Assembly: GCF_056712565.1 (NCBI RefSeq)
Contig: NZ_CM160072.1
Length of the DNA: 64,000 nucleotides
Reading direction: 5' to 3' (one strand)
Both the position numbers and the translations under genes were made by a program. Below, in pieces: positions 1 through 64,000 of this stretch. The notes under the pieces are model-generated. The model had not been told where the DNA came from, searched no databases, and saw nothing but the letters and a program-made list of their open reading frames with translations. Positions within the stretch are counted from its first letter, which is position 1; the number at the start of each line of letters is the position of its first letter.

Positions 1-394
1 GACCAAGCGTTGGTGCGATTGTTGCTAACTGATTACTGGTTGCGGTGGAACCCAATCCACCTGTTGCTTCCGCTGCCGCCAGACTCTGATAGCGAGCCTG
101 ACCTGCAAGGTCTTTATACTGCTGAGAGTTGTAATACTGGTTAAGTGCCTGACCTTGCCCTTCCAGAGACGATAAGTTCTCAAGGCTGCCGACATACTTC
201 CCAGCCAGAGGAGTAAACAGCTTCAGGTTGTTCATGATGGTGTTGAACTGCTGATTTTGCAGGTCTGCGGCATACTTCTGAGCTTCTGCTGCATACTTTG
301 CGCTTTTATCAGAACTGCCACCTTTCCCGCCTTTTTCAGGGTAATAAGGTTCCTCGCCGCGCAGTTTTCTGCCCAGCGTAAATGCATATAACAT
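1..394 (-). CDS. DNA-ejection protein, P22 gp7-like (N-terminal ~131 codons; ORF runs off the window start)
   Basis: Own minus-strand translation from ATG 394..392: MLYAFTLGRKLRGEEPYYPEKGGKGGSSDKSAKYAAEAQKYAADLQNQQFN..., open to base 1. Matches my memory of the P22 gp7 N-terminus and the P22 order 14-7. Confidence 0.75.
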   Translation of the reverse strand, partial: MLYAFTLGRKLRGEEPYYPEKGGKGGSSDKSAKYAAEAQKYAADLQNQQFNTIMNNLKLFTPLAGKYVGSLENLSSLEGQGQALNQYYNSQQYKDLAGQARYQSLAAAEATGGLGSTATSNQLATIAPTLG

Positions 395-396
395 GG

Positions 397-852
397 CTAT
401 CTCCCGTGATTCAGGAAGTCGATTAGTTCTTCGCGTGTGGCGCTGTAAAACGTCACGTCATCCACGCCTTTGAAGTATTTCTTGATGGTTCCTACACGCT
501 TAAGGCCAATCATTGCGCAGTACATCTGCCCGTGGCGGAATTTGCGTGCAGCAAATGATGTGACGCACTGAACGGTGGTGTTGGTCAGAATGTATCGCCA
601 GAACGCCAGCCCTATTTCCTTGCTGAAGCCGCGAATCTCTGGCAGGTACATGGCGTGGCAATCGAATGTAAGCGGCTGAATCTCCTGATAGTAAACAATG
701 CCGCCAAACTGACCGTGCACGTTCACCTCAAAGTAACGGCAATCAGGTTTGTAGTCGTATCCATCACCGTTGTTGCTCCCGGCGATGATGTCAGGGTGAT
801 TTCCTACTGCTTCGATCAGGTCGATGTTTCGCGTTGGTTTGAATGTAATCAT
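397..852 (-). CDS. P22 gp14-like virion assembly accessory protein (151 aa)
   Basis: ORF track. Sits between the tail needle and gp7 as in P22, with a 1-nt start/stop overlap with the upstream gene. Confidence 0.65.
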   Translation of the reverse strand: MITFKPTRNIDLIEAVGNHPDIIAGSNNGDGYDYKPDCRYFEVNVHGQFGGIVYYQEIQPLTFDCHAMYLPEIRGFSKEIGLAFWRYILTNTTVQCVTSFAARKFRHGQMYCAMIGLKRVGTIKKYFKGVDDVTFYSATREELIDFLNHGR

Positions 853-1553
853 CAGTCAATCAGCCCATGTAATCTAAGTGCTGTTTCAAGCGCCAGAATA
901 CGCTGCCGCGCCTGCTCCAAACCTGTAGCGATAGCTGCGACTTCGGATTGTGTGTACGTAGTGCCGACCGTGTATGACTGGTTAGCGTTGAATGAGCCAA
1001 GAAGTGGTGTGCCTGTGGCCGCTGTCCATCCGGTCTGCCTTGCTCCAACGACCTGAATTCCATCAACTGAATATGATGTTTTTACATCCAGCGGTGACGC
1101 AAGAGACTGCGATTCTGTTACGGTTTTCGATACGTAATCACTCTTAATGTCAGATATATCGCTTTCTACGCCATCCAGTCTTTGGTCAACAGTGACCAGA
1201 TGCGCCTGAATATCGATAACCTCATCCAGCAAGTAATCAACATCGCTACGCAGTACAACTATCTTCCCTTCGGCGGTTGTTAACCTGACCTCAAGGAGAT
1301 TTATCGCTTTTGTGTTTGCGGTGATTCTTGCATCGTGGTCAGCCAGTTCGACATCCTGTTCATCGTTTTTCACCTGAGCATCGTAAGCGCCCTGACCAGC
1401 CTGATTTGCTTTCCCGGCAATTGCGCCGACATCAGCCCCCTGATTAATGACATACAGCAGGTAAGACTGGCTGAATATATTGCGTGGAAGGATTGATGTA
1501 TCGAGCCGCGTCGCCTGCACAATAACAGGGGTGTTGAGATTCGAATCAGCCAT
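852..1553 (-). CDS. Tail needle / cell-envelope penetrating protein, P22 gp26-like (233 aa)
   Basis: Internal start [25 protein letters not shown]... of the 267-aa ORF. The ATG overlaps the gp10 stop (TAATG at 1555..1551). N- and C-termini (..ALRLHGLID) match P22 gp26 from memory, with a coiled-coil middle. Confidence 0.85.
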
Positions 1554-2971
1554 TACTCGATCCTTATCTGGCAGCCAGACAGAGTGACAGGTGACTTCGT
1601 GATAACGCGCAATTTGAAGCCGACATTTTTCCTGATGCGCCCGACTCGCTTCCACAAAACGCGTTTGTCGTAAACAAACGGTTCATTCTGCTCAATCATC
1701 TGCTCACGACCGTAATTGATGCCGTCAGTGGTTGCAGAGAGAAAAAGGCGGTCGGCGTACTGCGCAACGCCAGTTGAAGATTCAACTTCAAGGTCGAAAA
1801 CTCTGGCGTTATCCGCTTTGAACAGAGGAGTAAACAGCAGATGCTCCTGTTGCTTGTCGTACTGGCTGCTGATGTCGAATTGCAATTTCCCGGTCACGGA
1901 CTCCAGCTTATCGCCGCACGTTATCTGATTGCCTTCGTAAATGAAGTCGATAGCGCGGTACACATCGTCATACAGACCTGTTTTCAGTACACACCATTGC
2001 GGAGCATTGGCGCTTGAAGATGCGTCGTATACGAGGACATGGCGCGGAAGATGGATAATCAGCAGCTCATGCGCATCAAATCGCAGAGACTCCATCACAC
2101 CATCAGCCAGTTCATCAGCAGTGTAGGAGCGAAGAATTTTCTCAATGCTCGCGCTGGCGATTGGTGACACCTGCCCGGAACCGATGATGTATACAGACGG
2201 CGCACCTGTTGCCGGATTGCTGATGAACGCATAGGAATCAGCGAATGGCGTTTTGCAATAGGTTCCGGCGATGCCTTTTTGCACCATCAGTGATGGCTGT
2301 GCGACATACAAAGCAGCACCAACGGTGGTTGCGCCAGTCAGGGAGAAATATTCAATAGTCGATGAACCAAAGCAGACGATGAAGTCTCGCCATGTCCCGA
2401 TACCGATGATGCCGTCCGGCTGCGATTCTGCGCGATATTGTGCACTGTATCGGTCAGGGTGCGATTCGTCTTCAAGGTCAGTGATAAACCATGAATCAGT
2501 TCCGTCTTTTGACCACGCATAACGCCCACGTAAGCGAGTAATGTCGCGAACTGAACCTAACTCATACTGCGTGAATCCACTGTCTGTAGGCCAGTTTGAG
2601 ACGGTTTTAACCGTGCCATCATAACGATACTCGACCAGTTGACCATTAACGCCTACAGCCTGTGATGTTCGACCATGCGCCATTGATACGCGACCACTTC
2701 CGGCGACGTCACCGACTTCGCTTTCTCCTTTGTACAGCTTGCCGCCACACACGCGATAAACAGCACTCTGCGCCATGTTGTACTCGACGCCGCGCGATAT
2801 ACCATTCACATCAGAACGTTTGGCAATGCCCGGGAATGAGCGAAGATATCCGCTGCTGTTCAGGATTTCTTTGGGCGTAGCCAACATATTCACTGGCAGA
2901 TAGTCGATATAGTCGGCGTTTCGAAAGTCTTTGCCGACACCTTTCATAAGCGGAAGTTGCTGAATCGGCAT
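1553..2971 (-). CDS. Tail accessory / head-completion protein, P22 gp10-like (472 aa)
   Basis: ORF track. Same length as P22 gp10, and the N-terminus [33 protein letters not shown] is recognised. Confidence 0.85.
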
Positions 2972-2980
2972 TTATTCACC

Positions 2981-3442
2981 TCACGTACTCGGATCATCTT
3001 TCTCGATGTAAAACCGATTCCACGTAAACGCGCTTTTGTTACCACTACCGCGAGGCATGTCATTTCGCCGCTCAAGTGGTGGTATTTTGGTTAAAGCGAT
3101 ACAGATTGTCTGATATGCACTGTCAGCAGCGGTAAGGAGAGCGTCTGACGGCTGAATGACGTTATCCATGCACACTTGCACAGCGAGTTTCAAAGCGACG
3201 CCATCATTTGCCCATGCAGGGATGCCTGAATCATCGTCAGGTAACGGCATGATGCCGTTTTCTGTATCAGCAAACTGATACCCAAGCTCGATACCTTTCG
3301 CCTGCCATGCTGCCATCATGTCTTCGAGGTCATTAATGGCATCTTCAATTGCCTGAGGGTCAGCATCTGTCAACGTGGCATTGGAATACAGCCCGGCTTT
3401 TCGTAAAGCCTTTAGAACGAGATCACCCTTCGTTTTCGCCAT
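2981..3442 (-). CDS. Head-tail adaptor, P22 gp4-like (153 aa)
   Basis: ORF track. The TKGDLV..ALRK.G...LTD..PQ...DA..DLE.MMA.W pattern is as in P22 gp4; sits upstream of gp10. Confidence 0.75.
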   Translation of the reverse strand: MAKTKGDLVLKALRKAGLYSNATLTDADPQAIEDAINDLEDMMAAWQAKGIELGYQFADTENGIMPLPDDDSGIPAWANDGVALKLAVQVCMDNVIQPSDALLTAADSAYQTICIALTKIPPLERRNDMPRGSGNKSAFTWNRFYIEKDDPST

Positions 3443-3611
3443 CTTCTTCCGCCTTAGCCACTTTTTGCTTCGTTGCGGTTTCTTCAGGAGTTTTTACCCA
3501 ACCTTTTTTCAGGTGAGATTTAACTTCTTCGTCATCAACAATGATGTAATCGACAGCAAACTGACCGCAGGTGATCATGTTGCCTGGCTTATAGAGCATT
3601 GTTCGTGCCAT
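3423..3611 (-). CDS. Small conserved hypothetical protein (62 aa) between coat and gp4 (same slot as P22 orf69)
   Basis: Internal ATG 3611..3609 (MARTMLYKPGNMITCGQFAV...) with an upstream GGAGAAG SD. The longer 75-aa track ORF starts inside the coat terminator. Confidence 0.5.
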   Translation of the reverse strand: MARTMLYKPGNMITCGQFAVDYIIVDDEEVKSHLKKGWVKTPEETATKQKVAKAEEDGENEG

Positions 3612-3621
3612 TGTCTTCTCC

Positions 3622-3645
3622 CAATAAAAATGGGGCCGAAGCCCC
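3622..3645 (-). terminator. Intrinsic terminator/attenuator immediately after the coat gene
   Basis: Minus strand reads GGGGC-TTCG-GCCCC followed by ATTTTTATT, 8 nt after the coat stop. Confidence 0.55.
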
Positions 3646-3652
3646 ACCAAAA

Positions 3653-4906
3653 TTACTGCCCAGCAATAACGATGCCCGTATATTCAGGAACCAGTACAGA
3701 GCAACCGTACAGAGTGGTGAAACGCGCAGTGGTTACGCCTTTGATGTGGTCGAAGGAGTAAGACATGATCAGCGTAGCGCCCTGCTCGGTGGTTGCTGTC
3801 ATTACCTGTGGACCCTGACCAGTTGGGAACGCCAGTTTGCCGTACATCAGTTCAACAGAACCATCAGCCCAGAACAGGTTAGCAGGTGCTGCGTTCTTGT
3901 TGAGAATGGTGATTGCTGCTGATTCTGCCGGTTTGGCATCGACGTTTGCATATGGACGACTCGCAACATCAGTATTTTCAACAGGGAGAATCTTTGGAGA
4001 AATTGTTACGGTAGTTCCGCTAACAGCCAGAACACGGAATACCTGCGGTTGACCGGTGGTATCTTTTGTGATCTGGTGTACGGAATTCACACCGGCAATG
4101 GTGAACGCATCACCAACCTGCAAGCCAGATGCAGATACCGTAATAGTCCCCTGTCGGTTATCAACTGGCATACCATTTGAATCTTTCGCTTCAACCTTGT
4201 GTTCAGGTTGGCCTGATACTGTCAAGGATTCAGTGCTTCCTTTCGGTAATCGACCAGAAATATCGGTCTTGTAGCTATCAAAGGAAGCAACCGGAGGGAT
4301 CTGCGCTTTTTCGTATGCTGTCAGGGTTGCGCCCTGAGCGTAGGCTCGGTGACCAAGCTCGCCAGCAAGGTCTTTGTAGTTGAAGGGGTTCCAAAAAGAG
4401 CGGCGGTTGATACCCTGTGGCACACCAATCGCCGTCATGGTGGCATCAATACCTGCCGCACAGTTCCACAAATCACGGCCCTGTGAACCAGTGGTTGAGT
4501 CAGCCATTGTGATCACGTTAGTAGCACGCTGCGTGACCATGGAAATCAGGTCAGAGTCAATCTGTGCAGCAAGGCGCATACCTGCGGCGCGACCAGCTTC
4601 AGTTTTATGCTCAGGGTCACGCATTTCACGCGCATCCAGAGTGTACAGAATGTTTTTCGGCTCCTTGAACACTGAAGGAACAAGGCGCTGAACCAGTGCT
4701 GTTGGCGTTTTGCTGCTGAGGTCGAGGCCTTCCTCAATGTTCATGTGGTAATGCTGCGGACGATACAGAACATCACCTGCTCGCTGCATTGCTGTATCAC
4801 CGGGACGGAATTTTTTAGCGTTACGGGAAACTACGCAGGCGGCCTCAAAGCCTTCAACGTAGTTTTCGAACATGATTTCAAGGTCTTTTGCTAATTGGTT
4901 ATCCAT
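3653..4906 (-). CDS. Major capsid (coat) protein, P22-like phage family, non-P22 sequence type (417 aa)
   Basis: ORF track. Sits after the scaffold gene, with size and composition typical of P22-group coat proteins carrying an insertion domain. Confidence 0.85.
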   Translation of the reverse strand: MDNQLAKDLEIMFENYVEGFEAACVVSRNAKKFRPGDTAMQRAGDVLYRPQHYHMNIEEGLDLSSKTPTALVQRLVPSVFKEPKNILYTLDAREMRDPEHKTEAGRAAGMRLAAQIDSDLISMVTQRATNVITMADSTTGSQGRDLWNCAAGIDATMTAIGVPQGINRRSFWNPFNYKDLAGELGHRAYAQGATLTAYEKAQIPPVASFDSYKTDISGRLPKGSTESLTVSGQPEHKVEAKDSNGMPVDNRQGTITVSASGLQVGDAFTIAGVNSVHQITKDTTGQPQVFRVLAVSGTTVTISPKILPVENTDVASRPYANVDAKPAESAAITILNKNAAPANLFWADGSVELMYGKLAFPTGQGPQVMTATTEQGATLIMSYSFDHIKGVTTARFTTLYGCSVLVPEYTGIVIAGQ

Positions 4907-4924
4907 GCTTAATGCTCCGATAGG

Positions 4925-5818
4925 TTATTTTTTTGCCTTTTTAGCGGCGAAATACGGCGTCCAGTCACCAGTTTCCAGCGCCTTGGCTTTCAATTTGTCG
5001 AGGTTGTTGATTACTGCGCCGTTGCTCCCCTTAACCGTCGGGGTTGTGGCTGCCGTGGTTTTTGCTTTTGGCATGATTCTGGCCTTCGATTCGATACGTT
5101 CCAGCAGACGACCAATTGCTACGGGGTTGGTAGCTTCTGCCAGTTGCTTGCGCAGTTCAGCGTTGCGACCAAGCGCCAGAACAACGATTTCCGGCTTCTC
5201 TGACTCAAACAGGATCGCGTTTTGTGTCTCGATGGGGATTTCCTCGAGTACGGCCTGCTCAGCTTCCTGATAGCCAGGAACTTTGAGAGCCTTAACACGT
5301 TGCTGATATTTGGATAATCGCTCTTGATAGGCAGCCTGAAGCTCCTGCTCCTTCTGCTTGCGAGCCATCTCCTGTTGCTGGTACTTGCCATTATCCTCTG
5401 CCCACTTAGCCATGCGTTGCTGGTAGATTTCTTCATCGAAACCGATGTCCTCATCATCCAGTTTTGGCATTCGCGGTGGTTGAGTGATTACCGGCTGCTG
5501 CTCGACGGGTTTCTGAGACTGACGCATCAGCTCTTTCAGCTCGCGGTCTTTCTCTTTAATCGTCTTGCGCAGGTGTTTTACCAGTCCATGCTCAGCGCCA
5601 TCTTCGCTGGTTGGCGAATCCAGCTTTTCGTCACCAAAGTAGAATTCCTGTTCTGATTCGTCGTCATCAGTTTCAGTAGCCTCCTCTGCATCATTGCCTG
5701 AGGACTCACTGCCATCTTCTGTTTCGACTTTTTCAGCCAGTTCGACATCATCAGGAATCTGCTCTGACGCGTCGGTTTCGATTTCAACTTCTGGTGTGTT
5801 TTCTGCCATCTGGTCCAT
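4925..5818 (-). CDS. Scaffolding protein (297 aa)
   Basis: ORF track. Acidic N-terminus, long charged helical repeats and a basic C-terminal coat-binding tail; sits between portal and coat. Confidence 0.8.
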   Translation of the reverse strand: MDQMAENTPEVEIETDASEQIPDDVELAEKVETEDGSESSGNDAEEATETDDDESEQEFYFGDEKLDSPTSEDGAEHGLVKHLRKTIKEKDRELKELMRQSQKPVEQQPVITQPPRMPKLDDEDIGFDEEIYQQRMAKWAEDNGKYQQQEMARKQKEQELQAAYQERLSKYQQRVKALKVPGYQEAEQAVLEEIPIETQNAILFESEKPEIVVLALGRNAELRKQLAEATNPVAIGRLLERIESKARIMPKAKTTAATTPTVKGSNGAVINNLDKLKAKALETGDWTPYFAAKKAKK

Positions 5819-5908
5819 TTGTTACCCCTGTTTACTCGATGTTCAGCCCATCGGAAGGCAATAGGGTGCCAGGCCTCATAAAGACAGCCATTGCACGTTA
5901 TGGGTTAA

Positions 5909-8107
5909 TTACTGCTGTGGTTGTTGCTGAGTTGATTTTTGCAGGATGCTGCTGATGTCCATGCGCTGCGCATGGCCCTGTGCCTGACTTTTCAGGACAA
6001 GCTCTGCATCAGCACGGGCATTGTCTCCTTGCTGTTGCTGGAACTGTCCGAGCAGTTTCAGAGCCTCGCGGATATCAGATTTCTGCTGGCTATCGGCAGA
6101 TGCGAGGATTTTCACAACATTTGCCGCTGCAACCTGAGCATCAGTCTGTGCCTGGAATGCTTTAACCTGAATGGCTGCCTGCTCGTTCTGCGCTTTCTGC
6201 AATTCAGCCTGACCAGCAAGAAGCTGACCTTGCGCAGCAACCATAGCCGGATCTGGCTGACTGGCCTGTTGTTGTTTCGCCTGCTCAACCATCTGCTGTT
6301 CTTCTGGCGTTCTCGGCTTGATAACTCCAGACAGAAGCAACTGATTGCGGTTGTATTCTTTAAGGTCGTCCATCCCTTCGCCGTCCATATTGTCGAGGAT
6401 CATCGACGATACAAGGTCGTGTTTCGGCGTTCCGGGCGGGATAAGTGCCAGCATGGAAAGTAACGACTTAACCGTTGCGTCACGGCGAGTAGCGAACGAC
6501 TGACCGACATCGACAGTCACTTCATAGTTACCCTGCGAAAGGTCGTTAAGCGCGATAACCTGCCCTGTCTGACGGTCAACCACTTCACCAGTCATCAGCG
6601 CCACGTCATCGCTGCCGTCCTCATTAACGATACGCATCGGCGTATCGCTGCCATAGACTTCACGAGCCATAGAAAGCCACACAACGCCAGCGCGACGCAT
6701 GGATTTAGCCATGTTGTCCATGTAGATATAGGACTGCGTATCCATCCGGTTAAAGATGCTATCAACGGTATCGGTAGCAACGTTGCTCGGCATGTTCTCA
6801 AGCTGCGACGCACCTGTAATTTGCTGAATAGCCGTTCCGGTGTACTGCAATAGCCCGGCAAGAGCTGGAGGCATTTGTGTCGGAGGCGTATAACTGCTGA
6901 CCTGAGCCTGCGCAGTAATATCTCCGTTTTTGTTTTTCAGACTGACCATCGGCAGGAACGCCGGGCGCTTTTTGTTGCGCTCCGCCCAATGAGTGGCGAG
7001 AGGACCAGGAATCATGTCAACATCAACTACAGGAATGCCATCACCGCCAGCCTGAGTAGCGTTATCTGCAATCATGGAAACCATCAGGTTCTCAAGACGC
7101 TGTGCATCCATCGCTTTTGCTGCGTGGCCTTCGATTCGTTCCTGATTATCAACAAATGAGCGACGTCCATATACCGGGATGAGAGGAATATGTTCGCCCG
7201 GAATACGCTTCGGTTCTTCCAGCCATTCAGCGCCAGACAGAAGGCCGCAATAAACGCGGCGTTTCTTCACCGTTCGCTCGCCAATCAGTTCGAATGCACC
7301 ATCGGTCAGCTCGTCGACAATATCTTTGATTTGCTCTTCATCATAGATTGCCGTTTCTCCGCTAACAGGGTTGCGCCATGCCGTGAGCTTCACCTTCTCT
7401 ATGCGAACTTCGTAGTAGCGCCCAACATAGATGGCATCTGGCGTTGACCAGTCATATTGAGTGCCAGTCTCATCACGAGAAAGGCCTGCCGCGATGGAAT
7501 CAGGGTATTCAGCCTCGAACGCTTTAGGCGTCATGGAGAACATTTCCATAGCCCACATAGCATCAGAACGGTCATATTGCTTGCTGTCCTGATCGAAGAA
7601 GACGCATGTCGCTGGGTCGTAAACAGGAAGAAGGCTGATGCGTCGCTGCTCGTTACTTGGGTCCATTTCATCTTCGTAATCGGCACACATGCGGAAACAA
7701 CCGAATCCGCCCGTTACAGCATCATCAAATGCGTTATCACACGCTTCGCCACCTGATGTTTCCTGATAGTCAGCGCGGAATTTGCCGTTCATCTTTTTGG
7801 CTAACGCTTCCGATGCCTTGTCATCCTTCGGCCTGAATTTAACGCTGATGCGATTCTGTCGATACTCGCCAATGATGCGATCACATTCACGGGCAATCTT
7901 ATTCAGTTCAAAGCGCGGGTAATGCTCAAACCTGCCTTCATCAAATGAGTAACCAGCGTTTGTGCTGCCTTCCCACTGTGCGCCGGATACCCGGACGAAA
8001 CGTTGAGCCTCAATAATCTGCTCACGCATATCCTGCGTTGCTGACCAGGCATTATCAAAGTTGCACAGCACCTTGCGATGCCAGTCAGTCATCTTTTTTT
8101 CTGCCAT
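5909..8107 (-). CDS. Portal protein (732 aa) with a Q-rich C-terminal barrel
   Basis: ORF track. Size and position match P22 gp1/Sf6 portal, with a long Gln/Ala-rich helical C-terminus. Confidence 0.9.
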   Translation of the reverse strand: MAEKKMTDWHRKVLCNFDNAWSATQDMREQIIEAQRFVRVSGAQWEGSTNAGYSFDEGRFEHYPRFELNKIARECDRIIGEYRQNRISVKFRPKDDKASEALAKKMNGKFRADYQETSGGEACDNAFDDAVTGGFGCFRMCADYEDEMDPSNEQRRISLLPVYDPATCVFFDQDSKQYDRSDAMWAMEMFSMTPKAFEAEYPDSIAAGLSRDETGTQYDWSTPDAIYVGRYYEVRIEKVKLTAWRNPVSGETAIYDEEQIKDIVDELTDGAFELIGERTVKKRRVYCGLLSGAEWLEEPKRIPGEHIPLIPVYGRRSFVDNQERIEGHAAKAMDAQRLENLMVSMIADNATQAGGDGIPVVDVDMIPGPLATHWAERNKKRPAFLPMVSLKNKNGDITAQAQVSSYTPPTQMPPALAGLLQYTGTAIQQITGASQLENMPSNVATDTVDSIFNRMDTQSYIYMDNMAKSMRRAGVVWLSMAREVYGSDTPMRIVNEDGSDDVALMTGEVVDRQTGQVIALNDLSQGNYEVTVDVGQSFATRRDATVKSLLSMLALIPPGTPKHDLVSSMILDNMDGEGMDDLKEYNRNQLLLSGVIKPRTPEEQQMVEQAKQQQASQPDPAMVAAQGQLLAGQAELQKAQNEQAAIQVKAFQAQTDAQVAAANVVKILASADSQQKSDIREALKLLGQFQQQQGDNARADAELVLKSQAQGHAQRMDISSILQKSTQQQPQQ

Positions 8108-8108
8108 A

Positions 8109-9524
8109 TCAACCTACACCACAAGGAATTGAGTAACTGGAATAGTCGGGTTGCGCAGCCGACTCCGGGCAATGCATACACATCATCAGCGCATCAGCCA
8201 GGTTAGGAGATGGGATACCGAGCTTCTGCTTCATTTCGACCTTAGTCATAAGCTCCAGTTTCCCGTTATTATTGAATTTGCGCTGAATCTGCGTCAGTTC
8301 TGCAAACAGTTTCTCCAGCATCTTCTCGCCTATCGCTTCTTTGTCGAAGCTCAGCATGTCGTCGGGGTCTGCATACTCACCGTGGACAACCGCCCGATAT
8401 GTCAGATACAGCCTGTCAGCCAGCGCGTAATAGAATTGCGCTCGCTTATTGCGGAATACATCGCCAATAGTGCGAACGTTGTCACCCTGTACGACTTCAT
8501 CAGCCCATGCTCCGGCCTGATACGGAGCATCTTCATCGAATGGCGATTCGCTGCCCTTGAACATCGTGGCGGTAATTTTCTTGCCGGAGAATGCTTCCGT
8601 TGTCTGTCTGCGTAGCCCTGCACCGACACCATCGCCATCCCACAGGTAATGGTCAGCGCCGTCTTCAATCGCCAGCGAAGTAGCCCAGTCAGCACCCTCG
8701 TTGATGTCCATCAGCAGACCTTCGGCAATGCGCTTAACTACCGAACCGTGACGCGATGCATAACCTTTAGCATCTGGCCCTGTATCTGATGGGTCATGCG
8801 CAGAGACAACAGCGCCTTTCGCTTTCCATCCGAGTTTCTTGTGCGCATCGGTTGCGGCTTCAAGCCATTCACGTTTGATGATTGCCATATCACTTGCGCT
8901 TACTGGCTCACCAAGCCAGATGTGACGATACAGTGTCGGGTTTCTGCGTTTACACTCTTCCATCTCCAGACGGAGAACTTCAGGAAAGTGCGGGTTGTCG
9001 GTGTAGTTCACCGTCAGCAGACAAATATCATCGGGAGGGTTTACTACGAATCGCTGATAGGTATCGTCGAGGATGTTTTTCGGGTTGAAGCTCACCCATA
9101 TTTCGGAAAATGGCTTGCGGATGGTTGGTATCAGGATATCCCATGATTCCTTCGTTACCGCTTCCGCTTCCTCCACCCAGCAGATATCAATGCCTTCGAG
9201 CGATTTAATCTTCGTCGGGTTGTTTTTGATGCCGTAGAACATGAACTCAGCATTCGTCCCGAGATGACGAATCATGGAACGCTGAATTTCAAACTCAGCC
9301 GTATACCCTTCACGCTCTATGGTGTCTTCAAGCAGCCGGATTACCGAATCGCTGATACTGTTTTGCAGTTCACGAGCGCAGAGAATACGCACTGGCTGCC
9401 GACGCGCCGCTTCAACAAGCAGTCTCGCAATTGCCCATGATTTACCGCTACCTCGACCGCCTTTGGCGACTTTGTAGCGATGCGCCTCAATGAACGGTTC
9501 AAAGATAGGATTAATCGAGGTCAT
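8109..9524 (-). CDS. Terminase large subunit, Sf6 gp2-like (471 aa)
   Basis: The N-terminus MTSINPIFEPFIEAHRYKVAKGGRGSGKSWAIARLL (Walker A) and most of the length are recognised as Sf6 gp2-type. Confidence 0.9.
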   Translation of the reverse strand: MTSINPIFEPFIEAHRYKVAKGGRGSGKSWAIARLLVEAARRQPVRILCARELQNSISDSVIRLLEDTIEREGYTAEFEIQRSMIRHLGTNAEFMFYGIKNNPTKIKSLEGIDICWVEEAEAVTKESWDILIPTIRKPFSEIWVSFNPKNILDDTYQRFVVNPPDDICLLTVNYTDNPHFPEVLRLEMEECKRRNPTLYRHIWLGEPVSASDMAIIKREWLEAATDAHKKLGWKAKGAVVSAHDPSDTGPDAKGYASRHGSVVKRIAEGLLMDINEGADWATSLAIEDGADHYLWDGDGVGAGLRRQTTEAFSGKKITATMFKGSESPFDEDAPYQAGAWADEVVQGDNVRTIGDVFRNKRAQFYYALADRLYLTYRAVVHGEYADPDDMLSFDKEAIGEKMLEKLFAELTQIQRKFNNNGKLELMTKVEMKQKLGIPSPNLADALMMCMHCPESAAQPDYSSYSIPCGVG

Positions 9525-9961
9525 TTTCCGAATAGAGTACTCATCGGTGATGTTTCAATCTGGATTGCGCCGCCGTCTTTGCCTGTTAGCTCGTGATCAA
9601 CCTTGTCGCGCCATTTATCCTTCTGTCGGTTCTTAAGCCAGAAGATGGCAGCTGTTGTATCAGGCGGGTAATACTTCTCAAGAGGAGTTTCGACAATTCT
9701 GTTTTCAATAACACGAATATCGATGTCTGGAGCCACGAAGCCCATAGCGCGTTGATAAAGACGGTCACTAACTTCTGCATCAGCGACGGCCTTACCCTTT
9801 TTTATGGACTCCGAAAACTCAGGATAATCAAGCTTCCACTTGTTAATAGTTGACTCACTGACTTCGAAGAAATCAGCAAGCTCTGCATCGGTGTAGCCCA
9901 GCAAGCACAGTTTGCGTGCCTGTTCGGCATACGCCTCTTGATACTTTGTTGGGCGCGCCAT
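9521..9961 (-). CDS. Terminase small subunit (146 aa), Sf6 gp1-type C-terminus
   Basis: N-terminal HTH; the C-terminal ...TGKDGGAIQIETSPMSTLFGK is as in Sf6 gp1. ATGA overlap with TerL. Confidence 0.85.
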   Translation of the reverse strand: MARPTKYQEAYAEQARKLCLLGYTDAELADFFEVSESTINKWKLDYPEFSESIKKGKAVADAEVSDRLYQRAMGFVAPDIDIRVIENRIVETPLEKYYPPDTTAAIFWLKNRQKDKWRDKVDHELTGKDGGAIQIETSPMSTLFGK

Positions 9962-9963
9962 GT

Positions 9964-10206
9964 TTATGCTCCGGTGGTGAACAGGTCTAACGCTTCCTTC
10001 GATTTACGCACCGCTTCGATAGTGCGGGTCGTGATATCTGAATTAGCGCCGCCTGACTGGAAGTGAATTTTGAATAGCTCAAGCTTCAGTTCGTCAGTGC
10101 CAATGAACTGAAATGCTTCCTCTGCGGCTGCGTTCTGGTTCATGACCAGCTTGTAAATCTCTAACTGGAATTTCTGTTCTTCAGTCATGGGAATAATCTC
10201 TGCCAT
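9964..10206 (-). CDS. Hypothetical protein (80 aa), P22 orf80 position
   Basis: ORF track. Lies directly upstream of the small terminase, same length and slot as P22 orf80. Confidence 0.6.
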   Translation of the reverse strand: MAEIIPMTEEQKFQLEIYKLVMNQNAAAEEAFQFIGTDELKLELFKIHFQSGGANSDITTRTIEAVRKSKEALDLFTTGA

Positions 10207-10433
10207 TGTTGGCTCCGTTTATCCGTTAAAAGGGATATCAGTTAAGTTATCCCGTGTAGGGTATAAGCCATTGTCGAGACCACTCATTGAATGGTCTCTG
10301 CAATAACCGATGTCTTTCCATCAGTCCGCCACCACAAAGAATCTTTTTTGCCATAAGGCAGGAGGTTCATCTTTCAGTGGCTGCCAGTGTTATTTCCCCA
10401 CTTTCTGGCTTGGGTTGTTTCGCTGTACTGCCG

Positions 10434-10976
10434 TTAATTGGTGAGTCCGGGGATTACGGTTTGCCCGTGCTGTTCAAGGCGTTCAATTCTCGCCAGTAGC
10501 TGAGGCTTCTTAATTTTTCCCCAGCGATTAAGCAGGCGGCCTGACATGCTGGCAACATCCTTCTCTTTCATGTACTCCAGCATTACGGCATTTCTCTCTT
10601 CTTCAAATTGACGATGACCAACCTGAAGCATGGCGTACATCCAGTTGAATGCGTTGATGTAAGCAATTTTGATACGCATTGCTTCTTTTTTGGTGTAGGA
10701 CATAACCAAAAGCATCAACCCATCCTTGCGGAGACGGTAGAATTTTTGCGGCTTACCATTCTGTAACTCATTGTTTTTATAGCAAAGCTCAAAGTTGAGC
10801 TTTGTATCAAACTCAGGAGGGCAAGCTTCTATGGTTCGTTCAATGTCACGAACCACGTTCTTCGGCAGCTTTCCAAATGCTTTTGCCACCATAAAAGAAT
10901 CTGTAACCGGATCGTTGTTTGCTACAAAAATTAGGTCTCTGAAATCTATATCGTTAACAACGGTTGGGTAGTTCAT
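10434..10976 (-). CDS. rha: Rha-family phage regulatory protein (180 aa from MNYPTVVNDIDF...)
   Basis: The 203-aa track ORF contains an internal ATG at 10976. Rha-type N-terminal domain (..DSFMVAKAFGK..NVVRDIE); the slot between lysis genes and terminase is as in P22 orf201/rha. Confidence 0.7.
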   Translation of the reverse strand: MNYPTVVNDIDFRDLIFVANNDPVTDSFMVAKAFGKLPKNVVRDIERTIEACPPEFDTKLNFELCYKNNELQNGKPQKFYRLRKDGLMLLVMSYTKKEAMRIKIAYINAFNWMYAMLQVGHRQFEEERNAVMLEYMKEKDVASMSGRLLNRWGKIKKPQLLARIERLEQHGQTVIPGLTN

Positions 10977-11122
10977 TGCGTCTTTACCTTTTAGAAAGAT
11001 GAGCCTGTTCGCACAGAAAAGCCGCCCCGAGATGGTCGCCACCATATACGGCAGTTCTCAGGCTCAGCTTTCTGAAAGACTCGGGATTGTTACGCGCTGC
11101 GATGCGCGGTTTACTGCAGATA

Positions 11123-11147
11123 TAAAAAAGCCCCGCGAATGCGAGGC
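11123..11147 (-). terminator. Intrinsic terminator downstream of the lysis cassette
   Basis: Minus strand: GCCTCGC-ATTC-GCGGGGC (7 bp including one G-U pair) followed by TTTTTTATA. Confidence 0.6.
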
Positions 11148-11181
11148 TAAATCCTGGTATTTGTAATGACTGGCTCTTATC

Positions 11182-11325
11182 TCAACGCAGCCCCTTACCG
11201 CGCGCCAGATGCTCAATATCAAGCATCAGCAATGAGATGTTTAATCTGGATTCACTCCAGAAGTGATCACCACCCTGTCTACAGAGCCAGATGTGAAGGA
11301 TGATGAGTAAAATTATCGCTATCAT
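11182..11325 (-). CDS. Candidate 47-aa small membrane protein translationally coupled to Rz
   Basis: Own translation: [47 protein letters not shown]. The ATG overlaps the Rz stop (ATGA at 11325..11322). Below the ORF-track size cut-off. Confidence 0.35.
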
Positions 11326-11759
11326 CGAAGGCATTGCGTCCTGATGTACTCCTGCAGGTAGTTAACCTGCGCGGTTATCCTGTCGATTCCACTTCGGAGA
11401 CGGTAATAATTGAGTTCAGCATCTGCTGTAAGTCTTGGGTTTTCTCCATCGCCCATGCTGCTGGCTCCGGTCGTTGACTTTGCACAGGTGGCGGCGACTT
11501 GCAGGCGCTTACGCCCAGCAGAAACATCAGCACGGAGACTTTCGATAGTCGCGTTAGCATCAGCAAGCTCCTTTGTGTATCTTGCGTCGAGTTCTGCTAC
11601 ATCACGTTGACGCTTCCGCATATCAGCGATGATGGATGTGGCTTTATCGCGCTGCTCTTTGTAGGCGATTGCATTATCACGGTAATGATTAACAGCCCAT
11701 GACAGGCAGACGATGATGCAAATAATCAGAGCGGAGATAATCGCGGTGACTCTGCTCAT
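11322..11759 (-). CDS. Rz: i-spanin Rz (145 aa); first ~35 aa lambda-identical, remainder divergent
   Basis: [30 protein letters not shown] matches lambda Rz from memory. ATGA overlap with R. Confidence 0.9.
11375..11566 (-). CDS. Rz1: o-spanin Rz1 lipoprotein embedded in the +1 frame of Rz (63 aa)
   Basis: ORF track. Signal peptide with lipobox LLGVSAC and a Pro-rich mature part, fully nested in Rz as in lambda. Confidence 0.8.
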
Positions 11760-12232
11760 ACCTCAATCTCTCTGACCGTTCCGCCAGCCTCTTTGAATTT
11801 TGCAATCAGGTTGTCAGCCTTATGCTCGAACTGACCATAACCAGCGCCCGGCAGTGAAGCCCAGATATTGCTGCAACGGTCGATTGCCTGACGAATATCA
11901 CCGCGGTCAATCATCGGTAAAGCGCCACGCTCTTTAATCTGCTGCAATGCCACAGCGTCCTGACTTTTCGGAGAGAAGTCTTTCAGACCAAGCTGCTTAC
12001 GGTAGGCATCCCACCAACGGGAAAGAAGCTGGTAGCGTCCGGCGGCTGTTGATTTGAGTTTTGGGTTTAGCGTGACAAGCTTGCGAGGGTGATCGGAGTA
12101 ATCAGTAAATAGCTCTCCGCCTACAATGACGTCATAACCATGATTTCTGGTTTTCTGCCGTCCGTTATCAGTTCCCTCTGACCACGCCAGCATATCGAGG
12201 AACGCCTTACGTTGATTATTGATTTCCACCAT
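11756..12232 (-). CDS. R: Endolysin, lambda R-type lytic transglycosylase (158 aa)
   Basis: Near-identical to lambda R from memory ([42 protein letters not shown]...). Confidence 0.95.
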
Positions 12233-12539
12233 CTTCTACTCCGGCTTTTTTAGCAGCGAAGCGTTTGATAAGCGAACCAATCGAGTCAGTACCGATGTAG
12301 CCGATGAACACGCTCGTTATATAAGCGAGATTGCTACTTAGTCCGGCGAAGTCGAGAAGGTCACGAATGAACCAGGCGATAATGGCGCACATCGTTGCGT
12401 CGATTACTGTTTTTGTAAACGCACCGCCATTATATCTGCCGCGAAGGTACGCCATTGCAAACGCAAGGATTGCCCCGATGCCTTGTTCCTTTGCCGCGAG
12501 AATGGCGGCTAACAGGTCATGTTTTTCTGGCATCTTCAT
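12216..12539 (-). CDS. S: Holin/antiholin, lambda S-type with Met1-Lys2-Met3 dual start (107/105 aa)
   Basis: [44 protein letters not shown]... is essentially lambda S. The upstream leader is lambda-like. Confidence 0.95.
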
Positions 12540-13077
12540 GTCTTACCCCCAATAAGGGGATTTGCTCTATTTAATTAGGAATAAGGTCGATTACTGATAG
12601 AACAAATCCAGGCTACTGTGTTTAGTAATCAGATTTGTTCGTGACCGATATGCACGGGCAAAACGGCATGAGGTTGTTAGCGCAACCTCATGCCACCCGC
12701 TTTCACGAAGGTCATGTGTAGAAGGCCGCAGCATAACTATCACTGATGAATTCAGGATAGCCAGTGGCTACGGCTCAGGTTGGGTTGTGGCGGTCGGTGC
12801 TGAACTCCGACTTAATGACGATAGGCGTGTACCGACGCCTCGTTTTACTTCCTCCGCTTTCACGGCTTCACCCTAGACCAGCTTTACGAAATCCTCGTAA
12901 ACCTAACCGCGGCAGATATGACCGGCACGGTGTGCCATATCACGGACCGGCGGGTGTCTCGTTCACCTGATTAACGCATCAGCCTGCGTATTCACCACAA
13001 CGATAAGAGTACTGCGCGGCACCTTTCACCAATTCCGCGAGGTCTGCGGGTTCAATGCTCTTACCTGTTGTGCAAAC

Positions 13078-13119
13078 AAAAAAGCCACCGTTGCAACTTA
13101 AGAGTCACTAACGGCAGCT
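13078..13119 (-). terminator. tR'-like intrinsic terminator of the short late-promoter leader RNA
   Basis: Minus strand: AGCTGCCGTT...AACGGTGGCT stem (about 10 bp with two G-U pairs) followed by T6. The downstream sequence TGCACAACAGGTAAGAGCATTGA matches the lambda sequence that follows its tR'. Confidence 0.6.
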
Positions 13120-13128
13120 TACCTTCTA

Positions 13129-13158
13129 ATTATGGCTAAATGGATAATTGCATGTCAA
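13129..13158 (-). promoter_or_regulatory. Late promoter PR' candidate (TTGACA-N18-CATAAT) overlapping the Q stop codon
   Basis: Minus strand reads TTGACATGCAATTATCCATTTAGCCATAAT. It lies directly upstream of a strong terminator, the arrangement required for Q antitermination. Confidence 0.55.
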
Positions 13159-13654
13159 GGTTTTTAACAGCAACATGCTTAACTTTCTCAACACGTTTAC
13201 GCATTTTGAAAGCATTTTGCATTGGCTGGTATAAAACAAATAATGACGCTTTCAGGATGTCGTCAATTTCGTTTCTACAGGTTGCCAGTGAAGGTTTTCT
13301 CCATCCCTCGCCACCACGTCCACACATCTTGCGTGGCTTTGCAGTCGCGTGATAGTAGGATGCAATTGCTCGCTTAGATGAACCATGAGCGTAGTAGCTG
13401 AGGAGGATGCCAAAGGCTTTCTTGTCAATGTACATGACGGAATCAACGACCTGAGAAATCAACATTCCATCATCATCATTACACATTGGCCTTGTCATAA
13501 TTCTTCCCGGCTCTACGCTCTCCATGAACTTCGCTATTACGCTGCTCATGCGCTTTTCCAGACGACCTGAATAAACCCATGCGCCCCACAGTTCAAGCCA
13601 GCCATTCAGCCACTCGTGCTGCTCTTTGGTGAGGTTTAGTTCTCTTATGCTCAT
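13136..13654 (-). CDS. Q: Late-gene antiterminator Q, non-lambda type (172 aa)
   Basis: ORF track. Last gene of the nin region, directly before PR'/tR' and the lysis genes. Cys/His-containing region. Family assignment is by position and my recollection of Q21/Q82-type proteins. Confidence 0.7.
   Translation of the reverse strand: MSIRELNLTKEQHEWLNGWLELWGAWVYSGRLEKRMSSVIAKFMESVEPGRIMTRPMCNDDDGMLISQVVDSVMYIDKKAFGILLSYYAHGSSKRAIASYYHATAKPRKMCGRGGEGWRKPSLATCRNEIDDILKASLFVLYQPMQNAFKMRKRVEKVKHVAVKNLDMQLSI
13329..13361 (+). promoter_or_regulatory. Candidate CII-dependent antisense promoter (paQ-like) inside Q
   Basis: TTGCGTGGCTTTGC (TTGC-N6-TTGC), then 13 nt, then TAGGAT. The geometry is identical to PRE in this same prophage (20172-20204). 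Confidence 0.4.
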
Positions 13655-13839
13655 CGTCTTCCCCTCTTGCCTTGTTTGACCATCAGGACGCCGTTAACTA
13701 TTACGTGACGCTCGCCTTTGCTGTCTCGGTTGTACTTGAGCACTGTTCCTCTTGCGCAGGAAAGCATCCTCGCCACTTCGGTCTGATTGCCTCGTGTCTG
13801 GATAAGAAGCTCTGGTATCGTTTGAATTGTGGCGTTCAT
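13651..13839 (-). CDS. ninH: NinH (62 aa)
   Basis: TIPE.L....GNQTEVAR.L.C.RGTV.KY..D..G..H.IVN.VLMV matches lambda NinH from memory. Confidence 0.8.
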   Translation of the reverse strand: MNATIQTIPELLIQTRGNQTEVARMLSCARGTVLKYNRDSKGERHVIVNGVLMVKQGKRGRR

Positions 13840-14198
13840 GCGTTCTCCAGTTCGGTGATTTTTATTCCAAGCCGTCCGCCTGGTACTTTCACACCACGAA
13901 TTACGCGAATGTCATCGAATTGCTCGTCGTCTTCCGCAAATCCGGCGTGGATAAGGGAGTCGAGTAAACCTTTCAGGATGTTGTCGAGGTCGCGGCGGCG
14001 GGAGTCTGGAACGTCTGCGATGACTTTGATACGGAGTCGTGATTTGGTGAAAATGTCTAACTTGAGTTGGCGGATGATTTGCTGAACGTCTTTTCGGTAT
14101 TTCTGGCCTTTATCGCTTATGTAATATTGGCTTCCCCGTCTTCGCCAGTAGGTATTCACCGACGGCGGGTATGGAAGCACAAACTGATATTCGTTCAT
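13836..14198 (-). CDS. rusA: Holliday-junction resolvase RusA (120 aa)
   Basis: ORF track. The 120-aa length and the motif YPPSVNTYWR...RRRDLDN..K...D are typical of RusA. Confidence 0.85.
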   Translation of the reverse strand: MNEYQFVLPYPPSVNTYWRRRGSQYYISDKGQKYRKDVQQIIRQLKLDIFTKSRLRIKVIADVPDSRRRDLDNILKGLLDSLIHAGFAEDDEQFDDIRVIRGVKVPGGRLGIKITELENA

Positions 14199-14485
14199 GA
14201 CTTAATCTTCCCCTCCCTCAGCAGTATCGCCTGCGTTCTGATCACGCCTTCGAGGTGGTAAAGTCTGGCGTCTTTGTTGTCGAGATTATGGGTGCGTCGG
14301 TCGATTTCATCGTGACACGCACTACAAGCCCATGCACCGATCAGGTCGTCAGGCTTCATTCCCGTTCCGCAAATTCCAGCCATCCGGTAATGTGCCAGAA
14401 CTGTAGTTTCAGGGTTGCCATTGCATACGCCGTAAATACGTACCTGACATTCTCTTCCGCGCGCTTCTTTGCGTAGGTTAGCCAT
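14195..14485 (-). CDS. DUF1364 / YbcO-like protein (96 aa), Cys-rich putative nuclease
   Basis: Same length and Cys pattern (C..C...C..C) as DLP12 YbcO from memory; adjacent to rusA as in DLP12. Confidence 0.65.
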   Translation of the reverse strand: MANLRKEARGRECQVRIYGVCNGNPETTVLAHYRMAGICGTGMKPDDLIGAWACSACHDEIDRRTHNLDNKDARLYHLEGVIRTQAILLREGKIKS

Positions 14486-15207
14486 TAAGCAGCCTCCCCT
14501 GTTACTTTCAGCATTCCGTTATCGAGCAGCTTTCTGGTCAGCCACTGTTGACCACGCCCGGTGATTTTTGTGGTGAACGATATCTGTATTCCGTGATTTG
14601 TGTTGACCGCTGTTTCTTTCACTGTGAAATAGCCGCGATCCATATATTCCTGCATTGGCACATTGCGCCGGGAACCTGAAGCAATAAGGATTTTGTGATC
14701 ACGCATCCACGCAAACAGTTTGTTTTGACCAATACCAACAACCTTTGCAAAGTTTCCAATCAAAATTCCGCTGGCCTCGCCAACGCGATCGGCAAACTCA
14801 ACTTTAGGTGCGACAATTGCGAGCTGGTTTTCCAGTTGCATTTTCTGCTCAGCAAGATCGGCAGCAAGGCGCAACGCTTCCGGTAGCGTTTTGGGGATAT
14901 TAACCGCAGCTTCTTCAAGCTCTCGCCAGCGGTCAACAAGGCGAGCGGTGAACTCTGGCGACAACTGGGCAACAACGACAATACTGTCTCGCTTACCTTG
15001 TTCGCCCTCGAAGACGTAATGCTCGTACTGAACATTGAACCCTAAGTTATTGATTCTTTCGGAAACCTCAATTTGAGGAAGCCGGATAACACCATTTTTA
15101 GCCAGCGTTTCGATGGTACGTTTCACATTGTCATGACGCTTACCAACCAACTCAGCAATTTCAATGCTTGTCATTTTGATGGCATTGCCATTCATTAACT
15201 CATTCAT
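14485..15207 (-). CDS. Rha-N / KilA-C (antirepressor-type) DNA-binding protein, HK022 Roi-like (240 aa)
   Basis: The N-terminus ..MTSIEIAELVGKRHDNVKRTIE is the Rha/Bro-type HTH. The C-terminal half is KilAC-like (GNFAKVVGIGQNKLFAWMRDHKIL). The nin-region location is as for Roi. Confidence 0.65.
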   Translation of the reverse strand: MNELMNGNAIKMTSIEIAELVGKRHDNVKRTIETLAKNGVIRLPQIEVSERINNLGFNVQYEHYVFEGEQGKRDSIVVVAQLSPEFTARLVDRWRELEEAAVNIPKTLPEALRLAADLAEQKMQLENQLAIVAPKVEFADRVGEASGILIGNFAKVVGIGQNKLFAWMRDHKILIASGSRRNVPMQEYMDRGYFTVKETAVNTNHGIQISFTTKITGRGQQWLTRKLLDNGMLKVTGEAA

Positions 15208-15376
15208 CGTCTTCTTCCTCGTACATTGAGCTATTCGGATCGCTCATCAGTTCTGCGCAGCAATCGGAGCACACGTGAACTTCAAGCACATGCAGCTTCT
15301 GACCGCAGTTAGCGCACGTTAATGCCCGCTCGACGCTTTCTTTCTGGTATTGAAGGGATTGGGATGGGCTAAGCAT
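15200..15376 (-). CDS. ninF: NinF (58 aa)
   Basis: Own translation: MLSPSQSLQYQKESVERALTCANCGQKLHVLEVHVCSDCCAELMSDPNSSMYEEEDDE, near-identical to lambda NinF from memory. Below the ORF-track cut-off. Confidence 0.8.
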   Translation of the reverse strand: MLSPSQSLQYQKESVERALTCANCGQKLHVLEVHVCSDCCAELMSDPNSSMYEEEDDE

Positions 15377-15788
15377 TATTGGCGTCCTGCATCATGAGAA
15401 ATACAATCATGGCGGCGCGGAGTGGAGATTCACCGCAGAAGTAGTAGCCAGGAATATTTTCCCATTCCCAACAACCTTCCTCTAAATCACCTCCTGACCA
15501 TGCGCACCATTCTTTTTCCGCTGTCATCCACATAGTGCTGATTTTGCTTTCAGTGATAATTGGCCACGCGTATTCAGGATTATTGCAAGGATTGAAGCAA
15601 TTTCCGTTTGAAGAACGGAAGCCATTAATATCCCTTTTTTGCGTCTGCCAAATAGGACCTCTTTCGTCAGTGGGGATCTCAGAATCGAAGTCTGCTTCGT
15701 CATCAGGTATGAAGAAATGCTCCTCCATATCTAAAGCCTCACATACTCGTCTGTTAATTTCAAAATCACTTAACTGTGAATAATCCAT
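15369..15788 (-). CDS. ninX: NinX / DUF2591-like protein (139 aa from MDYSQLSDFEINRRV...)
   Basis: ORF track, using an internal ATG with GAGG at correct spacing. Position between ninD and ninF is as in P22. Confidence 0.65.
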   Translation of the reverse strand: MDYSQLSDFEINRRVCEALDMEEHFFIPDDEADFDSEIPTDERGPIWQTQKRDINGFRSSNGNCFNPCNNPEYAWPIITESKISTMWMTAEKEWCAWSGGDLEEGCWEWENIPGYYFCGESPLRAAMIVFLMMQDANNA

Positions 15789-15790
15789 TG

Positions 15791-15967
15791 TCATTTCCTC
15801 GCACGATGTCTTAGCAACCGGATATCCCACAGGTGAGCCGTGTAGTTGAAGGTTTTTACGTCAGATTCTTTTGGGATTGGCTTGCGTTTATTTCTGGTGC
15901 GTTTCGTTGGAAGGTATTTGCAGTTTTCGCAGATGATGTCGGTGATACTTCGTCGCTGTCGCCTCAT
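15791..15967 (-). CDS. ninD: NinD (58 aa)
   Basis: [56 protein letters not shown] is recognised. ATGA overlap with ninB. Confidence 0.8.
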
Positions 15968-16374
15968 TCGTACCTCCTGTCGGTAAATCTGACACCCTGA
16001 CCAATAGCCCATGCTGTTGTGTACTCGATCAGACTTGCCATACGCTTCACACTCATCTGCGCGCTGCTTTCGCGAATGTTGACGTATTCGCCTTCAAGCC
16101 CGGGCAAAACATCAGCTTCCTGTTTTGTTGCCACTGCATGACCGCTGATCAACAAAACCTTCCATTGTTCTGGTTTTAACCATTTATCGCGCCACTGAAC
16201 TTGCCTAGCGATATCTGCGACCATCGCGTGAAATTTTGCGTTCTGGTCAAGGTTGCGCTTGTAGTCAGTAATGCGGATGGTGACTGGCTTGTCTTTATCG
16301 AGTGGTGTTGCGAGGATGGCATTTATTGCAGCTTGCTGTTGTTGCTTAGTTCGGAGGAATATTGTTTGCTTCAC
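15964..16374 (-). CDS. ninB: NinB (Orf-family recombination mediator, 136 aa)
   Basis: ORF track. NRSLDQN-like motif ([13 protein letters not shown]) and overall pattern of lambda NinB. GTG start with AAGGAG SD. Confidence 0.8.
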
Positions 16375-16385
16375 TGAATACTCCT

Positions 16386-16577
16386 TTATTTTTTATGCCT
16401 GTAACCCCATTCTTCCAGCAACCTTGCGGCGTACCACCCAAGAAACAAAGGAAAGAACATTACAATGAGATATTTCCCGCCACGGTCAATGTTCGAAATT
16501 GACCAGATTACGATGTAACCAGTGCAGGACAGGAATATTACAAACCCCAAAAAGCTACTTCGTCGACTCATGCTCAC
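16386..16577 (-). CDS. Small two-TM membrane protein (63 aa), unknown function
   Basis: ORF track. Two hydrophobic helices and a basic C-terminus. The start overlaps the stop of the upstream 104-aa ORF (ATGA). Confidence 0.5.
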   Translation of the reverse strand: MSMSRRSSFLGFVIFLSCTGYIVIWSISNIDRGGKYLIVMFFPLFLGWYAARLLEEWGYRHKK

Positions 16578-16888
16578 TCCTTCACTTTGATTCCAGCGGC
16601 GCGGATAGCCTCTACATCGCTTTCGTATTGCGATTCTGCACCTGAGTCATAGCCAATGTGATAATCACCGGGAAGTGGGCCTTTCTTTGGCTTTTGCAGC
16701 TCAATTTCAATAGCTGCTCTCGATGCCTGCCACGTTTGCCAGTGGCCTTGAACATCGTCCATCACGTATTGACCACCAATATCACCACTGCCAATTTCAT
16801 GGTGATTTTCAGGGTAACGGATAAGGTCTGAAGATTCGCCCCCCACGTCGTAACCAACTCTCTTCAAACTGGCATCTGCTTTCGTCAT
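16574..16888 (-). CDS. Acidic soluble hypothetical protein (104 aa as drawn; may be the C-terminal part of a frameshifted larger gene)
   Basis: ORF track. No convincing SD before ATG 16888. Overlaps the upstream ORF by 80 nt. Confidence 0.5.
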   Translation of the reverse strand: MTKADASLKRVGYDVGGESSDLIRYPENHHEIGSGDIGGQYVMDDVQGHWQTWQASRAAIEIELQKPKKGPLPGDYHIGYDSGAESQYESDVEAIRAAGIKVKE

Positions 16889-16991
16889 CTTTCATAAGGC
16901 AGTCACATTCAATAAAAATCGGCTCTCCCCAAGGAGTAGAACCTCCGCTATCACACATTCCTGTGTTATTGCACTTTTGGCACTTGCTCAC
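16809..16991 (-). CDS. Cys-rich small protein (60 aa; CQKCNNTG...CDSGG...ECDC zinc-ribbon-like)
   Basis: ORF track. GTG start with GGAGG SD at 5 nt. The last 27 codons overlap the next ORF out of frame. Confidence 0.5.
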   Translation of the reverse strand: MSKCQKCNNTGMCDSGGSTPWGEPIFIECDCLMKDDESRCQFEESWLRRGGRIFRPYPLP

Positions 16992-17003
16992 ATTAACCTC
17001 CGA

Positions 17004-17210
17004 TTAACTCACAAAACGCCACGCCACTTTTGCTACGACAACAGGCATAACACCGATAATCACCCACAGAAAAATGCTACCGAAAAGCACACCAACCAGG
17101 TCTTTACCTTCGCCTACCAACCGGACAAAACTGCTGGCAACCACAATGAACGTCGCCACCATCCACATAGCACCGAGAATCCTCAATGCAGAAAAAATCA
17201 ACTCAACCAC
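17004..17210 (-). CDS. Small two-TM membrane protein (68 aa), unknown function
   Basis: ORF track. GTG start preceded by GGGGGAGGG SD at 6 nt. Two long hydrophobic helices. Confidence 0.55.
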   Translation of the reverse strand: MVELIFSALRILGAMWMVATFIVVASSFVRLVGEGKDLVGVLFGSIFLWVIIGVMPVVVAKVAWRFVS

Positions 17211-17224
17211 GATTTACCCTCCCC

Positions 17225-17257
17225 CAAATAAAAAGGCCTGCGATTACCAGCAGGCCT
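17225..17257 (-). terminator. tR2-like intrinsic terminator between the helicase gene and the nin region
   Basis: Minus strand: AGGCCTGC-(8 nt)-GCAGGCCT followed by TTTTATTTG, 26 nt after the helicase stop. Confidence 0.65.
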
Positions 17258-17282
17258 GTTACAAGCTCAGTGATGTAGATGG

Positions 17283-18659
17283 TCATACGTCAGCCCCTTG
17301 TGCATATCGTCTGCCACGCGCAGCAGGTGCATTTGATGCTGTGCAAATCTGTCTGGCTTCATCCTGGTCACATGCAACAAAGTGTCCGTTGCAGAACCGC
17401 TGGTAAACCGTACCAAGTGAGCCAAAACGGTTTTTCGTCACGATGATTTCAGCAAATGGCGCGGCGCTACTGTTCTCGTCATATACCGCTTCCCGATAGA
17501 GCATGATGATTGAGTCTGCGTCCTGTTCAATGCTTCCTGAATCACGCAAATCTGCGTTTGTCGGGCGTTTGTTTGGTCGCTTCTCAACATCGCGTGAAAG
17601 CTGACTCAGGGAAATAACCGGTGTTTTCAGGTCTTTCGCCATCGCCTTCAGGCTTCCGGAGATGTGAGCAATTGCGAGGTCGTTGCGGTCTGCTTTCGGC
17701 TTCTCAATCAGGCCAAGATAATCCGCCATGATGAGTGAGAGGTTTGGATTTTCCTGTTTGTGCCGTTCTGCGATTGAGCGTATTTCTTCGACCGATAATC
17801 GCGAGGCATCGACTACCCATACATCCAAATCTGCAAGCTGACTCATGCCGTTAGCAACACGTGCCCAGCCCTCGTCATCCATCGATGCAGGATTTCGCAG
17901 TACGCTAACCGACATCCTCCCGGCGTTGGCAATGCTTCGCTCTGCAATCTGCAATGCGCTCATTTCCATTGAGAAAATCAATACCCCGCGCCGGACGTCA
18001 GAACCAGGAATAACGCGGCTTGCAACGCCTTCGGCAATCTTCAGCGCCAGTTCGGTTTTCCCCATACCAGGACGAGCAGCGATTATCACCAGGTCTTCCG
18101 CGTTCATCCCTCCGGTGATGGCATCAAGTTCTTCGATTCCGGTCTTCAGGGTATCGGACTCTTCTCCGTTCCTCAGACGCCTGTCAAGCGTGTCAGTGTA
18201 GTCGGTGATGATTTCCCCTAACCGTACAGGTTTAACCTCGTCACGGGGCTTTCTGATGGCTGAGAGACGTTTTACAAGTTCATCCATCGCCTGACTCGAT
18301 GCGTCGATGGTTCCGCTTTGGATTGGTTCACGCATTTCATCCATGATTTCCAGCACCAGACGGCGGTGATAGTTATCCGCGACCATTCCGGCATATCCCT
18401 TCAGGTTTGCGGCGCTCGGGCAGTTTTTGCTGGTCATCAGGATTGACGTGAAATGCTCCTCTCCGCACGCCTCGGCAACCATCAGCGCGTCGATTAGGTT
18501 TCTGTTTCTCGCCTGCTTCCGGATAACCTCGAAGGCTTTCCGGTAGAGCGGAATTGAAAACGCTTCCGGCTCCAGCGTTGCAAGAACGTCACTGGCGGTT
18601 GGAGTTAATCCACCAATCAGCAGGCCACCGATAACGCTCGCTTCGATATCCTGTCTCAT
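17283..18659 (-). CDS. DnaB-family replicative helicase, P22 gp12-like (458 aa)
   Basis: ORF track. Same length as P22 gp12, with Walker A (ARPGMGKTE) and DnaB C-terminal motifs. Confidence 0.9.
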
Positions 18660-19603
18660 GCAATCCCCCTGTCTGCAAACTTCCCTTCCCGAACTCCCGT
18701 TAACGAGTCTTCTCTCAGCAGGTAATCAAAATCAGCCGTCCAGCCCGTGTCGTTGTCTCCGAAGTAAAACGGCTTGGCCTGATGCACAAACGCCCTGACA
18801 TACGCTCTGAAACCGTCCACGTTTGGCGTTTTCAGTTGCGGGATGATTTTCTTCAGGCGGCGTTTTCGTTTCTCGTTGACCGCAACAGCGTGTGGCAGTC
18901 TGTCACCGACTTCGGTGTTGTAGGCGTTCAGGAAGGATTCGTAGTCGATTCGTTCTGCCTTGCGACGTTCAGGTTTAACCTGCCCATCGCCTCCCCCATT
19001 GGGGGGTAGGGGGGTATTATTTATATTCTTGTTAATACCTTCTTGTTCATGATGTGCGGTTGTTTGTGCGGCTTCATGTGCGCTTTCATGTGCGGCATGT
19101 ACGCTGAAAGCCGCGCTATTGCTGGCTTCATCATGTGCGGCATCATGTGCGGTTGTTTGTGCGGCTTCATGTGCGGGTAAATTGTCCATTTTTTGAGCAT
19201 ATTCATGGTAATTTGTGATGGTTATCACACGGCCTTTTTGCTTCTCTCCATCAATGGAGATCATCCCCTCTTTCACAAAAACCTGAAGCATCCGCTCAAC
19301 CTGATCACGGCTTGCTGGCTTGCCATGTCTGTCGCATAACTGAAGACCTAAATCAGCTGCTGTCACAACCAGTTGACCGGGTTGCAGATGCCATTCATGA
19401 CCTTTGAAATTCGCTTTGTATGGCTTTCTGGCGGCATTCAGGAGAAGGTTTTCCCACAGGGTGCGAAGATAAACATCTTTCGCCCATGACTGTTTCAGAA
19501 TGCTCCGGTACAACGGAATGTAACCAGTTTTCTGGTTCTCCATCCTGTTGCTCCTGCGCTCGTGTGCGGCGCTGAAATCGTAGATTTTTGCTGTATTGCT
19601 CAT
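18656..19603 (-). CDS. Replication initiator (lambda O / P22 gp18 functional analogue, 315 aa) containing the origin
   Basis: ORF track. N-terminal winged-helix-like domain and a central repeat-encoded linker ([10 protein letters not shown] x2). ATGA overlap with the helicase gene. Confidence 0.75.
18993..19176. repeat. Putative origin of replication: two blocks of four 12-bp-phased TGTGCGG iterons, a ~35-bp AT-rich tract and a G/C inverted repeat
   Basis: TGTGCG(G/C) starts at 19053, 19065, 19077 and 19089, and again at 19134, 19146, 19158 and 19170. The AT-rich tract is 19014-19048. CCCCCATTGGGGG lies at 18993-19005. Confidence 0.7.
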
Positions 19604-19605
19604 AA

Positions 19606-19878
19606 CTACCTGCCTTGACGAAAGACCTTAAGAACATCGTTAAACTGACTTACGGATATGTCTTCTTTGAGAAGCTTTTCCAGAAATGCGTTTGGAATGA
19701 ACGTATATCCCTCCTCTTTTGGTAGAGACGGGAGCAACGCCCTCGCCTCAGCCTTCAGAAGCTCAGTTCTGGCAACTTTCACAAAAGAGATTTGAGTTCT
19801 TTCATCAATGGAACGAAGGAAGCGCAAACGCTTAGCTTCTTTGTGTGTATCAGGTGGATTAAAGCCTTTGTTTCGCAT
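19606..19878 (-). CDS. Hypothetical protein (90 aa) between cII and the replication initiator
   Basis: Internal ATG 19878 (MRNKGFNPPDTHKEAKRLRF...) with GAGGTAA SD. The stop lies 2 nt before the initiator ATG. Confidence 0.55.
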   Translation of the reverse strand: MRNKGFNPPDTHKEAKRLRFLRSIDERTQISFVKVARTELLKAEARALLPSLPKEEGYTFIPNAFLEKLLKEDISVSQFNDVLKVFRQGR

Positions 19879-19889
19879 ATAATTACCTC

Positions 19890-19954
19890 GTTGGATGTTG
19901 TTAAAATTCCATTTGTATTTGATCAGAACGCTCGGTTGCCGCCGGGCGTTTTTT
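19890..19954 (+). ncRNA. oop: oop-like antisense RNA covering the 3' end of cII
   Basis: The 3' part TTTGATCAGAACGCTCGGTTGCCGCCGGGCGTTTTTTATT matches the lambda oop terminator region from memory. Candidate promoter is TGGATT-N17-TATAAT (19855-19883). The 5' end is inferred. Confidence 0.6.
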
Positions 19955-20194
19955 ATTGGTGAGAATCGAAGCAACTTGTCGTGCCAATCGAGCCATGTCG
20001 TCGTCGACAACACCCCATTCAAGAACAGCAAGCAGCATTGAGAACTTTGGAATCCAGTCCCTCTTCCACCTGCTGATCTGCGACTTATCAACGCCCACAG
20101 CTTCCGCTGTCTTCTCAGTTCCAAGCATTGCGATTTTGTTAAGCAACGCACTCTCGATTCTTAGAGCCTCGTTGCGTTTGTTTGCACGAACCAT
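19901..20194 (-). CDS. cII: Lysogeny-establishment activator CII, near-identical to lambda CII (97 aa)
   Basis: MVRANKRNEALRIESALLNKIAMLGTEKTAEAVGVDKSQISRWKRDWIPKFSMLLAVLEWGVVDDDMARLARQVA.ILTNKKRPAATERS.QIQMEF is recognised. Internal start of the 126-aa track ORF. Confidence 0.95.
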   Translation of the reverse strand: MVRANKRNEALRIESALLNKIAMLGTEKTAEAVGVDKSQISRWKRDWIPKFSMLLAVLEWGVVDDDMARLARQVASILTNKKRPAATERSDQIQMEF

Positions 20195-20204
20195 ATGTAA
20201 GTAT
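20172..20204 (+). promoter_or_regulatory. PRE (CII-activated promoter for repressor establishment)
   Basis: TTGCGTTTGTTTGCACGAACCATATGTAAGTAT is identical to lambda PRE from memory (TTGC-N6-TTGC, N13, AAGTAT). It points toward c2. Confidence 0.85.
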
Positions 20205-20252
20205 TTCCTTAACAAATAAGAAGTTATGCGCATCAACTTATGCGCGTTGTAT

Positions 20253-20296
20253 TCCCGCATTTCGGCGGGAATGAGGACCATGACTGTTAAAGAGCA
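20253..20296 (-). promoter_or_regulatory. nutR (boxA TGCTCTTTAACA plus boxB hairpin TCCCGC-CGAAAT-GCGGGA)
   Basis: Lies between cro and cII. The same boxA core and an identical 18-nt boxB recur on the + strand in the PL leader (21387-21427). Confidence 0.8.
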
Positions 20297-20302
20297 ATTT
20301 GC

Positions 20303-20488
20303 TTATGCCGCTTTGCGGTAAGCGCTTTCTTGATACTTCAGGGCGCCAGCTGTAACGACTTCCAGTCGATAGGCGTCTTTCTCTGGGATGACTTCCTTCC
20401 ACTGAGAGACTGCTGCGTCGCTAATGCCTAACGCTTTAGCTACAGCACGCTGGGTTCCGAAGTGGTCGATAACATCTTTCTTGTACAT
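20303..20488 (-). CDS. cro: Cro repressor, P22-type (61 aa)
   Basis: MYKKDVIDHFGTQRAVAKALGISDAAVSQWKEVIPEKDAYRLE.VTAGALKYQE.AYR.AA is recognised as P22 Cro. Confidence 0.9.
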   Translation of the reverse strand: MYKKDVIDHFGTQRAVAKALGISDAAVSQWKEVIPEKDAYRLEVVTAGALKYQESAYRKAA

Positions 20489-20502
20489 AGACTCGCTCCG
20501 AA

Positions 20503-20568
20503 ATTAAAGAACACTTAAATTATCCACTAAAGGAATCTTAAGTCAAGTTTATTTAAGATGTCTTAACT
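20503..20568. promoter_or_regulatory. Right operator OR1-OR3 with divergent PR / PRM
   Basis: Three 18-bp P22-type operators (ANTNAAG-N4-CTTNANT) at 20503-20520, 20526-20543 and 20551-20568. PR on the minus strand is TTGACT(20546..20541)-N16-GATAAT(20524..20519). The c2 ATG abuts OR3. Confidence 0.8.
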
Positions 20569-21219
20569 ATGAAAACTCAATTGATGGGAGAGCGCATTCG
20601 CGCTCGGAGAAAAGAACTCAAGATCAGGCAGGCCGCACTTGGAAAGATGGTCGGCGTGTCTAATGTTGCCATATCTCAGTGGGAACGCTCTGAGACAGAG
20701 CCAAATGGAGAGAATCTTCTCGCCCTGGCTAATGCGTTGAAGTGTTCCCCTGACTATCTGATGAAAGGAGAGGAAAGTCTTTCAAACATTGCCTATCACA
20801 GTAGGCATGATCCAAGAGGGTCATACCCTCTGATTAGCTGGGTGAGCGCAGGATGCTGGATGGAAGCTGTAGAACCATATCATAAGCGTGCAATAGATAA
20901 CTGGTACGATACAACCGTAGACTGTTCAGAAGATTCGTTTTGGTTGGACGTGAAGGGAGACTCAATGACGGCTCCGGCCGGTCTCAGTATCCCTGAAGGA
21001 ATGATAATACTCGTCGATCCTGAAGTAGAGCCGCGTAACGGGAAACTGGTAGTTGCAAAGCTCGAAGGAGAAAACGAGGCAACTTTCAAGAAGTTAGTTA
21101 TTGATGCAGGCAGGAAGTTTCTAAAACCACTTAACCCACAATATCCGATGATCGAGATCAACGGAAACTGCAAAATCATCGGCGTAGTTGTCGATGCAAA
21201 ACTAGCAAACCTTCCATAA
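20569..21219 (+). CDS. c2: Prophage repressor C2, P22-type (216 aa; HTH plus S24 autopeptidase domain)
   Basis: Same length as P22 C2 and near-identical from memory (..QLMGERIRARRK.LKIRQAALGKMVGVSNVAISQWERSETEPNGENLLAL...VVDAKLANLP). Confidence 0.95.
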   Translation: MKTQLMGERIRARRKELKIRQAALGKMVGVSNVAISQWERSETEPNGENLLALANALKCSPDYLMKGEESLSNIAYHSRHDPRGSYPLISWVSAGCWMEAVEPYHKRAIDNWYDTTVDCSEDSFWLDVKGDSMTAPAGLSIPEGMIILVDPEVEPRNGKLVVAKLEGENEATFKKLVIDAGRKFLKPLNPQYPMIEINGNCKIIGVVVDAKLANLP

Positions 21220-21220
21220 G

Positions 21221-21243
21221 GGGGCATTCGCCCCTTTTTTTTT
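21221..21243 (+). terminator. Intrinsic terminator after c2
   Basis: GGGGC-ATTC-GCCCC followed by T9. Confidence 0.85.
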
Positions 21244-21286
21244 ATTTCCTTTAAAAATCAAAGCCAAACTTAAGTTACGAAAGAAA

Positions 21287-21340
21287 ATTTAAGTTTTCTT
21301 CAAAAATGCTCTTGACCATTAATTAAAGAGATCTTAAATT
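21287..21340 (+). promoter_or_regulatory. Left operators and PL promoter
   Basis: P22-type operators at 21322-21339 (ATTAAAGAGATCTTAAAT) and 21287-21304. PL is TTGACC(21312-21317)-N17-TAAATT(21335-21340). Confidence 0.7.
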
Positions 21341-21386
21341 TAAGCCATCAGCAGGACGCTGGAAGCCAAACGGAACAGATTGGCAG

Positions 21387-21427
21387 GCTCTTTAACATTG
21401 ATGGGATTGTCCCGCCGAAATGCGGGA
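21387..21427 (+). promoter_or_regulatory. nutL (boxA GCTCTTTAACA plus boxB TCCCGCCGAAATGCGGGA)
   Basis: Lies about 40 nt downstream of the predicted PL start. BoxB is identical to the nutR boxB. Confidence 0.8.
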
Positions 21428-21740
21428 ACCAAAGAGTAGTTGGCTTTGGGGTGACGTGAAGTGCAGCTGCACGACGGCAACCGGAAGATAAGCACCCGGC
21501 GCGTCACCGCCAAAGTCAATTCCATAGGCGTTATGCAGCCGCCACCATATTCAAGAAAGCTGCACAAGAGGTAGGAGGATTTATGTGAATGCATAACTTC
21601 AAAACCGAGGTTAATTAAATCTCTCGATCCGAGCATCGACCTATTAGGTGGCGAGATGCTCTTTCTGCCCCTCAGTTCGAGGGGCCAGAAACCACTTTGC
21701 AATCACTATCAATTCCAAAGTTGTTTCATCGGAGGTCAAC

Positions 21741-22040
21741 ATGACAGTAGTCATTACATATCTGGCTGACGATAACGCCAGAAATCGCCGCAGAGCACGC
21801 AGACAGGCTCAACGTGAACAGGCGATGCAAGAACAGCGACTGGCGCGAAAAATTGCGCTAAAGCTCTCTGGTTGCGTCAGAGCGGATAAAGCAGCATCAC
21901 TCGGAATCCTTCGCTGCAAGAAGGCAGATGAAGTCGAGAGTAAACAGAATCGTATTTACTACCGCAAGCCACGCAGTGAAATGGGTGTGACTTGTGTTGG
22001 TCGCCAGAAAATGAAATTAGGCAGCAAACCACTTATTTGA
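21741..22040 (+). CDS. N-like transcription antiterminator (gp24 analogue, 99 aa) with an arginine-rich motif
   Basis: ATG 21741 is preceded by GGAGG. N-terminal ARM DDNARNRRRARRQAQREQ. First gene of the PL operon downstream of nutL. An upstream in-frame GTG start (21648) is less likely. Confidence 0.75.
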   Translation: MTVVITYLADDNARNRRRARRQAQREQAMQEQRLARKIALKLSGCVRADKAASLGILRCKKADEVESKQNRIYYRKPRSEMGVTCVGRQKMKLGSKPLI

Positions 22041-22048
22041 GGTGATAT

Positions 22049-22519
22049 ATGACAAAATCATGGAGCGTACCTTTTCCTGAATCAGAAACTGAACATGATG
22101 GAATGCCTGTTTTCTGGAGATTCCAAGCGACAGTTGAAGAAGATGGAATCAAAATATTCGCACTTCAATATATAGCTTTTCATCAGACAGAGCATTATGC
22201 ATGGTTGGTTCCTGCGCATTGGATTGTTAATTTTAAACCAGCACCAAATCAGTGGTTACAGGAATGGAAACAAAGGAGAAATAGATATGCAATTAAGAAA
22301 GTAGCAAAAAATGCAGAAAGATCTTTTGCATTCCCGACGAAGAAACTTGCCATTGAAAGTTTATTGCGCCGGAAGAAATACCATTTGATGAGAATCAAAC
22401 AAGATTTGGCTGTTGTATCAACTCTTGTTGATGGGATGAAGAATATTGATACATCAACACCAGGTATTGAATATAACTTTGGACACAACCAAGAAACAGA
22501 AAACTGGGTGTTTTATTAG
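22049..22519 (+). CDS. Orphan protein (156 aa), low GC, unknown function
   Basis: ORF track. GAGGTGA SD. No TM segment. Trp-rich N-terminal half and a strongly basic helical centre. I do not recognise the family. Confidence 0.7.
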   Translation: MTKSWSVPFPESETEHDGMPVFWRFQATVEEDGIKIFALQYIAFHQTEHYAWLVPAHWIVNFKPAPNQWLQEWKQRRNRYAIKKVAKNAERSFAFPTKKLAIESLLRRKKYHLMRIKQDLAVVSTLVDGMKNIDTSTPGIEYNFGHNQETENWVFY

Positions 22520-22623
22520 TACGAATAAGCACTGTGTATTCATTCCAACGAGTGAATACACGGAGCAATGTCGCTCGTAACTAAACAGGAGCCGACTTGT
22601 TCTGATTATTGGAAATCTTCTTT

Positions 22624-22647
22624 GCCCTCCAGTGTGAGGGCTTTTTT
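22624..22647 (+). terminator. tL1-like intrinsic terminator
   Basis: GCCCTC-CAGTGT-GAGGGC followed by T6. Confidence 0.75.
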
Positions 22648-22713
22648 ATATGCATACCAATAACGCTTCACTCGAGGCGTTTTCGTTATGCAATCAAACA
22701 GAAGGAGCATCCT

Positions 22714-22884
22714 ATGCAACAGTTCGCTATTGCAGGGGCGGCATCGGTTCGCCCTTTCAACCCGATTTTATCGGTACAGCATTCACGAAAAAACATTTTA
22801 ACCGGAGCAGACTTTAAACAACCAAGAATGAAAAGCTTGCTCGAAAAGCTTTGGGATATTTTGAAACAACAAGGCCGTCCATGA
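22714..22884 (+). CDS. cIII: CIII-like FtsH inhibitor (56 aa)
   Basis: Own translation from ATG 22714 (GAAGGAG SD): MQQFAIAGAASVRPFNPILSVQHSRKNILTGADFKQPRMKSLLEKLWDILKQQGRP. The MQ.AIAG start and amphipathic SLLE.L...L.Q.G core resemble lambda/HK022 CIII. Confidence 0.6.
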   Translation: MQQFAIAGAASVRPFNPILSVQHSRKNILTGADFKQPRMKSLLEKLWDILKQQGRP

Positions 22885-23039
22885 GTTTTACGGATAACTG
22901 GTCAGACGAAGAATTCATTCGTCAGATAAAAGAATTAATCGGTAACGAAGGAGATATTCATGTCACTTGCAACCACAGTGAAGGAGAGCAAGTTACAGAG
23001 ACGCATGTACACGCAGAAAGCTCTCTGGTATCGCCATAA
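22881..23039 (+). CDS. Candidate small acidic protein (52 aa)
   Basis: The ATG overlaps the cIII stop (ATGA). Overlaps the next candidate ORF by 80 nt, so at most moderately supported. Confidence 0.35.
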   Translation: MSFTDNWSDEEFIRQIKELIGNEGDIHVTCNHSEGEQVTETHVHAESSLVSP

Positions 23040-23130
23040 TGGTGACCGCGAAGGAATGCGGGTATGCCTTAATTTGTCCCGAGTCGAAGTATTAAATCAG
23101 CGTTATTTCCTTGGGCCGTGTCCATTCTGA
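22960..23130 (+). CDS. Candidate small basic protein (56 aa), kil/arf slot upstream of erf
   Basis: Own translation: MSLATTVKESKLQRRMYTQKALWYRHNGDREGMRVCLNLSRVEVLNQRYFLGPCPF. Strong GAAGGAG SD 7 nt upstream. Below the ORF-track cut-off. Confidence 0.5.
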   Translation: MSLATTVKESKLQRRMYTQKALWYRHNGDREGMRVCLNLSRVEVLNQRYFLGPCPF

Positions 23131-23140
23131 GAGCAATCAT

Positions 23141-23746
23141 ATGAGCAAAGAATTTTACGCAAGACTGGCAGCTATTCAGGAGAATCTGAACGCGCCAAAG
23201 AATCAGTACAACTCATTCGGCAAATATAAATACAGAAGCTGCGAAGATATTCTTGAAGGCGTTAAGCCGTTACTGAACGGTCTGTTTTTATCAATCAGCG
23301 ATGAAGTTGTGTTGATTGGTGATCGGTATTACGTGAAAGCCACGGCAACTATTACCGATGGCGAAAACAGTCATACGGCAACCGCTCTTGCACGAGAGGA
23401 AGAAAGCAAGAAAGGAATGGATTCTGCACAAGTTACGGGAGCTACAAGCTCTTATGCACGCAAGTATTGCCTCAATGGTTTGTTCGGCATTGATGATGCG
23501 AAAGATGCAGATACAGACGAGCATAAACATCAGCAGAACGCAGCAGCAAAGCAATCAAAACCATCACTTACACCTGAACAGGTTCTAAAAGCATTCACTG
23601 ACGCAGCAATGCAGAAAAACACCGTAGAAGAGCTTAAACAGGCGTTCGCCAAAGCGTGGAAGATGCTCGAAGGGACGCCGGAGCAGCACAAAGCGCAGGA
23701 CGTTTACAACATCAGACGAGACGAATTAGAAGGGGCAACTGCTTAA
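23141..23746 (+). CDS. erf: Erf single-strand annealing recombinase, P22 Erf-like (201 aa)
   Basis: The N-terminal ~130 aa, MSKEFYARLA.IQE.LNAPKNQYNSFGKYKYRSCEDILEGVKPLL.GLFLSISDE.VLIGDRYYVKATATITDGENSH, are recognised as P22 Erf. The C-terminal domain diverges. Confidence 0.9.
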   Translation: MSKEFYARLAAIQENLNAPKNQYNSFGKYKYRSCEDILEGVKPLLNGLFLSISDEVVLIGDRYYVKATATITDGENSHTATALAREEESKKGMDSAQVTGATSSYARKYCLNGLFGIDDAKDADTDEHKHQQNAAAKQSKPSLTPEQVLKAFTDAAMQKNTVEELKQAFAKAWKMLEGTPEQHKAQDVYNIRRDELEGATA

Positions 23747-24129
23747 TGGCACATTCGATTACAGTAAGACTAAACAAACCCGCAAGAGAGTTTCAGGGCG
23801 GGGAAAATATCGGATTCAACATCCGTGCTGGCGTTCAGTATTACGATCGCCAGACAAAAAAGAAAGAATGGACAAACTACAGCGCCGTTGTATTTGCCAA
23901 GCCGGGAGCGCAAGCGGATTACTATCGTAGCGTTCTGGTTGAAGGAGGCATTGTAGAAATTACCGGAGAAAACATCAGGGTTGATGTTTATCAGGGGCAA
24001 AATGGTCAATCAATCACTCTTGAATTACTGAATGCAAAGATTGGATTTGCAACTTCAGGAAACAGCCAACAGCAGCAAAGTAGCAATCATCAAAATAATC
24101 CTGAATACGACGATTCCATCCCATTCTGA
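23746..24129 (+). CDS. ssb: Short phage SSB-like OB-fold protein (127 aa) with a host-SSB-type acidic tip ...EYDDSIPF
   Basis: Internal ATG overlaps the erf stop (TAATG). Gln-rich linker plus a DDSIPF tail (compare E. coli SSB DDDIPF). Confidence 0.7.
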   Translation: MAHSITVRLNKPAREFQGGENIGFNIRAGVQYYDRQTKKKEWTNYSAVVFAKPGAQADYYRSVLVEGGIVEITGENIRVDVYQGQNGQSITLELLNAKIGFATSGNSQQQQSSNHQNNPEYDDSIPF

Positions 24130-24152
24130 TTTAGAAAAATAAGGATTTAATT

Positions 24153-24449
24153 ATGCCAGCGCCTTTGTATGGTGCGGATGACCCGCGCCGCTGTTCCGGC
24201 AATTCCGTATCGGAGGTGCTGGATAAATTCAGAAAAAACTACGATCGAATAATGTCTCTACCGCAGGAAACGAAAGAGGAAAAGGAATTTCGCCACTGTA
24301 TATGGCTTGCAGAGAAAGAAGAACGCGAGCGAATTTACCAGACATCAATCCGACCATTCCGCAAAGCCACATATACCCACTTCCCTGAATATATCGACCC
24401 GCGCCTGCGTAATTACCGCTCACGCTATGGCGCTATCAGTAATGACTGA
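24153..24449 (+). CDS. Hypothetical protein (98 aa)
   Basis: ORF track; AAGGA SD; ea-region location. Confidence 0.55.
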   Translation: MPAPLYGADDPRRCSGNSVSEVLDKFRKNYDRIMSLPQETKEEKEFRHCIWLAEKEERERIYQTSIRPFRKATYTHFPEYIDPRLRNYRSRYGAISND

Positions 24450-24525
24450 GGAATTTACCATGAGAGGACTTGCTTAAGAGAAAGAGTTTCGGTTCTGTTA
24501 ATGACAACAAATATCTGAATGCGAT

Positions 24526-25062
24526 GTGGCGGAGTGGGAAGAAATGAAACAAATGTCACTAATTGAGATGGATGGTTTTCTGAAAGGTAAATGCATCCCA
24601 AGTGATTTAAAGGTTAACGAAACAAACGCTGAATACCTTGTCCGTAAGTTCGGTGAACTTGAATCAAAACTGGAAACGGCGTTGCGGGAGTGTAGTTCTG
24701 CTGGAATCACGATTGATAACCTTGAGGCTAAATGCGCGAAGATGGCTGCTGAAAATACCTCACTTAAGCAATCTGAGAAGGAATTTAATGACTTTTGTCG
24801 TGAGGAGTTTAGCGAATGGGAAGATGATGTTACTGAAACCCCAGCCACCGATGCTTTTCTGGCTGAAGTGCGGGCGCAGGGGGTGGATGCTGCTATAGAA
24901 GCTGCAAAAAATCTGGTGGCCCAAGAATATGAGTATAAGGATTTCAAAGCGGCGCAGAGTGATTGCTGTATGCACCCTGGTTCAGACCTGGTAGGGAAGG
25001 TTGAAATGACTGAGTGGTTAGTTGACTTTGCTGCCCAGCTTCGCAAAGGAGGCAACCAGTGA
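24526..25062 (+). CDS. Ead/Ea22-like coiled-coil protein (178 aa; start uncertain, GTG 24526 or ATG 24544)
   Basis: ORF track. The TPATDAFLAEVRAQGVDAAIE motif and coiled-coil N-terminal half are typical of Ea22-like proteins of lambdoid prophages. Confidence 0.6.
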   Translation: MAEWEEMKQMSLIEMDGFLKGKCIPSDLKVNETNAEYLVRKFGELESKLETALRECSSAGITIDNLEAKCAKMAAENTSLKQSEKEFNDFCREEFSEWEDDVTETPATDAFLAEVRAQGVDAAIEAAKNLVAQEYEYKDFKAAQSDCCMHPGSDLVGKVEMTEWLVDFAAQLRKGGNQ

Positions 25063-25358
25063 CTGTATGTCTTATTGATAAACGTCGACGTGGGCAACAA
25101 ATACCATCTGTTGAAATGCCGAATCACACATGGTTTTGCGTACTTGATATCGATGGTATGGATACGTTGGTTGACACTCGTCATTACTGCGATACCGCAA
25201 CAGCTACTCCGGCGAAAGCAAAGAAAATGGCTGCTCTGATAGAAAACTGGACTCCACCTGATGGTTGGTGCAATGGGAATGATCGAGATTGGCACGAAAA
25301 AATGAAGGGCTATATCTGCGATTTTTTACGTAAATGCAACGGCTTCAGGGGGATGTGA
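25059..25358 (+). CDS. Hypothetical Cys/Trp-rich protein (99 aa)
   Basis: ORF track. GTGA overlap with the upstream gene. Confidence 0.5.
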   Translation: MTVCLIDKRRRGQQIPSVEMPNHTWFCVLDIDGMDTLVDTRHYCDTATATPAKAKKMAALIENWTPPDGWCNGNDRDWHEKMKGYICDFLRKCNGFRGM

Positions 25359-25359
25359 T

Positions 25360-25932
25360 ATGACCAAAATTAACTATCAGGCACTGCGTGAGGCGGCAGA
25401 ACGTGCAATTCCGGCAATGGAACGCCTGTTAATGTTGCCAGTTGATGATGATTTGTTAAGTGAACAGGAACTTAAGGATTACGGTGTGGATATTGATGCG
25501 CTCAACGCCTTCAAATTTCTGACCGGACCAGAAACCGTGCTGGCGCTGCTGGATGAACGGGAAAGAAACCAGCAATACATCAAACGCCGCGACCAGGAGA
25601 ACGAGGAAATTGCGCTAACGGTAGGGAAGCTGCGCGTTGAGCTGGAAGCTGCAGAGAAGCGCATTGCAGAACTGGAAGCCGAACCTGTAAGCCAAACTTA
25701 CAAGTTGAACGAGCTGTCGGGCAACTATCCGGTAACTCCGGATGGTTGGATAAGCTGTAGTGAGCGAATGCCCGCTCAAGATGATTGGATTTTAATTTAT
25801 TCAAAGCACGGCGAGTATATGGCAGGACAGGTACAAGGGGAATACGTGGAGTTGAGCGACGGCACTTTATCGTGGTTAGGGAACGCCTTGTACTGGATGC
25901 CTCTACCGGAACCGCCGCAGGAGGTTAATTGA
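25360..25932 (+). CDS. Ea22-like N-terminus / DUF551 C-terminal domain protein (190 aa)
   Basis: ORF track. The C-terminal W.S..ERMP....W.L.......G...........WMPLPEPP pattern is typical of DUF551. Confidence 0.65.
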   Translation: MTKINYQALREAAERAIPAMERLLMLPVDDDLLSEQELKDYGVDIDALNAFKFLTGPETVLALLDERERNQQYIKRRDQENEEIALTVGKLRVELEAAEKRIAELEAEPVSQTYKLNELSGNYPVTPDGWISCSERMPAQDDWILIYSKHGEYMAGQVQGEYVELSDGTLSWLGNALYWMPLPEPPQEVN

Positions 25933-26126
25933 TGGTCTCCTTCGCGAAATATACGATTATTGACTGGATAGCATTCATTCAGGTTTTGCTCATCTGGTTT
26001 TATATGGCTTACAGGAGTGGACAGTGGATTGTCAGTGTAGCCTGTAGCAATGGATGGCGTTGGTGGAACCGAAAGAATAAAAAAAGCGCTGGCCTTGGCT
26101 TCGTTTTACGAAGCATTCAATCTTAA
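25932..26126 (+). CDS. Small membrane protein (64 aa)
   Basis: ATG 25932 overlaps the upstream stop (TGATG). AGGAGG SD 8 nt upstream. Hydrophobic N-terminal half. Confidence 0.5.
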   Translation: MVSFAKYTIIDWIAFIQVLLIWFYMAYRSGQWIVSVACSNGWRWWNRKNKKSAGLGFVLRSIQS

Positions 26127-26209
26127 CAGTCTTCAGCCTGGTTCTGTCGTTGTAGTCACCACTCAAAGCGGCATGACGATACAAATTCACAAGCCAAAGG
26201 AGGAAGGTC

Positions 26210-26494
26210 GTGGCTAACCTGCAACTTGCCGTTAAAGGTGAATACTTCGATGCCATGATTCGCGGAGAGAAAACGGAAGAGTATCGCCTGTGTAATGACT
26301 ACTGGAATAAGCGAATTATGTTCCGCGAGTATGACCGCCTGATTATCACAAAGGGATATCCGAAGCGCGACGATTCCAGCCGCAGAATTGACGTCCCGTA
26401 TGACGGATATGAAATCAAGACAATCACACATCCGCACTTCGGCGATAAACCGGTAAAGGTGTTCGCTATAAAGGTGAATATCGACAATGAATGA
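26210..26494 (+). CDS. ASCH (PUA-like) domain protein (94 aa)
   Basis: ORF track. GTG start with AAGGAGGAAGG SD. ..VKGEYFDAMIRGEKTEEYR... is typical of ASCH-domain proteins. Confidence 0.6.
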   Translation: MANLQLAVKGEYFDAMIRGEKTEEYRLCNDYWNKRIMFREYDRLIITKGYPKRDDSSRRIDVPYDGYEIKTITHPHFGDKPVKVFAIKVNIDNE

Positions 26495-26566
26495 TAATCC
26501 TCGCACTCGCGGGGATTTCTTTTATCTGAACTCGCTACGGCGGGTTTTGTTTTATGGAGATGATAA

Positions 26567-26734
26567 ATGCACTTCCGAGTCACAGGTGAATGGAATGGAG
26601 AGCCATTCAACAGAGTTATCGAAGCAGAGAACATCAACGACTGCTATGACCACTGGATGCTGTGGGCGCAGATAGCACATGCAGACGTAACTAATATTCG
26701 AATTGAAGAACTGAAAGAACACCAAGCCGCCTGA
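26567..26734 (+). CDS. Small hypothetical protein (55 aa), K-12 ypdJ-region homologue
   Basis: Own translation: MHFRVTGEWNGEPFNRVIEAENINDCYDHWMLWAQIAHADVTNIRIEELKEHQAA. The stop codon sits in the loop of the following terminator. Confidence 0.5.
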   Translation: MHFRVTGEWNGEPFNRVIEAENINDCYDHWMLWAQIAHADVTNIRIEELKEHQAA

Positions 26735-26746
26735 TGGCGGTTTTTT
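26725..26746 (+). terminator. Intrinsic terminator ending the PL operon before torI
   Basis: CCGCC-TGAT-GGCGG followed by T6. Confidence 0.7.
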
Positions 26747-26756
26747 ATTGCCTGAT

Positions 26757-26772
26757 TTGCAGGTTCGATTCC
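26757..26772 (+). other. tRNA-Arg (argW) T-arm-like fragment TTGCAGGTTCGATTCC
   Basis: 16/16 match to my recollection of argW (..AATTGCAGGTTCGATTCCTGCAGGGGACACCA). The T-stem 3' strand is missing, so this is not a tRNA gene. Confidence 0.5.
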
Positions 26773-26791
26773 CTATTCGGAGATAGCACTC

Positions 26792-26992
26792 ATGCAACAC
26801 GAACTACAACCTGATTCACTGGTTGATTTGAAATTCATCATGGCCGATACTGGCTTCGGTAAAACCTTCATCTATGACCGGATTAAGTCCGGCGACCTGC
26901 CAAAAGCCAAAGTTATCCACGGGCGAGCAAGATGGTTATATCGTGACCATTGTGAATTCAAAAATAAGCTCTTAAGCCGCGCCAATGGGTAA
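26792..26992 (+). CDS. torI: Excisionase / TorR inhibitor TorI (66 aa)
   Basis: MQHELQPDSLVDLKFIMADTGFGKTFIYDRIKSGDLPKAKVIHGRARWLYRDHCEFKNKLLSRANG is recognised as K-12 KplE1 TorI. Last phage gene before attR. Confidence 0.85.
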   Translation: MQHELQPDSLVDLKFIMADTGFGKTFIYDRIKSGDLPKAKVIHGRARWLYRDHCEFKNKLLSRANG

Positions 26993-27065
26993 AATAGCGG
27001 GTAAAATATTTCTCACATCTAAAAAACACCATTCCAATCAATCCCCTGCCGCCTCAAGTAGATGT

Positions 27066-27080
27066 CTGCAGGGGACACCA
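27066..27080 (+). other. attR core: displaced 3' end of argW (CTGCAGGGGACACCA)
   Basis: Matches the T-stem/acceptor/CCA end of argW from memory. Marks the phage-to-chromosome switch; dsdC follows as in K-12. Confidence 0.75.
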
Positions 27081-27179
27081 TTCTTGTGTTTATCCCTAAA
27101 ACCACGTAAAAACCGTAAATTATTAAATTCGCACTAGCAATGCCGAATAAGGCACACCAGGAACTCGTGGTCTTATTCA

Positions 27180-28115
27180 TTATGAAGTGGTTTTTACCTG
27201 TTCTCTTAACCAAGTAATAAATGCCTCAATTTTTGGCCACTGCCTGCCCGGTAATGTAGTGATGTAATAATGCTGATGGCATTTCACCGTCATATCGCCA
27301 AACGGCGCGACGAGCTCACCACTGGCAAGCCTTTTTTGTACCAGACGTTTCCTTCCCATCGCCACCCCAATATGATTCATCGCGGCGATAACGGCTAAAT
27401 CAGAGCGATCAAAGCCAATTCCAGAAGATGTCGGCAAATTAACCGCATAATGTTGCGCCCAACTATGCCATTCATCCGTACCGGAGTCGTTGCTCCATGC
27501 CTGTCTGTCATGGAGCAACGTACAGTGACGCAGGTTAATTACCGTGTTGGTTAAATCATGTCTATGAGCGTACTCCGGGCTGCAAACTGGCAGGATTTCT
27601 TCATCCATCAGAAAGTGATGAGCCAATTGCGCTGACGGCGCATCATCAAAGTAGATCGCCAAATCGATTCCGGCACGTTGCAAATTGACATTGTCATTAC
27701 CAGTGAGCACGGTGAGCGAAATAGACGGATATCGGCGTGTAAAGTCACCTAATGCGGGCACCAACCAGCATTGGGCGATAGAGGGCCGGGAATACAACGT
27801 TAACGTTCCCGATAACTCCTGATTTTTGATATCCAGAATTTCCTGATTCAGGGTATCCAGCGACGATTTTAGCGCCCAATAAACACGTTTCCCCTCGTGC
27901 GTTAATTCCACTTTGCGATGGGAACGAACAAACAACTGAATACCTAATTCTTCTTCCAGCTGATTGATACGGTGACTTACCGCACTGGGGCTCAGCGACA
28001 ATTCCTCTGCCGCAAGGGCGAAGGACTGATGCCTGGCAGCCACTTCAAAAGTATGCAGTTTTGATAGTTGCCAGCCGTTAAGCAGTCGATTTCTTATTTC
28101 ACGAAGGGGTTCCAT
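27180..28115 (-). CDS. dsdC: LysR-family activator of dsdXA (311 aa from MEPLREIRN...)
   Basis: Recognised K-12 DsdC sequence; the K-12 start is the internal ATG at 28115. Confidence 0.95.
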   Translation of the reverse strand: MEPLREIRNRLLNGWQLSKLHTFEVAARHQSFALAAEELSLSPSAVSHRINQLEEELGIQLFVRSHRKVELTHEGKRVYWALKSSLDTLNQEILDIKNQELSGTLTLYSRPSIAQCWLVPALGDFTRRYPSISLTVLTGNDNVNLQRAGIDLAIYFDDAPSAQLAHHFLMDEEILPVCSPEYAHRHDLTNTVINLRHCTLLHDRQAWSNDSGTDEWHSWAQHYAVNLPTSSGIGFDRSDLAVIAAMNHIGVAMGRKRLVQKRLASGELVAPFGDMTVKCHQHYYITTLPGRQWPKIEAFITWLREQVKTTS

Positions 28116-28332
28116 AATCACCTCATTTTTCTCTTAAGTGTAAAAAAATAGCGGCAAAATTTCAGCTTCTAGGTGAGCTAAAGTGAACCATATCTCAATT
28201 CACCTTCATTTTTAGATGTAAATCACTCCATTGATGCAATTTAGCTCACGTGAAAGGCAAATTTTATCGTTTGTCAGCCTGCGTTGTTTTTTTGTCCAAT
28301 ATCATCAGGTTAATCACAGGGGAAGGTGAGAT

Positions 28333-29670
28333 ATGCACTCTCAAATCTGGGTTGTGAGCACGCTGCTTATCAGCATCGTGTTAATTGTACTGACCATCGT
28401 GAAGTTCAAATTCCACCCGTTTCTGGCGCTGTTGCTGGCCAGCTTCTTCGTGGGAACGATGATGGGCATGGGGCCACTGGATATGGTAAATGCTATTGAA
28501 AGTGGAATTGGCGGAACGCTGGGGTTCCTCGCTGCGGTTATCGGCCTTGGCACGATACTGGGAAAAATGATGGAAGTATCCGGGGCCGCAGAAAGAATTG
28601 GTCTGACACTTCAACGCTGCCGGTGGCTTTCAGCTGATGTCATTATGGTGCTGGTTGGCCTGATTTGCGGCATCACGCTGTTTGTTGAAGTGGGCGTCGT
28701 GCTATTGATTCCTCTGGCTTTTTCAATTGCCAAAAAAACCAATACCTCATTGTTAAAGCTGGCCATTCCGCTGTGTACCGCATTGATGGCAGTGCACTGC
28801 GTGGTTCCCCCACATCCGGCTGCTTTATATGTTGCCAATAAGCTGGGCGCAGATATCGGTTCGGTGATCGTCTACGGTTTGCTGGTTGGGCTGATGGCAT
28901 CACTGATCGGTGGCCCACTTTTCCTTAAATTTCTGGGGCAACGACTGCCCTTTAAACCTGTACCCACAGAGTTTGCCGATCTCAAAGTTCGCGATGAAAA
29001 AACACTACCGTCATTAGGCGCAACGTTATTCACCATACTGCTACCCATTGCGCTGATGTTGGTTAAAACGATTGCCGAATTGAATATGGCGCGTGAGAGT
29101 GGTTTGTATACCTTGCTTGAGTTTATTGGCAACCCTATCACTGCCATGTTTATCGCCGTATTTGTCGCCTATTATGTGTTGGGTATACGTCAGCATATGA
29201 GCATGGGGACGATGCTCACACATACGGAAAATGGTTTCGGTTCTATTGCTAATATTTTGCTGATTATCGGGGCCGGAGGCGCATTCAACGCCATTTTAAA
29301 AAGCAGCAGTCTCGCTGATACGCTGGCAGTTATTCTCTCCAATATGCATATGCACCCGATTCTTCTGGCCTGGTTGGTGGCACTTATTCTGCATGCTGCA
29401 GTGGGCTCCGCTACGGTGGCAATGATGGGGGCAACGGCAATTGTTGCACCCATGCTGCCGCTGTATCCCGACATCAGCCCGGAAATTATTGCAATTGCCA
29501 TCGGTTCAGGTGCGATTGGCTGCACGATCGTTACGGACTCGCTTTTCTGGCTGGTGAAGCAATATTGCGGTGCTACGCTCAATGAAACATTTAAATACTA
29601 TACGACAGCGACATTTATCGCTTCAGTCATCGCTCTGGCGGGCACATTCCTGCTGTCATTTATCATCTAA
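28333..29670 (+). CDS. dsdX: D-serine transporter (GntP family, 445 aa)
   Basis: ORF track; K-12 length and synteny. Confidence 0.95.
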
Positions 29671-29687
29671 GCGCAAAGAGACGTACT

Positions 29688-31016
29688 ATGGAAAACGCTA
29701 AAATGAATTCGCTCATCGCCCAGTATCCGTTGGTAGAGGATCTGGTTGCTCTTAAAGAAACCACCTGGTTTAATCCTGGCACGACCTCATTGGCAGAAGG
29801 TTTACCTTATGTTGGCCTGACCGAACAGGATGTTCAGGACGCCCATGCGCGCCTGTCTCGTTTTGCGCCGTATCTGGCAAAAGCATTTCCTGAAACGGCT
29901 GCCGCGGGGGGGATTATTGAATCAGAACTGGTTGCTATTCCTGCTATGCAAAAACGGCTGGAAAAGGAATATCACCAGCCGATCGCCGGGCAATTGCTAC
30001 TAAAAAAAGACAGCCATTTGCCGATTTCCGGCTCCATAAAAGCACGTGGCGGGATTTATGAAGTCCTGGCCCATGCTGAAAAACTGGCTCTGGAAGCGGG
30101 TTTGCTGACACTTGAGGATGATTACAGCAAACTGCTTTCCCCGGAGTTTAAACAGTTCTTTAGCCAATACAGTATTGCTGTGGGATCAACCGGAAATCTG
30201 GGGTTATCAATTGGTATTATGAGCGCCCGCATCGGCTTTAAAGTAACGGTGCATATGTCTGCTGATGCCCGCGCCTGGAAAAAAGCGAAACTGCGCAGTC
30301 ATGGCGTTACTGTCGTGGAATACGAGCAAGATTATGGTGTTGCTGTCGAGGAAGGACGTAAAGCAGCGCAGTCTGACCCGAACTGTTTCTTTATTGATGA
30401 CGAGAATTCCCGCACGTTGTTCCTTGGATATTCCGTCGCAGGCCAGCGTCTTAAGGCACAATTTGCTCAGCAAGGTCGCATCGTCAATGCTGATAACCCT
30501 CTGTTTGTCTATCTGCCGTGTGGTGTTGGCGGTGGTCCTGGTGGCGTCGCATTCGGACTTAAACTGGCGTTTGGCGATCATGTTCACTGCTTTTTTGCCG
30601 AACCAACGCACTCCCCGTGTATGTTATTAGGCGTCCATACCGGATTACACGATCAGATTTCTGTTCAGGATATTGGCATCGACAACCTTACCGCTGCCGA
30701 TGGCCTTGCGGTTGGTCGCGCATCGGGCTTTGTCGGGCGGGCAATGGAGCGTCTGCTGGATGGCTTCTATACCCTTAGCGATCAAACCATGTATGACATG
30801 CTTAGCTGGTTGGCGCAGGAAGAAGGTATTCGTCTTGAACCATCGGCACTGGCGGGTATGGCCGGGCCTCAGCGCGTGTGCGCATCAGTAAGTTACCAAC
30901 AGATGCACGGTTTCAGCGCAGAACAACTGCGTAATGCCACTCATCTGGTGTGGGCGACGGGAGGTGGAATGGTGCCGGAAGAAGAGATGAATCAATATCT
31001 GGCAAAAGGCCGTTAA
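29688..31016 (+). CDS. dsdA: D-serine ammonia-lyase (442 aa)
   Basis: ORF track; PLP site SGSIKARGG; K-12 length and synteny. Confidence 0.95.
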
Positions 31017-31123
31017 TAACGTTTCAACGCAGCATCGCCATCCTTTCCCTGGGTGAGCGATGCTGCCGATGACGCAGACTTAAGATTCTGCCGTTTTACC
31101 TGCTATAGCCTCCTCTTTTTCCA

Positions 31124-32662
31124 TCACCCAACGCCTTTCGCTGTAAACGGCGGTTTCGCAAACCAAACCAAAACCGTAAGTAAGATAAAAGCAATAGCCG
31201 CCATACGGAAAATCTCATTTGCAGAAATAGAAAGTGACTGCTGAGTTATTTCATTATTAATTTCATTAAGAACTCCTGAAAGCGAACCATAGTATTTATC
31301 CATAATTTGTGACGATGAATTAAACACGGGGTTAAATTGATCGATGGTTGCTGTCAACTGACTATGGTGTAACGATTCGCGGCGTCCCCACAGTGTCATT
31401 GTCAACGACGTACCAACTGATCCTGACAAGGTGCGAAAAAAATTACTCATACTCGAGGCATTGGCAAATTTATTATCTGGCAAGCCTGAAAACGAAATCG
31501 TTGTTAAGGGTAAAAAGAAACAGGCAACGGCGAATCCCTGAAAAAACTGTGGCAAAATGATGCCTGTAAAATCAATCGTTGGCATAAATGTCACAGAACG
31601 CCAGTAATAGCAAACCGCATACATCAAAAAACTAAATGTCACCAACAACCGCATATCAATTTTGTTGCCATAACGTCCTATCAAAGGTGATATTAATAGC
31701 GGCATGATACCGATGGGCGCATAGGCAAGTCCGGCCCATATCGCATTATACCCCATCGTTTCCTGGAGTAACTGCGGCATAAGAACTATCGCTCCAGAGT
31801 AAAATAAATACGCGCATGTGATACTCACAATACCAATGGTGAAATTACGGGACTTAAACAAACTGAGGTCAAGAATCGGATTCTCTGAGGTCGACTCCCA
31901 AATGACTAAAGAGATCAGAGAAATAACTGATACTACTGTTAGTAGTATTATTGTACTCGAGTTGAACCAATCCAGATCGCGCCCTTTATCAAGCATAATT
32001 TGCAAGCCACCAACACCGAGCACTAACAGGGTCAGTCCTGGTAGATTCATTTTGACCGGTGAAGTCTCAGTTTCTCGTCCTTTAAGTAAGGTTAAGCATA
32101 ATGTCAGGACGATAATCCCCATAGGGACATTGATTAAAAATATCCAACCCCAGCTAAAGTTATCGCAAATATAGCCGCCCAATATCGGCCCACATATCGG
32201 AGCGATAATCACGGTCATTGACCATAATGCCAGAGCAAATGTTCTTTTTTCTGGTGGATAATTCCTTAATAATAAACTCTGTGACAGTGGAATTAACGGC
32301 CCCGCCATTAACCCCTGAACGACTCTAAAAAATATCAGCACATCAAGATTGGTCGATAAACTACACATTAATGAAGACAGCGAAAAAAAGGTTACTGAAA
32401 GTAAAAATAACCTTAATTCGCCTATTCTTTGTGCCAGCCTGCCGGTAACAGGGATCGCAATGGCATTTGCTACGCCAAACGAGGTGATAACCCAGGTGCC
32501 TTCGTCTGTTGATGCTCCCAGAAAGCCAGATATTGTCGGTATTGCGACGTTAGAAATAGTGGAATCCAACATTTGCATAAACGTCGCTAATGACAATGCA
32601 ATAGTGACGCACCATAACGTCCCACCGGTTAATGGTGCAGGAGTTGATTTAGTGATTGCCAT
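31124..32662 (-). CDS. emrY: MFS multidrug efflux pump (EmrB paralogue, 512 aa)
   Basis: ORF track; K-12 length and synteny. Confidence 0.95.
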   Translation of the reverse strand: MAITKSTPAPLTGGTLWCVTIALSLATFMQMLDSTISNVAIPTISGFLGASTDEGTWVITSFGVANAIAIPVTGRLAQRIGELRLFLLSVTFFSLSSLMCSLSTNLDVLIFFRVVQGLMAGPLIPLSQSLLLRNYPPEKRTFALALWSMTVIIAPICGPILGGYICDNFSWGWIFLINVPMGIIVLTLCLTLLKGRETETSPVKMNLPGLTLLVLGVGGLQIMLDKGRDLDWFNSSTIILLTVVSVISLISLVIWESTSENPILDLSLFKSRNFTIGIVSITCAYLFYSGAIVLMPQLLQETMGYNAIWAGLAYAPIGIMPLLISPLIGRYGNKIDMRLLVTFSFLMYAVCYYWRSVTFMPTIDFTGIILPQFFQGFAVACFFLPLTTISFSGLPDNKFANASSMSNFFRTLSGSVGTSLTMTLWGRRESLHHSQLTATIDQFNPVFNSSSQIMDKYYGSLSGVLNEINNEITQQSLSISANEIFRMAAIAFILLTVLVWFAKPPFTAKGVG

Positions 32663-33825
32663 TAAAGTTGTCCATTATGCGAAATAATGTTGCTAATTTC
32701 TTTTTCTATCGGACTGGTATCGATAACTAAAGCCTTACTGGTATAAGCAGGCATGGACGTCACGGTTGAAGCCAGATCGGGCATCTCGGCAATGTCTTCA
32801 TTCTTCGTATCAATAGTAGCAGTCATCGATAAACCAATGCGCAAAGGGTGTTCCATGAGTTCTTTTGGATCCAGAGAAACTTCAACCGGTACACGCTGAA
32901 CGATTTTGATCCAGTTCCCTGTCGCATTTTGTGCAGGTAATAAGGAGAACGCATTGCCGGTTCCCATATTGATCCCTGTCACCCGACCATGAAACACAAC
33001 ATTTTCACCATAAAGATCGCTGATAATATTGACCGATTGACCAATCCGTACATCCGTGAGTTGTGTTTCTTTAAAGTTGGCATTAACCCACATTTGACGC
33101 GCCGGTACGACAGCCATTAACGATTGTCCGGGACTCACTGTTTCGCCGACCTGAACACTTCTTTGGGCAATATAACCGGTAACCGGACTCTTAATATCCG
33201 TACGTTTAAGCGCCAACCAGGCTTCTTTGGTTGCATCTGCAGCTTCAATGACTTGTGGCTGACGGTTTAATGGTGTGTTCATTACTAAAGCTTTATTCGC
33301 TTTATAAGCCTGGATAGCAGCATTCAATGCCGCTTTGCTACTTATTAACGTATCTTTGGTATGCTCCAGCGCTTCTTTTGAAATAACCCCTTGCTTCGCT
33401 AAAGGCACACGACGGTTATAATCTTCTAAAGATTGTTGATACTGAATACGTGCTGAAGCGACTTCGGCACTGTATTGTTTATCCTGTAAGTATAGTTTAT
33501 TCGTTTGCCGAACAATATTTGCCAGATTATTTTTAGCTTTATTGAGTGCGATAGTGGCATCAGTTTTATCCAGTGAAACTAAAATGTCACCTTGTCGAAC
33601 GTAGTTCGTATCTTTATGATTAACGACAGTGACACTGCCTGAGACTTGTGCAGAAATTGGATCTGCATTTCCCGTGACATAGGCGTCATCTGTACTAATC
33701 ATGTCTTTTAATTCCATTGACCAATAGGCATAGGCACCTGAAAACGCAATAAATAAAACTACCGCTAACAAAGCAAAATACTTTCTTCTGTCAGAATGTT
33801 TTTTATTTGAATTAACCTGTTCCAC
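32662..33825 (-). CDS. emrK: Efflux membrane-fusion protein (EmrA paralogue, 387 aa)
   Basis: ORF track; K-12 synteny. Confidence 0.9.
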   Translation of the reverse strand: MEQVNSNKKHSDRRKYFALLAVVLFIAFSGAYAYWSMELKDMISTDDAYVTGNADPISAQVSGSVTVVNHKDTNYVRQGDILVSLDKTDATIALNKAKNNLANIVRQTNKLYLQDKQYSAEVASARIQYQQSLEDYNRRVPLAKQGVISKEALEHTKDTLISSKAALNAAIQAYKANKALVMNTPLNRQPQVIEAADATKEAWLALKRTDIKSPVTGYIAQRSVQVGETVSPGQSLMAVVPARQMWVNANFKETQLTDVRIGQSVNIISDLYGENVVFHGRVTGINMGTGNAFSLLPAQNATGNWIKIVQRVPVEVSLDPKELMEHPLRIGLSMTATIDTKNEDIAEMPDLASTVTSMPAYTSKALVIDTSPIEKEISNIISHNGQL

Positions 33826-33997
33826 TATTATCTCTCATTTCGCATAGATGAAATTTATGAATTGAATGAAAAGAGTATTCATTCTTCATATCAAACACAG
33901 TGCATGTTTTGCACATTATCCCAGGAACGTTGGAGGGCTAATTTAAATGAGGTGCAAAAAAACAACAGAGGACTAAACCGCGGCTTTTGCAATACAA

Positions 33998-34015
33998 TTC
34001 TTACGCCTGTAGGAT
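33998..34015. promoter_or_regulatory. EvgA-box-like inverted repeat in the emrK-evgA divergent promoter region
   Basis: TTCTTACGCCTGTAGGAT fits the EvgA consensus TTCYTACA-N2-TGTARGAA as I recall it. Confidence 0.55.
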
Positions 34016-34239
34016 TAGTGAGAAAACTTATAGTGCTCATTTGAAACTATAAATCATCGGTATCATCCCTGATTTTATTGTTGACATTTTATTTATGCCG
34101 ACTATTTATATGGTATACTTGTCGAATTATCTTAAAGGAAGCTCAAATTTTCTTATTTTTATTGAGAAAATGAGATGATACCTTATGTCTGTATTACTAC
34201 AAGGAGAAGGGAAATGCTTCATTGCAAAGGGAATAATCT

Positions 34240-34854
34240 ATGAACGCAATAATTATTGATGACCATCCTCTTGCTATCGCAGCAATTCGTAATTTATTGA
34301 TCAAAAACGATATTGAAATCTTAGCAGAGTTGACTGAAGGCGGAAGCGCCGTTCAGCGGGTGGAAACACTTAAGCCTGATATCGTCATCATTGATGTCGA
34401 TATCCCCGGAGTTAACGGTATCCAGGTGTTAGAAACGCTGAGAAAGCGCCAATATAGCGGAATTATTATTATTGTCTCCGCTAAAAATGACCATTTTTAC
34501 GGGAAACATTGTGCTGATGCTGGCGCTAATGGTTTCGTGAGTAAAAAAGAAGGCATGAACAATATCATTGCGGCTATTGAAGCTGCAAAAAATGGCTACT
34601 GCTATTTCCCCTTCTCTCTCAACCGGTTTGTTGGAAGTTTAACGTCCGACCAGCAAAAACTCGACTCCTTATCGAAACAAGAAATTAGTGTCATGCGGTA
34701 TATTCTTGATGGCAAGGATAATAATGACATTGCTGAAAAAATGTTCATCAGCAACAAAACTGTCAGCACTTATAAAAGTCGCTTGATGGAAAAATTAGAA
34801 TGCAAATCACTGATGGATCTTTACACATTCGCACAACGTAACAAAATCGGCTAA
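34240..34854 (+). CDS. evgA: Response regulator EvgA (NarL/FixJ family, 204 aa)
   Basis: ORF track; K-12 length and synteny. Confidence 0.95.
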   Translation: MNAIIIDDHPLAIAAIRNLLIKNDIEILAELTEGGSAVQRVETLKPDIVIIDVDIPGVNGIQVLETLRKRQYSGIIIIVSAKNDHFYGKHCADAGANGFVSKKEGMNNIIAAIEAAKNGYCYFPFSLNRFVGSLTSDQQKLDSLSKQEISVMRYILDGKDNNDIAEKMFISNKTVSTYKSRLMEKLECKSLMDLYTFAQRNKIG

Positions 34855-34858
34855 CCAC

Positions 34859-37800
34859 ATGAAGTTTTTACCCTATATTTTTCTTCTCTGTTGTGGTCTT
34901 TGGTCGACCATAAGCTTCGCAGACGGAGATTACATCGAATATCGTGGCATCAGTAGTAACAACCGTGTCACACTTGATCCACTACGTCTGAGCAACAAGG
35001 AATTACGTTGGCTCGCGAGCAAAAAAAATCTTGTGATTGCAGTACACAAGTCCCAAACAGCTACGTTGTTGCATACCGATTCGCAGCAACGGATTCGTGG
35101 TATTAATGCTGATTATTTAAATCTTTTAAAAAGAGCGTTAAATATCAAATTAACACTCCGGGAATACGCAGATCATCAAAAAGCAATGGACGCGCTGGAA
35201 GACGGTGAAGTTGATATAGTGTTATCACATTTAGTTGCTTCGCCGCCTCTTAATGATGACATTGCTGCAACTAATCCTCTGATAATTACCTTTCCGGCGC
35301 TGGTCACTACCCTTCACGATTCAATGCGACCGCTTACCTCATCAAAACCAGTAAATATTGCTCGAGTAGCAAATTATCCCCCAGACGAGGTAATTCATCA
35401 ATCATTTCCAAAAGCAACAATTATCTCTTTTACAAATTTATATCAGGCATTAGCATCCGTCTCAGCCGGACAGAATGATTACTTTATTGGTAGTAACATC
35501 ATTACCAGCAGTATGATTTCCCGTTATTTTACTCACTCCTTAAATGTAGTGAAGTATTATAACTCACCGCGTCAATATAACTTTTTATTAACCAGAAAAG
35601 ATTCAATCGTTCTTAATGAAGTACTCAATCGATTTGTTGATGCTTTAACAAATGAAGTTCGCTATGAAGTATCACAAAATTGGCTTGATACAGGAAACCT
35701 GGCCTTTCTGAACAAACCATTAGAACTCACTGAACATGAAAAACAGTGGATTAAGCAGCATCCCGATTTAAAGGTGCTGGAAAATCCTTACTCGCCACCC
35801 TATTCTATGACAGATGAAACTGGCTCAGTTCGGGGCGTGATGGGTGATATTCTTAATATTATTACCTTGCAAACAGGTTTAAATTTTTCTCCGATCACCG
35901 TTTCACATAATATTCATGCTGGGACACAGCTTAACCCCGGTGGATGGGATATATTGCCCGCCGCTATTTATAGTGAAGATCGAGAAAATAATGTTTCATT
36001 TGCTGAAGTCTTCATAACAACGCCTTACGTTTTTGTCATGCAAAAAGCGCCTGACAGTGAACAAACATTAAAAAAAGGAATGAAAGTTGCCATTCCATAT
36101 TATTATGAGCTTCATTCGCAATTAAAAGAGATGTATCCGGAGGTAGAGTGGATAAAAGTCGATAACGCCAGCGCTGCATTTCACAAGGTCAAGGAAGGTG
36201 AACTTGATGCTCTGGTCGCGACACAGTTAAATTCGCGTTACATGATCGACCATTACTATCCTAATGAACTTTATCATTTTCTTATTCCCGGCGTTCAGAA
36301 TGCATCACTTTCGTTCGCTTTTCCTCGCGGAGAACCGGAACTTAAGGATATTATTAATAAAGCACTGAATGCAATTCCCCCAAGCGAAGTTCTGCGCCTG
36401 ACCGAAAAATGGATTAAAATGCCCAATGTGACCATTGACACATGGGACCTCTATAGCGAGCAGTTTTATATTGTTACGACATTATCCGTTTTATTAGTTG
36501 GCAGTAGCCTTTTATGGGGATTCTACCTGTTACGCTCAGTTCGTCGTCGTAAAGTTATTCAGGGTGATTTAGAAAACCAAATATCATTCCGGAAAGCACT
36601 CTCGGACTCCTTACCGAATCCAACTTATGTTGTAAACTGGCAAGGTAATGTCATTAGTCATAATAGTGCATTTGAACATTATTTCACTGATGATTACTAC
36701 AAAAATGCAATGTTGCCATTAGAAAACAGTGAATCCCCCTTTAAAGATGTTTTTTCTAATACGCATGAAGTCACAGCAGAAACGAAAGAAAACCGAACAA
36801 TATACACACAGGTATTTGAAATTGATAATGGCATCGAGAAAAGATGCATTAATCACTGGCATACCTTATGTAATCTGCCAGCAAGCGAACATGCTGTTTA
36901 TATTTGTGGTTGGCAAGATATTACCGAGACGCGTGATTTAATTCATGCACTCGAAGTAGAGAGAAATAAAGCGATCAATGCAACTGTCGCAAAAAGCCAG
37001 TTTCTGGCAACAATGAGTCACGAAATAAGAACACCAATAAGCTCCATTATGGGCTTCCTGGAACTTCTGTCGGGTTCTGGTCTTAGCAAGGAACAACGGG
37101 TGGAGGCGATTTCACTTGCCTACGCCACCGGACAATCACTCCTCGGCTTAATTGGTGAAATCCTTGATGTCGACAAAATTGAATCGGGTAACTATCAACT
37201 TCAACCACAATGGGTCGATATCCCTACTTTAGTCCAGAACACTTGTCACTCTTTCGCTGCGATTGCTGCAAGCAAATCGATCGCATTAAGTTGCAGCAGT
37301 ACGCTTCCTGAACGCTACCTGGTTAAGATCGACCCTCAGGCGTTTAAGCAGGTCTTATCTAATTTACTGAGTAATGCTCTCAAATTTACTACCGAGGGGG
37401 CAGTAAAAATTACGACCTCCCTGGGTCACATTGATGACAACCACGCTGTTATCAAAATGACGATTATGGATTCTGGAAGTGGATTATCGCAGGAAGAACA
37501 ACAACAACTGTTTAAACGCTATAGCCAAACAAGTGCAGGTCGTCAGCAAACAGGTTCTGGTTTAGGCTTAATGATCTGCAAAGAATTAATTAAAAACATG
37601 CAGGGCGATTTGTCATTAGAAAGTCATCCAGGCATAGGAACGATATTTACGATCACAATCCCGGTAGAAATTACCCAACAAGTGGCGGCTGTCGAGGCAA
37701 AAGCAGAACAACCTATAACACTACCTGAAAAGTTGAGCATATTAATCGCGGATGATCATCCGACCAACAGGCTATTACTCAAACGCCAGCTAAATCTATT

Positions 37801-38452
37801 AGGATATGATGTTGATGAAGCCACTGATGGTGTGCAAGCGCTACACAAAGTCAGTATGCAACATTATGATCTGCTTATTACTGACGTTAATATGCCGAAT
37901 ATGGATGGTTTTGAGTTGACTCGCAAACTCCGTGAGCAAAATTCTTCCTTACCCATCTGGGGGCTTACAGCCAACGCACAGGCTAACGAACGTGAAAAAG
38001 GGTTAAATTGCGGCATGAACTTATGTTTGTTCAAACCGTTGACTCTGGATGTACTGAAAACACATTTAAGTCAGTTACACCAGGTTGCGCATATTGCACC
38101 TCAGTATCGCCACCTTGATATCGAGGCCCTGAAGAATAATACGGCGAATGATCTACAACTGATGCAGGAGATTCTCATGACTTTCCAGCATGAAACGCAT
38201 AAAGATCTACCCGCTGCGTTTCATGCACTAGAAGCTGGCGATAACAGAACTTTCCATCAGTGTATTCATCGCATCCACGGTGCGGCTAACATCCTGAATT
38301 TGCAAAAGTTGATTAATATTAGCCACCAGTTAGAAATAACACCTGTTTCAGATGACAGTAAGCCTGAAATTCTTCAGTTGCTGAACTCTGTAAAAGAACA
38401 CATTGCAGAGCTGGACCAGGAGATTACTGTTTTCTGTCAGCAAAATGACTAA
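34859..38452 (+). CDS. evgS: Hybrid sensor kinase EvgS (1197 aa)
   Basis: ORF track. Two periplasmic PBP-like domains, then HisKA/HATPase, REC and HPt; K-12 length. Confidence 0.95.
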   Translation: MKFLPYIFLLCCGLWSTISFADGDYIEYRGISSNNRVTLDPLRLSNKELRWLASKKNLVIAVHKSQTATLLHTDSQQRIRGINADYLNLLKRALNIKLTLREYADHQKAMDALEDGEVDIVLSHLVASPPLNDDIAATNPLIITFPALVTTLHDSMRPLTSSKPVNIARVANYPPDEVIHQSFPKATIISFTNLYQALASVSAGQNDYFIGSNIITSSMISRYFTHSLNVVKYYNSPRQYNFLLTRKDSIVLNEVLNRFVDALTNEVRYEVSQNWLDTGNLAFLNKPLELTEHEKQWIKQHPDLKVLENPYSPPYSMTDETGSVRGVMGDILNIITLQTGLNFSPITVSHNIHAGTQLNPGGWDILPAAIYSEDRENNVSFAEVFITTPYVFVMQKAPDSEQTLKKGMKVAIPYYYELHSQLKEMYPEVEWIKVDNASAAFHKVKEGELDALVATQLNSRYMIDHYYPNELYHFLIPGVQNASLSFAFPRGEPELKDIINKALNAIPPSEVLRLTEKWIKMPNVTIDTWDLYSEQFYIVTTLSVLLVGSSLLWGFYLLRSVRRRKVIQGDLENQISFRKALSDSLPNPTYVVNWQGNVISHNSAFEHYFTDDYYKNAMLPLENSESPFKDVFSNTHEVTAETKENRTIYTQVFEIDNGIEKRCINHWHTLCNLPASEHAVYICGWQDITETRDLIHALEVERNKAINATVAKSQFLATMSHEIRTPISSIMGFLELLSGSGLSKEQRVEAISLAYATGQSLLGLIGEILDVDKIESGNYQLQPQWVDIPTLVQNTCHSFAAIAASKSIALSCSSTLPERYLVKIDPQAFKQVLSNLLSNALKFTTEGAVKITTSLGHIDDNHAVIKMTIMDSGSGLSQEEQQQLFKRYSQTSAGRQQTGSGLGLMICKELIKNMQGDLSLESHPGIGTIFTITIPVEITQQVAAVEAKAEQPITLPEKLSILIADDHPTNRLLLKRQLNLLGYDVDEATDGVQALHKVSMQHYDLLITDVNMPNMDGFELTRKLREQNSSLPIWGLTANAQANEREKGLNCGMNLCLFKPLTLDVLKTHLSQLHQVAHIAPQYRHLDIEALKNNTANDLQLMQEILMTFQHETHKDLPAAFHALEAGDNRTFHQCIHRIHGAANILNLQKLINISHQLEITPVSDDSKPEILQLLNSVKEHIAELDQEITVFCQQND

Positions 38453-38459
38453 ATAGCGG

Positions 38460-38484
38460 CTCCCACAATGTTCAAATGTGGGAG
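38460..38484. terminator. Hairpin between convergent evgS and yfdE (possible bidirectional terminator)
   Basis: CTCCCACA-(9 nt)-TGTGGGAG followed by CTATTT. Confidence 0.45.
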
Positions 38485-38507
38485 CTATTTACCAGCACAT
38501 CTTACAT

Positions 38508-39653
38508 TTATGATGAGAACTCCTGGCGAATTTGTTCCCCATGCTGGTCGAGCGTTGCCGCTCCCGGCATAACATGCGGGTCCGCGCAGCCGCTGATTTT
38601 TATCGGATTACCCGGCATCATTATTCCCCCGGCTTCAATCAACATATTTCTCGCCTGAGTTTGTGGTAAATTAATGGCCTCAGCCACACTTAATAACGGC
38701 GCGACGGGCACACCAACTTCATGTATTCTGGCTAACCAAACTTCAGCTGCCTGCGTTTTTAACGTCCGCTCAATATATTGTTTAAGAATAGCCTGGTTTT
38801 GTACGCGTAAAATATTGCTGCTAAATCGGGGATCATTAACCAGTTCTGTAAGCTCCAGTGCCTGGCATAACACAGAAAAAAGCTTGTCATTACCACAACA
38901 AATCGTAATCGGCTTATCCTGAGTATCGAAAACATCAAAAGGTGCCATGTAGGGATGGCGATTTCCCAGGCGTTGTGGTGACTTCCCAGTCGCGATATAT
39001 GCCATCAGTCCATGCTCCAGAAAACTCAGAGTGGCATCAAACATCGCTATATCGACATGCGCCCCTCTCTGGCTCTTTTCGCGGCCATAAAGTGCACTCA
39101 CTATTCCACTGAATAAATAAACACCGCCACAGAGATCCGCAAGAGAGGTACCAACGCGCACTGGCGGAGCATCAGGGTATCCTGTTTCCATCATTATCCC
39201 GCTCATTGCCTGAATGATGGTATCGTAGGCAGGAGCATCTTTTAGCGGACCGGTATGTCCGAAACCTGACGATGAAGCATATATAAGGCGCGGGTTGATT
39301 TCTTGTAGCGTTTCCCATGAAAACCCCAGTTTTTCCATTGTACCTGGGCGAAAATTCTCAGCTAATACATCCGCTTGTTTAAGCATATTTATAAATATAC
39401 TTTTATCGTGATCATTCTTTAAATCAAGAACCACACTCTCTTTGCCATGATTAATAAAACTGTAATAGAGTGACTGTCCATCCACATAGGGACCAAATGT
39501 GCGGGTATCATCACCATGACCCGGCGGCTCAACTTTAATTACCCTTGCACCCATATTACAAAGAAGTTGAGTTCCGAAAGGCCCATTAAGGACATGCGTC
39601 ATATCGATAACTAATAAGCCTTCAAACGGCCCTTTGCATTCATTATTTGTCAT
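38508..39653 (-). CDS. yfdE: Acetyl-CoA:oxalate CoA-transferase (class III CoA-transferase, 381 aa)
   Basis: Recognised K-12 YfdE; the K-12 start MTNNECKGPFEG is the internal ATG at 39653. Confidence 0.9.
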   Translation of the reverse strand: MTNNECKGPFEGLLVIDMTHVLNGPFGTQLLCNMGARVIKVEPPGHGDDTRTFGPYVDGQSLYYSFINHGKESVVLDLKNDHDKSIFINMLKQADVLAENFRPGTMEKLGFSWETLQEINPRLIYASSSGFGHTGPLKDAPAYDTIIQAMSGIMMETGYPDAPPVRVGTSLADLCGGVYLFSGIVSALYGREKSQRGAHVDIAMFDATLSFLEHGLMAYIATGKSPQRLGNRHPYMAPFDVFDTQDKPITICCGNDKLFSVLCQALELTELVNDPRFSSNILRVQNQAILKQYIERTLKTQAAEVWLARIHEVGVPVAPLLSVAEAINLPQTQARNMLIEAGGIMMPGNPIKISGCADPHVMPGAATLDQHGEQIRQEFSS

Positions 39654-39726
39654 TTGCTTATGCCTTGAAAAAAGCCGAAGGTGAAAAGACACTTCGGCAT
39701 TTATGTAAAATCAATAACATGATTAA

Positions 39727-40671
39727 TTATGAAACCAGTCGACTGACATAAATCCACAAAGGAGCCGTGACGACAAAACCCAGTACGCTCACAGCCAATG
39801 ACGCTGTACCAGTGCGGGTGTAGACATTAAACCGGCTGGCAATAATGATTCCGGAGAATGCCGGCGGTAATGCGCCTGCCAGTACCATCATCTGCAAATG
39901 TTCGCTATTCAAATGACATGCCATACCTACGAGAAGCAGCGCCAGTGGCATCAGAATCAGCTTCAGGAAAGTGTTATAAGCAATTTCGGCACTGAACTCG
40001 AATTTATGTGCAGCCAGAGTCAACCCCGCAGCGAATACCGCTACCCCTGAGTTAGCCTTCGCAATCAGATTAAAGGTTGGGTCCCATGCTGCCGGAATTT
40101 TTACCCCAACCAGCACCAGGATCGTTGCCAGAACAGGTGCCCATACTACTGGCTCCTTTGCCGCAGAAATTAATGCGCTCAGATTACTATTCTTCTTACC
40201 ATCCGCTCCTGAGGAAGGATTCAGCAAATACAGACCAATAGGAATAGTAATTGCGTTAACAATAATAGAAATAATTGCTACCACTAAACCTGTTGATACG
40301 GAATCACCATAAATAGGGTCGAGAACTGCAAACCCCAGGAATCCGATGGTAGGTGAGCCTGCAATTAATGCACATACTGCTGCTTCTGCATGGGTACGTT
40401 TAAAAAATTTGTAGCAACCAAACCAGGAGAAAAAGAAACATCCGACAATAACCACAAGTGATACAAGGGTCAGGCGAGTGTCCGCAAAAATCATTTCCCT
40501 GTTTGCCCGGGTAATAGAAACAAATAGGGCCGCAGGAAGAGCGTAGTTTAATACCAGTTTATTAAATGCCCGAGCTTGATCTTCTGAAAAAGTTTCTCGT
40601 CTGCCGCTAAAATAACCCAACAGCATGATTACGATAATAGGCAATAAATCGCCAATAAAAAATGTTAGCAT
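39727..40671 (-). CDS. yfdV: AEC-family transporter (314 aa)
   Basis: ORF track; K-12 length and synteny. Confidence 0.9.
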
Positions 40672-40740
40672 AATAGTATTTCCGATAAGGGTCCCCTCAC
40701 CATCGCATAATAAGTTGGCAAGAGGAGACGATGTCAGTAT

Positions 40741-42435
40741 TTAATTACCAGCGACTTGTTTTGGGTTAAGTTTGGTAATATGGCCACTTTCAGTTCCTGC
40801 TGCTGGGTCGATGACCACATTAATAATGGTCGGTTTGCGCGACTGAATTCCGGTGGTTAAAGCATGACGAAGTTCATCTGTCGTGGTGACGTTATAGCCA
40901 AGGCCACGAAACGCATCCATTAATTTGTCATACCTTGCATGGTGCAACAGATCCGTTGGCGATGGTGCACCAGCGCCGCTGAGATCAACACCGTCTCCTC
41001 TGTAGATGCCGCCATTATTAAAAATAACGATCGTCACCGGCAGGTTATATCGACAAATCGTTTCAATCTCCATCCCACTGAAACCAAAAGCACTATCACC
41101 TTCAATAGCGACAACCGGAGAACCAGAGGTCACGCTAGCACCGATGGCATAGCCCATACCGATGCCCATGACACCCCAGGTGCCACAATCCAGACGACGA
41201 CGTGGTTTATACATATCAATAATATTTCGTGCATTATCCAGGGTATTTGCCCCTTCATTAACTAAATAAATATCCTGGTTCTCGCGCAAAACATCGCGCA
41301 CGGCACTCAATGCATTAAAGTAATTTAATGGTTGGGTATCTGTACTTAACTTTTCATGCATTTTTTGTGCATTTTGCTGCTTGTGGATATTTAAAATATC
41401 GCGCCACACCAGTGGAGTCGTAAATGTGTTTTGTTTCAATTCTGCCAGCATACCTTGCATACTGGATGCAATATCGCCAACGACTGGCACAGCAATGGGG
41501 CGGTTGCTGTCAATTTCCTGCGGTTCAATATCCAGTTGAATAAACTGTGTATCTGCCGCCCATCCTTTTTTACCGTGTGCCAGTAACCAATTCAGTCGTG
41601 CACCAACAAGCATGACAACGTCAGCATTTGCCAGGGCAAACGAACGCGCAGCTGCCGCAGAAAGTGGATGCGTATCTTCGAGGATCCCTTTCGCCATAGA
41701 CATTGGCAGGAATGGAATCTGGGCACTTTCAATAAATTCACGAAGCTGTTCATCAGATTGTGAATACGCCGCGCCTTTGCCAAGGATAATTAATGGTCGT
41801 TCAGCTTTTGCTAAAAGCGAAATTGCGCTAGTGACTGACTTCGGGCATGGCAATAATGCTGGCGACGGATTTTCAACTTTAACAATCGTGGTTAACGCTT
41901 CGTCTTTTTCCATCGTCGCGGCCAGGACATTTGCTGGCAAATCAAGATAAACACCGCCAGGACGACCCGATACTGAGACCCGGATAGCGCGTGCCAATGC
42001 AATGCCAAGATCCTGCGGCTGATTAACGCGAAATGCTGCTTTGGCATACGGTTTTGCCGCATTCATTTGGTCCAGCTCTTCATAATCACCTTGCTGGAGA
42101 TCGACGATCGCGCGGTCGCTGGAGCCGCTAATCATGATCATCGGAAAACCATTTACCGTTGCATTGGCCAATGCGGTCAAACCGTTGAGGAATCCTGGCG
42201 CAGACACTGTCAGGCAGATCCCTGGTTTTTGGGTAAGAAAACCGCTTGCTGCAGCGGCATAGCCTGCCGACTGCTCATGACGAAAACCAATATAACGAAT
42301 GCCTTCCGCCTGGGCATGGCGCGCCATATCCGTCACAGGAATACCTACAACACCATAAATAGTGTCAATATTATTCTGTTTTAATGCTTCAACGATGATA
42401 TGCATACCATCTGTCATTTGAAGTTGATCTGACAT
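40741..42435 (-). CDS. oxc: Oxalyl-CoA decarboxylase (ThDP-dependent, 564 aa)
   Basis: ORF track; K-12 length and synteny. Confidence 0.95.
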   Translation of the reverse strand: MSDQLQMTDGMHIIVEALKQNNIDTIYGVVGIPVTDMARHAQAEGIRYIGFRHEQSAGYAAAASGFLTQKPGICLTVSAPGFLNGLTALANATVNGFPMIMISGSSDRAIVDLQQGDYEELDQMNAAKPYAKAAFRVNQPQDLGIALARAIRVSVSGRPGGVYLDLPANVLAATMEKDEALTTIVKVENPSPALLPCPKSVTSAISLLAKAERPLIILGKGAAYSQSDEQLREFIESAQIPFLPMSMAKGILEDTHPLSAAAARSFALANADVVMLVGARLNWLLAHGKKGWAADTQFIQLDIEPQEIDSNRPIAVPVVGDIASSMQGMLAELKQNTFTTPLVWRDILNIHKQQNAQKMHEKLSTDTQPLNYFNALSAVRDVLRENQDIYLVNEGANTLDNARNIIDMYKPRRRLDCGTWGVMGIGMGYAIGASVTSGSPVVAIEGDSAFGFSGMEIETICRYNLPVTIVIFNNGGIYRGDGVDLSGAGAPSPTDLLHHARYDKLMDAFRGLGYNVTTTDELRHALTTGIQSRKPTIINVVIDPAAGTESGHITKLNPKQVAGN

Positions 42436-42488
42436 GATTAATAACCTCGAAATTTTTATAAATTGGGAGCCAGAAGCCCCCGTTAATA

Positions 42489-43739
42489 TCAGATGGCGTG
42501 GTTTTGCTTCATTGCAGCAATTTCATCGTCGCTATAACCCAGCTCCTGCAATACAGCAGCGGTATGTTCACCTAATAGCGGCGCAGCTTTAATATCCGGC
42601 GTAAAGGCAGAGAATTTCATTGGACAACCAACTGTCAGATATTTTCCACGCAACGGTTGTTCCACTTCGACAACACTGCCACTTTGGCGCAAAGAGGGAT
42701 CAAGTGAAATTTCTTTCATACTTAAAACCGGTGCACAAGGAATATCAAACTGAGTCAAATAGGCCACCGCTTCATGTTTATCAATAGTGACAGTGTATTT
42801 TTCGATTTCAGCAAAAATATCGAAAATATGTGGCTGTCGGGCATGGGCTGTACTGTATGCCGGATCGGTAATCCATTCTGGTTTGCCGATGGCTTTACAG
42901 GTGTTTTCCCAATTTTGCTCCTGAATAGTGAAATAAATATAGGCGTTAGGATCGGTTTCCCAGCCTTTACATTTCAGGATCCAGCCAGGCTGACCGCCCC
43001 CACCCGCATTACCACCGCGGGGAACTGCATCACCAAATGTGCCATTCGGATACTGCGGGTATTCTTCCAGATAACCCAATTTATCGAGACGCTGCTGGTC
43101 GCGTAATTTCACGCGGCAAAGGTTCAACACGGCATCCTGCATTGACATGGTGACTCGTTGCCCACGCCCCGTTTTTTCGCGATGCAGCAAAGCAGCAAGT
43201 AAACCGATCAGCAAATGCATTCCGGTGTTGCTGTCACCCAACGCTGCAGCGCTTACCAGCGGCGGACCGTCCCAAAAACCTGTAGTAGATGCCGCGCCAC
43301 CCGCTGCCTGAGCAACGTTTTCATAGGCTTTTACATTCACATAAGGCGAACACTCATCAAACCCTTTGATCGAACCAAAAATCAGACGTGGATTGATTTC
43401 TTGAATATGCTCCCAGGTGAAGCCCATATGATCAATGGCCCCTGGATGAAAGTTCTCGACTAAGATATCAGCTTCGCGGATCAGCTTTTCCATTACCTCT
43501 TTGCCTTCCGCTGTTTTGGTATTTAATTCAATAGAACGTTTGTTACTGTTAAGCATGGTGAAGTAAAGCGCATCGATATCAGGAATATCTCGCAGCTGGT
43601 GGCGCGTTACGTCACCAACGCCGGGACGTTCAATTTTAATGACGTCAGCGCCAAACCAGGCCAGCATTTGAGTACAAGATGGGCCAGATTGCACACCGGT
43701 GAAATCGAGAACTTTAATTCCTTGAAGTGGAGTTGACAT
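42489..43739 (-). CDS. frc: Formyl-CoA:oxalate CoA-transferase (416 aa)
   Basis: ORF track; K-12 length and synteny. Confidence 0.95.
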
Positions 43740-43989
43740 AGCAATACCTATTAGTTAATTAAATATGTGTTAATTTAGCGTTTATTTAAGGCATAACGCC
43801 TCTATAAATAATCTGCAAAATATCGTCGTAGCTGCACTCGAAATTTTTAAATTCCTGTATCAAGTGCTGAAAATCATTTCATCGCTACTTCCAATTCCTT
43901 TCTGCATGGTAAGTAGTGAGGACGAAAAGAAGAATATAATAAATATTGGCTCGCGGTAATCAGAGAGAGCCGCGACATTTGTGATGTTA

Positions 43990-44007
43990 TTCTTACAACT
44001 GTAAGAA
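43990..44007. promoter_or_regulatory. EvgA box upstream of frc operon
   Basis: TTCTTACAACTGTAAGAA has perfect inverted arms (TTCTTACA / TGTAAGAA). Confidence 0.65.
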
Positions 44008-44250
44008 GTGTCAGTGATTTACAAGTAAGGTTATGATTACACTATTTAAAGCGTACCATAAAATATAACATAACAAATGATTTGTGATAATATGGGATTA
44101 TTGCGGTTTACTTTGAGGAAGATAAAATGCGAGTTTATAGAACCGCGAGCGCCAAATAATTTTATGACCACAACCTGTCGTATTGTGGTCATAAAAAATT
44201 GTCGACTGGAGGGAGTTAAATCCTTTACCTCAATATATTGCCTGTCAGGT

Positions 44251-44886
44251 TTAGTTCACAAACAGTGCTTCGCTATCAACGATGATTCCATCTTCCGCAC
44301 CTTTAAGCGCCAGGTTTGCCTCGTAGTATTGCTTTTTATCAAGCAGTTTCTGCGCATCAGCAAGTGCATTACGAGTCTGTTTAAGCGGCATCAAATATTG
44401 GTTTTCCATTACACCAACACCGGCCAGGCGAAGCTCTTCCATTGCCCCCTTTTTATCCCCTTTCGCCATTTTTTCGTTGGCAATTTTTATCGCGGCTTCT
44501 TTTTCGGGGGTTGCTACATAACTCTCAGAAATTCCGACAGATGCATTAATGACAATATATTGGTCATCATTGACGTTGGTCTTTTTACCTAGCTTAGCGA
44601 ACTTTGCCCATTCGGTACTATCATCTGACAGCAAAGCGGAAGCTTCATTGGTCAGTTCTTTTGCCTTTTCCGGATCGCCATGAAACAGAGCCAGGCGCGC
44701 TACCTGCACGTCACGCATCGCATATAAACCTTGTTCAGAGATACGCTCTGCTGCCGCTGCCGTTTTCTGGGTTTGCTGAACTTGCTGAGTTTGCTGTTGT
44801 GCCGCTACCGGTGCATTATCAGCAGCCCATACAGTTGAAGATGCCAGAATTGCTGTGACCATCGTAGCCATAATTAAACGTTTCAT
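44251..44886 (-). CDS. yfdX: Periplasmic EvgA-induced protein YfdX (211 aa)
   Basis: ORF track; signal peptide; K-12 length and synteny. Confidence 0.9.
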
Positions 44887-44984
44887 ACTTACCTCATTCT
44901 TTAACAGTTTTAGAAAACGCCGCCATCATATTGGGTGAGCATGAAATGAGAAATCAGAGAGCAACGGACATTTTGAAAGGGTTA

Positions 44985-45039
44985 TCTTACAACTGTAGTT
45001 ATTATCGCAAAGCGGCATTTAGTCTTACAGTTGTAGGAA
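44985..45039. promoter_or_regulatory. Two EvgA-box-like repeats in the yfdX/ypdI divergent region
   Basis: TCTTACAACTGTAG (44985-44998) and GTCTTACAGTTGTAGGAA (45022-45039). Confidence 0.55.
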
Positions 45040-45181
45040 TATGCTTCCTGTCACAGAGAACTATTCTTATATACCAAAAAGAGATGTCATTTATTATATC
45101 GATGTAAATACTGATTAATTATATGTAAATACAGCAATAACGTCGTAGGTTTTCAGTGAACCATTTTCAGGATAACTTTCT

Positions 45182-45457
45182 ATGAAAGTAAACTTAATGC
45201 TTTTTAGCTTATTTTTATTGGTCTCTATTATGGCATGCAATGTTTTTGCATTTTCTATTTCTGGTGGTGGTAGTGAGGCGAGCTATAAAGAGACAGAAAA
45301 AACGTCAGCGATGACGACAACTCACTCTACAAAAATTCAGCCATCACAGGCGATTTTGTTAAAAATGAGAGAAGATGCGCCACCATTAAACCTCACAGAA
45401 GAAATTCCGCCCCCTTTTCCGACAAAGGCGAATTATCTTATCCATCCTGTGCGATAG
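45182..45457 (+). CDS. ypdI: Small lipoprotein YpdI (91 aa)
   Basis: ORF track; signal peptide with Cys; K-12 length and synteny. Confidence 0.85.
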   Translation: MKVNLMLFSLFLLVSIMACNVFAFSISGGGSEASYKETEKTSAMTTTHSTKIQPSQAILLKMREDAPPLNLTEEIPPPFPTKANYLIHPVR

Positions 45458-45533
45458 CGTCTGTCACACGGCAGGTGAACAATCATGTCTGATGCTGATG
45501 TGAACACCTGCCCAAATGAGCCATCCTGACCCA

Positions 45534-45776
45534 CTATCGCCTGCCATACCCCACCATAAAGCGAATCATCAAGCCACAAGCCGGGGCAAGAAACATAAAT
45601 ATCCCCGTCACTAGTTCATTACCGCCAGTTAACCACATGGTGAAGTAGTAAATGAGTGCAGCGAGGATCACCATGCCGAAGAAAGAAGAGACCGCCGATA
45701 TCATGTTCAGTACCTGACCGATGTATCCGCTTACGCAGACAATACACAGGGCGAGAAACATCCATAAATAAATCAT
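45534..45776 (-). CDS. yfdY: Small inner-membrane protein YfdY (80 aa)
   Basis: ORF track; K-12 length and synteny. Confidence 0.85.
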   Translation of the reverse strand: MIYLWMFLALCIVCVSGYIGQVLNMISAVSSFFGMVILAALIYYFTMWLTGGNELVTGIFMFLAPACGLMIRFMVGYGRR

Positions 45777-46128
45777 AGCTCAACCTCCTGCCGCGCTAAA
45801 AAACCTGTAACTTCAGTCACTTTAATAGTAAGACAATCCTTAACCTCTGGCAATTTTTGCTAAGCATCAATGAAAACAGCAAGTTAAATGCAACGCTATT
45901 GCGTGCGGAAAACTTTTTACTTTGCACGATTAATAATCAGTAGCTGAAAGCAGTCAGCGAGTGATAAAGTACAGATACCGCATTCATGCTCCTCGTGGTT
46001 ATGTCCTGACTAGTCTTTACACTCTTTACAGGAACCATTGTCGTACATGATGGCCTAATCAATTGAGTGTACCGCTGTCGACATGGAATCTTCTGCGATA
46101 CAACAATTCGTATCTACAGAAGGTAACT

Positions 46129-47049
46129 ATGTTTCCAAAATGCAAATTTTCCCGCGAGTTTCTGCATCCTCGCTACTGGCTCACGTGGTTTGGGCTTGGT
46201 GTACTCTGGCTTTGGGTACAGCTTCCTTATCCTGTTCTCTGCTTTCTCGGCACGCGTATCGGCACAATGGCGCGACCATTCCTGAAACGTCGTGAATCTA
46301 TCGCCCGTAAAAACCTGGAACTTTGTTTCCCGCAGCATTCTGCGAAAGAGCGCGAGAAGATGATTGCCGAAAACTTTCGTTCACTCGGCATGGCGCTGGT
46401 AGAAACCGGCATGGCGTGGTTCTGGCCCGACAGTCGCGTACGTAAATGGTTTGATGTGGAAGGGCTGGATAACCTTAAACGCGCACAAATGCAAAATCGC
46501 GGCGTAATGGTTGTCGGCGTCCATTTTATGTCGCTGGAACTGGGCGGTCGGGTGATGGGACTTTGCCAACCAATGATGGCCACCTATCGCCCGCATAATA
46601 ATCAGCTGATGGAATGGGTGCAGACCCGTGGTCGCATGCGCTCTAACAAAGCGATGATCGGCAGAAATAATCTGCGCGGTATTGTCAGTGCACTGAAGAA
46701 AGGTGAAGCGGTATGGTTTGCTCCCGATCAGGATTATGGTCGTAAAGGCAGCTCCTTCGCGCCGTTCTTTGCGGTGGAAAATGTCGCCACAACCAATGGC
46801 ACCTATGTCCTCTCTCGTCTCTCTGGCGCAGCCATGTTGACCGTAACGATGGTAAGAAAAGCGGATTACAGCGGATATCGTTTGTACATCACCCCAGAGA
46901 TGGAAGGCTACCCGACAGATGAAAATCAAGCCGCTGCCTATATGAACAAGATTATCGAGAAAGAGATCATGCGCGCACCGGAGCAGTACCTCTGGATCCA
47001 CCGTCGCTTTAAAACGCGCCCGGTGGGTGAATCGTCGTTATACATTTAA
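46129..47049 (+). CDS. lpxP: Cold-induced lipid A palmitoleoyl acyltransferase (306 aa)
   Basis: K-12 start MFPKCKFSREFLHPRYW at the internal ATG 46129 of the 328-aa track ORF. Confidence 0.9.
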   Translation: MFPKCKFSREFLHPRYWLTWFGLGVLWLWVQLPYPVLCFLGTRIGTMARPFLKRRESIARKNLELCFPQHSAKEREKMIAENFRSLGMALVETGMAWFWPDSRVRKWFDVEGLDNLKRAQMQNRGVMVVGVHFMSLELGGRVMGLCQPMMATYRPHNNQLMEWVQTRGRMRSNKAMIGRNNLRGIVSALKKGEAVWFAPDQDYGRKGSSFAPFFAVENVATTNGTYVLSRLSGAAMLTVTMVRKADYSGYRLYITPEMEGYPTDENQAAAYMNKIIEKEIMRAPEQYLWIHRRFKTRPVGESSLYI

Positions 47050-47081
47050 CAAACGGCTCTCACTCTTTCCCTCCTCAAATC

Positions 47082-47116
47082 AGCCATAATAACCTCATGG
47101 TTTTTATGGCTTTTTT
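47082..47116 (+). terminator. lpxP terminator
   Basis: AGCCATAA-(14 nt)-TTATGGCT followed by T6. Confidence 0.6.
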
Positions 47117-47404
47117 CTTAAGGTTTTTTCCTTCGCTGAATATCTAATTATTACCGTCAGAAATTAAACTGTCGCCGATATGAGACACCTGTAAGTTACT
47201 AAAAGTAAATAAGAAAATGCCTCTTGTCTCGTTTCAGTTTTAGGCGTACATTAGCGCCGTCTCGAGCAGTTTAGCTCAGAATTCTGGGATGATGCCCACG
47301 GTAAAATACAGGACGTTTAAGGTCGTTTTGCCCGGTGTCAACTCACTGTATCAGGTGTAATAAAGTCATTCAGGCGTAACAGTAGTTACGCGGAGAGATG
47401 TAAA

Positions 47405-47476
47405 GTGAAATATTTCTTTATGGGCATTTCTTTTATGGTCATCGTTTGGGCCGGTACTTTTGCCCTGATGATCTAA
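47405..47476 (+). CDS. ypdK: 23-aa membrane peptide YpdK
   Basis: Own translation from GTG 47405: MKYFFMGISFMVIVWAGTFALMI. Matches K-12 YpdK from memory. Confidence 0.7.
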   Translation: MKYFFMGISFMVIVWAGTFALMI

Positions 47477-47496
47477 AAGCAAACTGTGCAATGAAA

Positions 47497-47520
47497 AACA
47501 GGAGCCATCAGGCTCCTGTT
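47497..47520. terminator. Bidirectional terminator between ypdK and alaC
   Basis: AACAGGAGCC-ATCA-GGCTCCTGTT, a 10-bp stem flanked by A5 and T3. Confidence 0.7.
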
Positions 47521-47540
47521 TGCATTTCTGGCGATGGTGT

Positions 47541-48779
47541 TTATTCCGCGTTTTCGTGAATATGTTTGCTGCTGGCAGGTAGTAAACCGTCGGCACGGAA
47601 CATCGCTTTAATCCCACGAATCGCCTGACGAATACGGTCGCGGTTTTCAATCAGTGCAAAGCGCACATGCGTATCGCCGTAGTCGCCAAAGCCAATCCCT
47701 GGAGAGACACAGACCTTCGCTTCGTTAAGCAATTTCTTGGCAAATTCCAGCGAGCCCATGGCAGCATACGGTTCCGGGATTTTCGCCCAGACATACATCG
47801 AAGCCTTCGGCATTTCGACCATCCAGCCCGCTTCATGCAGCCCTTTCACCAGCACATCACGGCGGCGTTTGTACTGTTCGGCAATATCGCGCACGCACTG
47901 TTGATCGCCCTCCAGCGCCGCAATAGCCGCCACCTGCAACGGCGTAAAGGTGCCGTAATCGTGATAGCTTTTAATACGTGCCAACGCGCTGACCAGCGTT
48001 TTGTTACCGACCATAAAGCCGATACGCCAGCCCGCCATGTTGTAGCTTTTCGACAGCGTAAAGAACTCGACCGCCACGTCGCGTGCACCTGGCACCTGCA
48101 TGATTGACGGCGCTTTCCAGCCATCGTAGACGATGTCCGCATAGGCCAGGTCGTGGACCACCAGCACATCGTAGCGTTTCGCCAGCGCCACAACCTTTTC
48201 GAAGAACTCCAGCTCCACGCATTGCGCGGTTGGGTTCGACGGGAAGCCGAGGATCATCATCTTCGGTTTCGGATAACTTTCGCGAATGGCGCGTTCCAGT
48301 TCGTTGAAGAAATCGACACCTTCCACCAGCGGCACTGAGCGTACCTGCGCCCCGGCAATCACCGCGCCGTAAATATGAATGGGGTAACTTGGATTCGGCA
48401 CCAGCACTGTGTCACCGTGATCCAGTGTCGCCAGCATCAGATGCGCCAGGCCCTCTTTCGAACCAATAGTGACGATGGCTTCTGATTCCGGGTCGATTTC
48501 AACGTCGTAGCGATCCTGATACCAGCGGGAAATGGCGCGACGTAACCGCGGAATGCCGCGTGAAGTGGAGTAACCATGCGTGTCCGGGCGCTGGGCCACC
48601 GTACATAATTTTTCGACGATATGCGGCGGAGTCGCACCGTCCGGGTTACCCATACTGAAATCGATAATATCTTCGCCGCGCCGACGCGCAGCCATTTTCA
48701 GTTCAGCGGTAATGTTAAAAACGTAGGGCGGGAGACGATCAATACGCGTAAAGCGACGTTCAGGGCGAGTGTCAGCCAT
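47541..48779 (-). CDS. alaC: Glutamate-pyruvate aminotransferase AlaC (412 aa)
   Basis: ORF track; K-12 length and synteny. Confidence 0.95.
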
Positions 48780-49155
48780 AATTTCCTCAGATTAACGTTA
48801 GCGCCCGGACCGTCCGAGCGACGTCGCCACGATGGTGGCTGTTTTGAAAATAGCCTGATTAATTTCTGTCTGTCCAGCGTTTTAGAACATTTTTATCAAT
48901 GGCTTTAAATGAGGAACTCCACTTCAAAAACAGGAAATTTATCTACGCTAACAAGAAAATTACCACTCATTTTATTAACATTATAATTTCAATAAATTTA
49001 CCAACCAGATGTGCATTATCAAGAGATGCATTGCTAATACACCATTTATCTTTCAATCCCCTTTTAAAATTGTGGTTTTTCCTCAAAAACGGCCTGCTGG
49101 TCATCAGCCTTCAGGTTACCTATCATAGAGGTTTAATCCTTATTCAGAGTCACCC

Positions 49156-50853
49156 GTGCACGAAATATTCAACATGCTGCTGGCGGTCTTCGATCGGGCC
49201 GCGTTAATGCTTATCTGCCTGTTTTTTCTCATCCGTATCCGCCTGTTTCGCGAACTGTTGCACAAGTCGGCACACTCACCGAAAGAGCTGCTCGCCGTTA
49301 CCGCCATTTTCTCGCTGTTCGCCCTGTTCAGCACCTGGTCCGGCGTTCCCGTAGAAGGCTCGCTGGTGAACGTACGTATTATCGCGGTGATGTCAGGCGG
49401 AATTCTGTTTGGCCCGTGGGTGGGCATCATTACCGGCGTGATTGCGGGTATTCACCGTTATTTAATTGACATCGGCGGCGTAACGGCGATCCCCTGCTTT
49501 ATCACCAGCATTCTGGCGGGTTGTATATCGGGCTGGATCAACCTGAAAATCCCCAAAGCACAGCGCTGGCGCGTCGGTATTCTCGGCGGCATGTTGTGTG
49601 AAACGTTGACCATGATTCTGGTGATTGTCTGGGCACCAACTACCGCATTGGGGATCGATATCGTCTCTAAAATCGGGATTCCAATGATCCTCGGTAGCGT
49701 CTGTATCGGCTTTATTGTGCTGCTGGTGCAAAGCGTTGAGGGCGAAAAAGAGGCCAGCGCCGCGCGGCAGGCCAAGCTGGCGCTGGATATCGCCAACAAA
49801 ACGCTACCGCTGTTTCGCCATGTCAATAGCGAGTCATTACGCAAAGTTTGTGAAATTATTCGCGATGATATTCACGCCGATGCGGTGGCGATGACTAATA
49901 CTGATCATGTGCTGGCCTATGTCGGCGTGGGTGAACACAACTATCAGAATGGCGATGACTTCATTAGCCCGACTACCCGACAGGCGATGAATTACGGAAA
50001 AATCATCATTAAAAACAATGATGAAGCCCACCGCACACCAGAGATTCATTCCATGCTGGTGATCCCATTGTGGGAGAAAGGCGTTGTGACCGGAACGCTG
50101 AAAATTTACTACTGCCACGCGCATCAGATAACCTCGTCATTACAGGAAATGGCGGTCGGTCTGTCACAAATCATCTCCACGCAACTGGAGGTTTCGCGCG
50201 CTGAGCAGCTGCGTGAAATGGCAAATAAGGCAGAGCTTCGCGCCCTGCAAAGCAAAATTAATCCCCATTTTCTGTTTAACGCTTTGAACGCTATTTCATC
50301 GTCAATCCGTCTGAATCCGGATACTGCTCGCCAGCTGATCTTTAATTTGTCGCGCTATCTGCGCTATAACATTGAATTAAAAGACGATGAGCAAATCGAT
50401 ATCAAAAAAGAGCTGTATCAAATTAAAGACTATATTGCCATTGAGCAGGCCCGCTTTGGCGACAAGCTGACGGTTATCTATGATATTGATGAAGAGGTGA
50501 ATTGCTGCATTCCCAGCCTGCTGATCCAGCCGTTGGTGGAAAACGCCATTGTCCACGGTATCCAGCCTTGCAAAGGTAAAGGCGTTGTCACCATCAGCGT
50601 TGCAGAGTGCGGTAATCGGGTACGCATTGCGGTGCGAGATACCGGGCACGGCATCGATCCAAAGGTGATTGAGCGGGTCGAAGCGAACGAAATGCCGGGC
50701 AATAAAATTGGCCTGCTGAATGTCCATCATCGCGTGAAGTTATTGTATGGCGAGGGGCTGCATATCCGCCGCCTGGAACCAGGAACGGAAATTGCGTTTT
50801 ACATTCCTAACCAACGCACCCCAGTCGCCTCACAGGCTACCTTATTGCTTTGA
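49156..50853 (+). CDS. ypdA: LytS-type sensor kinase YpdA (565 aa)
   Basis: ORF track; GTG start; 5TM-LytS, GAF and His_kinase domains; K-12 length. Confidence 0.95.
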
Positions 50854-50867
50854 GCCGGAGTGATATT

Positions 50868-51605
50868 GTGAAAGTCATCATTGTTGAAGACGAATTCCTG
50901 GCACAACAGGAACTGAGCTGGCTAATTAAAGAGCACAGCCAGATGGAGATTGTCGGCACCTTTGACGACGGTCTGGACGTGTTGAAGTTTTTGCAGCATA
51001 ACCGCGTCGACGCCATTTTTCTGGATATCAATATTCCGTCGCTGGACGGTGTGTTGCTGGCGCAAAACATCAGCCAGTTCGCCCATAAACCGTTTATTGT
51101 ATTCATCACCGCGTGGAAAGAACATGCGGTGGAAGCATTTGAACTGGAAGCGTTTGACTACATTCTCAAACCGTATCAGGAGTCACGCATTACCGGGATG
51201 CTGCAAAAACTGGAAGCAGCCTGGCAACAACAGCAGACCAGCAGTACGACACCTGCCGCGACGGTAACGCGTGAGAATGACACCATTAATCTGGTGAAAG
51301 ATGAGCGAATCATCGTCACGCCAATTAACGATATCTATTACGCCGAAGCGCACGAGAAAATGACCTTTGTCTATACGCGGCGTGAATCCTACGTAATGCC
51401 GATGAACATTACCGAGTTTTGCAGCAAGCTGCCGCCGTCGCATTTTTTCCGCTGCCATCGCTCATTTTGTGTCAATCTGAACAAAATACGCGAAATCGAA
51501 CCGTGGTTTAATAACACCTACATTCTGCGGCTGAAAGATCTGGATTTTGAAGTGCCGGTCAGCCGTAGCAAAGTTAAAGAATTCCGCCAGTTAATGCATC
51601 TGTAA
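50868..51605 (+). CDS. ypdB: LytTR response regulator YpdB (244 aa)
   Basis: K-12 start (V)KVIIVEDEF at GTG 50868; the track ORF begins at an upstream TTG. Confidence 0.9.
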   Translation: MKVIIVEDEFLAQQELSWLIKEHSQMEIVGTFDDGLDVLKFLQHNRVDAIFLDINIPSLDGVLLAQNISQFAHKPFIVFITAWKEHAVEAFELEAFDYILKPYQESRITGMLQKLEAAWQQQQTSSTTPAATVTRENDTINLVKDERIIVTPINDIYYAEAHEKMTFVYTRRESYVMPMNITEFCSKLPPSHFFRCHRSFCVNLNKIREIEPWFNNTYILRLKDLDFEVPVSRSKVKEFRQLMHL

Positions 51606-51617
51606 TCGGGAACTTTC

Positions 51618-52475
51618 ATGAAAGCACCAGGCTTGCCCGCCGATCAACAATTTTTCGCCGATCTGTTCAGCGGCCTGGTGCTTAACCCGCAACTCCTTGG
51701 GCGCGTCTGGTTTGCCAGCCACCCCGCCTCATTGCCAGTGGGCAGTTTATGTATTGATTTTCCCCGTCTGGATATCGTGCTACGCGGCGAATACGGCAAT
51801 CTGCTGGAAGCAAAGCAGCAACGTATGGTGGAAGGAGAAATGCTGTTTATTCCGGCACGCGCGGCTAATTTACCGGTCAACAACAAACCGGTGATGCTGT
51901 TAAGCCTGGTGTTCGCACCGACCTGGCTTGGCTTATCATTTTACGATAGCCGCACCACGTCGTTGTTACATCCTGCTCGCCAGATCCAACTTCCCAGCCT
52001 GCAACGCGGCGAAGGTGAAGCGATGCTTACCGCCCTCACCCATCTTAGCCGTTCGCCGCTGGAGCAGAATATCATTCAGCCACTGGTGTTAAGTTTGCTG
52101 CATCTTTGCCGTAACGTGGTGAATATGCCGCCGGGCAATTCGCAGCCGCGCGGCGATTTTCTCTATCACAGCATTTGTAACTGGGTTCAGGATAATTATG
52201 CCCAGCCGCTCACCCGCGAGAGCGTGGCTCAGTTTTTTAATATCACGCCCAATCATCTGTCAAAACTGTTTGCTCAGCATGGAACAATGCGTTTTATCGA
52301 GTATGTTCGCTGGGTACGAATGGCAAAGGCAAGGATGATTTTGCAGAAATATCATCTGTCGATTCATGATGTGGCACAGCGTTGCGGTTTTCCGGACAGC
52401 GACTATTTTTGTCGCGTTTTCCGGCGTCAGTTTGGCCTGACGCCGGGAGAGTACAGCGCCCGTTTTCAGGGCTAA
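51618..52475 (+). CDS. ypdC: AraC-family regulator YpdC (285 aa)
   Basis: ORF track; K-12 length and synteny. Confidence 0.9.
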   Translation: MKAPGLPADQQFFADLFSGLVLNPQLLGRVWFASHPASLPVGSLCIDFPRLDIVLRGEYGNLLEAKQQRMVEGEMLFIPARAANLPVNNKPVMLLSLVFAPTWLGLSFYDSRTTSLLHPARQIQLPSLQRGEGEAMLTALTHLSRSPLEQNIIQPLVLSLLHLCRNVVNMPPGNSQPRGDFLYHSICNWVQDNYAQPLTRESVAQFFNITPNHLSKLFAQHGTMRFIEYVRWVRMAKARMILQKYHLSIHDVAQRCGFPDSDYFCRVFRRQFGLTPGEYSARFQG

Positions 52476-52477
52476 CG

Positions 52478-54973
52478 TCAGAAGGTTAATTCCGTTTCCA
52501 GCAGCGTCAGGATGCTTTGCGCATCTTGCGCGGCAAACAACGACTGGCGGAAGTTTTTATTCACCAGTTTGCGCGCCAGCTGCGAGAAGACTTTCACATG
52601 ATTCATCCCTTCGTTAGCGCCCAGCGTCAGCATGATCACCAGTTCGACTTCGCCCATTTCTGACTGCCAGTCAACCGGTTTCACCAACCGGGCAATGCTG
52701 ATACTGGAATGACGGATCCACTGTGATTTGGTGTGCGGGATCGCCACGCCAAAACCAACGCCAGTAGTAACAATCTCTTCCCGCTGCCAGACATCTTCTT
52801 CCAGCTCGAACGGATGTTCAGTACGCCCGTTAACACCGAGGTTACCGCACAGGAACTGGATCGCCTGCTCTTTATTACTAAAGGACTGATCAACAAAGAT
52901 ATTCTCTAGTGCCAGCAGTGGGCGAACGTCTTCTTCCGGCGCAAACGCGGTAAGTAACGCTTCAATTTCCTGCGCGCTGCGGCACTCGCACGCCTGACGC
53001 GCCAGTTCCCGACACGCCTCGCTATCCAGTTGACGAAGCTGGCTTTTCACTGCCGGAATACGCGGGCTACTCATGCTTAGCTCATCCAGGCCCAGCCCTA
53101 GCAGTAGCGGCAGATAACGACTTTCACCGCCCAGTTCACCGCAAATACCTACCCATTTGCCGCGCTGATGCGCAGCGGTAACAATCTGCTGCAACATGCG
53201 CAGGAACGATGGCGTAATCGGGTTATACAGCGGCGATACGCGCGGGTTATTACGATCGACCGCATACAGATACTGGGTCATATCGTTGGAGCCGATACTG
53301 AAGAAATCGACCTCATCGCAGAAGTGGTCGATGATGTAGCACACCGACGGCACTTCCACCATGATACCCAGCGTAATCGTCTCTGCATGACGCAGGCCAT
53401 CGCGCTTAAGCTCAACGATCGCTTTTTGGATCTCACCCTTCACCCATAAGATCTGATCGAGACTGTGGACCATTGGGATCATCAACTGGGCGTTGCCGAA
53501 ACTGGCAGCGCGCAAAATCGCCCGCAATTGAGTACGGAACAGGCCAGCAAATTCCGGGTAAATACGTACCGCGCGATAGCCGAGGAACGGGTTCTCTTCC
53601 TGGGGAATGTTGAGGTAAGGAATGCTTTTATCGCCACCGATGTCCATCGTGCGGAAGATAATCGGCTTGTCGCCCGCCGCCAGTAGCACCTGCTGGTACG
53701 CTTCAAACTGTTCCTGCTCGTCCGGCGCGCTGTCGCGATCCATATAGAGCATTTCGGTACGAAACAGCCCAACGCCTTCCGCGCCGTTGGCAAACGCGCC
53801 TGGGGCTTCCAGAGCTGTGCCAATATTCGCCGCAATATCAATACGCTTTTTATCACGGGAATAGGCCAGCTGCGCGGCAGCTTGCGCCTGTTGTTTTTGG
53901 CGTTTATCCGCCAGCGTCTGCGCCACCTGGTAATAACCGCTCACCGCATCGTTGGGATTAATTGCCAGTACGCCGCACTGGGCATCAAGCACTGCAGGTT
54001 GCCCGGCATAACGGGCAATCGCATCCAGCGGCAGGCCGCTCAGTACCGGGATCGCCGAAGCGCGGGCCAGAATCAGGGTATGCGAGGTGCGCCCGGTTTT
54101 CTCCAGAATCATGCCCGCAAGATTTTTTAAATCGAGGCTCAAAAACTGGCTTGGGGTTAAATCTTCAGCCACCAGAATGGTCGGTTTTTCAAGCACCAGA
54201 TTATTGCGCGGTTTTAGTTCCGGCCAGGTGATATGCAGCAACTGTTCGCTGATATCGCGAATGTCGCTGACCCGCTCGCGCAGATAATCGCTGGCAGAAG
54301 CAGAAAGTTTGGCACAAATCTGCTCCATATTGCTGATGATCGCCGCCCCCAGCCCCTGATGCTGTTCTGCCATCAGGTGACGGATATTGCCTGCAAATTC
54401 ATCATCCTGAATCAGCGACAAATGGGCGCTGAGGATAGTTTTGCTTTCGCCGTCACGCTCACGCAATTGCTGGTTCAGTTGCTCGGCAAGCGTTGCCAGA
54501 CTGTGCTCCAGTAGGGTGGAATCTTGCGCACTCGCAGGGATCACCCGATAACTGTCGAGGCTGTCGCTCTGTAACAGGGTCAGTGTACCCACGCCAACGC
54601 CGCTTGCCAGCACGTTGCCGTATAGTAAATCCGGGTTCAGGCGGCTTAATGAACTCGGCAGCGGATGCGCCGTCAGTTCTGCCAGCGTCGGCTGGACGCT
54701 ATCGCTGTCGATAAAGCGCACCTGGATATACTCTTCCAGCACTCGCCGCGCCTGCTCTTCATCGCTACCGCTAATGTTCAGGCTGCAACTGTCATTAAAT
54801 AAAGTGCCAGTGCCAATCAGCGCCAGCGAGCTTTTCGCATCGGCCTTTGCGTTCTGGCGATGGTTAATAAAAGTGATTTCGCTTTGCCACTGGCTGCACT
54901 GCTCTTTAAGTTCCCACGCCGGACGAGCATGTAGACCGTTAGGCAAAGGACAGAGAAATTGAATCGTTAACAT
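52478..54973 (-). CDS. fryA: PTS multiphosphoryl transfer protein (HPr-EI-IIA fusion, 831 aa)
   Basis: ORF track; K-12 length and synteny. Confidence 0.95.
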   Translation of the reverse strand: MLTIQFLCPLPNGLHARPAWELKEQCSQWQSEITFINHRQNAKADAKSSLALIGTGTLFNDSCSLNISGSDEEQARRVLEEYIQVRFIDSDSVQPTLAELTAHPLPSSLSRLNPDLLYGNVLASGVGVGTLTLLQSDSLDSYRVIPASAQDSTLLEHSLATLAEQLNQQLRERDGESKTILSAHLSLIQDDEFAGNIRHLMAEQHQGLGAAIISNMEQICAKLSASASDYLRERVSDIRDISEQLLHITWPELKPRNNLVLEKPTILVAEDLTPSQFLSLDLKNLAGMILEKTGRTSHTLILARASAIPVLSGLPLDAIARYAGQPAVLDAQCGVLAINPNDAVSGYYQVAQTLADKRQKQQAQAAAQLAYSRDKKRIDIAANIGTALEAPGAFANGAEGVGLFRTEMLYMDRDSAPDEQEQFEAYQQVLLAAGDKPIIFRTMDIGGDKSIPYLNIPQEENPFLGYRAVRIYPEFAGLFRTQLRAILRAASFGNAQLMIPMVHSLDQILWVKGEIQKAIVELKRDGLRHAETITLGIMVEVPSVCYIIDHFCDEVDFFSIGSNDMTQYLYAVDRNNPRVSPLYNPITPSFLRMLQQIVTAAHQRGKWVGICGELGGESRYLPLLLGLGLDELSMSSPRIPAVKSQLRQLDSEACRELARQACECRSAQEIEALLTAFAPEEDVRPLLALENIFVDQSFSNKEQAIQFLCGNLGVNGRTEHPFELEEDVWQREEIVTTGVGFGVAIPHTKSQWIRHSSISIARLVKPVDWQSEMGEVELVIMLTLGANEGMNHVKVFSQLARKLVNKNFRQSLFAAQDAQSILTLLETELTF

Positions 54974-54997
54974 AACCGCTCCGGGTTAATCAGGAGA

Positions 54998-56035
54998 TCA
55001 TCTGAAATCCGTCAGTTGAACAACCGTCTCACGCGTAAAACGTTGAATAAGGGCAGATAAAAGTTGCTGCATCTGCAAAATGTCGCGGCAGTCGGCAATC
55101 GATGCGGCGCAATGTCCGTGGCGGGTTGCTGGCCCCATCACCACTGTGGGTACGCCAGTGCCGGTTAAGTGCACCGCCCCACCGTCCGTGCCGCCATTGC
55201 TGAACATATCTGACTGCAACGGTACGCCAATTTCTGCCGCCACGGTTTCGATCCAGGCGATAAGTTTTGGCGGCGCAATCAGTGACTTGTCGCTTAACAC
55301 CAGCATCGGCCCGTTACCAATCTGGCGATGGTTAGCTGCGCCATAATCAAAGTTTTTCGCCCAGCAGGCGGTATCAAGCACAATGGCGACATCCGGCGAC
55401 ACCGCGCGGGTGGCAGTTTGCCCGCCGCGTAATCCCACCTCTTCGCTGGAACTTGCCACCAGCCACACTTCCGCAGGCAGTTCGGCGTCGTGCAGCTCAC
55501 GCAGTAACGTCACCAGCAGATAGCAACCGAGGCGGTCATCAAAGGCTTTCCCCATCACCCGCTGGTGAGGGAGAACCTGAAAAGTGGTATCGAAGGTAAC
55601 GCGATCGCCTGGACGAATTCCTGCCTGCATCACTTCGTCACAGGAGCGCGCGCCAATGTCCACGCGCATGGCGCTGACGTCATTCCCCTGCCGATCGCCG
55701 TCAAGCAGGCCTGGAATTTTGCACTCTTCACGGGTAGTGATACGCACCGACTGAAGCTGGCGGGCAGCCATGCGTACATTGCCAACCGGCAACACATCGA
55801 TCGCCCCTTCGCGGGAGATGCTGCGCACCATAAATCCCACTTCGTCCATATGCGCACAGATCATCACCTTCGGACCTGTCGACTCATTGAGTCGGATCAG
55901 CACCGATCCCAGACCATCAAATCGCACTTCTTTTTGCAGGCGATCCGCTTCTTCCAGCAGGATCTGCCGCACTTCCTGTTCCGAGGAGGCGATCGCATCT
56001 GCCTCGCTCAACGCTTTTAATAGCGATAAATCCAT
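54998..56035 (-). CDS. ypdE: M42-family aminopeptidase YpdE (345 aa)
   Basis: ORF track; K-12 length and synteny. Confidence 0.9.
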
Positions 56036-57120
56036 TATGCCTCTCCCGTGAGCAACACTGTTTTCGGCATGGCGTAGAGCACCTCTGCGCCTTGCGGGGT
56101 AACCAGCACAACATCTTCGATGCGCACGCCCCCTTGCCCTGGCAAATAAATCCCTGGCTCCACGGTCAGTAACATACCTGGCTGTAGCGTCGTGGTGTCC
56201 CGCGGTGAAAAACGCGGATCTTCATGGACTTCAATGCCGATAGCATGACCGGTGTTATGGCCGAAATAGTCGCCATAACCGGCTTCTGTAATCACCCGGC
56301 GCGCGGCATCGTCAACCTGCTGGCAGCGCACGCCGGGGCGAATCGCGGAGATTGCTGCGAGCTGTGCCTGCAGGACAATTTGATAGACGTTAAACAGCGG
56401 GTGAGATTCGGCGCTCACCCCTTCGCCATTCACCAGCAAGGTGCGCGTCATATCAGAGCAGTAGCCCTGATAGAGCGCACCGAAATCGAGAGTGACAAAC
56501 TCGCCCGCTGTAACAATCTTGTCGCTGGCTTTGCCGTGCGGCAGCGCCCCACGCCAGCCGCTGGCGACAATGGTGTCAAAAGAGGCTTTTTCTGCGCCCT
56601 GCCGGCGCATAAACCACTCCAGTTCAGCGGCTATCTCGCATTCGCTCATTCCCGCCTGAATAAAGCGGCGAATATGCTCTGCGCCACGATCGGCAATCCC
56701 GCAGGCAAGGCGGATTTTCTCCACCTCTTCTGGCGTTTTGATTTGCCGCAGCACATCCGGCGTGGCGCTCACCAGTTTCGCATTGAGTTCGGACTGCCAG
56801 CGGTGCGCGGTTTCCCAACTCACCTGCTGGCCTTCAAAACCGAGCGTTTGCAACTGCTCATCGGCAATGATTTGTCTGACGATGGTGGCAAGCGTGTGCA
56901 TCGCGTCGAGCAAATGCAGCTGGTAACCTTGCGTGCGGGCTTCTACATCCGCGTAATAGCGCGAATCCACCAGAATGTGCGCACTTTCACGGCTAATCAC
57001 CACATAACCTGATCCGGTGGAGATCCCCAGATGCGGCTGTTTGTTCTGCCGTGAGGAGAGAAGCACCGCATCCAGTTGTTGTGCCTTAAGCCAGTCACGC
57101 AGCGAAGCGAGTAATGTCAT
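56035..57120 (-). CDS. ypdF: M24-family Xaa-Pro/Met aminopeptidase YpdF (361 aa)
   Basis: ORF track; K-12 length and synteny. Confidence 0.9.
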
Positions 57121-57135
57121 CTGGATTTTTCCTTC

Positions 57136-58383
57136 TTACAGGCTATCGATTAACAATTTGCCTTTACGGAACATCATCAGACGCAGGAACACCACCATCA
57201 GCGCAGTTATGACTGCCCCCAGCGCGATCCCCGCCATGTAGACGCCGAGGTTAGTGACCAGCGGCCATGCCCAGATAGCGGACTCCGGGAACCATTGCAC
57301 TGCGCCCAGCCAGACTGCGGCGGTTGAGCCGACAATCGCGCCAACCATATACGACGGAATGGCGGTGATAGGGCTTTCCAGTGCAAACGGAATCGCACCC
57401 TCACTGATCCCCATAAAGGCAAGGAACATCGCGGTCTTACCCTGCGGATAAAGCTGGGCGTTGAACAAGCGTTTGCCAGTTAAGCGACGATCGATAATGG
57501 TCGCCAGACCCAGACCAATCGGCGGAATAACGATAGCGATAGAACGTGCAGTGACCGGTAATACGTGGTCAGTGGTAAAGCTGAAGGCAACGAAACCTGC
57601 CGCTTTGTTGATCGGGCCACCAAGGTCGATTGCTGTCGCCGCGGCGATCCCCATTGCGTACATCAGCGCGCCCTTCTCACCTGCAGCGGTCAGCACGGTA
57701 CGGATACCGCCGTTGATCCAGCCACCAAAGGGGGTGATGACGTAGTACATCGCCAGCATGACAAAAATGGCGGAAAGAATCGGTAGCAAAAATGTGGTTT
57801 TGAACGCTAACAGGAAATCCGGTAACTGGATTTTCTGGTTCATCCATTTCACAAGGTAACCGGCAACGATAGAAATAATCAGCGCACCAATGAAGGTGGA
57901 CGGCACCGGCGAAGAGGTCGCCCATTGCATAATGCTGGGATCGAAGTTCAGCAGTTGCGTCGGCTGGGTAGACATCAAGCCGCCGATAAAACCAGCCGGG
58001 AACGCCAGTTTGCCACCGATAGAGTTCGCCACAAAAGCAGCAAACATCGGAATGGCAAAACCAAACAACACGCCGCCGAAGGATTGCGACAGCCAGGCAA
58101 ATTTAAGTAAGGAGAGGTCGAAACCAGAGAATTTCCCGCTATTAAGAGCATCCATGATGCCGATATCAGCAGGAATTTTAAGCCAGCTATAAGCAATCAG
58201 CTGACTGAAAGCGAGGATCACACCGCCCATAATTAAGGTCGGCACCATGCGTGAAATCCCTGACATCACATGCTGCGGGAGTTCACCCCAGAAGCTGGAT
58301 TTAGAGGCCTGCGGATTCTTAACTGCCGCTGCCGCACCGGATGCGCCATGCACAACGGTTGCACTGCGTTTTTTAATGGCCAT
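57136..58383 (-). CDS. fryC: PTS fructose-like EIIC (415 aa)
   Basis: ORF track; K-12 length and synteny. Confidence 0.9.
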   Translation of the reverse strand: MAIKKRSATVVHGASGAAAAVKNPQASKSSFWGELPQHVMSGISRMVPTLIMGGVILAFSQLIAYSWLKIPADIGIMDALNSGKFSGFDLSLLKFAWLSQSFGGVLFGFAIPMFAAFVANSIGGKLAFPAGFIGGLMSTQPTQLLNFDPSIMQWATSSPVPSTFIGALIISIVAGYLVKWMNQKIQLPDFLLAFKTTFLLPILSAIFVMLAMYYVITPFGGWINGGIRTVLTAAGEKGALMYAMGIAAATAIDLGGPINKAAGFVAFSFTTDHVLPVTARSIAIVIPPIGLGLATIIDRRLTGKRLFNAQLYPQGKTAMFLAFMGISEGAIPFALESPITAIPSYMVGAIVGSTAAVWLGAVQWFPESAIWAWPLVTNLGVYMAGIALGAVITALMVVFLRLMMFRKGKLLIDSL

Positions 58384-58404
58384 AACAATTATCCCTGTCG
58401 AATA

Positions 58405-58731
58405 TTACTGTTGTTCAGAGGCAATCATCTCTTCGATTTCTTTGATGATTCCCGCAGCGTTTTTAATTGCGTCCTGCAAAGTGATTTCATAAACGTCGCG
58501 TGATTCGAAACGTTCGTTATCTTCCGGGGTAACTGCCACGGAGTGGATGATGATGGTCGCTTCGGCGATATCCTGCGCCGTCAGGCGATTCTGGATACCG
58601 TCCGCGCCCTGGGTTTCAATTTTCACTTCATAACCGGCTTCTACCGCCGCTTCTTCCAGCGCCTGAGCGGCCATAAAAGTGTGAGCCAGGCCCATTGGGC
58701 AGGCACATAAGGCAATCAGTTTCTTACTCAT
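58405..58731 (-). CDS. fryB: PTS fructose-like EIIB (108 aa)
   Basis: K-12 start MSKKLIALCACPMGLAHT at the internal ATG 58731. Confidence 0.9.
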   Translation of the reverse strand: MSKKLIALCACPMGLAHTFMAAQALEEAAVEAGYEVKIETQGADGIQNRLTAQDIAEATIIIHSVAVTPEDNERFESRDVYEITLQDAIKNAAGIIKEIEEMIASEQQ

Positions 58732-58912
58732 CGTTAATTCCTCGTTCAGTGATAGTTGACGAGTGGAATTATGAACGTGCAAAACAAATCGCCGTTACCA
58801 GACAAATAATGCATTTACTGGAGAATTAATCCCGCTGTACGGAAGTGTGACGCAGGTCGGCCTTGTGAGGGGGACACAAAGAAAATTTAATTAACTGTAT
58901 GATTTAAAAGAT

Positions 58913-58936
58913 TATCGGGAGAGTTACCTCCCGATA
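58913..58936 (-). terminator. glk terminator
   Basis: Minus strand: TATCGGGAG-GTAACT-CTCCCGATA followed by ATCTTTT. Confidence 0.65.
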
Positions 58937-58949
58937 TAACAGGAAGGAT

Positions 58950-59915
58950 TTAGAGAATGTGACCTAAGGTCTGGCGTAAATGTGCACCGGAACCGAGAAG
59001 GCCCGGATTGTCATGGACGATGAGATACACCGGAATATCATGGACATATTCTTTAAAGCGCCCTTTATCTTCAAATGCGGCGCGGAAACCAGAGGCTTTG
59101 AAGAACTCAAGGAAGCGCGGCACGATACCACCCGCAATAAACACGCCGCCAAATGTCCCGAGATTGAGCGCCAGATTGCCGCCAAAACGGCCCATAATGA
59201 CGCAAAACAGCGACAACGCGCGGCGGCAATCGGTGCAGCTGTCAGCCAGCGCGCGTTCGGTAATATCTTTTGGCTTGAGATTTTCTGGCAGGCGGTTGTC
59301 GGCTTTAACAATTGCGCGATACAAATTCACCAGTCCAGGGCCAGAAAGCACGCGTTCCGCCGAAACATGACCAATTTCCGCACGCAATATTTCGAGGATA
59401 ATGCCCTCTTCTTCACTATTCGGCGCAAAATCAACGTGACCGCCTTCTCCTGGCAAGCTTACCCAACGCTTATCGACATGGACCAGATGCGCAACCCCAA
59501 GCCCTGTTCCGGCACCGTAAACCGCAATAGGCTTACCTTCTACCGGTTCTGCGCCACCAAACTGAATCAGATGCTCTTTTTTCAGCATCGGGATCGCCAT
59601 CGATACAGCAGTAAAATCGTTAATAATTTCCAGATGGCTAAAACCGAGATTCTTTTTCATTTCGGCAATTGAGAACGCCCAGGTATGGTTGGTCATTGCC
59701 ACCCAGTCACCGGTAATTGGGCAAGCGATGGCAATACAGCCGTCTTTCACCTCGACCTTATGTTCTTCAAGATAAACGCGAATGACCGCTTCGAGGCTGG
59801 GGTAATCAAGCCCTGAATAGGTCTTAGCCTGCGAGATTTCACCACTGGCAATATCACACAGAGCAAGACGTGCGTTGGTGCCGCCCACATCACCGACTAA
59901 TGCATACTTTGTCAT
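58950..59915 (-). CDS. glk: Glucokinase (321 aa)
   Basis: ORF track; [19 protein letters not shown] recognised. Confidence 0.97.
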
Positions 59916-60118
59916 TCTTCAACTGCTCCGCTAAAGTCAAAATAATTCTTTCTCACACTGTAAATACCTAGGGGCATAACAACAACGCCGGAAAGGCAGG
60001 CTCCCTGTAAATATCGATCTGGGTCACACAATTACTTTATCGTTTCAGCACCAATTGCAGCGATGCCTTTTTGCAAGCTGGGCAAACTAAGTATCTGACC
60101 CCGCATAAGGAATAGAAC

Positions 60119-61375
60119 ATGCTCCATCCGCGAGCCAGAACCATGTTGTTATTATCGCTCCCCGCCGTGGCAATTGGGATTGCGTCCAGTCTTATTCTGA
60201 TTATGGTGATGAAAATCGCCTCGGTATTACAGAATTTGCTCTGGCAACGACTGCCGGGAACTCTGGGGATAGCCCAGGATTCACCTCTCTGGATCATCGG
60301 TGTATTAACGCTAACGGGTATTGCGGTGGGGTTGGTTATCCGTTTCAGCCAGGGTCATGCCGGACCAGACCCCGCCTGTGAACCGCTTATCGGCGCACCG
60401 GTTCCGCCCTCTGCGCTACCAGGACTTATCGTAGCATTAATTCTCGGTCTTGCTGGCGGCGTCAGCCTGGGGCCGGAACATCCGATCATGACCGTCAATA
60501 TCGCCCTTGCCGTCGCCATTGGCGCTCGTCTGTTACCGCGCGTCAACCGAATGGAGTGGACTATTTTAGCCTCTGCCGGAACTATCGGCGCGCTGTTTGG
60601 CACACCTGTTGCGGCGGCATTGATATTTTCGCAAACCTTAAATGGCAGTAATGAAGTTCCGCTATGGGATCGTCTCTTTGCGCCGTTAATGGCGGCAGCA
60701 GCTGGTGCACTTACTACCGGATTATTTTTCCATCCTCATTTTTCACTGCCCATTGCGCATTACGGACAGATGGAAATGACCGATATTCTCAGCGGTGCAA
60801 TTGTCGCGGCGATTGCCATCGCAGCAGGGATGGTCGCCGTATGGTGCTTACCACGGTTGCACGCGATGATGCATCAAATGAAAAATCCGGTGTTCGTGCT
60901 GGGTATTGGCGGACTTATTCTCGGTATTCTGGGGGTTATTGGTGGACCGGTTTCGCTGTTTAAAGGGCTGGATGAGATGCAGCAGATGGTGGCAAATCAG
61001 GCTTTCAGCACCAGCGATTACTTTTTGCTGGCGGTGATAAAACTTGCCGCCCTGGTCGTTGCTGCCGCCAGTGGCTTTCGCGGTGGGCGAATCTTCCCGG
61101 CAGTGTTTGTCGGCGTGGCATTAGGGTTGATGCTTCATGAGCACGTTCCCGCCGTTCCAGCGGCAATAACCGTTTCCTGCGCTATACTCGGCATCGTGCT
61201 GGTGGTAACACGCGATGGCTGGTTAAGTCTTTTTATGGCGGCAGTCGTTGTACCCAATACCACATTGCTACCGCTGCTCTGTATCGTCATGCTCCCGGCA
61301 TGGCTGTTATTAGCAGGTAAGCCGATGATGATGGTCAATCGTCAGAAGCAACAGCCACCCCACGATAACGTTTAG
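60119..61375 (+). CDS. yfeO: ClC-like putative ion transporter YfeO (418 aa)
   Basis: ORF track; K-12 length and synteny. Confidence 0.9.
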
Positions 61376-61489
61376 CAAAAAATGCTCTCCTTTATGATTT
61401 AAGAGTTATGGCGATGATACGGCGCTTTACCTCCCCGTAATATTGCGTTAACAGGCCGCTGACGGCTTCGATCGTGAAGGAGAATAACA

Positions 61490-61816
61490 ATGTTCAGGTC
61501 ACTGTTTCTGGCGGCCGCCCTGATGGCATTTACCCCGCTTGCGGCAAACGCAAGTGAAATCACCCTACTGCCATCAATCAAATTACAAATTGGCGATCGC
61601 GATCATTACGGTAATTACTGGGACGGTGGTCACTGGCGCGACCGTGACTACTGGCACCGCAATTATGAATGGCGTAAAAACCGCTGGTGGCGTCATGATA
61701 ATGGCTACCATCGTGGCTGGGATAAGCGTAAAGCGTATGAGCGTGGCTATCGTGAAGGCTGGCGCGATCGTGACGATCATCGTGGAAAAGGCCGCGGACA
61801 TGGACACCGCCATTAA
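61490..61816 (+). CDS. ypeC: Secreted DUF2502 protein YpeC (108 aa)
   Basis: ORF track; signal peptide; Arg/Trp/His/Asp-rich mature part; K-12 length. Confidence 0.85.
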
Positions 61817-61840
61817 ACGCATCCGTCAATGGAGCACAAT

Positions 61841-61928
61841 GCCTGATGCGACGCTAGCGCGTCTTATCAGGCCTACAAACCAGCTCTTTAACGCGTAGGG
61901 CGGATAAAGCATTTACGCCGCATCCGCC
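61841..61928. repeat. BIME: two inverted REP elements
   Basis: GCCTGATGCGACGCTAGCGCGTCTTATCAGGCCTAC (61841-61876) and GTAGGGCGGATAAAGCATTTACGCCGCATCCGCC (61895-61928) are classical E. coli REP sequences. Confidence 0.85.
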
Positions 61929-61956
61929 AATGGTGCCAAATGCGACGCTCATTCAA

Positions 61957-63204
<1,248 letters not shown>

Positions 63205-63207
63205 CTA

Positions 63208-63229
63208 AAACATAGCCTTTGCTATGTTT
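63208..63229. promoter_or_regulatory. MntR box in the mntH promoter
   Basis: Perfect inverted repeat AAACATAGC-CTTT-GCTATGTTT 13 nt upstream of the mntH ATG. Confidence 0.75.
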
Positions 63230-63244
63230 CATGCTACGTTAAAT

Positions 63245-63263
63245 GAGAATGATTATCAAACTC
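63245..63263. promoter_or_regulatory. Fur box in the mntH promoter
   Basis: GAGAATGATTATCAAACTC matches 14/19 of GATAATGATAATCATTATC. It is embedded in the AAATGAG...CTCATTT palindrome. Confidence 0.6.
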
Positions 63264-63530
63264 ATTTAAATGGGTTGTGATGATTTCTCTGATAGACCAG
63301 GATTATGACTACGAAAAGATAGATGACTCGAATGTTATGGTTATGTTTAATATTAGCACATTTACATAACCTTCCGCTTCCATACACAACATAGCAGAAA
63401 TGTATGACAGATCACTATTTTTGAAGCTTGTCACAGGACGTCATTATATTGTGTGTCAGATCTCGTTTTCCTTAACCATGTTACATAGAATGTGCACGGA
63501 AATTTAACCTGCCTCATATTTGGAGCAAAT

Positions 63531-64000
63531 ATGGACCGCGTCCTTCATTTTGTACTGGCACTTGCCGTTGTTGCGATTCTCGCACTGCTGGTAAGCAGCG
63601 ACCGCAAAAAAATTCGTATCCGTTATGTTATTCAACTGCTTGTTATCGAAGTGTTACTGGCGTGGTTCTTCCTGAACTCCGACGTTGGTCTGGGCTTCGT
63701 GAAAGGCTTCTCCGAAATGTTCGAAAAACTGCTCGGATTTGCCAACGAAGGGACTAACTTCGTCTTTGGTAGCATGAATGATCAAGGCCTGGCATTCTTC
63801 TTCCTGAAAGTGCTGTGCCCAATCGTCTTTATCTCTGCGCTGATCGGTATTCTCCAGCATATTCGCGTATTGCCGGTGATTATCCGCGCAATTGGTTTCC
63901 TGCTCTCCAAAGTCAACGGCATGGGCAAACTGGAATCCTTTAACGCCGTCAGCTCCCTGATTCTGGGTCAGTCTGAAAACTTTATTGCCTATAAAGATAT
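63531..64000 (+). CDS. nupC: Nucleoside:H+ symporter NupC (N-terminal 156 codons; runs off the window end)
   Basis: Own translation from ATG 63531: [60 protein letters not shown]... K-12 synteny. Confidence 0.9.

Follow-up and report, generated by a model that had tools for sequence, protein, structure and literature searches.

rha and roi of a CUS-3-like prophage: intragenic palindromes that co-vary with the recognition helix

Introduction

Rha-domain regulators are a very common family of phage proteins without an assigned mechanism, and two of its members are connected with the host nucleoid protein IHF. Roi of phage HK022 reportedly (in 1996) was found to bind within its own gene beside an IHF site, with IHF stabilising the binding, and the product of P22 rha is said (in 1995) to block phage growth on IHF-deficient hosts. 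Loss of IHF inhibits phage growth, and mutations in roi or rha restore it. Other regulators with a site in their own coding sequence are E. coli PurR, with operators within purR, and the B. subtilis system in which parS lies within spo0J.

A third related system is AriS of a Listeria phage, a protein with an N-terminal regulatory domain and a C-terminal KilAC domain, which is also found in P1 Ant1 and KilA. AriS and two of its homologues, in which KilAC follows an AntA/B or Bro-N N-terminus, inhibit the SOS response through KilAC, and pRha joined to KilAC has been listed as a natural variant of this architecture (PMC9043618). Here we compare with these systems two genes of an E. coli prophage that lie in the window, the whole 64-kb stretch of DNA analysed.

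Results

Identity and genomic setting of the two genes

Both genes already have names, rha and roi, and belong to a CUS-3-like, P22-family E. coli prophage; neither is new. Both open reading frames are present, on the minus strand, where the first-pass annotation had placed them:

10434..10976, minus strand: rha gene (ORF 1), 180 aa; positional orthologue of P22 rha, between Rz and orf80/DUF2560 plus the small terminase subunit
14485..15207, minus strand: roi gene (ORF 2), 240 aa; orthologue of HK022 roi, coupled translationally to ninF (upstream) and the ybcO-like gene (downstream)

RefSeq names the ORF 1 product Rha family transcriptional regulator, and the CUS-3 annotation calls ORF 2 roi. 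Sequence identity of the segment is 99.8% with phage CUS-3 and 100% with ATCC 11775 and with many ExPEC/APEC E. coli genomes. At least 80% of the 5.2-kb segment is present in 108 complete E. coli genomes, and phage Gally has been described as carrying roi and rha together (PMC9928086), so the pairing is not rare. The roi gene also occurs in HK97, HK620, mEpX2 and Stx phages.

A domain search identified NinF, YbcO, RusA, NinH and Q as the neighbours of roi, and Rz, DUF2560 and terminase on the rha side. The gene order around roi is ninF - roi - ybcO-like - rusA - ninH - Q, and the tight coupling proposed earlier is real at both ends: the stop of ninF overlaps the start of roi by 8 nt (15200-15207), and the stop of roi overlaps that of the ybcO-like start by 1 nt (at 14485). 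The longest ORF 1 frame extends upstream to ATG 11045, the start annotated in CUS-3, which would give 203 aa. However, this reading frame is not conserved: in most related leaders a 1-nt indel brings the upstream frame to a stop ahead of the rha ATG. As PHROG 518 also begins at the short start, position 10976, which had been chosen from the letters alone, is preferable to ATG 11045.

The first-pass annotation had described both N-termini as Rha/Bro-type; the Rha-type assignment holds for both proteins, and the Bro-type assignment does not. It also had Roi ending in a KilAC-like half, and in the Pfam search the Rha and KilAC assignments alike scored above cut-off:

10638..10904, minus strand: Rha domain of the rha product, DNA-binding, winged-helix type (Pfam PF09669, residues 48-136 of the 203-aa ORF)
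10449..10604, minus strand: ORF11CD3 C-terminal domain of Rha (Pfam PF10549), near-invariant between P22 and the present phage
14911..15174, minus strand: Rha-type DNA-binding domain of Roi (Pfam PF09669, residues 12-99)
14524..14832, minus strand: KilAC/ANT C-terminal domain of Roi (Pfam PF03374, residues 126-228)

The Phage_pRha match scored 76.6 bits (E 2.4e-21) in ORF 1 and 36.7 bits (E 6.2e-9) in Roi, against a Pfam cut-off of 29.9. TIGR02681 (NCBIfam cut-off 45.95) matched ORF 1 with 84.4 bits and Roi with 18 bits, below the cut-off; Roi, which passes the Pfam model and fails this one, is thus a divergent member of the Rha family. At the C-termini, ANT/KilAC in Roi scored 113.5 bits (E 7.9e-33, cut-off 25.3) and ORF11CD3 in Rha, at residues 148-199 of the 203-aa ORF, 91.1 bits (E 5.2e-26, cut-off 25). 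The ORF11CD3 domain was absent from the first-pass annotation. The Pfam search found no KilAC domain in Rha, and BLASTP of one protein against the other detected no similarity.

P22 rha and HK022 roi, to which the genes had been likened, are actual orthologues in the same genomic slots, a closer relationship than had been supposed. Rha shares with P22 Rha the late-operon slot (Rz - rha - orf80/DUF2560 - small terminase; gene 15/Rz and orf80/gene 3 are the neighbours in P22), the Rha plus ORF11CD3 architecture, 53% identity over the full length and ~98% over the last 60 aa. The N-terminal DNA-binding half, in contrast, has diverged, with a helix H-A-D-V in P22 and P-K-N-V in the window. Similarly, Roi shares with HK022 Roi the slot between ninF and ybcO-like/rusA, 87% identity and an identical KilAC half, but the stretch of aa 22-62 has been exchanged, so that the helix is DNVKRTIETL in the window and SNVKVSIDRL in HK022.

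Palindromes downstream of the recognition-helix codons

The exchanged part of roi contains the following elements, listed with their counterparts in rha:

15018..15146, minus strand: hypervariable cassette of roi (nt ~62-190), with recognition helix, palindrome and IHF site
15097..15135, minus strand: predicted recognition helix of Roi, H25-D-N-V-K-R-T-I-E-T-L-A-K37 (DSSP helix 25-37, low-confidence AF2 model)
15066..15078, minus strand: palindrome CCTCAAATTGAGG in roi, codons P44-Q-I-E47 and the next G; proposed Roi operator
10830..10865, minus strand: predicted recognition helix of Rha, P38-K-N-V-V-R-D-I-E-R-T-I49 (alignment with Rha relatives)
10783..10804, minus strand: perfect 10+10 palindrome CAAAGCTCAA-CT-TTGAGCTTTG in rha, codons T58-C65 ('KLNFELC'); proposed Rha operator

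The DNA flanking the cassette is ~98% identical to HK022 roi. The AF2 model of Roi is poor (mean pLDDT 37.7), and the helix was assigned from secondary structure and from what is known of the family; in the alignment, K39/N40 of Rha correspond to positions 26/27 of Roi.

The roi and rha palindromes are the only sites of the form CTCAA-N0-4-TTGAG in the window, and the CUS-3 sequence examined contained no further copies. The 10+10 palindrome of rha is likewise unique within the window and the CUS-3 sequence examined. Both differ from those of the closest orthologues: HK022 roi has CCTGCATTGCAG in place of CCTCAAATTGAGG, and the predicted P22 rha operator, GCGCATTTTTGCG, is imperfect, in contrast to the perfect GCTCAACTTTGAGC core in the window.

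In 82 Roi-like and 58 Rha-like genes alike, the palindrome occupied the homologous place, 7-20 codons past those of the recognition helix, and its two halves co-vary. A cognate site inside the gene of the DNA-binding protein, as proposed here, would recall PurR and parS. In contrast to these, the site in rha and roi is only 7-20 codons away from the recognition helix, at a position conserved across two families, and site and helix change jointly, as a specificity cassette that can be exchanged. For AriS, which has an AntA/AntB N-terminus, an intragenic operator is not described. The intragenic palindromes just past the recognition-helix codons appear to be undescribed in both genes.

Covariation between helix residues and palindrome bases

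We analysed 82 unique Roi-family genes from many proteobacterial genera and 58 unique Rha-family genes, including one from a Bacillus phage and one from a Paenibacillus phage; within each family the sequences are related by descent, and the counts below therefore overstate the number of independent events. In the Roi family, the 13-nt palindrome at the homologous site was paired at 6/6 positions in 46 genes and at 5/6 in 28, whereas control windows elsewhere in the same genes reached 6/6 in 0.27% and 5/6 in 3.3%. Paired cells made up 84.9%, as compared with 61.6 ± 1.3 after shuffling (none of 500 shuffles reached the observed value) and 33-47% in slid controls; the covariation score was 0.548 versus 0.152, and both sides changed in 10/10 pairs. 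In the Rha family a perfect 6+6 palindrome was present at the homologous site in 51 of the 58 genes, versus a rate of 0.03% elsewhere in these genes.

Protein-level selection cannot be the source of one of these pairings. In 27 of 29 P-P-x-X genes, the first Pro codon has a third base, silent in the protein, that pairs with the middle position of codon 4, and all four combinations occur (C/G 10, A/T 7, T/A 6, G/C 4).

The bases of the palindrome also followed residues of the helix. In Roi, N27 occurred with T.A in 40/40 genes, K27 with C.G in 10/11 and S27 with A.T in 8/9; T34 occurred with A.T in 17/17, and V/I30 with G.C in 9/10. The share of entropy explained was 0.91 at palindrome base 3 by residue 27, 0.93 at base 4 by residue 30 and 0.93 at base 5 by residue 34; residues 37-43, which are nearer to the palindrome in the sequence, explained at most 0.31. 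The modular combinations of the three positions, together with this weak signal of residues 37-43, argue against simple linkage. In the Rha family, the helix H-K-N-V was found with the half-site GCTCAA in 19/19 sequences, H-K-D-V with GCGCAA, H-D-N-V with C/ACTCAA and H-G-D-V with ACGCAA. At the second variable helix residue (N with T, D with G) the Rha rule matches the Roi rule; at the first, the two families agree mostly, not always. Pairings of Asn with A.T, Lys/Arg with G and Asp with C match general amino-acid-to-base preferences.

It could be argued that the palindromes act as mRNA hairpins, in translation, stability or ribosome pausing, and that the match to the helix is mere linkage. 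The Rha-family palindromes, with arms reaching 10-11 nt and a 2-nt centre, would form stable hairpins, and the rha leader (see below) shows RNA structure in use at this gene. However, the Roi-type site, with 6-nt arms and a single central base, would make a poor RNA hairpin. Moreover, bases 3, 4 and 5 are each tied to one residue, spaced 3-4 apart on the helix, and the residue-to-base rule is largely unchanged across the two families despite their different centre spacings. We therefore give this explanation very little credence.

We favour binding of the palindrome by the Rha domain. The covariation suggests that a dimer of this domain binds the palindrome as an operator within the protein's own gene, that successive turns of the helix (residues 27, 30 and 34, Roi numbering) would read successive bases of the half-site, and that helix and operator may be swapped jointly as a single cassette. 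More generally, it seems to us an even call that Rha-domain regulators carry their cognate operator in the gene with a readable residue-base rule (27 to 3, 30 to 4, 34 to 5), as a cassette that is proof against recombination.

IHF sites and the proposed self-control

An IHF core lies beside each palindrome:

15043..15055, minus strand: exact IHF consensus AATCAATAACTTA in roi, 17 nt past the palindrome centre; the only exact match in the 64-kb window
10764..10776, minus strand: IHF-like core AAACAATGAGTTA in rha, one mismatch from WATCAANNNNTTR, 17 nt past the palindrome centre

The link to host nucleoid proteins that the first-pass annotation had suspected is thus visible in the DNA, since the window has a single exact IHF consensus and this falls in roi, at the codons that carry it in HK022 roi as well. 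The consensus is exact at nt 153-165 of roi in both phages, and in both the palindrome is centred 17 nt upstream. In rha, the mismatch in the window falls on a core T, whereas P22 rha and L260 have an exact core, also at +17 from their palindromes. In the enterobacterial alleles, the distance from operator centre to IHF core is exactly 17 nt. Overall, exact cores were found in 9 Roi-family and 2 Rha-family genes, all at +17, with ~0.0002 expected per gene. A 27-nt block around the core is identical at 26/27 positions between P22 rha and the roi of the window, genes which are otherwise dissimilar. Most non-enterobacterial relatives, however, lack the core, and IHF is thus not essential to a family-wide mechanism.

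Both genes encode two-domain proteins. The N-terminal helix-turn-helix domain of the Rha type varies among alleles, and the C-terminal effector (ORF11CD3 in Rha, KilAC in Roi) is conserved. We propose, from sequence comparison, that the Rha domain probably binds the intragenic operator, with IHF aiding self-control. Protein and IHF would form a complex on the gene that limits its own expression; without IHF, control would fail and the surplus effector domain would harm phage growth, which would match the published phenotypes of rha and roi on IHF-deficient hosts. Autoregulation is one among several possible outcomes of intragenic binding. If the proposal is true, it makes what was seen once, in 1996 with HK022 Roi, a general feature of the Rha-KilAC and Rha-ORF11CD3 families, accounts for the IHF-dependence of rha and roi, and makes operators predictable from protein sequence.

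The protein-IHF complex in roi might instead serve mainly as a roadblock or timer for transcription into Q (for rha, into the packaging genes). The roi gene is upstream of Q in the same operon, rha is upstream of the terminase genes, and antisense transcripts of Gally in macrophages start at Q and reach up to roi (PMC9928086). We regard a main role of this kind as quite improbable. Loss of IHF would weaken the complex, yet it hampers growth instead of hastening it, and mutations in roi or rha cure the defect, which fits an excess of free protein better than the loss of a roadblock.

The effector domains

The first-pass annotation had proposed cross-talk with other prophages. One or both proteins would then be antirepressors that inactivate CI-type repressors of co-resident prophages, and DNA binding would be incidental. 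KilAC (PF03374) does occur in proteins annotated as antirepressors, PHROG 63 and 130 are labelled 'anti-repressor Ant', and trans-acting antirepressors coordinate Salmonella prophages (Lemire 2011, cited in PMC13043305). However, CUS-3 already has a classical Ant/Mnt immI module of a different protein family (ant with P22_AR_N and P22_AR_C domains, plus two mnt genes, outside the window), and the prophage repressor is of the LexA family (self-cleaving type), so SOS induction is explicable without an antirepressor. The strong residue-to-base covariation, in addition, points to Rha domains selected to read DNA, and we consider the antirepressor role improbable.

Somewhat less remote, though still unlikely in our estimate, is that Roi is a dual regulator like AriS, with the Rha domain acting on phage genes and KilAC dampening the host SOS response, probably via RecA. 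The architecture of Roi is exactly pRha plus KilAC. The evidence for such activity comes solely from Firmicutes, however, and roi is in the nin operon, expressed after induction, when damping of SOS is less obviously useful. A role of this kind is compatible with binding of the intragenic operator and would supply its effector step.

The rha leader

Upstream of rha there are two further elements:

10988..11078, minus strand: extended hairpin of the rha leader RNA, paired through its 3' arm to the ribosome-binding region of rha
11129..11148, minus strand: intrinsic terminator hairpin plus T-run between Rz and rha

This structured leader and the intragenic palindromes were both absent from the first-pass annotation. 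In addition to control from within the gene, rha may be repressed by the upstream terminator and by the leader hairpin over the ribosome-binding site. The hairpin includes the conserved upstream start codon (ATG 11045 / GTG 11042). P22 rha is alike in its leader, with terminator, long hairpin and upstream start codon, as well as in its intragenic palindrome with the IHF core. The terminator between Rz and rha is kept, with compensatory changes, in P22-type leaders.

Rha and Roi in a known P22-like prophage

We analysed the domains and surroundings of the two open reading frames that the first-pass annotation had assigned to Rha-domain proteins, one of them with a KilAC-like C-terminal half. 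Both were borne out, each on the minus strand:

10434-10976 (-), rha, 180 aa; the open frame extends to an ATG at 11045
14485-15207 (-), roi, 240 aa

Both begin with a Rha-type segment that matches the Pfam family Phage_pRha. For Rha the E value was 2.4e-21, and NCBIfam TIGR02681 was also matched (84.4 bits, cut-off 45.95); the N-terminus of Roi scored 36.7 bits against Phage_pRha, which passes the Pfam cut-off of 29.9 and fails the NCBIfam subfamily cut-off. The C-terminal half of Roi is indeed ANT/KilAC (Pfam, E 7.9e-33), and roi overlaps ninF by 8 nt and the ybcO-like gene by 1 nt, as described earlier. The C-terminal third of Rha, which had passed without mention, is ORF11CD3 (Pfam, E 5.2e-26). 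One flank carries the Pfam families NinX, NinF, YbcO, RusA, NinH and Q, and the other Rz, DUF2560 and terminase. A 50-aa open reading frame at 11182-11334 (-), the RefSeq hypothetical protein WP_001139680.1, overlaps the end of Rz and has no Pfam match. Some Roi entries (P0001, P0002, P0006 and P0007) are longer, at 294-304 aa, with added Pfam matches (PF25212 at the N-terminus, or PF05772 plus KilAC), and resemble read-through products or fusions into which adjacent nin genes have been called. A sequence search of the PDB returned no solved relative of Rha or Roi, and an AF2 model of Roi built from 33 close homologues, all at least 83% identical, had a mean pLDDT of 37.7 and was unusable past secondary structure.

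The segment 10200-15400 is 99.8% identical to CUS-3, a P22-like Lederbergvirus of E. coli K1 strain RS218, and matches E. coli ATCC 11775 and many ExPEC/APEC chromosomes with 100% identity; at least 80% of it is present in 108 complete genomes. In CUS-3 the frame at 14485-15207 is annotated as roi, and RefSeq names the two products 'Rha family transcriptional regulator' and 'phage antirepressor KilAC domain-containing protein'. Roi of HK022 occupies the same genomic slot and is 87% identical; rha of P22 also lies in the same slot as its counterpart here, between Rz and orf80/terminase, and its product is 53% identical, with the final 60 residues nearly invariant. The related phage Gally has five regulators, roi and rha both among them (PMC9928086). 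Given the CUS-3 and RefSeq annotation and the printed account of Gally, we regard the gene pair as already known and ordinary: both genes have names, belong to a prophage that is itself known, and recur without change in many E. coli genomes.

The repressor of the prophage belongs to the LexA family. The immI module of CUS-3 (L166, accession CP000711, 5572-7534), with ant (P22_AR_N and P22_AR_C) and two mnt genes, falls outside the window, since CUS-3 nt 12745 is where the window opens. In the annotation of ATCC 11775 several genes of the early-left region (window ~21000-31500) are broken: a DUF4752 gene and a hypothetical gene near ninB are frameshifted, and the ead/Ea22-like and DUF2737 genes are partial, so the prophage may not be fully intact. 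torI/dsdC adjoin the prophage end, and ARAGORN found no tRNA genes in the whole window.

Palindromes and IHF cores inside rha and roi

A link of rha and roi to the host nucleoid protein IHF, proposed earlier, can be seen in the sequence itself, as an exact core in roi and as cores at a fixed distance in enterobacterial alleles. The 64-kb window holds one perfect match to the IHF consensus WATCAANNNNTTR, against 3.4 expected by chance, and that match lies inside roi. Each of the two genes also contains a palindrome:

15043-15055 (-), exact IHF core inside roi (roi nt 153-165)
15078-15066 (-), palindrome CCTCAAATTGAGG inside roi, 17 nt upstream of the IHF core
10804-10783 (-), perfect 10+10 palindrome CAAAGCTCAA-CT-TTGAGCTTTG inside rha, its centre 17 nt before an IHF-like core

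The motif CTCAA-N0-4-TTGAG occurs in the whole window only in these two palindromes. We found no further copies of either palindrome with up to one mismatch in the window or in the CUS-3 sequence examined; matches with two mismatches were at chance level. A sigma-70 promoter scan gave no excess of sites over shuffled sequence, and no site fell at the putative operators.

We compared these sites with those of related phages. At the same codons, HK022 roi has a perfect IHF match and the palindrome CCTGCATTGCAG. The only strongly differing part of the two roi genes is a cassette of nt ~62-190 (aa 22-62), which includes the IHF core, and the DNA flanking it is ~98% identical. P22 rha contains a 13-mer identical to the IHF core of the window's roi, and the window's rha has, at the homologous place, an IHF core with one mismatch. 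Around the shared 13-mer a 27-nt block, GTTTCCGAAARAATCAATAACTTAGGG, is identical at 26 of 27 positions between P22 rha (L004 4825-4851) and roi of the window (15040-15066, -); all its synonymous positions match, and outside it the two genes hardly align, with 40% identity over 43 aa. Exact IHF cores of enterobacterial alleles lie 17 nt downstream of the palindrome centre in 11 of 11 cases, with ~0.0002 per gene expected. Most non-enterobacterial relatives lack the core, and IHF is therefore an add-on that stands outside the core mechanism. In roi of the Stx2a phage Stx2_13518 (L169 301-1020) the palindrome is lost, with 4 of 6 pairs, and so is the exact IHF core, with one mismatch; palindrome and core seem to decay together.

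Covariation of the palindromes with helix residues

From the genome collection we took 80 Roi-like loci, each of a different species; with phage alleles added, there were 82 distinct sequences, related by descent. At the homologous codons the 13-nt site had all six pairs in 46 of the 82 and five of six in another 28, as compared with 0.27% and 3.3%, respectively, of control windows placed in other parts of these genes. When 21 nt were aligned, 84.9% of cells were paired, against 61.6 ± 1.3% after shuffling (0 of 500 shuffles reached the observed value) and 33-47% in slid controls. All 10 pairs vary on both sides, and the covariation score was 0.548 against 0.152. The half-sites changed together, as in CCTCAA/TTGAGG, CCCCCA/TGGGGG, CCACCA/TGGTGG and CCGCCA/TGGCGG, and likewise in CCTCCA/TGGAGG, CCTGCA/TGCAGG and GCGCCA/TGGCGC. 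In 27 of the 29 genes whose codons read P-P-x-X, the first proline codon ends in a silent base that is complementary to the central base of codon 4. Pairing of a silent base is beyond the reach of selection on the protein, and the constraint thus acts on the nucleic acid.

Palindromes were also seen in the Rha family (58 distinct genes related by descent, phage records included, one from a Bacillus and one from a Paenibacillus phage). At the codons of the conserved 'L-N-F-E' stretch, 51 of the 58 have a perfect 6+6 palindrome around 2 central nt (0.03% elsewhere), and arms of 10 nt have at least 8 of 10 pairs in 33 (0.01% elsewhere). Palindromes of the latter length could also act as RNA hairpins. 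A second kind of covariation was seen between the half-site and the protein.

In Roi, single residues of helix H25-K37 (a helix placed by the low-confidence AF2 model) track single half-site bases: N27 goes with T.A (40/40), K27 with C.G (10/11), S27 with A.T (8/9), T34 with A.T (17/17), and V or I at position 30 with G.C (9/10). The shuffle-corrected share of entropy explained was 0.91 for residue 27 and base 3, 0.93 for residue 30 and base 4, and 0.93 for residue 34 and base 5; residues 37-43, nearer the palindrome in the sequence, explain at most 0.31. Three residues, 3-4 apart, that appear to read three successive bases are what would be expected of a recognition helix in the major groove, and the pairings agree with general amino-acid-to-base preferences. 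The helix positions combine freely, N-R-T, N-R-R, N-V-R, S-R-R, S-R-T, K-Q-R and D-R-R each being seen with the predicted half-site, which speaks against a plain co-inheritance of linked traits, with the caveat that these sequences are not independent.

In the Rha family, helix H-K-N-V goes with GCTCAA (19/19), H-K-D-V with GCGCAA (19), H-D-N-V with C/ACTCAA (7 of 8, the eighth being CCTAAA), and H-G-D-V with ACGCAA (7). The two families share the rule for the second variable residue, where N goes with T and D with G. For the first variable residue they agree on K with G and D with C, but G goes with A in the Rha family and with G in the Roi family. The palindromes thus stand at a fixed place, are constrained as nucleic acid and co-vary with specific helix residues.

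A proposed mechanism for Rha and Roi

From these results we infer that each Rha domain would bind, as a dimer, the palindrome inside its own gene. Rha or Roi and IHF may then jointly limit expression of that gene. Upon loss of IHF, Rha or Roi would over-accumulate, and the conserved C-terminal domain would harm phage growth. Roi is said, in work of Clerget and Boccard from 1996, to bind inside roi beside an IHF site in a complex stabilised by IHF, and mutations in rha and roi reportedly restored growth on IHF-deficient hosts in the two original studies, that one and the work of Henthorn and Friedman from 1995. The proposed mechanism matches these reported results.

Rha and Roi alike vary in the DNA-binding module and keep the effector module constant. 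The ORF11CD3 end of P22 rha is ~98% identical to that of the window (10434-10620), in contrast to its far more diverged N-terminal half, and the KilAC half of HK022 Roi is ~99% identical. The boundaries of the variable roi cassette would follow from the helix, operator and IHF site being swapped as one unit. An operator beside the codons of its reading helix would keep specificity and target together despite recombination in mosaic phages.

The first-pass annotation had suggested that Rha and Roi may mediate cross-talk with other prophages, in the manner of antirepressors. This found no specific support, and the separate P22-type Ant of CUS-3 makes such a role less necessary. [quoted passage not shown]

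The model of how the Rha-domain family may find its DNA targets is specific and apparently undescribed; we found no description of Rha or Roi operators in the literature searched, which misses most subscription journals. Rha and Roi, regulators of unknown mechanism, would gain a predicted operator, a partner (IHF) and a specificity rule. Rha-domain proteins of very many phages and prophages are usually labelled 'antirepressor' or 'transcriptional regulator' without evidence, labels which a sequence-based target rule would correct.

The rha leader

We compared 20 distinct rha leaders from related prophages and P22. Two structures precede the gene in the window:

11148-11129 (-), intrinsic terminator-like hairpin with T-run, between Rz and rha
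11078-10988 (-), extended hairpin of ~95 nt downstream of the terminator, whose 3' arm pairs with the rha ribosome-binding region

The terminator is kept, with compensatory changes, in P22-type leaders. The shape of the extended hairpin is common to nine leader variants, P22 included, although P22 is only ~68% identical to the window where the intergenic region and the start of the gene were aligned. Each variant was folded separately, because the MAFFT alignment used for RNAalifold misaligned the outer stem between two leader types; RNAalifold gave four compensatory pairs in the inner stem. Rfam returned no match at gathering score in the whole window, and only chance-level matches in 9900-15900, so the hairpin is not a described RNA family.

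A 203-aa Rha starting at 11045 was rejected, because in most related leaders the 23-codon extension either meets a stop or lies in another frame; PHROG 518, too, begins at the shorter start. An ATG or GTG is nevertheless found 63-70 nt ahead of the rha ATG in all 20 leaders. The frame that it opens stops at -10 or -15 in most of them and at +1, as an ATGA overlap, in three P22-like leaders; the only leaders in which it enters rha are those of the window/CUS-3 type and of P22. We read the leader as a putative tight post-transcriptional limit on rha, which might be lifted when the upstream frame is translated; the leader pattern points to coupling with an upstream ORF and not to a longer Rha protein.

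What the first reader, a model, noticed from the sequence alone, without database searches (positions are those of the whole stretch)
16386..17257. Terminator-bounded cassette of four tiny genes (2-TM / Cys-rich / acidic / 2-TM) between the helicase and ninB
Seen: a strong intrinsic terminator (17225-17257) follows the helicase gene. After it come four tightly packed minus-strand ORFs. They are a 68-aa protein with two long hydrophobic helices (GGGGGAGGG SD), a 60-aa protein with CQKC...C...CDC (GGAGG SD), a 104-aa acidic soluble protein, and a 63-aa two-helix membrane protein whose ATG overlaps the preceding stop (ATGA). I do not recognise any of them as lambda or P22 nin genes; ninB/D/X/F/H are all recognisable further on. 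Knowledge: the ren/ninA position of lambdoid phages is a variable accessory slot (lambda Ren counters Rex exclusion). Inference: two small membrane proteins bracketing a zinc-ribbon-like protein and an acidic protein could form a small membrane-associated exclusion or toxin/antitoxin-like module. They could equally be a set of unrelated fillers.
Basis: partly seen in the sequence, partly recalled or inferred. Interest (0 to 1): 0.5.

Follow-up and report, generated by a model that had tools for sequence, protein, structure and literature searches.

The report
Three nin-region accessory genes, one broken
The supposed four-gene cassette is the ordinary, shuffled start of a P22-like prophage's non-essential nin region: the lambda tR2 terminator followed by three independently assorting small genes of unknown function, one split in two by a single extra G.

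Summary
The terminator is real: its hairpin and T-run are base-identical to phage lambda tR2. The two small two-helix membrane ORFs (68 aa; 61 aa from its ATG) are real genes under purifying selection. The 60-aa Cys-rich ORF and the 104-aa acidic ORF are not two genes. They overlap by 80 nt and are halves of one 138-aa gene (phrog_343; PF26207; PGAP 'phiTE_015 family, frameshifted'), broken by a G5-to-G6 insertion at 16844..16839. The intact allele exists in phage phiv205-1 and other E. coli genomes.

So there are three genes, plus a missed 27-aa NinA mini-ORF that runs through tR2. They do not travel as a unit:
- Of 80 viral loci with the 68-aa gene, 33 go straight to ninB, 35 add only a PF26207 gene, and 9 carry the 61-aa gene.
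- The 61-aa gene occurs without the 68-aa gene, and once directly after a DnaB helicase.
- The full arrangement is in 54 of 5426 complete E. coli genomes.

No promoter, downstream terminator, defence-family match or solved-fold match was found. The soluble gene is broken in about 30 genomes while both membrane genes stay intact, which argues against a toxin/antitoxin module. Biochemical functions remain unknown. Interest is low.

The parts
17283..18659 (-). DnaB-type replicative helicase gene. This is context: the last replication gene of the early-right operon.
   Evidence: The ORF is. PGAP names it 'replicative DNA helicase' on the identical sequence.
17203..17286 (-). 27-aa NinA mini-ORF ([27 protein letters not shown]). 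Its ATG overlaps the helicase stop as ATGA. It reads through the tR2 hairpin. Its TGA overlaps the GTG of the next gene (GTGGTTGA).
   Evidence: The sequence is. The equivalent 84-nt ORF is annotated ninA in HK620, SPN9CC and HK630. The same ORF is present in lambda (alignment A2). PMC4824070 describes a NinA translation start upstream of lambda tR2.
17226..17257 (-). Intrinsic terminator tR2: stem-loop 17257..17234 followed by TTTTATTT.
   Evidence: The scan is. The hairpin and T-run are base-identical to lambda, HK620 (annotated 'terminator tR2') and HK022. The exact 22-nt hairpin core is present in 73 of 80 related loci.
17004..17210 (-). ORF1: a 68-aa protein with two hydrophobic helices. 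It is predicted to be a small inner-membrane hairpin and is the first gene after tR2. Function unknown.
   Evidence: phrog_1165 matches at E=6.7e-36. 193 clusters were found, nearly all 68 aa long. 59 distinct alleles are all in frame, with dN/dS mostly 0.1-0.4. PGAP lists it as WP_000229808.1, hypothetical. It matches in 447 of 5426 E. coli genomes, 409 of them at 80% coverage or more.
16574..16991 (-). One gene of the PF26207 / phrog_343 / 'phiTE_015' family, here a frameshifted pseudogene. It is 138 aa when intact.
16896..16991 (-). N-terminal Cys-rich module of the 138-aa gene, a putative CxxC...CxC zinc knuckle of 32 aa. GTG start behind a GGAGG Shine-Dalgarno sequence.
   Evidence: The Shine-Dalgarno sequence is. 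The same module (CxKCxGxGxxDSGGVQPWGxPI...CDC) forms the N-terminus of the unrelated phage proteins Seurat gp78 and PAK_P3 gp127, and sits in frame inside P0026.
16839..16844 (-). G6 homopolymer. It has one G more than the intact allele (G5) and causes the frameshift.
   Evidence: Alignment with phiv205-1 is and the coordinates are. The G6 allele is 100% identical in at least 26 complete genomes, and the G5 allele occurs in IMT5155, DE17 and others.
16386..16571 (-). ORF4: a 61-aa protein with two hydrophobic helices. ATG start 6 nt behind an AAGGAG that lies inside the 3' end of the preceding gene. Predicted small inner-membrane hairpin. Function unknown. Not annotated by PGAP.
   Evidence: dN/dS is 0.20 against a 72%-identical homologue, compared with 0.78 and 1.85 in the other two frames. 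It is present at 80% coverage or more in 192 of 5426 E. coli genomes, with no annotated feature in any of the 30 rows sampled. No PHROG, Pfam, NCBIfam or PADLOC match.
15964..16374 (-). ninB, the right-hand boundary of the slot.

Best explanation
The region is the promoter-proximal end of the nin region of a decaying P22-like (Lederbergvirus-type) prophage. It is not a functional four-gene module.

Anatomy, shown directly:
- The helicase stop overlaps the start of the 27-aa NinA mini-ORF.
- NinA is read through the lambda-type tR2 terminator hairpin.
- The NinA stop overlaps the GTG of ORF1 (68 aa, two transmembrane helices).
- 12 nt later comes a zinc-knuckle/PF26207 fusion gene (138 aa when intact), broken here by a +1 G insertion in a G-run.
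- 3 nt after its stop comes ORF4 (61 aa, two transmembrane helices).
- 11 nt later comes ninB.

Expression, inferred from this layout and from established lambda and P22 biology:
- All of these genes sit on the pR early-right transcript downstream of tR2. They have no promoter of their own.
- They should therefore be silent in the repressed lysogen. They should be made only as delayed-early products, once antiterminated RNA polymerase reads through tR2.
- They are translated as a chain of closely linked cistrons, as described for the lambda ninR region.

Evolution, shown:
- The three genes are separate members of the lambdoid nin gene pool, joined at conserved junctions.
- ORF1 is the commonest first gene after tR2. 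PF26207 genes are optional and mosaic within the gene. ORF4 is a rarer add-on, usually placed right after the conserved 3' end of a PF26207 gene.
- In this prophage the PF26207 gene is a pseudogene, in line with other signs of decay.

Function, inferred with low confidence:
- ORF1 and ORF4 each act alone as small inner-membrane hairpin proteins during lytic growth, as non-essential modulators at the host envelope.
- The acidic PF26207 protein acts in the cytoplasm on a host or phage partner.
- None of them depends on the others.
For: Terminator identity. The hairpin and T-run are base-identical to lambda tR2 and to the tR2 annotated in HK620. The exact hairpin occurs in 73 of 80 ORF1 loci, and ORF1 starts at a fixed offset in 71 of them.

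One gene, not two.
- A single extra G separates the window from phiv205-1, which has an intact 138-aa ORF.
- phrog_343 spans both halves.
- PGAP marks the gene 'frameshifted'.
- The intact protein P0001 is recorded on 142 contigs.

The frameshift is a real allele. It is 100% identical over 908 nt in at least 26 independently sequenced complete genomes. About two thirds of the 51 genomes that carry the Cys-core junction have G6.

The genes are real.
- ORF1 has dN/dS of 0.1-0.4 across 59 alleles, all 207 nt long.
- ORF4 has dN/dS of 0.20 in frame, against 0.78 and 1.85 out of frame, with its length conserved.
- The Cys module is conserved at the protein level in unrelated phages.

Independent assortment.
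- Of 80 ORF1 loci, 33 have ORF1 followed directly by ninB, 35 add only a PF26207 gene, 9 have ORF4 and 6 have the Cys module.
- Of 62 ORF4 loci, 20 lack ORF1. About 13 show the order helicase, 71-aa gene, ORF4, 60-aa transmembrane gene, PF26207, ninB.
- A 72%-identical ORF4 homologue lies directly after a DnaB gene.
- The whole arrangement is found in 1 of 50,697 phage records and in 54 of 5426 E. coli genomes. ORF1 alone is found in 409 genomes and ORF4 alone in 192.

No independent expression signals. No sigma-70-like site was found on the minus strand between 14 and 19 kb, and there is no terminator after ORF4.

Prophage decay. The window is identical to E. coli ATCC 11775. There the prophage has three more pseudogenes and no integrase next to torI.

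Literature.
- nin genes are non-essential in the laboratory, are drawn from a pool of 30-50 genes, and are sometimes non-functional (PMC5630979).
- nin genes are tightly packed with ATGA overlaps (PMC8022706).
- A NinA translation start lies upstream of lambda tR2 (PMC4824070).
Against: - Nothing here measures expression or phenotype. 'Delayed-early only' rests on the absence of a consensus promoter in a simple scan and on analogy with lambda and P22. A weak or non-sigma-70 promoter cannot be excluded.
- ORF4 is usually immediately preceded by a PF26207 gene with the same 6-nt junction (about 48 of 62 loci). This is a real, if partial, linkage and could reflect function rather than a recombination joint.
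- The slot holds several small hydrophobic proteins: NinA, ORF1, ORF4 and, in other phages, a 60-aa transmembrane protein. This could mean a shared envelope-directed role that co-occurrence statistics alone would miss.
- The truncated 60-aa zinc-knuckle product could still be active.
- No biochemical function is established for any of the three genes.
Confidence: 0.78

Rival explanations
1. The ORFs form a membrane-associated toxin/antitoxin-like or superinfection-exclusion module. One or both small membrane proteins would be the effector, and the soluble acidic or zinc-ribbon protein would be the regulator or antitoxin.
For: - Two small two-helix membrane proteins flank an acidic soluble protein with pI 4.4.
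- The slot corresponds in position to lambda ren.
- ORF4 is usually found directly after a PF26207 gene.
Against: - The components assort independently.
- The soluble gene is frameshifted in about 30 complete genomes while both membrane genes remain intact and identical.
- There is no own promoter and no downstream terminator.
- No PADLOC match was found for any product.
- ORF1 most often stands alone next to ninB (33 of 80 loci).
Confidence: 0.05
2. The G-run is a regulated switch rather than decay. Slipped-strand phase variation, transcriptional slippage or +1 ribosomal frameshifting at GGGGGG would produce either a stand-alone 60-aa zinc-knuckle peptide or the full 138-aa fusion.
For: - The change lies in a homopolymer.
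- Both G5 and G6 alleles are found in nature with otherwise identical flanks.
- The zinc module occurs fused to many different partners elsewhere, so it may work on its own.
Against: - From general knowledge, six G is short for phase variation or RNA polymerase slippage.
- All G6 genomes listed in full are 99.9-100% identical to the window over 908 nt and many are named ExPEC/APEC strains such as APEC O1 and S88. This fits one inherited mutation.
- No slippery heptamer or stimulatory structure was looked for or noticed.
- The same prophage carries other pseudogenes.
- Most family members have no Cys module and no such G-run context.
Confidence: 0.05
3. ORF4, and perhaps ORF1, is not a gene. 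On this view it is a chance ORF in a spacer, as its absence from PGAP annotation would suggest.
For: - ORF4 is not annotated in any RefSeq genome sampled.
- It has no PHROG, Pfam or NCBIfam family.
- Only 4 protein clusters were found among 5.8 billion.
- Among the closely related alleles the substitutions look nearly neutral: 4 synonymous against 12 non-synonymous.
Against: - Against the 72%-identical homologue, dN/dS is 0.20 in frame but 0.78 and 1.85 in the other frames.
- The length of 61 aa is conserved.
- An AAGGAG lies 6 nt before the ATG.
- The two-helix hydropathy pattern is kept in the divergent copy.
- ORF1 has 59 in-frame alleles with dN/dS of 0.1-0.4.
Confidence: 0.07

Closest known systems
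Phage lambda tR2 terminator with the NinA mini-ORF and the 'chain of interlinked genes' of the ninR region (Kroger and Hobom 1982, as cited in PMC4824070 and PMC8022706)
   Same: - The hairpin and T-run are identical.
- The same NinA reading frame starts at an ATGA overlap with the preceding gene and ends overlapping the start of the next gene.
- The same G-rich Shine-Dalgarno sequence (GGGGGAG) follows the terminator.
- The following small genes are tightly packed.
   Different: - In lambda the gene before tR2 is ren and the gene after it is ninB.
- Here the gene before is a DnaB-type helicase.
- Here three extra genes (ORF1, PF26207, ORF4) lie between tR2 and ninB.
The same slot in phages phiv205-1, HK022 (genes 58-60), HK75, HK620, vB_EcoP-611R6 and Stx2a-converting phages
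   Same: - tR2 followed by an ORF1 homologue (53-100% identical) is found in all of them.
- HK022, 611R6 and phiv205-1 also have a PF26207 gene next. phiv205-1 has the identical three-gene set with the 138-aa gene intact.
   Different: - In HK75 and HK630 the ORF1 homologue is followed directly by ninB.
- HK022 and 611R6 have PF26207 variants without the Cys module and a different third gene.
- Only phiv205-1, out of 50,697 phage records, covers 80% or more of the cassette.
PF26207 / phrog_343 / NCBI 'phiTE_015 family protein' (for example Sf6 gene 48 and HK022 gene 59)
   Same: The family's constant motifs (SRxQFEE, WQxWQASRAAIEIE, AGxKVKE) are all present in the reconstructed 138-aa product.
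   Different: - The gene is frameshifted here.
- It carries an extra N-terminal Cys-rich module that most members lack.
- The family has no known function and no solved or recognisable fold.
Phage-encoded small membrane proteins with known roles: T4 Imm, P22 SieA, HK97 gp15 (exclusion) and class II holins. These are recalled from general knowledge only.
   Same: Small size and a predicted two-helix inner-membrane topology.
   Different: - No sequence relationship was detected.
- The genes are not in the lysis cassette.
- They do not have the promoter-gene-terminator layout of a moron.
- The resemblance is only one of general type.

Membership tests
Lambda-type tR2 intrinsic terminator | A G+C-rich hairpin followed by a T-run, with sequence identity to lambda tR2 | tested here: met
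   The stem has 8 pairs, 6 of them G-C, followed by TTTTATTT. The sequence is base-identical to lambda at 40.57-40.64 kb and to the tR2 annotated in HK620.
Lambda-type tR2 intrinsic terminator | Located after the replication genes, inside the NinA mini-ORF and ahead of the nin genes | tested here: met
   The order is helicase, then NinA/tR2, then ORF1 and onward to ninB, with a Q-family antiterminator further downstream.
Lambda-type tR2 intrinsic terminator | Terminates transcription and is overridden by the phage antiterminator | not testable with these tools
   This needs transcript mapping in induced and uninduced lysogens.
nin-region accessory gene pool of lambdoid phages | Lies between the replication genes and the Q-type late activator, on the early-right operon | tested here: met
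   The PGAP table of the identical ATCC 11775 sequence gives the order replication protein, helicase, this slot, NinB/E/X/F, RusA, NinH, Q.
nin-region accessory gene pool of lambdoid phages | Tightly packed or overlapping cistrons with mosaic presence or absence among related phages | tested here: met
   The junctions are an ATGA overlap, a GTGGTTGA overlap, and gaps of 12, 3 and 11 nt. Combinatorial contents of the slot are shown.
nin-region accessory gene pool of lambdoid phages | Dispensable for plaque formation | not testable with these tools
   Only literature on lambda, P22 and Sf6 nin deletions bears on this. The natural frameshift shows the 138-aa gene is dispensable for keeping the prophage.
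PF26207 / phrog_343 / phiTE_015 family | Significant profile match over the family core | tested here: met
   phrog_343 matches the 104-aa half at E=6e-23 and the 60-aa half at E=0.0032. All homologues carry a precomputed PF26207 assignment. The local Pfam and NCBIfam copies do not hold the model.
PF26207 / phrog_343 / phiTE_015 family | Intact reading frame | tested here: not met
   A +1 G at 16844..16839 breaks the frame.
Toxin/antitoxin or membrane-toxin module | Obligate co-occurrence of the partner genes | tested here: not met
   ORF1 is found alone in 33 of 80 loci. ORF4 is found without ORF1 in 20 of 62 loci, and once without either partner.
Toxin/antitoxin or membrane-toxin module | The neutralising partner is intact wherever the toxin is intact | tested here: not met
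   The soluble gene is frameshifted in about 30 genomes that have intact ORF1 and ORF4.
Toxin/antitoxin or membrane-toxin module | Own promoter, and similarity to known toxin/antitoxin or defence proteins | tested here: not met
   No minus-strand sigma-70-like site was found and there are no PADLOC hits. The promoter scan is crude.
Prophage superinfection-exclusion genes (Rex, Sie, HK97 gp15 type) or morons | Expressed from the repressed prophage, typically as a promoter-gene-terminator unit | tested here: inconclusive
   No promoter or downstream terminator was found, and the only terminator lies upstream. Actual expression was not measured.
Class II (two-helix) holins | Located in the lysis cassette next to the endolysin, with a charged C-terminal tail | tested here: not met
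   The holin, endolysin and Rz genes lie about 5 kb downstream. ORF1 ends in the short tail KVAWRFVS.

The most novel reading that the evidence does not exclude
The slot right after tR2 may be a dedicated landing pad for small lytic-phase host-interaction genes.
- ORF1 and ORF4, with NinA and the 60-aa transmembrane protein seen in relatives, would be inner-membrane effectors. They might give early superinfection exclusion or tune membrane or lysis timing.
- The acidic PF26207 protein, which is highly mosaic within the gene, would be a rapidly diversifying inhibitor of a variable host or defence target. Its constant motifs would act both as a structural scaffold and as recombination joints.
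- A further untested twist is that translation of NinA through the tR2 hairpin sets how much transcription reaches these genes.
Probability: 0.12. Interest if true: 0.55.

Novelty: new member of a known kind. Interest (0 to 1): 0.18.

Why it matters
The main value is corrective.
- An apparent four-gene 'module' dissolves into the known tR2/NinA element plus three independently shuffled nin-pool genes, one of them a pseudogene.
- This prevents an exclusion or toxin/antitoxin label from being attached to it.

Smaller useful points:
1. A 61-aa membrane-protein gene under purifying selection is present in 192 complete E. coli genomes. It was unannotated in all 30 RefSeq records sampled.
2. PGAP's start for the PF26207 gene probably drops a conserved N-terminal zinc-knuckle module. 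Unrelated E. coli and Pseudomonas phage proteins carry the same module.
3. A 68-aa membrane protein is one of the most constant passengers after tR2 in E. coli lambdoid prophages, and has no known role.

If any of these small proteins proved to act on the host envelope or on a defence system, the finding would gain interest. Nothing here shows that.

Tried and rejected
- Family searches. Pfam, NCBIfam and PADLOC scans of all products gave no usable family. The local Pfam copy lacks PF26207. A weak Glyoxalase_4 hit (22 bits, below the cut-off of 27) on one family member was treated as spurious.
- Sequence search of solved structures. A profile search of PDB sequences found nothing at E up to 10.
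- Structure prediction.
  - The AlphaFold2 model of the intact 138-aa protein was poor (pLDDT 57), and a BFVD search with it gave no match at E of 0.001 or better.
  - The AFDB50 library was unavailable.
- A misreading, corrected. I first read as saying ORF1 is 'NinA'. The records showed that NinA is the separate 27-aa ORF across tR2, and that the ORF1 homologue is simply unannotated in HK620.
- Paralogy. ORF1, ORF4, NinA and the 60-aa transmembrane protein show no significant pairwise similarity, so they are not paralogues.
- Literature. Searches for phiTE_015, PF26207 and Sf6 gene 48 found nothing. No expression or phenotype data for these genes were found. One search failed on syntax.
- Sequencing error. 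This was rejected as the cause of the extra G, because the allele recurs in many independently sequenced complete genomes.
Full report
WHAT IS IN THE SEQUENCE

All features are on the minus strand. A DnaB-type helicase gene ends at 17283. The scan finds a terminator-like stem-loop at 17257..17234 with 8 pairs, 6 of them G-C, followed by TTTTATTT. Terminator-like sites as a class are not enriched in this stretch: 5 were found against 5.8 expected. This one, however, is not a chance match. Aligned with lambda (ren-ninB spacer), HK620 and HK022, the hairpin and T-run are identical base for base, and the HK620 record annotates the site as 'terminator tR2'.

THE MISSED MINI-ORF

- Its ATG overlaps the helicase stop as ATGA.
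- It is read straight through the hairpin.
- Its TGA overlaps the GTG of the next gene (GTGGTTGA).
- The equivalent 84-nt ORF is annotated ninA in HK620, SPN9CC and HK630.
- The same frame exists in lambda, where its stop overlaps the ninB start.
- A study of tR2 function notes a NinA translation start just upstream of lambda tR2 (PMC4824070).

THE ORFS

ORF1 (17210..17004) is 68 aa.
- It has a GTG start behind GGGGGAGGG, the same G-rich Shine-Dalgarno sequence that precedes ninB in lambda.
- It has two long hydrophobic segments.
- It matches phrog_1165 end to end at E=6.7e-36.
- It has 193 homologue clusters, nearly all 68 aa long.
- Across the fetched loci there are 59 distinct alleles. All are 207 nt and in frame, with dN/dS mostly 0.1-0.4.
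- PGAP annotates it as a hypothetical protein. It is a real gene.

The '60-aa Cys-rich' ORF (16991..16809) and the '104-aa acidic' ORF (16888..16574) overlap by 80 nt in different frames. Four lines of evidence show they are one gene.
- One PHROG profile, phrog_343 (135 positions), matches residues 25-54 of the first ORF to profile positions 26-55. It matches residues 27-104 of the second ORF to profile positions 53-125.
- Phage phiv205-1 is 99.8% identical over the region and has a single 138-aa ORF there.
- Within the cassette the only difference from the window is one extra G in a G-run: G6 at 16844..16839 here and G5 in the phage.
- PGAP annotates the identical sequence in several RefSeq genomes as 'phiTE_015 family protein, frameshifted' or 'hypothetical protein, frameshifted'.

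The extra G is not a sequencing error.
- The 908-nt stretch is 100% identical, G6 included, in at least 26 complete genomes (APEC O1, ATCC 11775, NCTC11151 and others). S88 carries the G6-length allele at 99.9% identity.
- IMT5155, DE17 and others carry G5.
- Of the 51 genomes that hold the Cys-core junction, roughly two thirds are G6.

ORF4 is best read as 61 aa from the ATG at 16571.
- An AAGGAG lies 6 nt upstream of that ATG, inside the 3' end of the previous gene.
- The GTG two codons earlier, listed by the tool, overlaps the stop as GTGA.
- All homologues begin MSRR or MDRR.
- It has two hydrophobic segments.
- It has no PHROG, Pfam, NCBIfam or PADLOC family, and only four clusters among 5.8 billion proteins.
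- PGAP does not annotate it in any of the 30 RefSeq genomes sampled, although it is present in 192 of 5426 genomes.

ORF4 nevertheless looks real. Against a 72%-identical homologue of the same length, dN/dS is 0.20 in its frame, compared with 0.78 and 1.85 in the other two frames.

THE 138-AA GENE

Homologues carry a precomputed PF26207 assignment. The local Pfam copy lacks that model. The family is strikingly mosaic within the gene.
- Constant motifs: SRxQFEE, WQxWQASRAAIEIE and AGxKVKE.
- Between them lie at least four alternative first segments and ten or more alternative second segments.
- The N-terminal extension is optional: none, a 32-aa Cys-rich module, a 36-aa 'MRWAIKHKSGR...' module, or both.

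The Cys-rich module is real coding sequence.
- It has a GGAGG Shine-Dalgarno sequence before the GTG at 16991. The ATG that PGAP uses (16895) has none.
- It is conserved, as CxKCxGxGxxDSGGVQPWGxPI...CDC, at the N-terminus of the unrelated proteins Seurat gp78 (179 aa) and Pseudomonas phage PAK_P3 gp127.
- It occurs in frame inside P0026.
- Four Cys are conserved (CxxC...CxC).

No function could be attached to the family.
- There is no PDB sequence match.
- The AlphaFold2 model of the 138-aa form was poor (pLDDT 57).
- The model of an 87-aa member was better (pLDDT 79; helix, helix, strand, loop, helix, strand).

DO THE GENES TRAVEL TOGETHER?

They do not.

At the DNA level:
- 397 phage records match part of the region, but only one (phiv205-1) covers 80% or more.
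- Among 5426 complete E. coli genomes, 1983 match some part and 54 match 80% or more.
- ORF1 alone is found in 409 genomes and ORF4 alone in 192.

At the protein level, among 80 viral loci chosen for carrying ORF1:
- 33 have ninB 11 nt after ORF1.
- 35 have ORF1 plus a PF26207 gene only.
- 9 have ORF4.
- 6 have the Cys module.

Among 62 viral loci chosen for carrying ORF4:
- 20 lack ORF1.
- About 13 show the order helicase, tR2, a 71-aa basic protein, ORF4, a different 60-aa membrane protein, PF26207, ninB.
- One locus type has two PF26207 paralogues in the same slot.

The divergent ORF4 homologue sits directly after a DnaB gene, with neither partner present.

Two linkages do stand out.
- tR2 with ORF1: the exact hairpin occurs in 73 of 80 ORF1 loci, and the ORF1 start follows at a fixed offset in 71 of them.
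- The 3' end of a PF26207 gene with ORF4: the same 6-nt junction occurs in about 48 of 62 loci, while the upstream gene varies from 35 to 100% identity.

I read both as conserved recombination joints in a mosaic region. A functional reason for the second cannot be excluded.

CONTEXT

Window positions 1-31698 are 100% identical to E. coli ATCC 11775, so its PGAP table applies to the window.
- The prophage is P22-like, with a P22-family capsid protein and homologues of gp4 and gp10.
- The gene order is CI-type repressor/Cro/CII, replication protein, helicase, this slot, NinB, NinE, NinX, NinF, KilAC antirepressor, DUF1364, RusA, NinH, Q, then the lysis genes.
- It carries three other pseudogenes.
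- It has no integrase between the xis-like torI gene and the chromosomal dsdC gene. This fits a decaying prophage in which a nin gene has also been lost.

On the coding strand between 14 and 19 kb the scan finds no sigma-70-like promoter. It finds no terminator between ORF4 and ninB. The cassette is therefore not a promoter-gene-terminator moron and is bounded by a terminator only upstream.

HOW IT MOST LIKELY WORKS

Shown: the genes form a chain of closely linked cistrons immediately downstream of tR2. The ORF1 Shine-Dalgarno sequence and start lie beyond the T-run, so ORF1 cannot be on a transcript that ends at tR2.

Inferred from lambda and P22 biology and from the lack of a promoter:
- They are silent in the lysogen.
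- They are made as delayed-early products only when antiterminated polymerase passes tR2.

Inferred with low confidence:
- ORF1 and ORF4 are independent small inner-membrane hairpin proteins. By the positive-inside pattern of their charges, both ends probably face the cytoplasm.
- They act on the host envelope during lytic growth.
- The acidic PF26207 protein (pI 4.4) acts on a cytoplasmic partner.

The literature describes nin genes as non-essential in the laboratory, drawn from a pool of 30-50 genes of which each phage has about ten, and sometimes non-functional (PMC5630979; PMC8022706).

THE TOXIN/ANTITOXIN OR EXCLUSION READING

It is not supported.
- The putative neutralising partner is broken in about 30 genomes in which both membrane genes are intact.
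- No defence-family model matches.
- There is no sign of expression in the lysogen.

A programmed or phase-variable frameshift at the G-run is possible but unlikely. The tract is short, and all G6 genomes listed in full are 99.9-100% identical to the window over 908 nt, which fits one inherited mutation.

VERDICT

- The terminator and the two membrane ORFs are real.
- The two middle ORFs are one frameshifted gene.
- A mini-ORF was missed.

The thing itself is an ordinary, mosaic start of a nin region. Novelty is limited to an unannotated but real 61-aa gene, a probably mis-started PF26207 annotation, and a mobile zinc-knuckle module. Interest is low.

Noticed in passing
window 17203-17286 (minus strand): A 27-aa hydrophobic 'NinA' mini-ORF is ATGA-coupled to the helicase stop. 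It is read through the tR2 hairpin and ends overlapping the ORF1 start. The same arrangement exists in lambda. Translation across the hairpin might modulate termination. PMC4824070 reports that ribosomes close to tR2 suppress it.
   Followed up: partly
window 16574-16991; alignment A1: The PF26207 family is mosaic within the gene. Three short constant motifs are separated by at least 4 and at least 10 alternative segments, and the N-terminal modules are optional. This looks like cassette exchange at conserved joints. The function and fold are unknown.
   Followed up: partly
window 16896-16991; L154 704-1243 (Seurat gp78); L155 671-1508 (PAK_P3 gp127): A 30-residue Cys-rich module (CxKCxGxGxxDSGGVQPWGxPI...CDC) is shared at 53-66% identity with the N-termini of otherwise unrelated proteins of E. 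coli Seuratvirus and Pseudomonas Nankokuvirus phages. It appears to be a mobile zinc-knuckle domain and matches no model in the local Pfam copy.
   Followed up: partly
window 16386-16571: The 61-aa ORF4 is present at 80% coverage or more in 192 of 5426 complete E. coli genomes. No feature is annotated over it in any of the 30 RefSeq records sampled. It appears to be a systematically missed small gene.
   Followed up: yes
window 16895 versus 16991: PGAP starts the PF26207 gene at an internal ATG (16895) that has no Shine-Dalgarno sequence. The GTG at 16991 has GGAGG and adds the conserved Cys module. The RefSeq start is probably wrong for this subfamily.
   Followed up: partly
window 24464-28115: The prophage looks defective. 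No integrase lies between the xis-like torI gene (26992..26792) and the chromosomal dsdC gene (28115..27180). Three more pseudogenes are annotated: DUF4752, frameshifted (26217..25932); ead/Ea22-like, partial (25671..25360); and DUF2737, partial (24547..24464).
   Followed up: no
window 1-31698: This stretch is 100% identical, in reverse complement, to E. coli ATCC 11775 (NZ_CP033092.2, 1518000-1549697). The prophage lies next to the dsdCXA locus.
   Followed up: yes
L107 2275-3313; L131 2008-3312: The same slot holds other fillers in related phages: a 71-aa basic protein, a further 60-aa multi-helix membrane protein, and two PF26207 paralogues in a single slot. Small hydrophobic proteins recur in this position.
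   Followed up: partly
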